From: Chara braunii
Taxonomy: Eukaryota; Plantae; Charophyceae
Assembly (NCBI GenBank): GCA_003427395.1
Contig: BFEA01000027.1
Coordinates: 4,406,882-4,466,994, forward strand
Length of the DNA: 60,113 bases
Reading direction: 5' to 3'
Part shown: piece after piece, positions 1 to 60,113 of the stretch
Position numbering within the stretch: position 1 is the stretch's first letter
Layout: each line of letters starts with the position of its first letter
Translations under genes and position numbers: made by a program
The notes under the pieces: generated by a model
The model's input: only the letters and a program-made list of their open reading frames with translations
Databases searched by the model: none
What the model was told of the DNA's origin: nothing

Positions 1-68
<68 letters not shown>
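1..68. repeat. (TG)n microsatellite
   Basis: Pure TG dinucleotide run. Confidence 0.98.
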
Positions 69-70
<2 letters not shown>

Positions 71-403
71 CAACCACCACAAAGCTTGACAAAAGAAAGG
101 GGGGGAAAAAAAACTTGAGAAGCAAAGCATACAAAAGCAAAGCTGTTGCAGTTGCTGCCACACTCCTGTCATCTTTGTTTTCCTACACACAGTACACTTC
201 TTACAATAGACAAAAGATGCTATCTCAACCTTGCATGTGTGTGCATGAGGGCGTGCAGAGCAATCCCTTCTCCACCAAGATGAGTAGAGCCAAAATTGAA
301 ACAGCCTTACCTTATGATCTTCTGTCAAGTTATATAAATTTTTAAACTTACATGTGATATTTTTTAAATACCAGTCATTTCGTTGAAATGTTCATGTTTT
401 CTT

Positions 404-585
404 GAACGAAATAGAAAACCGACTTATTTGGCCTAAAAAAATGTCAATTTTTTAGCTCCTGAGGGTCTGGCGTTCTGAAAACACAGCAACCCCTGGACGT
501 ATCTGGGACTTCTCTAAGTGCAGATTCAGAGGAGCTAAAAAATTGACATTTTTTGGGCTAAAATAAGTCGGTTTCCATTTCGTTC
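404..585. repeat. Long imperfect inverted repeat (~58-bp arms); MITE-like or foldback
   Basis: gaacgaaatagaaaaccgacttatttggcctaaaaaaatgtcaattttttagctcct pairs with aggagctaaaaaattgacattttttgggctaaaataagtcggtttccatttcgttc. Confidence 0.8.
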
Positions 586-718
586 TACAACATACAAAAT
601 GTCAAAATGCCCATTTTAACGAAACGGCACTTGCATAGTTATTTGATTGTAATTTGTAATGTTGTGAACTTTTTGATAATTGTAAATTAATGTCTTCGAC
701 ACTCTTTGTTGAAAAACT

Positions 719-1000
719 TTATCTTCCTGGTGTTCCCCTACTCACTTCAGGCGGTGGCAGGATGAAAGGCATGTTATGATGTCTTGCATCCCAGCATTTG
801 TCACAAACGCGAGATAAGCGATCACCATCTCCACACCTGAAACATACCTTTTCAACCATTGGGTTCACGCTCGGGATAGGTCGTCCACCTGCCCCGCTCA
901 ACCATCCTTCCCCGCTCGACCCTCCTTCTCTGCTCAATCTTCCTTCCCCGCTCAATCCTCCAGAGCTCCCGAGCTGCTTCCCTGGCTCATCTTTATTCAC
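719..1000 (-). pseudogene. Degenerate zinc-knuckle (gag/ORF1-like) retroelement remnant
   Basis: CFRCGDGDRLSRVC resembles CX2CX4HX4C with H replaced by R, after G/S/R-rich repeats. No RT adjacent. Confidence 0.35.
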
Positions 1001-1061
1001 CCCTTACTGTCCAAGCCACTCTCCTCACTTTATCCTGTGATGTCAACTCCAATCACTCCTA

Positions 1062-1166
1062 CGGTCTTCACCCGAATAGAACGCCCAGTCATTATCGCCG
1101 CATCTGGACTGAAAGTTGGGGCAAATGCAGCTATAATGACCGGGCGTTCTATTCGGGTGAAGACGG
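1062..1166. mobile_element. 105-bp MITE with TA TSD (Tc1/mariner-pogo-like)
   Basis: TA|cggtcttcacccgaatagaacgcccagtcattat ... ataatgaccgggcgttctattcgggtgaagacgg|TA. A related copy lies at 51581-51677. Confidence 0.8.
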
Positions 1167-1549
1167 TAGTGTCAACTGCACTCCACTCTTCAACCCCATC
1201 GTCCGTGCCAGTGGGTGCCACCACCCGCTCCAAGTCCAATCTCCTACATTCTTCATCCGAATACAACGAAAGGGATTCGCATTAGTTGTTCAGGTCGAAA
1301 CAATGGTGCAAAGATTGCTGAGACTGAATGCAGAAAATATCTACGTTCTTCTCTTCTCTTCTCTATAGTACTAAAGGAAATAGCGGTCCTCGCATGGGGC
1401 CCAACAGAAACCGGGTGGCGCCGTGTGGGACCGCTCCTGCGCAGGCCACTGGAAACAGCAACAACTATGACAGCTACATCAACGGGGCAGGGGAAACCAA
1501 CGGGCGGATGCGGCCCGGCCTCTTGGGGGAGCGGTGTTTTTTTTTTCCT

Positions 1550-2050
1550 GGGTCGTCCCTCACTCGAATAGAGCTCACGCACGGTGGGGGAGCGTTTCTT
1601 TTTTTTTCCCGGGTCGTTAGTATGGTCTCCACTCTATGAATTGGTGGCAAGGTTGATTAAAATGACCCTTTGTTTTTTCTTATAAATGGCATGGCAAGTG
1701 GTCTGAAAGTTAGGGTCTCCGTTAAATGGTTAACGGTGACCCCCAGTTTCAGGCCCTGGGTAACGAGTCCAAAACTGAAATTAGGGTTTCGAGGCCACGT
1801 TTTATGTTTTTTTTATTTATTTGTTTTGGCCTTGCTGTTTTATATGTTTTTTTAATTTTTATTATATTTTTTTGGATTTTCTCTTGCAGTTAGTTAGTAT
1901 GGTCTCCCCTCTATGAATTGGTAGCAAGTTCGATTAAAACGACCCTTTGGTATTCTTATAAATGGCATGGCAAGTGGTCTGAAGATTAGGGTCTCCGTTA
2001 ACCTTCTATCGGGTCATCCCGCGCTCGAACTGAGCTCACGCGAGGTGGAG
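1550..2050. repeat. Local direct duplications (1616-1725 vs 1893-2000; 1550-1590 vs 2011-2050)
   Basis: gttagtatggtctcc..ctatgaattgg...tataaatggcatggcaagtggtctgaa..ttagggtctccgttaa occurs twice. Confidence 0.8.
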
Positions 2051-2193
2051 GTTCCTTTTTTTCAGCTCGCATTTTCAGCTCGCAGGGCGGTATCCTTGAG
2101 GTGAACGTGGAGAGAAGCGGTGGGGAGCGCGTCGGAACGGAAAAGTGAGGTGCAGCAAGGCAGGGGGCCAGGCCGATGCTGCCTCTTCACGCT

Positions 2194-2246
<53 letters not shown>

Positions 2247-4954
2247 NNNNNNNNNNNNNNNNNNNNNNNNNNNNNNNNNNNNNNNNNNNNNNNNNNNNNN
2301 NNNNNNNNNNNNNNNNNNNNNNNNNNNNNNNNNNNNNNNNNNNNNNNNNNNNNNNNNNNNNNNNNNNNNNNNNNNNNNNNNNNNNNNNNNNNNNNNNNNN
2401 NNNNNNNNNNNNNNNNNNNNNNNNNNNNNNNNNNNNNNNNNNNNNNNNNNNNNNNNNNNNNNNNNNNNNNNNNNNNNNNNNNNNNNNNNNNNNNNNNNNN
2501 NNNNNNNNNNNNNNNNNNNNNNNNNNNNNNNNNNNNNNNNNNNNNNNNNNNNNNNNNNNNNNNNNNNNNNNNNNNNNNNNNNNNNNNNNNNNNNNNNNNN
2601 NNNNNNNNNNNNNNNNNNNNNNNNNNNNNNNNNNNNAGGATGGAGAGGAAGAGGATGATGGCGACTAATGAAGGACCGGAGGGATGGGGAGACGGGGAGG
2701 AGGGAGGACATGAGAGAGAGATCCTTGACCGGACATGAGAGAGAGATCCTTGACCCTGTCCACTCCCGATGATCACGTCCGTGATGAGGGCAACGAATGT
2801 TCGCAGTTGCGGGAGAGTCGTGTGCGGGTTCTGCATGCAACCGCAAACGTCGCGGGAGGCAGTCCGCATGGTAGTCTGCATGTCAGCGCATCCAAGCGCG
2901 CAGAATCTTTGATGGTGACATCAAGTGCAAGCAAGCGCGTGGGATGTTCCATGGCAATAGTAAGCGCACACGCCCTAACAATGATTACAACTGCTGTTAG
3001 GGGCTGTGTCACTATGTGCGATGGTTCGCTTGCAATTGACATGGGGGAGGATAAGGAGAGAAATGGGAGGGCGTACTCTCACTGGGCCGTCAATCAACCA
3101 TGAGCGAGAGAGAGAGAAAAGGGAGGAAGGACGGATAAGGAGCGGGAAGGGGAAGGAAGGAAGGAAGGAACAATCAACCCATAGTTGCACGACGCGGGCT
3201 CCAGATTTTTGTGGCGCAGCGCTACTGGGAGCGCTGCGCCCGCCCGGACTGGGACTGCCTGGCTGATGTGGGGCGCTTTCGCACGCTGGTACAGGCGGCG
3301 GGCAAAGGGGCGGTGGGACGACGCTGGAGGAGTGGCGTGGTGGCAGGCGATGGCGTGAAGAAAGGTACACCTCCATAGTCGGCTCCGTGTTGCGTGAAGG
3401 TTGGCGGGGAGAGGGCCGACCGACTACAGAAGGTGGGAAGGGTAGGTGTTATGAGGAAGGAAGACTGCTGCTGCGGAATGAGGAGGGAGGCTGCTGCAGC
3501 GAATCATCGGTCTTCGTTTTCTTCTCCAGCTGTGATCCATGTTGCCACCATGAGGATTGAGCCTAACGATCCGCTCGACTTGTGTCCACCTAATGTATCG
3601 CCCAGAAGGTAAGCCTACCTAAATAAGCTATGGTTGTGTGGATGAGGCGACGTGGCGGGCAAAACCCTTCCCTCTTCCTCAACCGTATGGTAAGTGTATA
3701 GCTAGGGTGTTTTTGAACCCCCTGTGGCGACTCGTCAATAGGTTTGGCGAGGGGGTGCCACACTGTTTTCGATTTCTGGTAGGAATTGAAGATGGCCGTT
3801 CATGTCTTTGGTGTTAGTTCTGCCTTGAGCCTAGAAGCTAGCAGAGGGAGGAGGGGAGTTTTTCCTTCCCCAAAGACGCAGGGGTAGGGTTTGAGGGGTG
3901 GGAGGTAAGTGGTGGGTTGAGGAAGAAGGGATAGGAGGCTGTTTTGTTGATTTGGAATTTAACCCATGCGTGGCTTGGCTGTTTTATAATTTGAAATCCA
4001 CTAATACCCTCATAACCAAACCTTTTTTATCCTTCCACTGATAATAACTTGTGAGTTTAATTCATGATTTTCGACTGTCCTTTTTTTCTTTAAGCCATTT
4101 GACTGGTATGATTTGTATTTGTTTCACTTGTTTTCGTTTGATGATCAACATGTTTTTGCTGATCATTTTTTCGAGAGTTTTTCGATAGTATTTTTTTCTT
4201 GATAATTCCTGAATATCGCTCGCAGTGATTTTTCGTGAAATTCCTATTCAAGAGTATGTTCTCTGCCACATAGCTTCTTCCTTTAATAATGATCTTAACT
4301 ACGATCATGACTAATTTCCTGATTTTAGATATTCGTGAGTCCAATATTGGACATCTTAGATAAATTTCTTAAATCTTGTCTTTAAATTTTAACTTCCAAA
4401 AGTTGTTTCAGAGAGATTTCCTAAATTCCGTTTCTGATTTTCAATTTCTAAAAGTATGCTTTCGAAGTTTTTTTCTATTTGAGAAAACCTATGTCTGCAA
4501 ATCTTAACCTCATGGTTTTGATTACTGTTGCGGTAAACTCTGATTTGGATTGGTTTTTCTGTTAAATGGTGTTTCAAAGCTTGCCTGGGTCTTTGTACGA
4601 TATATTTGCGGTTTGCTTTGTGTATCTGTGGGGTTTTTCTTTAGGGTTGGAGCCCCTCGCCGTGGGGGTTTCACAAGGTGGGAGGTATTATCCTTGGAGG
4701 GGGGAGGCGGTATTGAGGGATTGTCTTTTTCTGGGCCAGATTGATTTAGGGTCGGATCAGCACTGGAGGTTGGGGAGAAAAGGCAAGGGGGTGGCTGCTT
4801 ATAGCAGGGTGTGAGGATCCTGCTTTTTGAGGGAAAGGAGTAACTTCGATGATCACACAGCGAGCCTATATGTGTTGTAGAGTCCCGGGCGGTCCTGCTA
4901 TCTCAAAAAAGGAGGGAAAAGGGGGGAAGCCAGAATTGGAGGCTGGAAGGTAGT

Positions 4955-5072
4955 AAGGGGGTTCTCAACAGAGGAAGGTTGTTTGTTAAGGTAAAGGGGT
5001 TTCTCAACAGAGGAAGGTTGTTTGTTAAGGTAAAGGGGTTTCTCAACAGAGGAAGGTTGTTTGTTAAGGTAA
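4955..5072. repeat. 39-bp tandem repeat, 3 copies
   Basis: Unit aaggggtttctcaacagaggaaggttgtttgttaaggta. Confidence 0.92.
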
Positions 5073-7074
5073 GTAGGTTAGAAGGACGATGTTGGGACGA
5101 CACAGGCCGGTGCTGGAGCTTTTGCTCTGTGACCTAGGGGGAGCTTGAGGCCTATGGAGTTATGCCGAGGGTGGAAGGCAAAACCAGACCGTTCGACGTA
5201 GCCAGCGCCAGGGTATTGACCCTGTAACCTGTTTAGGGGCTTGCCGCTAAGGGAACTGTCGAGGGAGGAAGGCATTTCCTGTCCGTCAGAACTAGGTTGG
5301 TCGGTACTGGGGAGGGTTGTGGTGCCCTGTTACCCTAGCAGAAGGGGGTATGAGATCAAGTGAGTTCTGGTACGAGGACTGAAAGCCTGAACCGACGTTC
5401 CGTCTGTTGAGGGGGGGAGTTTAGGAAAGTCGGCAGTTTCGACCCCTCACTCTCCTTTTTTTCCTAGCTTTTCCGTTTTTTTTCAATTTTACTTGATCTC
5501 ATGAGGAAAGTAAAAAAAGGGTTGCCCTTGGTGGTCATAAGAATGTTTTACGACTCTGGGGACTCCTAGCAACCCGTCTTCGGTGTTTTTCGACGCTTTT
5601 ATACTCAGTGATTGTGGTTGTCCGATGCCAGAACGACGCTGGACGGTGCCGGGGTGTCGCCTTGTAACCTGTTGATGCAAGGGCATGAGGCCTGGTAACC
5701 TGCTGATGCAGGAGCATGAGGCCTGGTAGAGAGATTTGGTGATGCTTTGGCGTGGGCATTCCACAGGACAACCAAGGGTTGCTGCTGGGACGACGCTGGC
5801 CGGAGCTGGGGTGAGTCGTGTTGCCCTGTAACCCAGCAGGATGTGGGGGTGTGAGGCCTGGAAGAGCTCGGCAGGGAGTTAGACAGTGTTGGAGAGCCTT
5901 GGAAGGGTTAGTTAGGGATTTCAAGGTTTTGAGCATTTGTAGGACCACTGCGGTCTATTCTCGTGCTTTCTTAATTATCACAAGTATTCTCAGACATTTT
6001 CTTAGCCAAAGTCGGGTAATCGCCCCGGTATCCCAAAAAGGGAGTGAGAGAGGAGATGGTGGGATATCACGCGTCCTACTCGGATGGGAATAGGGTACAG
6101 CAGCAGCGAAGATGGTGGCTCTGCTGCAGTCCGTCTTGCCGGAGTGGGGTATAGGGGATCGATTGGTATCTGAGTTGTTTTTTGAATTGAGCATATGTTT
6201 TTGTTTCTTAGCAAAAAAAAAAAAAGAGAATGCCTTAGGATTCTGGGGACATCTAGCAACTCGCTTTTAGGCTGTTTAATACTGGTACATTCATGGATCT
6301 GCGGTTGTTCGAAGCCAGAACGACGCTGACAGGTGTTGGGGTGTTGCCCTGTAACCTGCTGATTGCAGGAGCGTGAGGTCTGGTAGAGATCTGGAAATGC
6401 TTTGGGAGGGCATTCCAAGGGACAACCAAGGGTTGTTGTGGGGACGACGCTGGTCGGAGCTGGGGCGAGTCGTGTTGCTCTGTAACCTAGCCGGGTGGGG
6501 GTGTGAGGCCTGGGAGAGCTCGACAGGGAAGAAGGCAACGTTGTACAGTTTTAGAGAGTTTTGTTTGGGAGTCTAGGGGTTCTAAGCATTTGAAAAGAGG
6601 TCAATAGTCATTCATAGTTTTTCAACCTCTCCTTTAATTCTCTTGAGTCTCTTCAATAGTTCTCAGATTGATTCTCAGTCGAAGCCGGGTAATGGCCCCG
6701 GTATCCAAAATGACTTGTGTAACTCTATATGGGACGCTGGGCCCGGTTCCCAGCACGTGCTGCTCCCCACGAATAGATTGCAGCTTTTGTCCCAAAAAAA
6801 AAAAAAAAAAAAGTGACGTAGAGGAAGAGGAAGAATACGGAGGATGAAGGGATGACACTGGCGAGAATGGTAGAGCAGGAGGTCCGAGGATACAGGGATT
6901 GTGACGATCGTCATGATGTTCCGAGGATGCAGAGATGATGTGGGCGAGACTGACAAAGGGAAGAGAAGGGGAGTAAGAAAATCATGCCCGCGGTTGACGA
7001 TCATGGCGATGAACAGTATAGTAATGATAATGGTCATGATGGCGATTCGATTCAGGTCCGCATACTTCCACCCA

Positions 7075-7340
7075 CGACCCCAAAAACCGCCGCCCCTGGG
7101 CCCGCACCCGCCCGAAACCGTTCACACTGGCACCAAACCGCTCCACATACTTCCACCCGCCGCCCGACGAAACGCTGCCCCTCAGCCCGCACCCGCCCAT
7201 AACCGCTCCCCGCACTTCCGGCCACGGCCGCCGAACTAAACACCGCCCCTGGGCCCACCGACAATCGTCCCTCACCCGGGAGCAGTGTCTCACGTGGGAC
7301 CGTCACGCGAGACCCGCTCCTTCCTTTATAGTATTAGAGA
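7075..7340 (-). mobile_element. Helitron-like 5' terminus with GC-rich internal repeats
   Basis: Minus strand reads A|TCTCTAATACTATAAAGG, typical of a Helitron TC start. No CTRR 3' end found. Confidence 0.35.
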
Positions 7341-8214
7341 TATTGCTCTTTCACTGGAACATGAATCAGTCGATGGATGGATGAATGAATGAACGGAGAG
7401 CAATATGTTTTCCCAGTTCGTATCTTGCTTTCCGTCCATGCCTTCGGATGCGTTGTTGTTGATGTCTTTCTAAGTTTCTATTCATTTTGCTTCCAGTTTG
7501 TCCATTTTCTTCCCCGTGGCGTTTTGACCATACATCGAACAACATACTCTGCCGCTGCGGCATTCACCCTTGGCTGCATCTACGCCCCGGCCTGCAGGTC
7601 TGCAACGGCAACATTATACGACGATCTCCTGCCTCTCCTTCCCCCCCCCCCCACTTCGGCCGCAGCGTAGCTCCGACGGGTCCACTTGTTATAACTTGAT
7701 TTGACATATGGTTGGGCGAGCGGCCATACTCTTTTGTGGTTTCCTGCTGATCGAACGTTGCTAGATGTTTCTATTTTCACAGCAATTTGCTTCTGGTACT
7801 GTATTTAGAAAGAAAGATACCCCAAATACAGCTATGATGACCCATTACTACTATATTTAGACAGAACGATACCCCAAATACAACTATAATGACCGTTTGT
7901 TGTATTCAGGTGAAGAAGGTAGCGGGTTACAAAACTTGTTGCTGAAGGCATTGAAGTCAAAAGATACGAACATGACACACACAAAGCACGAAGCACGTCC
8001 TATATACTGCAAACAAACATACAAAGCACAAAGCAAGTCCTAAATACTGCAAACAAACAAACTGTTGTCGAAAAGAAACATCACTTGTAACTGAAGCTTG
8101 AAGCAATGTCCATTAACAACACTACTCATGTGGCGCGATTGGTGGTCATTGTGCTCTGGCACACGAGTAGAGTTGTTCATGAATGTTGCTACAGGCTGTA
8201 CTCAATGACTTATC

Positions 8215-8770
8215 TTTTTTTTTTGTTTTTCTGGAAAAGCCCTTTCCCAAGTCCACTATCCTGGTGGCGGTAAGAGAGCCGTCGGGATTGAGGACTTGGC
8301 CAGTGGGCTGCTCCATCTATTGGTGGGGAGTGTCACCTGCTCCTTAGAACAACTTTACAATACTGTGAAGTGGGGCTTTGGCCATTAATCATCTTGTGTT
8401 GGCGGTACTATATCCCTTGGGGGCTGCAAGTGATGCCCTTCCATACTCCTCAAGTGTCGACCTAGCCCTGTGCCTGGAAATGACAAACCCTTGACCCAGT
8501 TGTGCATGACCAATTTCCTTTTTAAACCCGGTGCGCGCGTCAATCCAGGAGCCTACAGCCTACCCGTAAACCATTTGCAGAGTCAACTTAGAGCTTTAAA
8601 GGTGGAAATGCCTCTTCAGCCTATACTGAGACCGCCTGAAGTAAGCGTGTATTTGTTGGCACCTCCCTTTTCCCACTGCCCACGTGTTGAACCGCACCGA
8701 GATAGGTCTTGTGACCCAATAGCCGATGAAGCGTTCAAAAGGCAATGAGCCCGTCCACGCCTTCTCATGT
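8215..8770 (-). mobile_element. 3' end of an L1-like LINE (poly-A on minus strand)
   Basis: Poly-T at ~8215-8230. 8231-8297 matches the reverse complement of 35823-35891, which precedes a poly-A. 8311-8341 matches 43573-43603, which follows another poly-T. Confidence 0.6.
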
Positions 8771-10135
8771 CACACCACCTGCTACCTCAGAGGTTGCCTT
8801 TGCCTGAGCTGAGCAAGGGCCCCTTCGGGCCTAGTCATGCCCTGGCTGGTGATATCATGTATAACACTTGCCCCAGTCGATGCCATTCGTCCTTCGTGAA
8901 ACCAAGGTTTCCTCCATCTCTCTCGCCGTCTTGGTAGTACTCTGTTACCCTGTCGCATTCCCACTCTCACGTCATTTCTTGGCTTCCAAGTCGACTTTAG
9001 ACCGGAGGTGCTGCCGCTGGAATTGGCCGGATGGAGAGGGAAGGCGGGACTGTCCCAAGTTGGGGCTGTTATGGCTGCCTCTCGGTAATCCATCTCGGCA
9101 GAGGCAGCTTCGGGGCAGGGTGGAAAGGAGGGGAGGGGGAGATTAACCGTAGGTGTAACATCATCATCATCCATGTTATATCATGCATCCTGGTTTTCTG
9201 AAATGCTGGGCGGCATCTGGCCTACTTCCTCATTNAGGATATAGATTTCNAAGATGATNGAATNAGCACCGATATCTGCAGAGTTGCCTTGTTCTGTGCC
9301 CNTGGTTCGTCNATGCCAGAACGACGCTGGCCGGAGCTGGGGCGTTGCCCTGTAACCTGCATTGGNAGGGGTATGAGGCCTTGTAGAGAGATCTGGGGTT
9401 TTGCTGAGGGAGGAAGGCAATCCAAGTGACGAACCGGGGGGGCTGCCTTGACGACCTATGGGGCTAGGAATAGTCTAGGTGGCGAGAACAGGTCTAGCTG
9501 ACATTGGTTAGGAGGGCATAGTCTCTGAGATGTAAGGTCATGGCATCGGGAGGGCTAGGAGGTGCTCTAGGAGTAGGAGGCCAGTGGTGTTGATATAGCA
9601 TAGTCTTCTAATTTTTTACCATAATCATCATCAGCATAATCATCTTCATCAACATCATCATCATCATTAGTATCATTATCTCATCATTGTTATATTAAGC
9701 TTTCTGGTGTTCTGGATTTTTTGGACAGCATCTAGTTTTCTTCCACATCCGGGATATAGGATTTCTGAGATGGTCGAACCCGGACCGATATCTGCAGAGT
9801 TGTTCTTTTTTGTGCCCCTGTTGTGCCGACGCCAGAACGACGCTGGCCGGAGTTGGGGCGTTGCCCTGTAACCTGCAAAGGCAGGAGCGTGAGGCCTTGT
9901 AGAGAGGTCTGGGGGTTGCCGATGGAGGAAGGCAATCCACTGGCGAATCGGGGGGTGTTGCTCGATGGCGAGGAGAGATCAGCTATGGGTGACATTGGTT
10001 AGGTTGGTTTTGTCTCGGATTTACAATGTCCTGGTACAGGAGGGCTAGAAGTTGCTCTCGAATTAGGAGACTAGAATTGTTGATATAGCATAGCTTACTA
10101 CATTTATCACCATCAGTATCATCATCATTAGTACT

Positions 10136-10170
<35 letters not shown>

Positions 10171-10529
10171 TGTAGCGGACCTTTGGTTGGTCTGTAAGAC
10201 CAGCCCCTTGGCCTGTTCTCACAGGCCTGTGTTGTAATCGGGGCAGTCCAGTCCAGGCCGGTACCTCTGACGGTACCAGCCAGTCCAGTCCAGTCCCGTC
10301 AGTCCGCTGGGGTATACCCCAGCAGTTGTCTATTTTCTGTCTCATTCTGCATTCGCACAGTTTGGAGTACGTGCGTTGGAGTCTGGCGTGGGAGCTGCGT
10401 TGTGCCATCTCGCTCCCTATCTTCCTCCATCTCCATCTCTATCCCTGGCGGAGCACCACACCTGGTGGGTCCGCCACATTGGTATCGGAGTGGGAACGTT
10501 CCCTGCTCCCACCCACCACCCCGTACAGC

Positions 10530-10915
10530 CGGGAAAACAACAAAACCCGACAGGCGGTTTTTGGCTGTTTTCAGGCCGTTTTTCGCGAAAATCGAGGGAA
10601 AAACGAAGCTGCAGCAGGAAGTGACACGTGGCGAAAAAAACACGTGATTTCACGAAAATCGAGGGAAAAACGAACCTGATAATGGATCTGTAAAGGTTAA
10701 CGGTGTACCTTTTGCATAATGGGTCAGCGAGTAAATTGATACAGCAAGCTTAAACCCTTAGGTGTAGGCGTAATGAAATTATAGATAGTTGCAGCAGGAA
10801 GTGACACGTCGCGAAAAAAACACGTGTCATCACGAGCGCGTGCGCGCAAGCACCAAAACCAAGGCCCCCCCGCCCCGCCTCGCCCCGCTCCACTCCCGAA
10901 TTTATATTATCAAGA
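10530..10915 (-). mobile_element. Helitron-like fragment with 67-bp tandem units
   Basis: Minus strand reads A|TCTTGATAATATAAATT at 10915. The unit cgaaaatcgagggaaaaacgaa.ctgcagcaggaagtgacacgtggcgaaaaaaacacgtg is duplicated. Confidence 0.35.
10675..10787 (+). pseudogene. rrn26: Organellar (probably mitochondrial) LSU rRNA fragment, NUMT
   Basis: cggtgtaccttttgcataatgggtcagcgag...agcaagcttaaacccttaggtgtaggcg matches the conserved 23S/26S segment GUACCUUUUGYAUAAUGGGUCAGCG. The ttaggtgtaggcg part is of alphaproteobacterial/mitochondrial type. Confidence 0.8.
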
Positions 10916-11075
10916 TCTGGGAGCTTGCTGCCACTAGGGTTTGAACCCAGGCACCTGTTGGGCTATGCGCGTGCATAGCCACTCTCATAACACACCCGCC
11001 ACAATGCATTCATGGCTTTGTAGTATGGCACACTCATGTTGAAGAGGTGCCGTGCTGGCTATTTACTCTCCCCCC

Positions 11076-11111
<36 letters not shown>

Positions 11112-11959
11112 CCGGCGAGCAACGAGCAAGAGAGCAGCGACGACGGGGCTGCTATTTGCCCCCCTCCCCCTCCCCCCGTGGTTGTTACTGCCTACGCACG
11201 TGGCCATCCACAGTGCCACGTGGTGGCTTGCTGTTGAACTGAAGACCCCCCTGCTAAGGGGGCTGCTCTACTGTGGTGAGGGTCTGCTCACGTAGCATAC
11301 CCTGAATCTGTTGGTAGGGGCTGATCAAGATCTCAACCCCCTTCCTCCTCCAGCTGGCTGCTGCAGTGAAGGCCAAGACCCTCCTGGTCTTGGTATACCT
11401 TGTGCCCTTGGAGACACCAAGGGCAAGGTATCCTCTCTCTCTCCCCTCTTTCTACTAACCCACCTTCCCTACCTCTCCTCTCTCCTCTTACTCACCCCTT
11501 CTCTTTCCCCCTGCCTCTTTTTCCTCCTCTTTTTACCTTCCTTTTCTCCCACCGCCCACTCTTTCACTCTCTTTTCTTCATTTATTTTCTTTTATTTCCT
11601 CCTTTTTTTCTCTTTGCTTCTTTATCCCTCTCTCTCCCATTCTCTCATCCTCCTCTCCCCCAACCACCACCACATCATCCCTCTACCTCCCACTTCCATC
11701 TTTTTTCCTCTCCCACCTATTTCTCTCTTTTCTCCTTCACTTGTCATTCCCTTCCCCCCCTAATTTGAAATTTTTCTGTTTCTCGTCTTTCTATCTTTCT
11801 TTTGATTTATCTTTTCTCTTTTTTCCAAAAATTTTGAATTATCTTATCCCCCACCCTCTTTTCTGATTTTCTGATTTATTTCATTTTCATTTCTTTATTC
11901 TGAAAATTCGATTTTCTTTGCGGCAACCTTAAATCTGATTAGGTGTTAGTCTTTCTTGC

Positions 11960-12277
11960 TTTCGGCACACGTTTTGACCCCGTGGGGGTAACGAAGTGCT
12001 GCTGAAATTTTCTGTTTTCTCTTTCACTTAGTCTTCTCGGCACACTTCGACCCCATGGGGGTCACAAAATGCTGCCGAAATTTTTGAAAAATCAGATACT
12101 TCATTTCTCTCCACCTCCTCATCCACTTATGTATTTATTTATTTATTTATGATTTTTTTATTTATTTTATGAAATTTCTTATTTGCGGCATCTTGAAACC
12201 TAGTGTGCTTACCTTGGTCTCTCCTTTCCCCTTGGCACATTCTCAACCCCATGGGGGGTAGGGAAATGCTGCCGAAA
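11960..12277 (+). promoter_or_regulatory. Three related stem-loops in the Gypsy 5' leader
   Basis: Copies at 11960-12007, 12036-12080 and 12232-12277: tYggcaca...accccRtggggg...tgctgcYgaaa. Confidence 0.6.
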
Positions 12278-12627
12278 ATCCTAAAAAAATAAATATTATT
12301 TCTCTCTTCATATTTTACTTCCTTTTTTTTCTTCTTTTTTTTTTCTCCTTTTTTTTTTTTTCCTCTCAAAATCTCGCTGTTTATTTATTTTTCTCCCGCC
12401 TTCCCCCCCCCCTATGCTTGCTATTTTATTTTCTTGATTAGGTCATCGGTACCCTACCCTAACCACTAAAACTCCGGTTAGGGTTTTTCTAGGGTTCAGG
12501 GTTCTTCAACCCCCCCCCTACTTCCCCTTCCTATTCGGGCACCCTGGACCCGAACCACCCCTCCCCCTACGTCCTCCGCTCACGCGGACCTCCTCTGGCC
12601 CCCTCCAGTCCGGCCCGTCACCTCCCC

Positions 12628-15600
12628 ATGGCCGACGGTGTGTCACACGCCGTCGACGCGGCGACGACCACGGCACCGGGCTCCACACCCGTGCCGGCGG
12701 TACAGGGCCTGCAGCCCCAGGGGGATCTGCACGACCTCCTCACTTCCCTCCTCGTGCCCATTCAGGCACAACTCGCGATCCTCGCACCCCTACAGGCGCA
12801 GGTGGTGACCCTTGCTGCCGACATGCAGCAACTCCAAGACGTTGTCTGTCCTTCATCTCCTGACTCTCTCTTTTCTTCTGGTTAGCAGTCCGGGTCCCCA
12901 GTCCTCCGACAGGGTGGCCACGGTGGAGCTTCCTCCTCCGCTGGCCCCGACCCGACCATCTTGGTGACCGTCCACGCCCCTAGCACGACGGCCGCCACGA
13001 GCCAGACCCTCCCTCAGTCGACGGGCGCACCCGCCCAGATTCCGATCACTACGGCCACGAGGCCACAACCCGCTACCATGGTCTTAGCTTTTCCGGGTGC
13101 CCCGCTTCTCCCTCCCCTTCGCATGACCGCAGCGCCACCTGACTCTCCCCCCTCTAGGATGCCCCGCGCCGCTCGTGCGTCCACTTCCTCCACTCTTCCT
13201 CCTGCCATTCCTCGCTCAATCTACGTCCAACGTCTCGAGGACGAGCTTGCCCAGATCCTGGTCGACCTCGCCCTCTTACGCCTTCAGCCAGCCCCACCCT
13301 CACAGGTGGCCACAACTTCGAGTGCACCCCCTCCTTCCTCTACCCTTCCTTCCATGTAGGCTCGCTTCCCTCGCCCTGCACCTTATCCAATCCCATCCTA
13401 CCTTCTTCTCATTCCCCCGGTTGCTGGTACCTCTTCTACTGCAGCTCCCTCGCAGCCTGCCGCTGTTGCCCCCGCCGCTCCCCCGTGCGGCCCAGGCGAG
13501 CAGTCGGTTGCACCCCTTTTTCCAGAACCTGCGCCGACTTACTCAATCGTGGCACAGACCTCTGCTCCTCGATCCCCTCGCCGCCAAAACGGTGGCGCAC
13601 CACTCGTCCGCTTGACAGGCATTACCTTGTATGACGGTACAGGCATACACGTGTCTCGGTGGCTACACTCTGCCACCCGCACCCTTCAGCTCATGGGCGC
13701 CCCACCTGACACGTGGGTGGGTCACCTCTCCACGCGCCTGCGTGGCGGTCCTTTTGACGTCGGGGAGGATTTTTACGCTACTCCCTTTATGCGGGTCGGA
13801 CTCCGACCTTCATGGATTTCCAGGCGTTCCTCGAGGATCACTTCGGAGCCCGACATGACGTGACTGACGCCTTCGAGTGTGTCGTCACTACACGTTGGTC
13901 CGGCTCTGGTGGCGCTGCCGGATTGGATCGCCACATCCAGGTCTTTCAGGACGCCCGCCTCATTTGTGACGTGGCGTTCCTCCCCGAGGCTACCCTTATC
14001 GATCGTTTCTTGGCCAGCCTTCCGCTCGAGTACCGCTTCGAGTTATGGCGGTACGAGTTCACATCGGCCCCACAGGCTTACGAGGCCGCCAGGGACCATC
14101 AACGGATGAGGGTCCGTTTTCACCCCGCCTCCTCCTCCCAGCCTCAGCGCACTGGCTACGCCTCCTCCTCCTCTCACGGCACTTCCCAGCGTTGTTCCCC
14201 TTTCCGCGGTCGCCCTCGCCGTTCCGCGCAGCAGGGCCGCCACTTCTCGCGCCGCTTCAGCGCGCTCGAGTATGGTGAGCAGCGCTGTCCCCCGAGGGTG
14301 ACCATAGCGACGACCTCGACCTCGGCGAGGCCGTCCACTACCACTTGGAGGACTCTACTCTCTCTATGGCCGAGCGCCTCTAGCTCATCCTCTCCGCCCT
14401 CTCCTGGGCACGCAGACGCCCCGGTCACGCTGGCGTGTCGCCCCCCGAGGTCCCTCGACAGGACCTTCCTGAGGGCTTTGTCCCTCCTCGCGGTGTCCTT
14501 TCCGCCGAGGAGCGCGCGGCTATCTTGGGCCGGCGTGGGTGTTTGCGATGCCGCCAGGACGGTCATACCTCCTCGCGGTGCCCTTACACCACCGCCTTTG
14601 ACCGCCACTACGCTGACCTTTCCCGCCAGCGTCGTGCTCAGTCCCCCCTCGATGCCTCCTAGCCACGGTGCAGTGTGCACATGCGCCCTCCTCAGTAGTC
14701 GGCTTCCCGACATCCCTGTCGCGGTTTGCCCCTCTCGCTACTGGAGTTGAGGTCTCGCAGGACCTGATAGAGTGTACTCAGCCCTCTGTCGCAGTACCGT
14801 CTGCGCCTTCGCAGACCACCGTATCCCCTCCTACCCCGCCACGACTACCGACGCGTCGAGCCATTTGCTCAGCCCGTTGCAGCGAGCAGCTCGCTACTCG
14901 CGAGGACGTTGTATCCTCTCTTCTGGACTTGAGCATGCTCCAGGCTCGTCATGAGCGACTCACGCTCCATGTCGCTGCACTGCGTCGCCTTCTCGCCATC
15001 CTCTCTGACCCTGATCGCACCCTCCCGATCATCTTCTTACGACTGGGGACCTCCACGAGGGTGTACTCAGCGTTGTGGGATTCCGGTTCGCAGGGCGACT
15101 TCATTCACCCACGTGTGGTGAAAGAAGCCCGCTTACCCACGACAGGGTCTCTGACTTCCATCTCCGTCACCCTAGGGGAAGACAAGACCCAGCGCTTCTT
15201 CGATCAGACGGTTACCGACTTCCCTTTCTTCCTCACTCTCGAGCCGACTGATCGTCCCCCGGCGTCTCGTCGCCACCGCTCCTCCGCCACGACTTTTTTC
15301 TCGGTACTCCGTGGTCGGATCGGTTCCGCAGCATCGAGGCCGATTGGGCGACCAACACTTTCGTTCTCAAAACGAAGTGTGGACAAACGTATCGCGTACC
15401 TTTCATAGGTACCACTGCGATACCACGCCCCGATCCTCCTCCCCCGAAGCCTTCTGCGCCCACACCATCTCCTTCTATCATTGTCACCTCACCTCGGCAG
15501 TTTGCTCACTTCATCCGACAGGACGACGTCACCTTCTTTATGGTGAACGTGACGGATCTCTTACACTATGACCCACCCTGTCCCGATGCCGAGCTCATCC

Positions 15601-18025
15601 CTCTGGAGCCAGATCCTCCTTCTATCTCCATGGCTCCCATCTCTACTTTCGTCCCTCCGCCGTCCGTCGAGTCCACCCCGCCGTCTCGCGCTGACGCTGA
15701 CGCTGAGGAACTCGCACGATATACGACCGATCTAGAGCCCGCAGTTCGTGACCTCATTCGAGAGTACCACGACGTTTTCCCATCGTCGTTCTCGTACGCT
15801 GGCATCCCACCGATGCGCGACGTCAAGCACTCCATCCAGCTTGTGCCTGACTATCGTGTTCACCACCAGGCACCCTACAGACTCTCGATCCCCGAGGCCA
15901 CCGAACTCCAGCGTCAGCTTGAGGAGCTCCCGAGACAGGGTTTCATTAAGCCCAGCAACTCCCCGTGGGGTGCACCCGTCCTCTTTGCTCGCAAAGCGGA
16001 TGAAATTCTCCGTCTCTGCATCGACTATCGAGGTCTCAACCGCTACACGGTTAAGAACAGCTACCCCATGCCTCGTTCCGATGAGTTGTTCGACCGCCTA
16101 GCAGGCAACCGCTTCTTTACGAAGATTGATCTTTGTAGCGGTTACCATCAGATCCGCGTCGCTGCAGCCGACCAGCCGAAGACAGCGTTCCGATCGCGCT
16201 TCGGGCACTACGAGTTTACAGTGATGCCATTCGGCTTCACCAACGCACCCGCTACCTTCCAGAGGGCGATGAACGACATCTTCAGGGACATCCTGGAGCA
16301 GTACGTTCTCGTCTACCTCGACGATATCCTAGTTTACAGTCGTACCCTTGAGGAGCACCTCAGACACCTCCGCGATGTCCTTGACCGCTTGCGCAGACAT
16401 GACTTCTACGCCAAGCTGAGCAAGTGCCGCTTTGCCCAACACAAAGTGAATTTCTTAGGACACTATGTGTCTGACCAGGGTCTCCACATGGACGACGCGA
16501 AGATCACTACTATTGCTGAGTGACCCGTCCCCACATCCGCCAAGCAGCTTCGCAGCTTCCTAGGCCTTACCAGCTACTATAGTAATTTCATCCAGGGATA
16601 CTCTAGGTATTCCTACGTCCTTACCTCCACCCTCCTCCGGAAGAACCCGCCCTGGGCTTTGACACCCGGTCACACCCCTCCACGAGGACGCCTTCCGCGC
16701 CCTCAAGAAGGCGGTGATATATGCACCGGTTCTTCACCTACCCGATTTTGATCGCCCTTTTATCCTTACCACCGATGCGTCAAACTTTGTTGTAGGAGCA
16801 GTGTTTTCTTAGATTTTTCCCTCCTCTCCTGATTCCTCTCATCCTCGTATCCCTCGCTTCCCACCACCTACCCCTTCCCGACTGACGCCTACTCGTCCAG
16901 CTATTGGCGAGCCTTCTCTTGACTATTCTCCTACCATCCCCGAGGACGGCACTGTCGAGTCTCGCTTAGGTGATTGTCTGATAGCCTTCTACTCTCGTCA
17001 GCTCCTGCCTGCCGAGACAAACTACACCGTTGATGAACGTGATGTTATCGCAGTAGTCTATGTCGCTCGGCACTGGCGTCACTACCTGCACGGGGTACCA
17101 CTCACAGTGCACACGGACAACTCTGTTGTCCGGGCTTTTCTGACAAAACCGAAGCTCACTCCTCGACAAGCTCGCTGGTGGCGCAACCTATCCGAGTTTA
17201 GTTTCACCACTGAGCACATCAAGGGTGAGACTAATCGGGTCGCAGATGCCTTATCCCGGTGCCCTGACCACGATCAGGAGCAGATCCAACTCGCTTCCAT
17301 CTCGATCACCTCCGTCACCCACTCGGTGATCGACGAGTTTCGCACTTAGTACCGCCATTGCCCCGACTATCGCGACATCCGCGTAACCCTTCGGAGTGGC
17401 AAGACCATCCCGAACTACTCTCTCGGGGATAACGGTCTTGTGTACTAGCACGGTTCACAGGGCACCAGAGAGCCCCGTATTTGCGTTCCCTCCATTGGAC
17501 AGCTACGTGTCCGGGCAGTAGCAGAGTTCCATGATCAGGCTGTCGTCGGTCATATGGGCTTTCACAAGACGTTGGCTCGTCTGAGCTGCCTGTACGTCTG
17601 GCCGAAGCACAAGAACTTTGTGAAGGACTACGTCGCAGAGTGTCCCACCTGTCAGGAAGTGAACAGTGCGAACTACCTGCCTTATGGTTTGCTTCAGCCT
17701 CTTCCTATCCCTGAGGGTCGTTAGCAGTCCATCTCGATGGACTTTATCGGTCCTCATCGTCCTCCTACCCCCCGCAGTCATGATGTTATCCTGGTCGTCG
17801 TCGACCACTTCACGAAGCGTGCAGGCTTTGTTTCGTGTCGCTATGCCATCAGTGCACATGAGGTCGCCGACATCTTATTTGACCGAGTCGTGCGTGACCA
17901 CGACTTACCTCTGAGCATCATATGTGACCGAGACCCGCGCTTTACCAGCTGATTCTGGCGACGCCTCCACGAGGTTTACGGCACTCAGCTCCGCTTCTCC
18001 TCGTCTTACCATCCTCAGACTGATG
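12628..18025 (+). mobile_element. Ty3/Gypsy chromovirus-type retrotransposon, 5' part (gag-PR-RT-RNaseH-IN N-terminus), decayed
   Basis: Gag zinc knuckle CLRCRQDGHTSSRC (~14540). Protease ALWDSGSQGDFI (~15070). RT LCIDYRGLN, KIDLCSGYHQ, MPFG, YLDDIL (15540-16523). RNase H LTTDAS and RVADALSR. Integrase HHCC motif and SMDFI...SSYHPQTD. Multiple stops and frameshifts. Confidence 0.95.
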
Positions 18026-18279
18026 CTATGAATACCCCCCGACGGTGCACAGGCGCGGCCAAGTCCGCGGCCGCGGACGAGGCCGCAAGCCCGCGGACGC
18101 GTCCGCACGGCTTTCGCGCCACGTGGCAGCCAGAGGGGAGGGGGTCTCGGGATTCGGGAACCGCCATTCGGCGACGCAACCCCTGCTCCACCCCCCCACA
18201 CAAAAAAAAATGGAAAAAAAACATCTTTTGGTTGGAGGTGTCGAGCGCATCGGTCCCGCACGGGGACCCTCCCGGCCGC

Positions 18280-21200
18280 GTCACGCAGGATTTGGCAGGA
18301 CTTGTCAAGGAGAGCGTTTGTCGCTCCGGCTGAGTGCGCCAGCCGTACCTCTCGCGAGCCCCTACGACAGGACAGGGTCACGCGAGGCACCGCTTACCTC
18401 CACCTGCGGGAGTTGTCACCATCCCTTAGGTGGACGTATCCCCGCCGAGCTACTGAACCACATGCGAAAGCTTTTCGTATGCAATTGCAGAGGTGGCCCA
18501 GCCGAGGGCGTTTCTCGCTCGTTGTAGCATAGGGGGTACGCGCGGTCGAACGCCCAGAATCGAACCCGTACACGAATCGACGCACTGGGGGGCTGAAGTC
18601 CCAGACACGATCCGACGCCGGTCGACTAGGACGCGCTACACATACCACGCGTTACGCCACAATACTCACACTTACCAACACATAATACGTGAGAACACAC
18701 CATAAACAACACCACAACGCAACAATCTCCTAGTCCCTTTAGTATCCGACCCATAACTCTTTGCAGTCAAACTCAGATAGGTATCGCGCGCTGGGCTTTC
18801 GTATAAAAGTCGAACGAGCGCACGGCCTTCTCATGTCAACCAGCCGGCCTTCTCATGTCAACCAGCCATGTGGACATACGCAATCATTCGCGTTGATGGC
18901 GTACTACGTGGTACTCGTAGCCCCGTGACCCTTGATAATCTCGAGGGTCGCGTTCGACACTCAAGTGTGGGCTGACATGCGCTTTGAGGGGTAATCTCTC
19001 GACGCCAGACAACCGCCATGTACGGTTGAAGACCACACCCTCTTCTGCACCCTATGAGAGGGGTTGAGTAGACAACTCTAAGTTGTCGTGGCGGTCAGAT
19101 ATCAAGGGGTTTGACTTTGACGGCTGCCACGGACTATAACGTCCAACCCTTATAACTCTAAAAAGAAAAAGGTCAAATGGGACCTTCCTTTTCTCTCAGT
19201 GCAAACTTACTTAATCACTACGCACGGCCTCAATAAGTCGAACGGACACAAGAAACATGATATAGAAGTTATGAGATACGAGACAATCACTCTCATAATC
19301 ACGGTGTGGCTTCCTTCAAATATATATATACATAAATAATCATATGCAAAACCAAGTCTGGACTTCAATTCACAGAAGATACCTGCAATCACATCAAAGA
19401 TCCACATCAACAGAGCACACGCTACACGGGGTCAACTTCAACCATTCTTTACGCTCACACCCCTTGTTTTTGCCACACAAGCCTCACTCTCTGCGCAACT
19501 CTTAAAATAAAGTACTCAGTATCTTTAATAAATGGTCATTCAATTAAAGTCCAGGTGAAAACACAACAAATAAATCAAACCACACGGCTAAAGCCTTTAG
19601 GTTGAGTGGCAAGAGTGAATTAGAGTTGAGCCGGAAACCGACCTGTTATCAAAAGATAACAGGTATCAAAAGATAACAGAAGATGATCCCTGTAGGATCA
19701 GCTTGAAGATAGTCAAGCCTTGAATCAATCTGAATAAAGGTGACCTGCAATACAGCACAGGCCAAAGAAAAAGTACTACTTATGTTTATGCCAAGGGGGG
19801 AATACTCCCTAAGTCGTAGCCTAGTTCCACTACTAGTACCAAGTCACTGAGTACCTCCCCTATTCAGGACAGATCTGCTAAGTAGCTCATAGCTGAAAAA
19901 TATTATAACTCCTCAAATTCTACGAAATTTCGGCAGTGCTTCCCGTAGGAAGAGTGCCTTTTCAGAATTTCTACAAACTCAAAAACGAGTAACTCCTCTA
20001 GATTTGTAGAAATTTCGGCAGAGCTTCCCATAGGAACAGGAGGCTGCCAAGATTTATACGAAGCTGAAAAGACAGCAAGACAAAGCAAACTACACTTGGG
20101 ACTATGTTCTGACACCTTCTTGATGATTCAGGATCAATGATAGCCAGCACGACCTCTAGATGAGATTGTGAGTTAGCATTGATCCTAGCCCCTGACAGAG
20201 TCAATCCTATCTTCATCCAAAGTTCTCCCTCCCATCATCCATCTGATCTACCTATGGCTCCATCACCTGGCGAGAATCTACAACAACTACTCTATCAAAA
20301 AGAATACCCCAGAGATGACCTTCAAAAACATGCATAGGTGAGTGCAACAACATCTCTTACCAACCCTCAAGTTCTTTTTCAGGTCACATAGTTCGTTCAA
20401 AAACCCTCATTATTCCCTTTTTACCCTTCCTTACATAAGACATAGGGTCAGTCAACCCAACTTATGGATGTGACTGACCTGCCAATTTATATAACTAGGT
20501 CACACCAACTTATGGTGCCCTAGCCTGGTAACACAAATATACGTACGCATAAGACCAAACCACACCAACTTATGGTGTGACCAGTTTCTGCAAAATGATT
20601 GACATAAGGCGTATGACCGGCCGCACCAACTCATGGTGAGACTGGTCAGCCTGAACGTTCAACATACACATAGAACTGAACCTCCTCAACTTATGAGGGG
20701 TCAGTCTCTGCCTAAACAAAAACAAACGGCATATGGCCAAACACAACAACTTATGTTGTGTTCGGCCAGCCCACACGGTTACATACGGCGTAGAGTCAGG
20801 CTACCCAACTCATGAGTAGTCCAGCCTAGCCTAGACATAATCACATGCGCGAAGAACTGAACAGCCCGCAACTTATGCGTTCGCCCGACCTTCGCAATAC
20901 AACCATGTTCAACTTATGGACATAAGGCATAAAACTTACCTCAACAACTTATGTTGTGATAAGTCTCTGACTAAACAAAATGACATAAGGCATATAACCA
21001 GGGCGCACCAACTTATGGTGAGACCTGATCAGCCTAACTCTCGGCATATACAAAAAAACTGAACCACCTCAACTTATGAGGAGTCCAGCCTTTGCCTGAA
21101 TGAACGAAAAACATATGCCCAGACACAACAACTTATGTTGTGCCTGACCAGCCCATACAGTGACATATAGCATAAGACTAGGCTACCCAACTTATGAGTA

Positions 21201-22671
21201 GTCTAGCCCCGCCCAAATAACAACAAGCGTGTATGACCGAACAACCCGCAACTTATGCGTTCGCCCGGCCTCCGCAACACAACTACATCCAATAGATAGG
21301 TTTCACAATCAGATTATGTCTTCAGACGAGTGGCCAGGTCACCTCAACTTATGAGGATCCCCACCCAAACGTCATATATGTTTAGAAAAAGGAAAATAGT
21401 CAGACTTTATATATCTCTCTATTTTCGTGTTATCAAGGTCATAGGACCAACTACCCAACTTACGGGTGAGTCAGCCTGCCCACAGTTACCACACCAGTTT
21501 GTATTGTTCATCTTCTTTCCCTCTGCTTTGTCTTCTACCGGCTTATATGGCTGGATCTCCCAACTCATGGCGTCCAACCTGCCATGAATATAAAATAATA
21601 AATAATGTATCACTTTATATGCTCTGATTCTCTTAGTGATGGCGGCTCATGACTTGACCACACCAACTTATGGTGCGAATAGTCTCGCTTGAAACAATAA
21701 AGCATAAGACCGAGTCACACCAACTTATGGCGTGGTCAGCTTCTGCCTAAACAAATAACGTAAGGCGTATGACCGGGCCCCACCAACTTATGGTGAGACT
21801 TGTCAGCCTAAACTTTCGGCATACACAAAGAGTTGGACTACCTCAACCTATGAGGAGCCCAGCCTTTGCCTGAACAAGCGACGAAAGGCATATGACCAGG
21901 CACAACAACTTATGTTGTGCCTGACCAGCCCATACAATTACATACAGCGTAGAACTAGGCTACCCAACTCATGGGTAGTCTAGCTTGCCAAATAACAAGT
22001 AAAACAAGTGCGAGAGACTGAGCAGCCCACAACTTATGCGTCCACCCAGCCTCCACAACATATTTGACATCTCTGTGTTCTCTGACTTCGCACTGATAAT
22101 CTTGATTAAACCAATACATATTTGTCAGTTTACTTTGCAAATCAGTCCTGAATTCAAACAAGCAAGGAAATACAGTTCTCTTTTTCAGTCATACTTACAG
22201 TCAGGCCAATAGCAATAGGGTAATATAGTTTAATGATAGGATCACACGCGTAAATCGAGGGTTATACCTGAGTGTTCCCTGCCTCCAGAACCCCGGGCTC
22301 CGGCAGAGCTCCCGCAATCGGTGGGGCGACCTCCCACAGACGCCTTGGCGCGGACCTACGGGTTTCAATCCCGCCTGCCGCCTTCCTCTCGTAACCAAAG
22401 GACTAGACTGAGACTGAGAAAGGCAGGAAAAGAAAGTTCATGCTCTCAGATACAAGAGAGGTGCGCTCAAGCTCACTAGAGAGGGCCTTGTTATCTTGTT
22501 ACGCCTGAGGGCCCCGCAATGATGGCCAAAAATAACGCAGCCGGAACGCTCCGATCACGACCAAACTCAAGGTAACAGCCCCTAGGCGGCCTCTAATACC
22601 CCAGGCAATGAACCCCCCTTGTTAAGACTGACCTCACTCCCGTCGGCGCCACACTCTTCTTTCTTCTTGCT
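18280..22671 (-). mobile_element. Putative long LTR / noncoding portion of a nested minus-strand LTR retroelement
   Basis: Minus strand reads PPT-like AGCAAGAAGAAAGAAGAG followed by TGTGGCGCC at 22653. Two ctgccgaaattt motifs (~19925, ~20009) are shared with the host Gypsy leader. No credible ORFs. Left boundary and second LTR not found. Confidence 0.45.
20444..22045. repeat. Array of 25 hairpins with near-invariant C-AACTTAT-G loop, ~60-bp period
   Basis: Loops at 20458, 20506, 20566, 20627, 20687, 20747, 20806, 20869, 20910, 20945, 21009, 21070, 21129, 21188, 21249, 21345, 21456, 21561, 21664, 21721, 21784, 21844, 21906, 21965 and 22030, each flanked by complementary arms. Confidence 0.92.
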
Positions 22672-25071
22672 TAGCCTATGTGGCTGCTGCTCTCAGTGGG
22701 GAACAGTGTCCTGCTCAGCAGCAGCGCACAGCAAAAAACACCGCCCGACACACCAGCAGCGTACAACACACGACACTGTTTCGTACCGCAGCAGCTCACA
22801 GCAAGGCAACAATGCTCTACACAGCAGCCACACTTTGCTGTGTAACCCCAAAAGCCCGAGTACTGGGTGTTTGGCAAGTGACACCGTAGTAGCCCCTCAA
22901 AGGCACAATGATACCCAGTCGGTGTGCCGTGGCAGCCCGGTCCGGTAACAGCGGCGGAAGCTGCTACAGTCTTCTCAGGATTGCTGCAGCGGCCTAGTAA
23001 GGCTCCCTCATACACAGCCCGCAGCTGTAGCCTCTCGCAAGTAGTGATACAGTTCGTAGCCGCAGTGTACGACGTGCACAGCAGCAGCCCACAGCGGGAA
23101 CAGCCCACAGCCTGTGTGTAGCGGCGGCCAGCCCCCCTTCGCTATCCAGCATGAAGTTGCAGTCCTACCATTCCAACGGTTGCCAGTCTCAGAACAGCAC
23201 AGCCGCAATGAGCAGGGAGGCACACAGTTGTGAAGCTGCACAGGGTGCGGCAGCGGACAACATGCACAACCACTCGGTTAGCTACAGCCAGACCACCAGC
23301 TGTTGGCTTCCCCAAGGGCCCGCCGATCGTAGCAGCCCTCGACAAGCCCGACCACACCCCCAAGCTGCAGTGCCCCTGGTTCCGACTAGCTCACCACTAC
23401 ACCCCCTAGCTAGATTCGGCGCGCAACTTACTCAAACGGTATGCGGTAATCCCTGGGCAACACAGCAGAGGATCTCAAACAGCACCCATAGTAACTGCTG
23501 TGCCAGATACACAGCCGAAGTGAGAAACATGCTGCAAAGGCGAGTCAGCCGAACGCACAGCAACCATGCGGCCTCAATCAGCATAAGCCTGGTCAGGCAG
23601 TCAGCACCACACCACTGTTGAGAACAGCATCAGTACCGTTCTAGGACCTGCCTAAGAGCAACATCTGCACTCTCCGGTAGTACGACTCCGGCATGGGACT
23701 TAGCATCAGCAGTTCAGCCATCCGCACAGCCCGCGAGCCGAGGCACACCGGTCACCACTCCAGAATGCAGGCTGTTGCCCAAACGCAGTCTGTAGCCTCT
23801 GACGTAAGATAGCAACCTGAGAAGGTGACTTTAAACAATACTACGGGCAGCCCACCAAACTGCATGCAGATGTCCGCCGTGCAGACCGCCGTCGTGGCCA
23901 GGTACGTACCTTCACACCTTAACAGACCGCCGTTGTGGCCAGGTACGTACCTTCACACCTTAATCTTCATCTCCCCCTCTCTCAATGGCATGCATACACA
24001 CGCGCACCTTCTCTCAGTCGCTGCCCTGTTCGGCTTCAATTGAATCCTCCGCTAGAGGCGACCAGGGGCATGACCCAATGGAGATGGGCCTGATGACGGG
24101 TAGCGGGACCCGATGGCGACCACGGCAACGGTGGTGACGACGAGTCCACAGCCTCTGGGTGAAGGCCTCGGCCAAGACCACGCTGGCAGGACGACTACCA
24201 ATCGAGTGTCACCTGGGCGAAGCCCTGCCCCACCACTCACAAAATGTGCGAAATGGGTCATGGCCACGTTCAGCTCTATGGTGAGCGCCGCTCCATCTTG
24301 CTCTCCTGTTCTCCCTCTCTTGCTACTTCTCTTCGCAGGTGCAGGCGCTCCTTCGTTAGTAGCAGCGCCACGGCCTCAATCACTACGAGAACTGCAGCAC
24401 CTTAGATCAGCGAACAGGAACAGCAGCGGGTCACTACGAGCAACCACTCAACTACGCCCACCGGATTTTTACTAGCCAATAATGGATCTGACGCTGGAAC
24501 CTGGTCGAGTTCATGTGGTCGGCTTCCGTTAGCGGCCACCATGGCATATGTAACGACGAGTAGTGAACTCCTTCACGATGACGATGATGATTACAATAGC
24601 GGACTCAGCGAGGGGCAGCGCCCAACGACCAACCCCCGAGCGACCAACATCACACTCTTATGGGTGGTGATCTCCACAATATGCAGGAGCTTGGCGGATA
24701 CGTGGATGGAGCCGACCGTGATGGTGCCGAGCATAAGCAGGAATGGATTTCTAACGAAGAGCACGCCTAGGATCACGATTACTACGGGTACAAACGGTGC
24801 GTCCCCACTCTCCAACTCGTCAAAATGTGCAGGATGGGAACGTAATTTGAGAATGAACCTTTAGCTAGAACGTGGAAAGGTACATCTTCACTGCAGCGGT
24901 CCGCTGCTACGCTGCTCTTCATACGAGCAGATGACAATGAATCTCCCGCTAAGACCCGGGAGATACATCCACCTATTCTGTTTTATTCCGTTCGCCTTTA
25001 CTGGCACATCGCGCAGATTGACACCGTAACTGGACGTTCGGCTTATCCCGCATCGCCAGCTCTCAGGCATG

Positions 25072-25075
<4 letters not shown>

Positions 25076-25163
<88 letters not shown>
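25076..25163. repeat. (CT)n microsatellite
   Basis: Pure CT run. Confidence 0.97.
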
Positions 25164-25166
<3 letters not shown>

Positions 25167-26414
25167 ACCTGGTCACACTTGCGGTCGAATCCCACCGTAG
25201 CGACGACCATCGCAACGAAGACGTCGGCGGCCTATTCGAGGAGGAAATCTCCCCACTCTATTGCTCCCAAATATATGAAATGAGCATGAATCTCCCGCTA
25301 GAACTCGGGATGATACATTGCTATTTCCCCGAACCTTCCCGTTAGTGGCCGCGCAGCTGCTACCGCCCGTGCCGGCCAGACCACTCCTCAGATCCAAATT
25401 CTGACGCTGCCATCTGATCCGGAGCGCTCTGAAACCTCGGACTAGCATCCTCACGCGCCCAAAACGGTCAAGAAACGGCCTATTTCCACTCCCACCTTTT
25501 TCCCTCTCTCGACTCCATCGCGGACCCCTTTTCTCATCTAACTCTCTACCTACTAATCTAACACTATAACTAACGCCTCCATTGAACTCGCCCGGTCACA
25601 AAACCCCGGGATAGCATCCTGCCTTGCCCGTTTCCGTCGAGAAATGAGGAAGTTATGACTTTCTCCCTCTCCTTACTCCTCCCTCTGTCCGCCATCTCAG
25701 ACTTCGTCTTCGTCTTCTCCTATCTGGTCTGTATCTATCGCGGGACCACGTCCAGATTCATATCGGGCTTTGTCCTCTCTTTTGTCCTAAAATTGCTGAG
25801 ATCTAGACTGTCCGCTCCTCCTTTTCCACCATCTCTCCTGCTTCCGCCATCTGCGTCCGCCCAGTCCGACAGCCCCGTGAGAAGGTGAAGTACTCAACCT
25901 TCCTGCTGTTGGACTGCTGGGATCTTATACGAGCTCTACCGGGCTGAACCTGCTCCTACCCGACTATCGATAGAAGGGAAAGAAGCCAGGAGTGACAAAC
26001 TCCAATGCATGCACCCTGCCTGTTTTGGGGCCAGGTGCATCGGCTTTTTTTTTTTTTTTTTTTCTGAATGTATCTGGCACAGGTCCTGCGACAGATTCTT
26101 TTTGTCTTCCTCTGCATCTGTTGCCTCCGCCTCCCCGTCTCTTTTCTTCCCGTGGCAGTCTCCTTCGCCTCCCTCGAAGTGGCAGCCCCCCTCGTCTCCT
26201 TCCAACAACGAGTGCGACCGAAAGCAACCTGAGTGGGTCTCCACCACCCATTGTCTCATCTGTTCCTGGAGGTCAGGCCTTTATTTTAACAGTTGGTGGG
26301 TGTGCCAACTGAGCTGGCCAGTCGGTTCTACAGCCAGTCCCGGGGTGTCATCGTGGAACTGGCTGGCCCCTGGCAAATCAGAAATACTTGGTTTTACTCA
26401 TCAAGCTCCATTAT

Positions 26415-26474
26415 CTGGATTCGAACACAGGTCTGCATTTCTACAGCTCTGTGTGTACTAGCTGAGTTAAGCCC
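26415..26474 (-). mobile_element. tRNA-derived SINE head
   Basis: Minus strand ggcttaactcagctag (A-box-like) ... gtgttcgaatcc (B-box). Confidence 0.45.
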
Positions 26475-28263
26475 ATTGGTACCTTTGCCAGCCCCTGAAC
26501 CAGCGCATGGGCCGTGTCTCAACCTGGAAGCAACGCGTATACAAAAATAAATAAAATTAAAACAAAAATATAATAAAACAGCAGGACGGGGGGGGTTCCA
26601 TGTGACCAGCTGGCTACAGCTGCATGCCTCCCCACTGTGCCTTGGGCCGCTCCGCTCTGGCATAGTTTACCGTCTTTCGGGCCTCAACGGGCATGCTCAG
26701 GGCATACTCACAATGCAGGTCCCTACGGCCATGCTCACACCGCAACCCCAAACCTGCAAAGGTATGCAGATTTGGGACAGACAAATTTGAGGTTTTGGGC
26801 ATGGTTCAGGTCACACACTGCTGCACCTTTTCAGATGGGACACGGCCCCGGCCTTCTGCAGCAATAACGACTTGGTCCTTTGCTGGTCCCACGGCACCAT
26901 CCAAGTTGTGCAAGAGCTCTTGTGAACGAACTTCCACCAATTCTCAAAAATAAAAAAAAATAGAAATAATAAAAATAATAATACAGAATAGGACGGTTTT
27001 GCGGTCATCTCCAGCGGTAGCCACAATCTCCTTGGCCCCGCAGCTCCACAGGCCGCTGACAAAACGGACACACCAATGGTGCTTCAGGGACTCTGGTAAA
27101 ATCTGCGTGACCAGCCTTGTCCCTCATGGGCGCCGACGGGCATGCCCCCACTCAGTTCCTACTGCAGATCGTGGTTGGCGGACGCCGCACCTGCAGAGAG
27201 GCGCCCGATGCTCAACTTTTCTTCCGTCTCGCGGGCCAGTCACCCATCGGCTGACATACACGTTGACTTTCTCGGTCCGTGTTTCAACAATTCATGGGTG
27301 TATCAATTGAGCTACGCCCCGCTGGTCCCCGCACACAACTCCGGTACCAGCGTTGTCGCCGCGCCCCAGAAACGGGACCGACAAAAAACTAAAGGTAAAA
27401 AAAATAAAAATACGAACGTCGAAAACCGGTGCTTTTGGGGAAGGGAGACTGCCAGTACCACTCTTAGTTCCGCCGACCGGACCTACGGATGGGCCGGCGA
27501 CAAAATCAAGGGGGGGGTAGCCCCGCCGGGCCCTCAACCCCTTGGCGTCTTCAGCCGCTCCGTTGTTCCACCGCCGCCGGCCACCGCCCTCGATCCCTGT
27601 ACCGTCGCTTTGAAAGTCCCATGCCAGTACCAATAGTGCTAGTACCCAAGACTGAGACGAACTACTGCAAATTTCAATAAAATTTGTTGCCGCACAGGAC
27701 GCGGCCTACCAAAATACCTCAAGGCCACTCCTTCGCCTACGGACCAAACTCCCGACTGTCGACCTATGGCGCCCGCCGCTCATAGGGCCTGGCCCCGTCC
27801 ACGATTGTCAACCTCCCGCGCCCACCGCGCGGAGGTCCCTGCTCACGTTCTATTTTCTCTCGCATGCTCCAATCATCACCCAACGCAACACCACTTCCTA
27901 TGACACATGCCGTATGGACGCAGGTGCACCACGGTCACTTCAATAGAAAAAAATTTCCTAGTTTTAACCAAGGCCAAAAAAAAAAAAAAATGCCGGCAGA
28001 AACGCCAACTCTATAGCACCAAAATTAAATTCATCACGCGCGCCTTAAAAATTGCGCGCCCATACACTCTCTACTTTCCGTCAACCCTTCAGTCAACGCG
28101 AACCAAACACAACCGCAACTCGTGCAGCATACTCAAGTTTCAAACCAAGCCTATTTTCTGTCACTTGCAAAAAAACAGGGCGGATACCCTTGTAAGGGTA
28201 TTCGCGCCGACAGCGGGGTTGGGCAGCGCCAACCAAAAGACCTCTTCGAATGTCAAAACGTAC

Positions 28264-28314
28264 TCCCCCTAAGGATGGTTGGGTCTGGCCTCAACCGAAA
28301 CGCGGCGTCGGGGA
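28264..28314 (+). ncRNA. Minimal type I hammerhead ribozyme fold with G5A core variant
   Basis: tcccc-CTAAGGA-t-ggttg[..]caacc-GAAA-cgc-g-gc-GTC-gggga. Stem I tcccc/gggga, stem II ggttg/caacc, short near-palindromic stem III, GUC cleavage triplet. Confidence 0.75.
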
Positions 28315-28744
28315 CCGCCAGTATGCGTTGACTCTCGAGTCACGCGTACGTGCTTTGGATGTCACGAGCTACTATTGTCTTTCCTTCTTGGCATTTTCAA
28401 AGTACGAAGTCGTTTTGCATTTTGAGATAACGGAGTGGTAATGCTGTGTTCAAATATGCTTGGACTATCTCGCTGCAAGTGTGTCACTACTGTGTAATCA
28501 CTGCACCGAACTCACTCACCTGTGATCAAGCGCTGCAACCTGCCAAGGGACCTCACTTGGAACTTGGTGGTAGCGAGGACCAGTTACTAGTTACCAGTTA
28601 TCAGATTTGACGAAGAAGGATCGCTGCTCTATGATTGGATCTTACAGTGGAAGTTGTCGAAGACTGTACTATGCTGCGTGAGGGACCAGGTTTACAGGCA
28701 GCGCAGTCCAGCCGTGAGGAGAGGGTCGACTGAGGAGCTGAGCG

Positions 28745-29870
28745 ATGAGGAGCAGGAGAAGTGAGTCGTGGGGAAGACATGAGCGACGAATGGGTTATGA
28801 AAGTGGGGGTTGGGATAGCGGAGATGACAGACGCGATAGAGGCAGAGAGCGAGGAAGGAGGTATGATGACCGACGGGGGTCGTCAACGGAGGACTATGGG
28901 AGAAGAAATGATGGGGGGAGGCAAGTAAAATGTTACGAGTGTGGGGAATATGGACGCTATAAGAGTCAGTGCCCCCGGCTTCAAGGAAGACTCACCGGAG
29001 GCACGATCTCTTTGAGTCGAGATCTAGAGGAGTCTCTAAGCTCAGTAGGGAGGATGACGAGGCAACTGCTAGAACAGCAAAGGGAAGCGGAAGAAGTCAA
29101 GCGAGAGGCCGAGAAAATGAACAAGAAAGAAGCGGAAGAGCGAGAAGCAAGGGAGGAAGAAGCGAGGGTCACGTTGCAGAAAAAGTTGGCTAAGGAAGAG
29201 AAGGAGAAGAAAAGAAGCTGGGAGTTGAAAAAGTTGTTAGTGGAACAGCGTGAGGAATACGAGGCGAAATTGGACAAGGTTGTGGGCCTGAGTCGGAAGA
29301 TGAAAGGAGTCTCAATTGGAAGTAAGAAGAAAGAGAAGGCAAATGTGACTCCGGTGATGAGCTCCAAAGATGAGGAAGAGACCGAAGAAGAAGCTATGCC
29401 CCTTAAAGATAAAAGGAAGCGGAAGAATTCGACGGGGGAGGTGGAAAATAGCCCGCCGGTTGAAACTCCCAAGAAAATGGGGAAGAATGTTGAAGTTGAG
29501 ACGCTGACGGGCCAGAAGAGAAAAGGACGAGGAAGGCCGACCAAAGCGGAGGCTCAAGCAACTCGAGTAATGAAGGGCGAAGACCCATGGGAGGGAGTCC
29601 CTGTGGGGGAGAAATTTGCCACTGAAGCAGCATACAGGAGGCGGTCAGGAAAGCCATCGGATCTTTTATCCGGAGACACTGAAAGCGATGTGCAAAGGGG
29701 CAGGTCTACCGTTCTACGGGGTGAACGACGATGTGGACACACTGTCCGAGCTACGCGTCACGTACTGCTATCGGGGTCAGAAGACGTCGTGTTCAACGTC
29801 AAGCAAGTCTGAGGAGGAAGATCAGATAAGGGGCGAATCCCAGGATCCGCAAGGAAAGGCAGACGAGTAA
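28745..29870 (+). pseudogene. ORF1-like region of the Penelope-like element (zinc knuckle, coiled coil, AT-hook-like), frameshifted near the 3' end
   Basis: RD/RG-rich N-terminus, CYECGEYGRYKSQC, E/K-rich helix, KRKGRGRPTK. Confidence 0.6.
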
Positions 29871-29887
29871 GTCTGAAGGATGGAGTT

Positions 29888-32421
29888 TTGGAGTGTCGGA
29901 AATGGTGTAAGTTGAATCGCAGTGCCAGAAGTTTGATGCCTCTAATAGAAAGAATCTTAAGAAATGCAGTCCTGCTTCTGATTTTAGACAACGAGATTAG
30001 CTGGGGAAGGAAGTATGTGGAGTGTATCTGGGAGGTCTTCGAAAAGACCAAGGGTAAGTGGGATGTTCCTAACTCTTGTGTGTACCTCCTACTGGATCCT
30101 TGGTGTAGACCGACCTATATAGGTAAGACAGAGAGACTATTGAGCGACCGATGGTCAGAGCATATAGGACGGACCCTGTCGGATTGCGCGACTCGTAAAA
30201 ATAAGCTTTACCAATGGCTCAAGAAATGGGGGTGGCAGTCCTATGTGGCAGTTCCGGTGGCGATAGCGGAGGGCCAAGAGCTAATGAGATTGGAAGAAAG
30301 GCTGATTAGACGTTGGTGTCCTGTGCTGAATGTTAATGGATGGAAGGATGGAATGGAAAAGACAGAAAAAATAAAAATAGGAGAGGAAGACGGGAAAGGA
30401 AGAAGAAGAGGAGTTTGTTCTTTGAGAAAGAGAAGGTGTTGCATTTTCATACGAAAGAAGGGTCGAGCAGAGGAAAGTTAACTGAGGTTATCCGTTCGAT
30501 TAAAGGAAAACGTGAAAGTATCGTGACTTCAAGCGGTGGCGGGATCTGGATCGAAGACTGGGGTGTTGTAAGAAGAACCTTCGGGGATTCCGATGTGCAG
30601 TTTAATGGAAAAAAAGGGAAGCTCAAGAACGCTAAAAAATGGTTCGAGGAGGGAGGCGAAGTAAGGCTCCTAAGGATCCGGGAGAGACGACCAGGAAACC
30701 CCGGGATGAAAAAACAGCTACATCAGCTGTTGAAATGTCCGTGGTCCGTGAGAAAGTTGGAGTCACAGTCGATGGATCAGTTTGCGGAATTGTACATGGA
30801 GATTAGAAGCTTTTCGAGGAAAAGTACAAGAAAATCCCTAAAAGATAAGATCGACGGAGTGGTGAGAAGAAGATTCGGAGTAAGCTTGAGGAAGAGGGTG
30901 CTAGTTGGCGTCAAGTATGATGAAAGGATCTCGCGAATGGAAATTAGGAAGTTGATGCTAGAGAAGATTAGTACGCAGTGTAAGTCTGTTGCGGAAGCGA
31001 AGCTGCGATGTCAGAAGCTACGACTTGTCTGGAGAAAAAAACAGAGGGTAGGTGGTCTTCTCCATAACCATAGACGAGCCAGTCGTCTCTTGGCTACAGT
31101 CTGTTGTTGTGCAAACCTTGACCTCCCACGCCAGGGAGAACACGTGGCTTTTCGTTTAAGCAGTAGGACTGATGTTGATATGAGGATGTGGAATGGTAAG
31201 AATGTGATTCAAGGGATGGTTAGTGAAAGGGATGATATATGGCTCTGTAGAGAACTGAATGATGAGATGATCAAGTCTGGTCTCGAACCCACGTGGACGA
31301 TACAGCAAGCCAAACGTTGTATACGCAAGGTTCGTGCGAAGAAGGAGGGTTTGATCGATGAGATCGAAAGGGTGAAAAGGGAATGGGAAGGATTGGTGTT
31401 TTGCCCGGTCGATAAGAACTCTACGGAGACCATGGTAGTTTGTCCAGTTAAGTACGAAGAAGGAATGCGTCAGATGTTCTGGGGTAACCACGCGTTTGAT
31501 GCGGTGTGGAGAGAGAAAGAGGAGGTCTTGATCCGAGCAAGGAAAGAGTACAAGGAGAAAGGGCTGGAAAATATTGGAAAATGGGATAACAAAGGGTCAT
31601 GGGGAAGGACGTATGTCCTACCCAAACATAAAGACCTTTCAAAATTTTGGCCGATCTCCCCATCTCTTCGAGAGCCAGCGAGGATGGCCAACCAAAGAGT
31701 GGCTAAGGCTCTCAACTTCCTCCTGTTCTCCCTTCCAAAGAGAAGTCACTTCAACACCTTCTTATGGGCTTCCGACCGGTTGATTAGGCAAAAAGAGGGC
31801 GTCCCTATGGGGAGATCAAGTAGCCCTCCAATCGCCTGCATCCTGTGTGCTTTCTATGAGTATGAGTTTCTGACGGGCCTGGGTGCTGACGAGTCGTTAG
31901 TGAAAGGGATTAGGCTGGTGGACGATGTATCGATATTTGTCTGGCAAGGGTGGGAGAAGAGGAACCAAGGGAAAGCGAGGAAGATTATTGACCGTTTCGA
32001 AAAGTCTTATGATCCGAAGTTGTCGTTGAAGAAGACGGACGACGGGTCGAATGAGTGGAGCTTTCTCGGGTGTAGGATCAAGATTGAGGACGGGAATGTG
32101 TCTACTTGGTTTCGAGAAAAGAATTTCAAAGAGATTTGGGAAGGAGGCGAGAAGCTAACCTACAGATGCTTCTAAGACTTTGCGTCCTACACGCGTCAGA
32201 AACAGAAGAGAATGCTGATCAACGGGATGTTGCATAGGATTAGGGAATGCTCATCCTCTGCTGAATTGGTTGAAGAAGGATTGCTCTCGTTGAATCGCGA
32301 ACTGCGAAAGCAGTCGTACCCATTTGACATGTTTGAACGCACTTTTTGGTGTTTTGTACGGAAACGTGCGCTGGACTGGGCGGGAGTAGCAAGGAGGGTT
32401 ACCTTTGATATTCGGGCTTGA
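29888..32421 (+). pseudogene. GIY-YIG endonuclease + reverse transcriptase (PLE), disrupted
   Basis: CVYLLLD...YIGKTER...RWSEH...LEERLIRRWCPVLN, then a frameshift at ~30340. RT motifs CPVDKN, YVLPKHKD, QKEGVPMGRSSSP, RLVDDV, WSFLG. Stop at 32173-32175. The first catalytic-Asp motif appears deleted. Confidence 0.88.
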
Positions 32422-32807
32422 GGTGTTTAGGCTCGAACCTAGAACTTGGCGATTGGTGCTCTGCCTATTTCCTTGCTTTTGTTTTTTGCTTTTTGGTTTT
32501 CGTTTTTTGGTCGAAGTCGCACGGGATTTGTTGTTTTGAATGGATGGATGTTAGAATTTGATACAGGTAGGCTCTAACCTAGTACTTTGCATCTGTTTTC
32601 TGCCGATTTGGTGGGTTTTGTGCTAGAGTGTGTAAGAGGAATAGGACGAGGGACTGTTAGGAACCAGGATAGCATGTCCATACATGGGTTGTTTCGAGAA
32701 GGTACCAACAAGAACTAGTATGCGGGTGTCATCAGACATATGGGCAGGTACTATTAATAGGATAGGAGCTAATTCAAAAGACCTCTTCGAATGTGGAAAC
32801 GTACTAA

Positions 32808-32855
32808 CCCTAAGGATGGTTGGGTCTGGCCTCAGTCCAAACGCGGCGTCGGGGA
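32808..32855 (+). ncRNA. Second, more degenerate hammerhead copy in the 3' pseudo-LTR
   Basis: ccCTAAGGAtggttgggtctggcctcagtcCAAAcgcggcGTCgggga; GAAA is changed to CAAA. Confidence 0.55.
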
Positions 32856-33189
32856 CCGCCAGTATGCGCTGACTCTCGCGTACGTGCTTTGGATGTCACG
32901 AGCTACTATTGTCTTTCCTTTTCGGCATTTTCAAAGTACGAAGTCGTTTCGCGTTTTGAGATAACGGAGTGGTAATGTTGTGTTCAAATCTGCTTGGACT
33001 ATCTCGCTGCAAGTGTGTCACTACTGTGTAATCACTGCACCGAACTCACTCACTTGGGCAACGAACGAGGAGGAAAGAAAAAAAAAAAAATGAAAAGGTT
33101 TTTTTTTTTTTTTTTTTTTTTGATTGATTGATTGAGTGGTGGGGGAGGGGTCACCTCACCCCCCCGCCACCCACCACGCGCGCGCGCAC

Positions 33190-33224
<35 letters not shown>

Positions 33225-33270
33225 CACTCCCCCAAGATCCCGCTGCGCGGGCGGACGAAGGCGCAGCGCG

Positions 33271-33304
<34 letters not shown>

Positions 33305-34140
33305 TCCTAGCTGTTCTTTCTCTCTCTCTCTCTCTCTCTCTCTNNNNNNNNNNNNNNNNNNNNNNNNNNNNNNNNNNNNNNNNNNNNNNNNNNNNNNNNN
33401 NNNNNNNNNNNNNNNNNNNNNNNNNNNNNNNNNNNNNNNNNNNNNNNNNNNNNNNNNNNNNNNNNNNNNNNNNNNNNNNNNNNNNNNNNNNNNNNNNNNN
33501 NNNNNNNNNNNNNNNNNNNNNNNNNNNNNNNNNNNNNNNNNNNNNNNNNNNNNNNNNNNNNNNNNNNNNNNNNNNNNNNNNNNNNNNNNNNNNNNNNNNN
33601 ACACAAACACACACAAACACACACACACACATACACACACTCACTCACTCACAGTCAATCAATCAATCAATCAATCAAACCCCTTTTTTGAAGTTTTTTC
33701 TTTATTTATTTTCAAATTTTGCATCTGCATTTTTTATAAACACCTCATACCCCTGCAAAAAAAACAAAAATTCATTTATGAAAAAATACAGGTGAACTCA
33801 GAGACCATATATATCTCATGATAAAAAATGACAAAAAAAAAATTCAGCTTTTCTTTATTTTTTGTTTTTTAATTTTCTTTAAATCGAATTTAGTTTTTGA
33901 TTTTTTTAAAATCCTAAACAAAGTCGGATTCCAAAAAAACAAATATGGGGTTGTAGGGCTTAAAATTCCCTACAACCCCAAATTTGTTTTTTTTTTTTAA
34001 CCTATTATTTAATTCAAGAAAATTCTGGTAAAATCGGGTCCACGGCGCGGACCAGGTCGGCCGCGGACGCGGCCCCATCTGCGTCCGCCATCCGAGATCG
34101 GACCCGCGGACGCGTCCGCGGGTGTTTCATAGGACTGATG

Positions 34141-35114
34141 GTCAGACCGAGGTCACGAACAGGACTCTTGGAGATATTCTCCAAAAGATTGTTCGTGACG
34201 ACCAGCAGTGGGATCTCCATCTTGCCCACGCGGAGATAGCCTACAACCACGCCGTCTCGCCAGCCACGGAGATGTCGCCCTACTATTGCGACCTCGGCTA
34301 TCACCCTCGTGTTCCCGCGGACTTCCTTCGACCGTCACAGATGCACCCCGACACGAGTTGTCCCGCGCTAGATGATTGGGTTGCACACATGATGTTGATC
34401 ATGAAGACCGCACATGAGCACAGAGCCGCTTCCCAGACTCGCATGGTCGTACGTGCGAACTGCTCGAGGATGGATCATTCATTCAAAGTCGGTGATGATG
34501 TGCTTATCGACGCCTGCCACTTACAGCTCAAAGCGGACACGCTTCGCAAGTTTTGGCGTCGCTTCTTTGGCCCATGCCGCATCCTCCAAGCCGTCGGTTC
34601 TGATACAGCATTTAGCCCGGTCAGCTTCTGTGTGAAGCTGCCCGACTACCTACGCCAGGCTCGTGTGCACGATGTCTACCACGTCTCGTTACTGCGTCCC
34701 TACCACAGACCGTCTGAGCGTTTCACCGGACGACCATACGAGCGCCCTCCACCCATCATGGTGGACGGCCACGAGAAGTTCCTCGTTTCAGACATCATTG
34801 GTCGCCGAGTCACCAACGACAACCCTCCCCATGTCGAGTATCTCATACGTTGGAAAGGTTACCCTAATGAGGAGGCTACCTGGGAGCCCCTCGCGCACTT
34901 GCAGCACGCTCGCATGTTGGTGCGTGCCTATGACCGTGCTCGTCGTGCTGGGTTCACTGCTCCTCCTCAGCCCACTGACCCTCCTCCTTCTCCCTCGGCT
35001 AAGGAGACCGCTGAAGTCGAGCCTGCTCTATCTGAGGCAGACCTTCAGCAGCAGCCGGATGCTTCTGAGCGTCCACAACGCACTCGTCGTTGTCCTGCTC
35101 GATACGACGATTGA
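34141..35114 (+). mobile_element. Ty3/Gypsy 3' part: integrase C-terminus and chromodomain
   Basis: GQTEVTNRTL...AEIAYN, FFGPCRIL, VHDVYHVSLLRPY, then chromodomain EYLIRWKGYPNEEATWEP. Confidence 0.95.
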
Positions 35115-35799
35115 CTCTGACTTACCTTCCCACGTCTTTGACTTCTCAGTACTTCATCCACTCCAGTTTTGCTACTTCAGCTTGTCGACGTTGCGGCTCT
35201 TCCTGGACGACATTCCGGACTTCTCATCATGGACGTCATCGGTAGCTTCATGGACTTCGTCATGATCAGCTCTGCCTACTTCAGACGTCATCACTCTCTT
35301 ACCACTTTACCCTGTACAGTACCCTTGTTGTGTCGCATGATGGTCTCCCTTCGCCGGGTTCCTCTAAGTTAGGTTCTCCCTTGGTATACGCATAGGCATC
35401 GGGACCGTAGCGTTGCCCTGGCTTCCCAGCTTACGGATCTAGCTCCGACTTCCCTCACTTTCTGTCGGCCCTCACGCCCCAGTTAGGCAGCCCCGCATGC
35501 TTCATCTAGGTGCGCCCAGTATACCAGGCTCCCTTGTTCCCTTGCATGGTCGACCCTCCATAGCGGTCACCCCTTTAGTCGATCATTACCCGCCCTGATG
35601 GTCTATCTGTTAGGGCCACTGGTTCTGTTCGCTCCCAGTTCCCTACCCTCAGTGACCCTCATGACATGTGTTTCCCCTGTTGTTATGTGTGGATGCCCTT
35701 AGGAGTTATCGACCTCTAGGCTGCATTCGCCAGCCTCAGAGACCATCCCACCCTTCGGTTCGCGACACACTACTCTTGTGACATATAATGGAAGAGCCC

Positions 35800-35920
35800 T
35801 GTGGCGAATGCAGCCCGATAGATAAGCCCTCAATCCTGACGGTTCTCTCACCACCGCCGGGATAGTGGGCTTACACAGGGGCTATTATTCTCAAAAAAAA
35901 AAAAAAAAAAAAAAAAAAAA
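35800..35920 (+). mobile_element. LINE/SINE 3' end with poly-A tail
   Basis: Poly-A at 35893-35920. Upstream sequence is homologous to 8231-8297 (reverse complement). Confidence 0.6.
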
Positions 35921-36547
35921 CAATGGTGTGACCATCGTGCAGGAGAACAGGCAGTGTTCCAATGTTGCCCGGGCTGGCGGAGTCGACCTGCCCCAGTAGG
36001 TAAAGATGGGGGACAACAGTCTCTTCTGTTCCAGGTTCGTTCTTGACTCTACCATCTTCCCCCAAACATAACGCAATGCCATATGCGTTGTAAACGAATA
36101 CAATGCATATCGTGCGTTGTATTCTTTTGCAACGCATATGCGTTATGTTTGAGTGAACTAAACCAACTTCACCTACACAAGGGGGTCGGGTCCAGGCTGA
36201 GTAGGCTCAGTTCTGGACCACGGCTGGGGGCCTCAAAGCCTATGCAAAAAGGTAAAAGTGAAGTTGGGTCCCGCCGCACAGCACACGAAACGAAAACAAA
36301 ACGAGGGCATCTGCCCACGAAAGGTGGCAAAATACACTCGTTACTATTGATAGCAAACCGATGAACCTGGCTATTTTCTGCAGGAAGATGCACTCATTTC
36401 GTTTTTCGTTTCGTGTCCCGTGCGGCGACGCCCGTAGCCACGTACCTTTCCATGTTCTGACAATGCCTTGGTGAGTGGCCTTCTGATTTTTCCACTTTCT
36501 TGGCTGCGCTACATCTCTGGCTGTCAGAAGGGTCTTCCCGCACGGGC

Positions 36548-36584
<37 letters not shown>

Positions 36585-36628
36585 CAGAGCAGCTTGTCAG
36601 TGGCAGGGAGGGCAGTTTCTTGCCGATA

Positions 36629-36685
<57 letters not shown>

Positions 36686-36730
36686 AGCTTGTCAGTGGCA
36701 GGGAGGGCAGTTTATTGCCGACAACAGATG

Positions 36731-36763
<33 letters not shown>

Positions 36764-36832
36764 GGCAAGAAAAAAAAAGTTAGAGAGCAGCTTGTAAGTG
36801 GCAAGGAGGGCAGTTTATTGCCGATAGCAGAT

Positions 36833-36928
<96 letters not shown>

Positions 36929-38520
36929 CGAAAAAAAAAAGTTACATTCGAATACAACAATTTTCTCTTTGTGAAATTCAAATATAATGCATATGCTTTT
37001 TATTCGTATAAAAAGCATGTGCGTTATATTCGAAGTGCCCTTGTATTCGAAAAAAGGGTCAAACTTTCCAAAAAACGTTTTTTTTGGAAAACTCGAATAC
37101 AACGCATGTGTTATGTTCGGGGGAAGACGGTAGCCAATCGGGGGTAAGCAAACAGCGATGGAGAATTTCTGAATTTTCCATTGCAAGGCTCTGAGATTCG
37201 TAGGCATGATCTTGGACTACATGGCAACTTCTCCATTAGTTGTGGGTCATTCGGCAAGTCTCGCACCCATCTGGGAGATATTGTTTGGTCGATTGGTACT
37301 TGTGAGGACGAGGCTTTGTAGCCCTCTTTGATAGCATAGTCCCAAACGTGCATCGGTTTTAGCCCATGTCGCTCCCATTCTCCCGGATCAACGGGCAATC
37401 TTGCAGGCGGTATTGTGCTCTCATAAACAAACAGGCCGTTCTGGTGGTCCCCCACTACACATACATGTATGAGGCCCACCCAATTCATTGCTATCCTGAT
37501 TATCGTTTCTTGCGAGTCTGGAAAATCTAGCTCCCGGCAGGTTAGGCTCATAGGCTTCCAGCGAGCAGTGCCCCTCTTCGTTTCGTTGCACTCTATACAC
37601 TATGGGTGACGTGGGCAAGTCAGCATGTCTAATCACCAGTCATCTTGGTGGACTCAGGCCCCTGAGGGACCAGTCATAAGAGCTGCCCTCCAAGCCAGGG
37701 GTAGAGCCTCCCTCAACTTGATTGCTCTGTCTTCCACGTTTTTGGTGTGTTTGCACTTGAGCTGTAGCTGGTCTGTCGCGGCCCAATCACCTTTGCCCGG
37801 GTCCCAGAGGTCGCCCACCGTGAAAACTCCTTTTTTTGCCCAAGTGAGCCAAGGTGAGTTCGTTGTTAGAGAGAAGGGGTTGCCGTCCACATCCAGGATA
37901 AAGGGGTTGTCAAAGAGGGGCTGCCTCCAGATGTTAGGCCACCTGTTGGGAGGTCATTTCTGTTGCGGGTCACGTGTCCTCCAAAGTTTTGAGCATGTAG
38001 GGCCACAAGGGATCCGAAAGAAGATCTTGTCTTGCAACTTGTGTCGGGTTATTGTCATGCGTTTGTTGCAAAGGGGTGAGTATCGACCATTACTTGTTGG
38101 TCAGTCACTGAAGGGGGTGTCGGGTGTTAATTGTCGGTGATTCCGGGACCAGGTTGGCGATTTGCAGGCAAGTCAAAGAAATCCACGGAATGTCGTTCCC
38201 AATCAGCAGCCTAATGAGTACTTTAAAGATTAATGCATCGCTTGCTCTCTTCGGGTCCGGTAATCCCAACCCCCCTTTGGATCTGGATTGGGTGAGGGTT
38301 TCCCTGCTGAGCCAGTGTACACACCTCTGATCCTTGACAAAATTCTTCCAGAGATATGTCGTCAACGTTTTTGTCAGTCTGCTATATTGTTTGGGCTTCA
38401 GCGGCCACACTCGACAACAGTTTATTTGTTTGTTGTATGCGACTTGCTTTGTGCTTTACGTGTTTTATCTTCCGATTGAATTCCTATACTGCAATCCGAA
38501 CGTCCCACTTTGGTACACAC
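35921..38520 (-). mobile_element. L1/Tx1-like LINE ORF2 remnant (post-RT region), interrupted by a MITE
   Basis: YLWKNF...VHWLSRETLTQSRSKGGLGLPD motif; WAKKGVFTVGDLWD. The frame FAYPRLA|RVKNEPG is restored when 36052-37130 plus one TA is removed. Confidence 0.75.
36052..37130. mobile_element. 1.08-kb non-autonomous Tc1/mariner-pogo-like element with TA TSD
   Basis: TA|ccatcttcccccaaacataacgca ... tgtgttatgttcgggggaagacgg|TA. The TIR is related to the 1062-1166 MITE. Confidence 0.85.
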
Positions 38521-38862
38521 CAGCTGCATGATGGGGTAACATTACCTGCCTCAAGCCGAAAGTCGAGGGGGGAAAGCGGGCTGTGTCAGCACAGAGCACA
38601 ACATATCGAGTCCAATGACTTCGGCACTTTTTCACACTCATAATTATCTGCACCCACTAACGTTGGCATGTTTTCACACTCAGAATTGTCTGCAAAAAGA
38701 TATGAAAACAATCAGGGGTGTAAATTGAAAACTCATCATTTGGGAACAATATGAGAAAAGGGTTCTAAAAAAAAAAATAGAGGATGGGGAAAAACCATTT
38801 TGGTGGCAAAAAATCACATATTATGGCCTACCTCCTGCCAAAGCTTTCCACTTCACACAGAA

Positions 38863-39243
38863 AATAAAGATGAAAATCTGATTTAAATGACTAGGTACAA
38901 CATCCCATTTGACGCCTCAGGAAGGTACTGCCCAACTGTGAAGTACATCAGCAGATGTGATAATCATACATAATAAATTATTTTTGGCTGGTACAACCAC
39001 TAGATTATCTACTTCTAATAAACGTAATTGACACAATTTTACATCATCCTCTGGAATCATGTAACTATCAAAAGTAAGTGATTGTTCATCTGAAGTATTA
39101 TTATATGAATTCTCACAAGTCCAATATCATTCATGTCCAATCACTTACCACCACTATCAAAAGTAAGTGATTGTTCATCTGAAGTATGATTATATGAATT
39201 CTCACAAGTCCAATATCATTCATGTCCAATCACTTACCACCAC
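38863..39243 (-). pseudogene. cox2: Mitochondrial cox2 fragment (NUMT) with an 89-bp internal tandem duplication
   Basis: Translates as IGHE*YWT...[17 protein letters not shown]...[15 protein letters not shown]...[19 protein letters not shown]. Confidence 0.93.
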
Positions 39244-52380: not shown

Positions 52381-53502
52381 TCATGGCCATTGCCAGAATA
52401 CTTTGAGTTGGTGAGATTTCTTCTCCGATCCCGCAGATCCTGGATCGCGATCGTCCCCGTTCCACGAGCCACAGCCATTACGTGTGCCCCACGATCCACT
52501 CTCCACGTTTGCCCCCCAGGACCCACAAACCGCGGTGCCAGTCCCACTCCACGATGCCGGCCCTGCTATGGTCCCGTCCCATGAGCTGCAGTCAGCGCTC
52601 CCGCTGCAGGATCCGGCTCCACCCCATGACCCAACCACTTCAGTATCGCTGAGGTCTTCTGCCCTCATCGGGCCCATGCTACCTGACACAGATGACAAGC
52701 CACCCCAAGAGCCGACCATAGCCTCGAAATTGCTAACGCCCCCGCTGACTGCCTTCTTCACTCCTACATTGCCGGACACCAACGACGGTTCAACTCCACG
52801 AACAAATATTGCAATCTGCGTAGCATATCCTTCATCCCCTGGGGGACCGCCATTCAACACTCCTACCCCATCGAACCACACTGTGTACCCATGTTTCACA
52901 GCAAGAGGCGTTGCCCATTTCCTGAATTCTTCTCGAGTCCATTCGAACCGGTGGTCGTCGTTCCTTAGCTTCACAGTGGACCAGTCCTCTGCAATTCCTC
53001 GCTTACTAGCAACCCCATTCTTCTGCTGGGAGGGGGAACCACTGGCACTTGTACACCTCTGATCAACGGTTGAATGAGAGGTGGGGCTACTACGCAGGGC
53101 CTCTTCAAGGCCTCCAATCACTCGGTTGCCGCCTCCCACCCGACAACGTGCAGTTTGATCCGCCCGTCCGCTTGACGATTCCTTCCTGCAAGAATTACCA
53201 CTGCCCGCTGGAACAACTCCACCCTGAGAAGCTCCAATACCAGTGCTTTCCTTGTTTGCAGCAAGAGTGACCGCATTCGATGACGAAGAGACTCCGCCAG
53301 ATTCGAAGGACAATGGTGGCTGAATGCTGTTCCGGACAACTCCACCACCTCCTTCCCCCTTTCTCTGTGTTCGCCTCTCAGCAAAAAACAGAGGGTTGAA
53401 CTCAATGTTCGGCGTGGACACGATGAGCACCCTAGGCATCATTCCCCCGAGAACGCTGTCGCCAACCTTCACAAGATCCTCCTCATCCATATGCTCGACG
53501 AC
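52381..53502 (-). CDS. HEN1: Small RNA 2'-O-methyltransferase HEN1, last coding exon
   Basis: ttgcag|VVEHM, STPNIEFNP, LRNDDHRFEWTREEF.KWA, FDGVG, GYATQIAIF, terminal KVFWQW. 1122 bp open frame, phase 0. Confidence 0.95.
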   Translation of the reverse strand, partial: VVEHMDEEDLVKVGDSVLGGMMPRVLIVSTPNIEFNPLFFAERRTQRKGEGGGGVVRNSIQPPLSFESGGVSSSSNAVTLAANKESTGIGASQGGVVPAGSGNSCRKESSSGRADQTARCRVGGGNRVIGGLEEALRSSPTSHSTVDQRCTSASGSPSQQKNGVASKRGIAEDWSTVKLRNDDHRFEWTREEFRKWATPLAVKHGYTVWFDGVGVLNGGPPGDEGYATQIAIFVRGVEPSLVSGNVGVKKAVSGGVSNFEAMVGSWGGLSSVSGSMGPMRAEDLSDTEVVGSWGGAGSCSGSADCSSWDGTIAGPASWSGTGTAVCGSWGANVESGSWGTRNGCGSWNGDDRDPGSAGSEKKSHQLKVFWQWP

Positions 53503-54056
53503 CTGCAAATGCATCCAACATGCTCAGTGCCCAATGTGAATCACACAGTCCATGCTGGCGCACACCCCGGTAGAGACCCTTTATGCCGCACACGAAAAGA
53601 AGAAGAACAACTGCACCGCAAACAACTGAGCCTACAGACTCTTCCCACTGAGCACAGGGAAAGATGACCATAATAGCACAGAAATCAATAGAGAGCTATA
53701 TATAATATATATACAATATCCTTCTCTGCCTTTATGCTGAGAAGATGACATTTGTTCTGGGAACTTCTGACCAGTTTTCCTCCCTCGCTCCATTTCACAA
53801 CGTTCTACATGCACTTGGACACTTTCTGGACCGATAAATTCAAAAACTTTGGAATTGTCACAATGCACCTGGTCCAGAAACCGTCCAGATGCATGTAGAG
53901 TGCTGTGTGGTGGAGCGAGGCCCTATATGTCATCCCTGGTCATTTGGAAACAAAACAAACAAACAAACAAACAAACAAACAGAAAAAAACAGAGGGCAAA
54001 ACAAAACCAGCAACGCCACAGGCTTCGAGTCATGAGCTGTGGATGAAGGGCATTAA

Positions 54057-54205
54057 CCCACCAGTACATCCAGCTATCGGCCGCTGTCCCTTTTTGGAGG
54101 TCGCCCGCCGCTGATTCAATTTATCTACGGCGCTGCGCCTCCTAAATTTTCGTACACGATGAGGCTTTTATTTGCCCAGCAAGGCTGGGGCCGTGTACTG
54201 GCGGT
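54057..54205. mobile_element. TTAA MITE in a HEN1 intron
   Basis: TTAA|cccaccagtaca ... tgtactggcggt|TTAA. Confidence 0.7.
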
Positions 54206-54587
54206 TTAAACTCTTAGGGGCGCACCCAGAAGTCCTGAGGCCAATAACTTGCTAAACAGCGAGAACCAGATTGAGTCCTTCCCCAGAAAAAGTCTACAAT
54301 CAGGCTCCACAGGATCCAACGAACGAAGAGCCTACGGTTCTATATAAGTGAACCATGGGCACATATTGCACACAAATAAAAGGACTCAAAACGTGTAGAT
54401 CTCACACAAATCCAAAGGCTCAGAAAATGTTTCCAGGCACATCCAGAGCTACTGGGTCCAGGCATACCCCAGATCACAGCCACATGTCAGCCGCTTAGAC
54501 GAGTCAATTTCAGCCCTTCAAAAAGGGGCAAGAGGAGCCAGACCAGGCCAGTCCAAGCACCGGCATTACGAGGACAGCACCAGCAAG

Positions 54588-54621
<34 letters not shown>

Positions 54622-54658
54622 AGAGAGAGAGAGAGAGGGGGAGAGAGAGAGAGAGAGA

Positions 54659-54691
54659 TCTTATACACATCTAGATGTGTATAAGAGACAG
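54659..54691. other. Nextera mate-pair junction adapter (assembly artefact)
   Basis: tcttatacacatct-agatgtgtataagagacag is two inverted Tn5 mosaic ends. Confidence 0.97.
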
Positions 54692-55096
54692 GTGTGTGTG
54701 TGTGTGAGAGAGAGCCTGCTTCCAACAACAGAATGAAACCACCACAACCTTGCAGGGTCACCTTTCTCCCGAAGTAGCTGTGGTTTGTCAACCGGATCTG
54801 TGCTTATGTGTGTGAGAGAGAGAGGGGGGCAGCATGGCTATGTAGGACGTGCTCATGCACCGTAGCTGAGAGAAGAGAGAAAAAGGGGGTATGGACCGAA
54901 TCTCACAATACCGGATTGGTAAACAGAGAGAGATTATTGGGCATAACAACCCTGACCTCATAAATCGCAGAACTAGGAATTTCACCCAAATGTCCCAAAA
55001 AGTTGCAAAACACAGCTATGGGGAAAAAGTACGAAAAAGTTGAAAACTTCAAAAAAAAGGAAAACAAAACAAAAAGACACACGCCAAAAAACTCAC

Positions 55097-55237
55097 CTCA
55101 AGGCAGGTCGCGAGATCGAATCCACGCAACCTGGCATCTGGTTCATTTATAGATCCCTCATACAGCACAATAGACTCGGGCAATGACGATGCCCTGCAAA
55201 CTGATGCCTCACTATCTGTGACCTTTGTCTTGAGCAC
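55097..55237 (-). CDS. HEN1: HEN1 penultimate coding exon
   Basis: ttctcag|VLK...IVLYEGSINEPDARLRGFDLATCLE|gtgagt. 141 bp, phase 0/0; joins to form CLEVVEH. Confidence 0.93.
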
Positions 55238-55564
55238 CTGAGAAGAGTGCCACACCAATCACCATCGTCATTTTTGGAATCAGTGTGGCACATGTCTGCA
55301 CATGTGTATCATCCTCATGCACTCCCCATCTGTCCCTTTCCCCCACCCACTTCCTAATCGTGTTCACTCTCCATTTACTGCTTGAAGCTTTGACACCCCT
55401 CCCCCCTCCGCCCTCCCAATTTCCTTCTTTGTTTCTCATTCCGTCTACCTGCCTATGCTTGCAGAATATAATTGCCAATTCAATGCCAAATAATTTGGTA
55501 CACCCATGACCTGTTGAAATAGAGACCTGAGTTTCGAATTCGGATGCGACCAGATGAGCCCAAG

Positions 55565-55640
55565 TGGGCTAGCTCAGTTGGTTGAGCACGTAAGTGGCAC
55601 TCAGGAGGTTGTGTGTTCGATACTCGACGTAGTCCTTTCG
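55565..55640 (+). mobile_element. tRNA-derived SINE head or tRNA pseudogene in a HEN1 intron
   Basis: A-box tagctcagttggt and B-box gttcgatac; no clean acceptor stem. Confidence 0.6.
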
Positions 55641-56072
55641 ATTCCGCGGCCTGCTAGGGTATGCTTCGGGTTCACCAGCGGAGACAATTGGATTCAGCTT
55701 CTTGGCTGGTCGTGGAAACGATTGTAGCTCTCTTTCCAGCCTATGACAGGTGTTATGAGCTTGGGTGCTGCGCCCCGCACAGAGCAGAATGAGGGGCTGC
55801 TATCAACCATCATAACCCTTGAGGGCCGCCCAGATTGTGTGCATGCATACATAGGCTTCGCTGAAAATGCAACTGGACAAGGAGTAGATAGGTAGTTAGG
55901 AAGAGATATAATGAGAGAAGGACACCGCTATGATCATGGTTGCTGCGGTGAAATACGCTTGGGTCAATTCTACCATTTGCAGATCACACTCGGATCGACG
56001 TCAGTCACAGTTATGGCGTCCTTCGTAGCTGAGGCGCGGATGCCGGCGTAGTTGCCGAGCTCGGAATCAGAG

Positions 56073-56298
56073 TGAGCCGATGTGTGGATAAATGGCATGC
56101 ACGGATGCGGGCGGTGGACCGCATGCGCACGAAAAGAAGTTGACTTTGCATTTTACTGGGGGAGCGTGCGCGGTATGTTCAGCGGCCAGAGCGCAACTCT
56201 CAGAGGGATTAGGTGGGTGCAACATTAAAGGCCAGCAGCGGGCATACCTCTGACATGATAGGCGGTATGCCGGTGGCAAGCATGGTCGAGACCCCTAC
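56073..56298 (+). other. Possible organellar group II intron domain V-VI remnant
   Basis: gagccgatgtg...gcatgcacgg resembles domain V; segment ends ...acccctac. Confidence 0.3.
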
Positions 56299-57860
56299 GC
56301 GGCGAAGTGCATGACTATATCTTCAACCAGAGAGATAGAATGGTTGCTGTGCATATAGCCTCTGAGGATCCAACTCGTAATAATCAACGATTCCAAATAT
56401 TCAACGTCATGACAATTGAATTACAACTTTGGTTTATAGTACTTTATACTTAATATAGGGAAGTTTTTCAAAAAAAAAGAACAAAAAAAAAAAGAACACT
56501 CAGTCATTACATCTGAACTTGTGGCAACTTCCAGTCCAGACGCAGCGATAATTTGAGAATTTGTTCGATTTCCGATAGGTGATCATCGGCACAAGTCATT
56601 CTGTTCCTTTTCAAAAGAACCAAAGAGATGCTTGCCATTAACCAAAAAGAAAAAAGAAAATGATCCCTTGTCGCGAAGTTATCAAACCGGGCATTCTATT
56701 CAGGGGAAGATGGTAGTAGCAGTCCTGTGCACAGATATGGAAAGGGAAAGCGCACATGACAGAAAGCAACGGGTCCACTGATCCTCGTAGCCAAATCGAA
56801 GGCAGCAATTTCATAGTACCAGTGCTGGCCGGTCCTAAAGCCACCATGGCTATGCAGTCGTTGTAGCAGTCAAATCCAAAGCCTACTGTCTTCCTCCAAA
56901 TACAACGCACCCTCATTTTGGCTGTACCTGACTGGAAACAAAGCTTGTGTACATGCATTATCAGGGTGCACTATGTTCGGGGCAAGACGGTAGTCGTCAC
57001 AGGCATGACTACTATGAAGGCTACCATGGCTGTGTAGCAGTAGTCCACAAGGGAGTAGGCATAAGCTAAGCAGGTAGAGGCAGATGGGAACTCTACATAT
57101 AGTCTCTGAAGCTAGGTGGAAGAAGTGACTCAAATTAGGGAAGGACGTCGTTGAGGTATACCGGCTATCGTGGAAAGAGATGGGATGGGCATGATAGTAT
57201 CGCATTATCGACTGAATATCTGTGTCGAGCACGAGTCAGTCTCCACCATAGTTACATATGCAATCAGCAAAGGAGTGATAGAGGCGTAGGAGGAGAGGAA
57301 TGACAGAGAGACCTGAAAGAGAGCTCTTTGGCTGCTGGTTGTTCATTTTATTCATGAATTACAGTATGAAATTGTCTAACTTACAGAAGAGCAGGTGAAG
57401 ACAAAAGGAGGAGGAGATGGCATTTGAATTTTGAGAGTTTTTGACGCAATCTTGTGTTCTTTTTCGGCCTTCATTCCTCGTTCTTCTCCTTCCCTGGTCT
57501 AAAAAAACCCACTTATTCTCATCTTGTAAAATATTGCAGTGTCTCAGGGTTGTCTAACTTGTCTTGCATTGTGAATTGAGAATTAAAATCATTTAATTTG
57601 ATTTGAAGTTTAAACCGCCAGTAGTACCCATGAGCTGCTGCCACTGCCGAGCCTATCCACGGCTGGTGCCGGCTCTGTGGGAGGACAGGCCGAGAAAAGA
57701 GCTGTGGTTAGCTTGAAAAAAAACAAAGAAAAAATGGGAAAAGAGAACAAAAAGAACGTGACGAGGGGTGGCTTTGGCCTACTGGTTGCCAGCTGGCATT
57801 GGCCATTCGGCTGGAAGCAGCCGTTATTTTCGGTGAAAGTTCCGTGAAACTTATTTTTTA

Positions 57861-57910
57861 ATGTGCGTCATCCTTGCACGTGAGCCATGCTAATCTTCTC
57901 TGTATCGTTC
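57861..57910 (-). pseudogene. U6: U6 snRNA fragment
   Basis: Reverse complement gaacgatacagagaagattagcatggctcacgtgcaaggatgacgcaca contains the ACAGAGA box, AGC triad and ISL. 5' stem-loop missing; followed by an A-run. Confidence 0.88.
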
Positions 57911-59446
57911 AGGGTAATCTGGCCGGCCGTCGGCGGGCCCGGAACCGTAGGCGGCTGACCTGCCTACGGTAGGCGCTGTCGGTGCCGACTGGTAGGCGAC
58001 CGGTAGGCACCCCGCAGTTGGGGAAAAACATTGGCCGGGGTCCTACCGGGCCCGCAGTGCGCCGTCAGCCTCACCAACCGAGACTGGGCCCCGGGAAGCT
58101 TCGTAGGCTCCAGAAAAGTGAGAGCAGAGCAGCACTTCACACCATTTTGCTGCTATCACTTTCGTAGAGCGTCGGTGCCTAGCCCTGCATTGGTTCCCCT
58201 ATTTACTTCTGTTCTCGAACCCCCCCCAAACACCATTTTTCTGCTCTCACTTTCGTAGAGAGCAGAGCAGCACTTCACACCATTTTGCTGCTCTCACTTT
58301 CGTTGAGCGTCGGTGTCCAGCCCTGCATTGGTTCCCCTCTTTACTTCTGTTCTTGAACCCCTCCAAACACCCCCTCTTTACTTCTGTTCTCGAACCCCCC
58401 AAACACAGCCTGAACCTCCTCCAGAGAACCCCCAAATCNNNNNNNNNNNNNNNNNNNNNNNNNNNNNNNNNNNNNNNNNNNNNNNNNNNNNNNNNNNNNN
58501 NNNNNNNNNNNNNNNNNNNNNNNNNNNNNNNNNNNNNNNNNNNNNNNNNNNNNNNNNNNNNNNNNNNNNNNNNNNNNNNNNNNNNNNNNNNNNNNNNNNN
58601 NNNNNNNNNNNNNNNNNNNNNNNNNNNNNNNNNNNNNNNNNNNNNNNNNNNNNNNNNNNNNNNNNNNNNNNNNNNNNNNNNNNNNNNNNNNNNNNNNNNN
58701 NNNNNNNNNNNNNNNNNNNNNNNNNNNNNNNNNNNNNNNNNNNNNNNNNNNNNNNNNNNNNNNNNNNNNNNNNNNNNNNNNNNNNNNNNNNNNNNNNNNN
58801 NNNNNNNNNNNNNNNNNNNNNNNNNNNNNNNNNNNNNNNNNNNNNNNNNNNNGCACCCCTGGTACCGTTCCAGACTGTCCGGGTCCGGTGATATCCGGGT
58901 GTCCGGTAATGTCCGGATCACCGGATAGTCCGGACCGGTCCAGACACTGGTCCGGAAGTGTCCGGTGTCCGGGACCGGGGTTACCATGGGATACGTGCAG
59001 CGCAATGTCAGCTACTAATTTTGTTTCCTTCAACACAGCCTTCGCTCCATTGCAAGACTGGAAAAGTGCCCTGTTGCTGTCCTGACATTGAAAGGACAGC
59101 ACCGCAGTCTTCGTTTCTTTTTATTTCCATGGTTCTACAGATAACATAGAGAAGGGAAAACGCACAACTGTCGATCTCGCTTCTCCTGCTTGAAAAATTT
59201 GAGCCCAGCCCAAAGCTGCGCCGACACTGTGAAGAGACCTCCGAGCATGCTGGAGGCCCAAAAACGTTAGCTGCACAAGGTACTGACAGTTCGCGTGGAT
59301 TTCGTTTTTTCCGCTGCTGTTTTTTACACAAGCTAGGAACCAATTGAAAAAGAAGAAACCAAAACCCAGAAGAAAAGAACAAAAAAAAAAAAAAAAAAAA
59401 AGTTAAAAAAACAAAACCCAGGGATTGACGGGACATTGTTGCTTAC

Positions 59447-59560
59447 TTTCGCTCCTCTTTGCAGTCCCTTTCCAGAAATATCAATGCCGGCCACATGTTT
59501 CACAGGCGAATGACCAACAACTGCCTCCAATAACGATGCAGCACCGCAACCTAAATCAAT
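59447..59560 (-). CDS. HEN1: HEN1 exon with SAM-binding motif I (upstream exons lie beyond the window)
   Basis: tttacag|IDLGCGAASLL...VAGIDISGKGLQRGAK|gtaagc. 114 bp, phase 0/0. Confidence 0.93.
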
Positions 59561-60018
59561 CTGTAAATGGAGACACAAAAATGAGGAACAAAGTTCAACA
59601 GACAGCGCTTACGCATGTTAAAGAATGGAGAACTCAGCAAAAGAACAAACTCACAACAGCGAGACAGAGAAGAGGAACAAAGCAGGGAGGGAGGGAGGGC
59701 AAAAAGAAAGGAAGGGAGGAAGTCCAAGCCCTAAAAATGTCTGAACAAGAGTTCAAGCTACATCCAAAGCACCCCCACTATATCAATGCACATGCATCGG
59801 CAGATTCGCTATAGTTTGACAGCCCTCCCCAACCATCAACATATATCAAGATGCGCAAGATAAAAGCCACATCGAAATCTATCAAAGTTAATAGACGCAC
59901 CTCAATAACACCTCCATCTCTTATTCAGAATCCCCGTGCGCATTCATCCCCATTGCACTCTCTTGGAGAAAGGGAAATTCCAGCCCAATGTGGTTAAGTC
60001 AGTCAGCCAGTCAGCCTG

Positions 60019-60111
<93 letters not shown>
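60019..60111. repeat. (CT)n(CA)n compound microsatellite
   Basis: Visible directly in the sequence. Confidence 0.97.

Positions 60112-60113
<2 letters not shown>

Follow-up and report, generated by a model that had tools for sequence, protein, structure and literature searches.

Does the row of short hairpins in a 60,113-nucleotide stretch of Chara braunii DNA (the window; contig BFEA01000027.1) owe its form to selection, and if so, what does selection keep, on which strand, and in which element? The first-pass annotation had read a short recurring sequence, set between flanks that differ from unit to unit and yet pair, as a selected scaffold. The hairpin array suggests a folded-RNA platform under selection, of a kind not described before.

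A common loop on unrelated stems

The array and its subdivisions are as follows. L101 and L124, two further copies of the element that also come from Chara braunii, were compared with the window copy.

20444..22045, minus strand: hairpin array with 25 loop motifs, 24 of which are hairpins (motif search and folding)
20547..20903, minus strand: block A, six hairpin types (self-BLAST, 78-79% to blocks B and C; alignment)
20938..21283, minus strand: block B, not in L101 or L124 (self-BLAST, comparison of copies)
21284..21701, minus strand: irregular middle section with four hairpins, loops at 21345, 21456, 21561 and 21664 (motif spacing and copies)
21702..22060, minus strand: block C (self-BLAST, alignment)

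At one mismatch or fewer, the motif CAACTTATG has 33 matches in the 60-kb window, 25 of them on the plus strand at 20458-22038, and all exact matches (19/19) fall within that interval. A shuffled 60-kb window contains 12.2 near-matches on average, compared with 25 motifs packed here into 1.6 kb. The claim that C-AACTTAT-G recurs 25 times is thus borne out. The same is true of its spacing, given as mostly 57-64 bp (17 of 24 intervals measure 57-65 bp), and of the loop variants AACTCAT (four sites), AACTTAC (one) and AACCTAT (one). The statement that the flanks always pair holds at 24 of the 25 sites and fails at 20910, a block junction where the stem has 5 bp only.

Stem types had been described as recurring in the same order three times, and three six-hairpin blocks, 78-80% alike by self-BLAST, account for this. 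The hairpins of the middle section lie 96-111 bp apart, and the section is kept in both L101 and L124. Blocks that are 78-80% alike, compared with only 32% identity between arms of different or neighbouring unit types, give the array the form of a tandem satellite with higher-order repeats. Tandem Repeats Finder reported nothing over the array when run on 19000-24000, neighbouring units being too dissimilar. When all 40 units were aligned with plain MAFFT, RNAalifold likewise gave only 4 pairs, since sequence alignment misplaces unrelated stems. The structure work was based on per-type and per-block alignments and on a covariance model (R1), which recovers all units, each on the minus strand, and has no further match in the window and none in the gypsy copies L001-L003.

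Read on the minus strand, the array presents the loop C-AUAAGUU-G on stems of about 17 bp separated by G/U-rich linkers. The three copies hold 57 hairpins, with 17-25 loops per copy and a median stem length of 17 bp. The exact loop is found in 48 of the 57 and the remaining loops are one transition away. There are 12 unit types with unrelated arms, each pairing with its own partner. Cognate arms fold at -18.7 kcal/mol and arms swapped between unit types at -11.5 kcal/mol, a cost of about 7 kcal/mol, and none of 20000 permutations matched the cognate folding energy. The units had also been credited with one fixed geometry. An arrangement of GGC, 14-bp stem, loop, 3-nt bulge and GCC does fit 19 of the 57 units, mainly two of six types, but in the remaining types the bulge is 1 nt long, the stem is longer or the 3-nt bulge is lacking, and 'fixed geometry' is an overstatement for the array.

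Selection on loop sequence and pairing

In a neutral satellite all parts of a unit diverge equally, which is not what the array shows. Across seven homologous blocks, divergence was 5.4% in the loop and 2.4% in the two loop-closing pairs, compared with 21.6% in stems, 30% in bulges and 24% in linkers. Loops are thus 4-5 times better conserved than stems and linkers, and pairing exceeds the neutral expectation, in agreement with the earlier view that this is no neutral repeat. Paired cells amounted to 93.4% in the seven blocks, compared with 32-43% when partners were slid. A neutral simulation, with a structure derived from the consensus sequence alone, predicted 87.6 +/- 1.0% paired; 91.7% was observed, a value reached in 0 of 2000 runs. 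The high observed pairing is only partly informative, given that 87.6% would be expected neutrally. Both sides had changed in 10 of 106 pairs, compared with 5.9 in shuffles (9/500), and the covariation score was 0.242 compared with 0.210 in shuffles (1/500), though the blocks are related, such that these shuffle counts overstate significance, and the comparison covers three copies. Compensation within types is modest, at 10 of 106 pairs. Selection on the array as a folded single strand is supported, and what it keeps is the loop sequence and the pairing, not the sequence of the stems.

The folded strand

The minus strand of the array region is G/U-rich overall, and it is the more stable fold in 54 of the 57 units. 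Dinucleotide shuffles of a 301-nt stretch of block A gave z = -5.2 for the minus and -4.1 for the plus strand, a modest difference. The raw excess of G.U pairs is partly confounded by the G/U-rich composition. In a second test, polarised states were set against the transition spectrum: departures from the Watson-Crick majority in the seven blocks comprised 58 minus-strand G.U and 17 A.C (p = 2e-6), and the column-level transition spectrum of the five-block set was symmetric (35 versus 37). The strand test on a strand-neutral arm alignment gave 173 versus 64. A G.U excess under a symmetric transition spectrum makes minus-strand RNA with the loop C-AUAAGUU-G the most likely folded strand. The earlier guess at a minus-strand transcript fits this wobble asymmetry. 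Under DNA energy parameters both strands are about equally stable, and the asymmetry therefore fits RNA better than single-stranded DNA.

Oligo-dT RNA-seq placed reads at low depth over the array. Most were 90-95% alike and hence derived from other copies of the repeat. Both mate orientations were equally represented, which makes the RNA-seq uninformative on strand. RNA-seq weakly supports a transcript through the array.

Genomic context of the array

The surroundings of the array consist of a gypsy element, an insertion within it and a block shared with the other copies.

10171..18025, plus strand: degenerate Ty3/gypsy chromovirus, left part with LTR, gag, RT, RNase H and integrase (domain matches, collinearity with L001-L003)
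18026..34132, no strand assigned: 16.1-kb insertion in the gypsy integrase region (8-bp target duplication and short terminal inverted repeats)
34133..35786, plus strand: continuation of the same gypsy element past the insertion (collinear with L001-L003)
18224..22531, minus strand: conserved non-coding block carrying the array (80-86% identity to L101, 1921-5871, and L124, 17289-21179)
18239..18464, no strand assigned: most conserved, GC-rich end of this 4.3-kb block (identity profile)

The array had been assigned to the LTR or UTR of a retroelement, a placement that does not survive comparison with three other copies of the adjacent gypsy family. These copies (L001-L003, pol 89-92% identical) match the window at 10171-18025 and 34133-35786 only and have no match to 18026-24600. 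The gypsy element next to the array is unrelated to it. The corrected context matters for annotation, in that the array is no part of the neighbouring element. An LTR of any retroelement was rejected on several grounds. No second copy of the block occurs in the 60-kb window or in L124 (35 kb), the shared block boundaries show neither TG..CA ends nor a target duplication, and none of the three loci has a primer-binding site or polypurine tract. Inspected by eye, the block boundaries do not fit Helitron ends either (TC...CTRR, with insertion between A and T).

The insertion is flanked by the target duplication GACTGATG at 18018-18025 and 34133-34140, and its termini are CTATGAATACCC and GGGTGTTTCATAG, with inverted repeats CTATGAA.ACCC. 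An 8-bp target duplication together with short terminal inverted repeats is the hAT-type signature. No transposase with a hAT domain was found in 18026-34132, the window insertion termini (CTATGAA...) are absent from L124, and a DUF659 ORF abuts the 4.3-kb block in L124. Within the insertion lie the array block, a Penelope-like element, an N gap and diverged patches that run collinear with L124. The array starts at 20444, 2.4 kb from the nearer (left) insertion end at 18026.

L101 and L124 retain the units in the same order, and among the three copies the right boundary of the 4.3-kb block is identical and the left one agrees within 15 nt. To the right of the block, the window, L124 and L101 have diverged collinear patches in common, which indicates that the right boundary is not an element end. 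L124 has an inverted second copy of the 18239-18464 segment 10.8 kb off. Target duplications were found neither at the block boundaries nor at this inverted repeat. Within the block there was no conserved ORF and no Pfam match on its ORFs, ARAGORN found no tRNA in 17500-23500, and none of the three loci links a gag or capsid gene to the array. The repeat to which the array belongs is interspersed and multi-copy in Chara braunii and measures at least 10 kb. A pattern scan of metagenome data for three motifs 40-60 nt apart returned at least 120 loci, with spacings tabulated for 120. Among the matches listed, L101 aside, motif spacing agrees with unrelated tandem repeats, with periods of 27 nt or CRISPR-like ones of 65-66 nt, and no hairpin array was present in the 12 of these loci that were read. 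A public gene model, P0121, spans one copy of the repeat with a 10.5-kb intron.

What the hairpins may do

We suggest, at somewhat less than even odds, that the array is a row of RNA hairpins kept by selection in a non-coding repeat block and that its transcript acts as a multivalent platform of protein-binding loops. Each unit would present the loop C-AUAAGUU-G, or alternatively a UAAGU pentaloop closed by an A-U pair, on a stem of about 17 bp that often has a 3-nt bulge and a GGC/GCC clamp at its base. A transcript displaying 17-25 identical loops could offer high avidity to a loop-specific RNA-binding protein, encoded either by the element or by the host. Many copies of one motif in loops, as expected of a scaffold, are present (48 of 57 loops identical). 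If the platform serves the RNA of the element, as we assume, it might act in packaging, export, stabilisation or the evasion of silencing. The diversity of the stems may keep neighbouring units from mispairing and recombining.

A neutral palindromic minisatellite, with inverted repeats arising by replication or template switch and decaying without function, is rather unlikely. The copies do look old and broken, loops are mutated in 6 of 24 cases in the window copy compared with 1 of 16 in L101, and at about 20% divergence neutral decay alone would leave most pairs intact. Yet such decay does not predict loop and closing-pair divergence that is 4-10 times below that of stems, bulges and linkers within one alignment, pairing above all 2000 simulations, a wobble asymmetry despite a symmetric transition spectrum, or 12 types of unrelated arms each matched to its own partner. 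The wobble asymmetry also bears on hairpins that form and are recognised in single-stranded DNA, as an intermediate of replication or transposition. DNA-parameter folds are stable (-7.6 to -15.6 kcal/mol; four of six folds at z of about -5 to -6), with z = -1.0 and -2.4 for the two strands of the unit at 20609-20653, and the insertion that holds the block has an 8-bp target duplication. The 58:17 asymmetry, though, is left unexplained by strands that are equal under DNA parameters, the array sits 2.4 kb away from the nearer insertion end, and we know of no transposition mechanism with an internal array of about 20 hairpins. We regard recognition as DNA as very improbable.

Processing of the transcript is another matter, and a hairpin cluster from which trimming or a Dicer-like enzyme releases phased small RNAs, which would silence the element or targets matching the stems, is unlikely though conceivable. 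Tandem hairpins on one transcript-like unit would suit such a source, and the only near-match in Rfam at an E-value threshold over 18000-22800 is a miRNA precursor model, mir-9436, at chance level (23.9 bits compared with a gathering threshold of 80, E = 0.16). Plant DCL1 substrates need a 21-nt duplex plus a lower stem, however, and the stems here, with a median of 17 pairs and a loop of 5-7 nt, are shorter than a plant-type miRNA precursor. Selection is moreover strongest on the loop, which Dicer discards, and weakest on the sequence of the stem, the would-be guide. Instead of binding a protein, the loops might pair with RNA, either with the 5' end of U1 snRNA or with CUUAUG/UAUG motifs in the flanks that would compact or dimerise the transcript; we consider this quite unlikely. 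For U1, the UAAGU of the loop corresponds to positions +2 to +6 of a 5' splice site, a single base separates AUAAGU from GUAAGU, GUAAGUU is present in 2 of 57 loops, and the tolerated loop variants are A-to-G changes at loop positions 1, 3 and 4. Only five contiguous bases are complementary, however, they lie inside a closed 7-nt loop, and neither the invariant A at position +1 nor the closing C-G pair, likewise invariant, would be explained. For pairing with the flanks, CTTATG, the exact complement of CATAAG, occurs in the 3' flank of 15 of the 57 units and TATG in 38, but the motif is missing from most unit types.

Consistent with the annotation's remark that no family with this motif was known, Rfam and literature searches returned no family having the loop motif and no published description of a hairpin array with an AUAAGUU loop, and at gathering thresholds the only Rfam match in the window is U6 at 57836-57939. 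A CRISPR-like array was rejected. The host is a eukaryote, only 9 nt are constant, and the variable flanks are mutually complementary and have homologous counterparts in other blocks.

Among known systems, the bacterial sponge RNAs CsrB and RsmZ offer an analogy, with many copies of a short loop motif and avidity for one protein. They carry GGA motifs at irregular spacing, bind CsrA and have no link to mobile elements, whereas the Chara array has a period of about 60 nt and lies inside a eukaryotic repeat. Packaging hairpins of single-stranded RNA viruses and the Gag/NC sites of retroelements also set a common loop motif on variable stems and are read cooperatively by capsid or nucleocapsid; those hairpins are degenerate and scattered through coding genomes, while the array is tandem and non-coding. 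The Xist A-repeat and NORAD units of mammalian lncRNAs are similar as tandem structured units with U-rich linkers that recruit one protein in many copies, but there the whole core including the stems is conserved, compared with only a 9-nt loop motif on varying stems in the array. Tandem repeats in the UTRs or LTRs of plant LTR retrotransposons and the Su(Hw) array of Drosophila gypsy are likewise arrays of short motifs on mobile elements. These are DNA sites or neutral satellites without compensated stems, and the Chara array lies outside any LTR or UTR.

A broader and more doubtful proposal is that the array exemplifies an undescribed class of cis-elements in mobile repeats of Chara, in which the loop is a family-specific address for a cognate protein or snRNA and the stems drift while remaining paired, with AUAAGUU as an example outside LTR retroelements. 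Such a class would imply a device common to several classes of elements, or one imposed by the host. Engineered 24x MS2 and PP7 arrays come close in design, with identical protein-binding loops recurring every 50-60 nt while stems and linkers are varied on purpose, although they are synthetic and use other loop and bulge sequences, whereas the Chara array is natural and has diverged copies, 80-86% identical, at two other Chara loci. If its loops are binding sites, the array would be a natural counterpart of these tools and would show a mobile element building a high-avidity RNA handle without misfolding or recombination.

A conserved array of hairpins

The row of loop-sharing hairpins at window 20444-22045 is a multi-copy conserved array, in which the loop is constrained and the stems are compensated. 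Our contribution lies in quantitative selection tests, two independently retrieved copies and a corrected element context. The motif C-AACTTAT-G has 33 matches in the window at up to one mismatch, against about 12 expected per whole 60 kb from shuffled sequence, and 25 of these lie on the plus strand at 20458-22038. All 19 exact matches in the window fall within this cluster. Motif spacing is 57-65 bp in 17 of 24 intervals. The first-pass annotation was thus right about 25 recurring loops, as well as about a stem-type order repeated three times. Self-BLAST recovers that order as three blocks with 78-80% mutual identity.

Six-unit blocks of the array (self-BLAST)
20547-20903, six-unit block
20938-21283, six-unit block
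21702-22060, six-unit block

Tandem Repeats Finder reported no repeat over the array because neighbouring units are too dissimilar. With each unit folded around its own loop, a hairpin forms at 24 of the 25 motif sites; hairpins had been claimed at every site, and the exception, at 20910, falls on a junction between blocks and has a stem of 5 bp. The proposal of a single fixed geometry holds in part. The arrangement GGC, 14 bp, loop, 14 bp, 3-nt bulge and GCC fits 19 of the 57 units known from three copies, chiefly two of six types, and the remaining types have 1-nt bulges or longer stems. The exact loop is found in 48 of the 57 hairpins, the other nine each being one transition away. Homologous units do not have these variants in common, which suggests that single copies have decayed recently. 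Read on the minus strand, 15 of the 57 hairpins have CTTATG, a perfect complement to CATAAG in the loop, in their 3' flank, and 38 have TATG. Such flanks could allow loop-to-flank pairing or be a relic of the unit's origin.

Selection on loops and pairing

Seven homologous six-hairpin blocks were aligned for the selection analyses: the window supplied three, and L101 and L124, the two further loci with the array-bearing repeat, two apiece. In pairwise comparisons loops diverge by 5.4% and the two pairs that close them by 2.4%, compared to 21.6% for stems, 30% for bulges and 24% for linkers. Stem sequence is therefore almost as free as linker, and strong constraint falls on the 9-nt loop motif. 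Standard pairs occupy 93.4% of pair cells, versus 32-43% with partners slid by 1-3 columns. Covariation, proposed earlier as a check, is above the shuffled level, with 10 both-side pair changes versus 5.9 in shuffles (9/500) and a score of 0.242 versus 0.210 (1/500).

Neutral decay to about 20% divergence still leaves many pairs, hence we mutated the consensus in silico by substitutions matching the real ones in number and kind, using a structure derived solely from the consensus sequence. The simulation expects 87.6 +/- 1.0% paired; 91.7% was observed, and none of 2000 simulations was that high. This supports one part of the earlier interpretation, a selected structured array. Pairing kept between unit types is the deeper selection signal. 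The arms of the 12 unit types share only 32% identity, and each 5' arm folds best or near-best with its own 3' arm (-18.7 kcal/mol for cognate versus -11.5 for swapped arms; 0 of 20000 permutations as low).

Strand, putative function and known systems

Departures from the Watson-Crick majority comprise 58 G.U versus 17 A.C in the minus-strand reading (p = 2e-6), where an A.C would be a G.U if the plus strand were read. A strand-neutral arm alignment gives 173 versus 64. The column-level stem transition spectrum of a five-block alignment is symmetric (35 G.U-making versus 37 A.C-making). In 54 of 57 units it is the minus strand that folds more stably; over a 301-nt stretch of block A the difference is modest (z = -5.2 minus versus -4.1 plus, dinucleotide shuffles), and DNA folding parameters make both strands about equal. 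RNA-seq reads over the array have low depth, are 90-95% alike and come from other copies, in libraries uninformative on strand. Taken together, the strand results favour, short of proof, a minus-strand RNA with the loop C-AUAAGUU-G as the folded molecule, in line with the first-pass annotation. In RNA-run contigs over window 22246-22640, short stretches (~22299-22397, 22479-22530) reach very high depth and the contigs diverge on either side; these pieces probably belong to a far more abundant expressed repeat sharing them.

Such an RNA would display 17-25 identical loops, a multivalent platform for a putative loop-specific binder, and stem diversity would prevent mispairing between units. The hairpins might instead be small-RNA precursors, act as single-stranded DNA, or have been born as palindromes now in neutral decay, and the loops might pair with U1 snRNA or with the CUUAUG flank motifs. 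All four explanations are disfavoured, each by at least one of the results on selection, strand and structure. The logic of a loop-displaying array resembles CsrB-type sponges, viral packaging-signal sets, the Xist A-repeat and engineered MS2/PP7 arrays, a likeness only, with membership neither claimed nor supported. The array has no match in Rfam, and a full-text literature search found no description of such hairpin arrays, as had been supposed. A covariance model of the unit, R1, recovers all units and otherwise only one chance-level match (E = 2.4, in the gypsy copy L003) in 140 kb of Chara sequence.

Element context

The reverse transcriptase ORF at 15252-16520 has 92% identity to Chara braunii proteins and is part of a decayed Ty3/gypsy chromovirus. 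Three further copies of this family (L001-L003) are collinear with window 10171-18025 and then 34133-35786, and share no sequence with window 18026-24600. The gypsy element is therefore split by an insertion carrying the array, which places the array outside that retroelement's LTR/UTR, and the retroelement LTR/UTR context assigned earlier is wrong here.

Insertion and features inside it
18026-34132, insertion of 16.1 kb in the gypsy integrase region, 8-bp target duplication GACTGATG
28234-33053, Penelope-like element, GIY-YIG upstream of RT (weak Pfam matches)
~33350-33640, run of N (assembly gap)

The insertion ends in short terminal inverted repeats (termini CTATGAATACCC / GGGTGTTTCATAG; window 18018-18040, 34120-34140) and has GC-rich subterminal repeats (GCGGACGCGTCCGCGG). 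The target duplication and terminal inverted repeats are hAT-like hallmarks; no transposase was found within 18026-34132. The Penelope-like element has 286-bp terminal direct repeats and matches a permuted-domain clade previously described in the green lineage (PMC8557442).

Other copies and the conserved block

Metagenome contigs were scanned with the motif pattern for relatives of the array. Among the matches listed, most were unrelated tandem repeats and one was a true relative, L101 (BFBZ01003173.1, 7.9 kb), with 16-17 hairpins in the same order as in the window. Though filed under metagenome contigs, it aligns along 4 kb with Chara braunii repeat DNA at 80% identity and is, judged by sequence, most likely Chara DNA, or that of a close relative, deposited as metagenome. 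An ORF from the block's GC-rich end, used as a HMMER query, matched the Chara gene model P0121, at whose locus (L124) lies a third array copy with 17-18 hairpins. All pairwise comparisons of the three loci delimit the same non-coding block (window 18224/18239-22531, 80-86% identity), with an identical right edge in all three. Beyond that edge they share only weak collinear patches, thus the block is a conserved stretch within a repeat that spans at least 10 kb rather than a complete element. The search for an LTR pair, target duplication, primer-binding site, polypurine tract or Helitron ends found none.

At L124, a DUF659 (hAT-type) ORF adjoins the block, and the block's leftmost 230 bp are present again, inverted, 10.8 kb away. 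By analogy, an inverted copy of 18239-18464 could hide in the window's assembly gap. P0121 (1356 aa, DUF659; L124 10001-25459, BFEA01000159.1) is probably an annotation artefact; its 10.5-kb "intron" is the hairpin-array repeat, and its exon ends are drawn from both strands of the 230-bp inverted repeat. Conservation within the block peaks at window 18520-18640, where the minus strand has tRNA-like promoter boxes, including the B-box-like motif GGTTCGATTC. ARAGORN and Rfam report no tRNA there, and the segment may be a SINE-like or tRNA-derived module. The window holds two further features.

Other features of the window
~2167-3600, long microsatellite-like array, 8-bp period, 183 overlapping copies
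57836-57939, minus strand, U6 spliceosomal RNA gene, full length (Rfam RF00026, 55.4 bits)

What the first reader, a model, noticed from the sequence alone, without database searches (positions are those of the whole stretch)
52455..52717. HEN1 carries a WG/SW-repeat insertion resembling an Argonaute hook
Seen: between GYATQIAIF and the terminal KVFWQW lies a ~130-aa G/S-rich stretch with seven spaced Trp motifs: GSWGG, GSWGG, SSWDG, ASWSG, GSWGA, GSWGT, GSWNG. Established: WG/GW repeats in G/S/D/N-rich disordered sequence are the AGO-binding platforms of NRPE1, SPT5L/KTF1, SDE3, GW182 and Tas3. Angiosperm HEN1 methylates duplexes before AGO loading and has only a short linker here, while animal Hen1 acts on Argonaute/PIWI-bound single strands. 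Inference: this HEN1 may dock directly on AGO, coupling 2'-O-methylation to loading or acting on AGO-bound RNAs, which I am not aware of in green-lineage silencing. As an internal control, the other low-complexity insertion in the same exon has no such Trp repeats.
Basis: partly seen in the sequence, partly recalled or inferred. Interest (0 to 1): 0.85.

Follow-up and report, generated by a model that had tools for sequence, protein, structure and literature searches.

The report
Algal HEN1 with Argonaute-hook loop
In the alga Chara braunii, the enzyme that adds a protective methyl group to small RNAs has an extra floppy loop with seven tryptophan motifs like those that grip Argonaute proteins; no other plant version checked has it, and binding is untested.

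Summary
The last exon (53502-52381, minus strand) of a plant-type HEN1, almost certainly of Chara braunii, has a 133-aa loop before the final strand. In 40 plant and algal homologues the loop is at most 49 aa (median 24). Its seven Trp all follow Ser (p=1e-5); only four are canonical WG. RNA contigs and stranded reads run through it unspliced. Across the motifs, codon positions 1 and 2 agree (0.74, 0.69) but position 3 is random (0.25), so the motif is kept as protein. It is predicted disordered and scores 50.7 on a re-implemented published WG/GW score (p about 3e-5); the control insertion reaches 12.7. Conservation in other Charales could not be tested; no sampled streptophyte has it. Side result: short Hen1 proteins of early-diverging fungi and some protists end in Gly-flanked Trp tails (15 of 18 with three or more Trp), at a different position. 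Best reading (0.55): a tether to Argonaute, most likely for duplex hand-off. Binding is untested. I found no paper on hooks in HEN1; the scan had not noted this on other DNA.

The parts
52381..53502 (-). Last coding exon of HEN1 (373 codons plus stop): second half of the methyltransferase domain with two long insertions
   Evidence: acceptor AG ends at 53503; RNA contigs and reads
52405..52803 (-). 133-aa G/S-rich loop between the strand ATQIAIF and the terminal strand, with seven Ser-Trp motifs
52426..52632 (-). Core WG/GW-type segment (exon residues 291-359, six Trp, three WG), dos score 50.7; the first motif (residues 264-268) scores apart, 10.1
   Evidence: using the matrix of PMC2910046
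52384..52404 (-). Terminal KVFWQWP, matching the conserved last strand of plant-type HEN1
   Evidence: W370 nearly invariant
52975..53385 (-). Control insertion, 137 aa, S/G-rich, one Trp; four differences in the contig of run X13, three of them amino-acid changes
55097..55237 (-). Penultimate exon (47 codons, ends DLATCLE), inferred from homology and splice signals
59447..59560 (-). Exon with the SAM-binding motif I (DLGCG), 38 codons; the gene continues beyond the window

Best explanation
The loop is a small Argonaute-binding platform that arose inside the methyltransferase domain of Chara HEN1. Shown: an expressed, in-frame, disordered loop with seven G-S-W-[G/D/S/N]-G-like motifs whose amino acids are kept while synonymous positions are randomised, in an enzyme with intact catalytic motifs. 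Inferred: pairs of Trp about 10 residues apart enter the tandem Trp pockets of an AGO PIWI domain and tether HEN1 to AGO. Further inferred: since the enzyme is of the plant, duplex-preferring type, the tether most likely hands freshly methylated duplexes to AGO or methylates duplexes during loading; work on AGO-bound single strands is the less likely branch.
For: Ser-Trp motif far above chance. Codon positions 1/2/3 identity 0.74/0.69/0.25 against null 0.34/0.27/0.25. Unspliced in RNA of three studies. pLDDT under 50 over nearly all of residues 253-351. dos 50.7, 'medium' class, above all 37 plant/algal HEN1 tested and the highest six-frame score in the window. G and W frequencies (0.21, 0.053) are close to the reference platforms (0.213, 0.063). 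The host protein works in the AGO pathway, and C. braunii has AGO hooks on its NRPD1/E1 homologue (PMC11194755). Short Hen1 proteins, the type that in animals acts on AGO-bound RNA, often end in G-flanked Trp tails. No change in the loop in run X13 against four in the control (p=0.12, weak).
Against: No binding data. Only four canonical WG, not above compositional chance. Four Cys and 13 Val are atypical (matrix). The score has known false positives such as glycine-rich proteins and hornerin, and its second filter (ics) could not be computed. No relative with the same loop was found. The same exon has a second long low-complexity insertion, so insertions are easy here. Whether Chara AGOs keep Trp pockets was not tested.
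Confidence: 0.55

Rival explanations
1. The Trp motifs are functional but do not bind AGO: they act as aromatic stickers that bring HEN1 into small-RNA processing bodies, or dock on another Trp-binding partner (for example a deadenylase or Dicer-complex subunit).
For: Evenly spaced aromatics in a G/S-rich disordered loop; the invariant feature is Ser-Trp rather than WG; the zebrafish Hen1 C-terminal region directs it to nuage (PMC3330095).
Against: Stickers are usually Tyr/Phe-rich (own knowledge), whereas this loop has 7 W, 1 F, 0 Y, the pattern described for AGO platforms. The two roles need not exclude each other.
Confidence: 0.22
2. A neutral, lineage-specific expansion: a short unit was duplicated several times in a tolerant surface loop and has no binding role.
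For: All seven Ser codons are TCN (p=0.037 against other Ser of the exon), which fits descent from one unit; a second long insertion lies in the same exon, and Closterium has a long insertion at that other site too; absent from all sampled relatives.
Against: Neutral decay would hit all codon positions alike; here position 3 is random while the single-codon residue Trp and its neighbours persist. No tandem repeat is left at DNA level.
Confidence: 0.18
3. Artefact: the region is intron, mis-assembled or spliced out of the main transcript.
For: The assembly has gaps and an adapter remnant 2 kb away; no annotated protein holding this exon was found.
Against: Two independent RNA contigs span it without gaps, stranded poly(A) reads cover it, no joints were reported, and the intron upstream has zero depth over 53541-53748. 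Read depth is low (3-12x), so rare isoforms are not excluded.
Confidence: 0.03

Closest known systems
Plant HEN1 (Arabidopsis, PDB 3HTX)
   Same: Methyltransferase motifs DLGCG, ExxEH, TPNxEFN, RNxDHxFEW, QIAIF and the terminal WxW strand.
   Different: The loop before the last strand is 133 aa with seven Ser-Trp motifs instead of about 24 aa; the other loop is 137 aa instead of about 30.
WG/GW AGO-binding platforms of NRPE1, SPT5-like/KTF1, SDE3, GW182, Tas3
   Same: Disordered, G/S/W-rich, repeated Trp with small flanking residues; passes the dos score.
   Different: Short (about 70-90 aa), four canonical WG, an internal loop of an enzyme domain rather than a terminal tail, contains Cys; binding untested.
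Short-type Hen1 of animals, fungi and protists (HENMT1, DmHen1/Pimet)
   Same: Same catalytic domain; the animal C-terminal region is reported to mediate PIWI contact and nuage anchoring (PMC6158503); many fungal and protist members end in Trp repeats.
   Different: Their Trp tail follows an extra folded domain at the C-terminus (model), is acidic, and is not homologous in position to the Chara loop.

Membership tests
HEN1 small-RNA 2'-O-methyltransferase | Rossmann methyltransferase domain with HEN1-specific motifs | tested here: met
   3HTX E=2.5e-19 and human HEN1 E=2.7e-18 by sequence; top fold hits
HEN1 small-RNA 2'-O-methyltransferase | Metal-binding Glu/Glu/His/His and SAM motif I intact | tested here: met
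   CLE|VVEH, DH and DLGCG present; residue roles from own knowledge
Plant (long) HEN1 | Domain at the C-terminus, ending in the WxW strand | tested here: met
Plant (long) HEN1 | N-terminal dsRBDs, La-motif domain and PPIase-like domain | not testable with these tools
   upstream exons lie beyond the window end
WG/GW Argonaute hook | Repeated WG/GW dipeptides | tested here: inconclusive
   four WG of seven Trp; count not above compositional chance, Ser-Trp is
WG/GW Argonaute hook | Platform composition (dos score over 6.99) | tested here: met
   50.7, p about 2.6e-5; re-implementation reproduces two published p-values
WG/GW Argonaute hook | Internal composition score (ics under 2.14) | not testable with these tools
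   reference table is in a supplement that is not held
WG/GW Argonaute hook | Intrinsic disorder | tested here: met
   pLDDT under 50, no secondary structure; the alignment has no rows over the loop, so low confidence is partly expected
WG/GW Argonaute hook | Trp conserved among relatives while spacers diverge | tested here: inconclusive
   no Charales homologue retrieved; absent in more distant streptophytes; internal codon pattern fits
WG/GW Argonaute hook | Trp-dependent binding to AGO | not testable with these tools
   needs pull-down or complex modelling

The most novel reading that the evidence does not exclude
Hen1 enzymes reach Argonaute through Trp hooks more widely than recognised: short Hen1 proteins of early-diverging fungi, some protists and probably some animals carry them as a C-terminal tail, plants lack them and use dsRNA-binding domains, and Chara gained a hook independently inside the catalytic domain. 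This would name a motif in the C-terminal region so far described as lacking predicted motifs.
Probability: 0.35. Interest if true: 0.85.

Novelty: new variant of a known kind. Interest (0 to 1): 0.66.

Why it matters
Plant HEN1 is held to methylate duplexes before AGO loading, animal Hen1 to act on AGO-bound strands through a C-terminal region with no known motif (PMC3840309, PMC6158503). A plant-type HEN1 with an AGO hook in a close algal relative of land plants would show methylation and loading physically coupled in the green lineage. The Trp tails seen here in fungal and protist Hen1 give a direct test, by Trp-to-Ala pull-down, of how Hen1 finds loaded Argonautes.

Tried and rejected
Pfam found nothing on the exon or loop. 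The ESM Atlas gave no hit for the loop. No DNA-level tandem repeat and no second copy in the window, so a recent duplication or a local transposon source is unsupported. Searches for Charales relatives failed: representatives, word search, two metagenome scans (mostly bacterial Hen1). The single-exon ORF is not an annotated protein on record. WG/GW counts in Klebsormidium and Closterium HEN1 come from N-terminal regions, not this loop. Selection bias for Trp tails in the first hit list was tested and rejected, and a second set was chosen on the catalytic domain alone. Mesotaenium, Spirogloea, Closterium and K. nitens were excluded as source because their HEN1 differ. Ten paper searches found no report of hooks in HEN1; subscription papers are not covered, and three key papers were not held.

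Full report
Setting. The finding lies on the minus strand, in an exon from 53502 to the stop at 52381. It matches the second half of the HEN1 methyltransferase domain (Arabidopsis 3HTX, E=2.5e-19), and HEN1 structures are the top fold hits. Two more exons were located by translation and splice signals, 55237-55097 and 59560-59447 with motif I; the gene continues past the window end. The catalytic motifs are intact. The organism is almost certainly Chara braunii: a retrotransposon protein encoded at 15540-16523 clusters at 90% with two C. braunii proteins. That is an inference, not a label.

Observation. Between ATQIAIF and KVFWQW lie 133 residues with seven Trp, each preceded by Ser, consensus G-S-W-[G/D/S/N]-G. 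In shuffles of the loop, seven Ser-Trp has p=1e-5. The four canonical WG are not above chance given 21% Gly (p=0.34), so the signal is the whole motif, not the dipeptide count. The other insertion of the exon (137 aa, similar G/S content) has one Trp at its edge. In 40 plant and algal homologues the loop has a median of 24 and a maximum of 49 residues, with 7 Trp in 1,071 residues; the alignment shows the Chara loop as unique among those sampled. Mesotaenium, one unnamed sequence and one fern-like sequence have one or two WG/GW there, too few to count.

Expression. Contigs from two studies, probably RNA, run through the exon without gaps and leave the genome at the acceptor; stranded poly(A) reads of a third study cover the loop on the expected strand at 3-12x in one run; no joint was seen inside the exon and the intron next to it has no depth. 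One contig differs at five places: four in the control insertion (three amino-acid changes), one silent in the core, none in the loop (p=0.12, only suggestive).

Is the motif selected? No tandem repeat remains in the DNA. For the four codons flanking the seven Trp, pairwise identity is 0.74, 0.69 and 0.25 at positions 1, 2 and 3, against 0.34, 0.27 and 0.25 for random codons of the loop. All seven Ser codons are TCN. This fits old duplication or repeated origin of a short unit whose amino acids were kept while silent sites drifted, and is hard to reconcile with a neutral repeat.

Does it look like a hook? AlphaFold2 leaves the loop unstructured, with the caveat that no homologue covers it. I re-implemented the dos score of Karlowski et al. 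(PMC2910046; matrix); it reproduces their p-values for the threshold and for SDE3. Residues 291-359 score 50.7 (p about 2.6e-5, their 'medium' class); the control's best segment is 12.7, the best of 37 plant and algal HEN1 is 25.9 in an N-terminal region, and nothing in six frames of the window scores higher. The paper itself warns of false positives and uses a second filter that I could not compute. Cys and Val are more frequent than in typical platforms. C. braunii carries hooks on its Pol IV/V-like subunit (PMC11194755), so this docking mode probably exists in the species.

A wider pattern. Among the hits, short-type Hen1 proteins of chytrids, Blastocladiomycota, Mucoromycota, a basidiomycete, an aphelid, Chromera and Gefionella end in acidic tails with spaced Trp. 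In a set chosen on the catalytic domain alone, 15 of 18 tails of 25 residues or more have at least three Trp; Trp is 4.4% against 0.67% in the other Hen1 insertion, and Gly is about threefold enriched on both sides (the sequences are related, so the p-values overstate independence). Of 52 short-type proteins, 21 have Trp in the last five residues, and the query's own Trp loop did not bias their retrieval. A model of the Rhizophlyctis protein shows the tail (435-534) disordered after an extra folded domain, while the strand that seems to match the plant terminal strand comes much earlier. The Chara loop is therefore at a different place and most likely arose independently. Animal Hen1 acts on AGO-bound strands, and its C-terminal region, described as lacking predicted motifs, appears to mediate PIWI contact (PMC3840309, PMC6158503). 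This raises the prior that Trp repeats on a Hen1 serve to reach Argonaute, but it is correlation only.

Mechanism. Most likely (0.55) the loop tethers HEN1 to AGO by Trp insertion into the PIWI pockets (pocket mechanism from own knowledge). [quoted passage not shown] Rivals: a non-AGO partner or condensate sticker (0.22), neutral expansion (0.18), artefact (0.03).

Novelty. Both components are known; their union in a plant-type HEN1 was not found in ten paper searches, which miss most subscription journals. The main gap is the lack of any Charales relative and of binding data. Verdict: real, expressed and apparently selected; a new variant of a known kind; interest 0.66.

Noticed in passing
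P0182, P0073, P0183, P0188, P0180, P0049, P0143, P0111, P0106, P0097, P0147, P0126 (C-terminal 60-180 aa): Short-type Hen1 of early-diverging fungi, an aphelid, Chromera and Gefionella end in acidic, Gly-flanked Trp repeats that resemble AGO hooks; not found described in the papers searched.
   Followed up: partly
P0194, P0197-P0201; also P0092, P0107, P0110, P0115: Mucorales Hen1 end in a conserved acidic motif with Trp as the last residue; several other short-type Hen1 end in Trp-Asp.
   Followed up: partly
P0182 residues about 310-430: A confidently predicted folded domain (helices and strands) lies between the catalytic domain and the Trp tail in fungal Hen1, with a conserved W..LRIRQ.CK motif; no fold search was run.
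   Followed up: no
window 54660-54692: Nextera mate-pair junction adapter sequence inside the assembly, between dinucleotide runs in the HEN1 intron: a local assembly artefact.
   Followed up: partly
window 53783-53900: Intronic dispersed repeat; many diverged RNA reads and contigs from other copies land here on both strands.
   Followed up: no
window 28745-28830 (+): The N-terminus of the ORF upstream of the Penelope-like element has one SWG and one GGW motif; its dos score stayed under 20. Earlier notes report longer GW runs in other copies.
   Followed up: partly
window 51914-51990 and 52178-52254: A near-identical stretch of about 75 nt occurs twice, about 265 nt apart, downstream of the stop codon (seen by eye), next to a 41-nt poly-C run at 52299-52339.
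   Followed up: no
P0011 (Closterium HEN1): Carries a 146-aa Ala/Gln-rich insertion without Trp at the same site as the Chara control insertion, so that loop expands independently in algae.
   Followed up: partly
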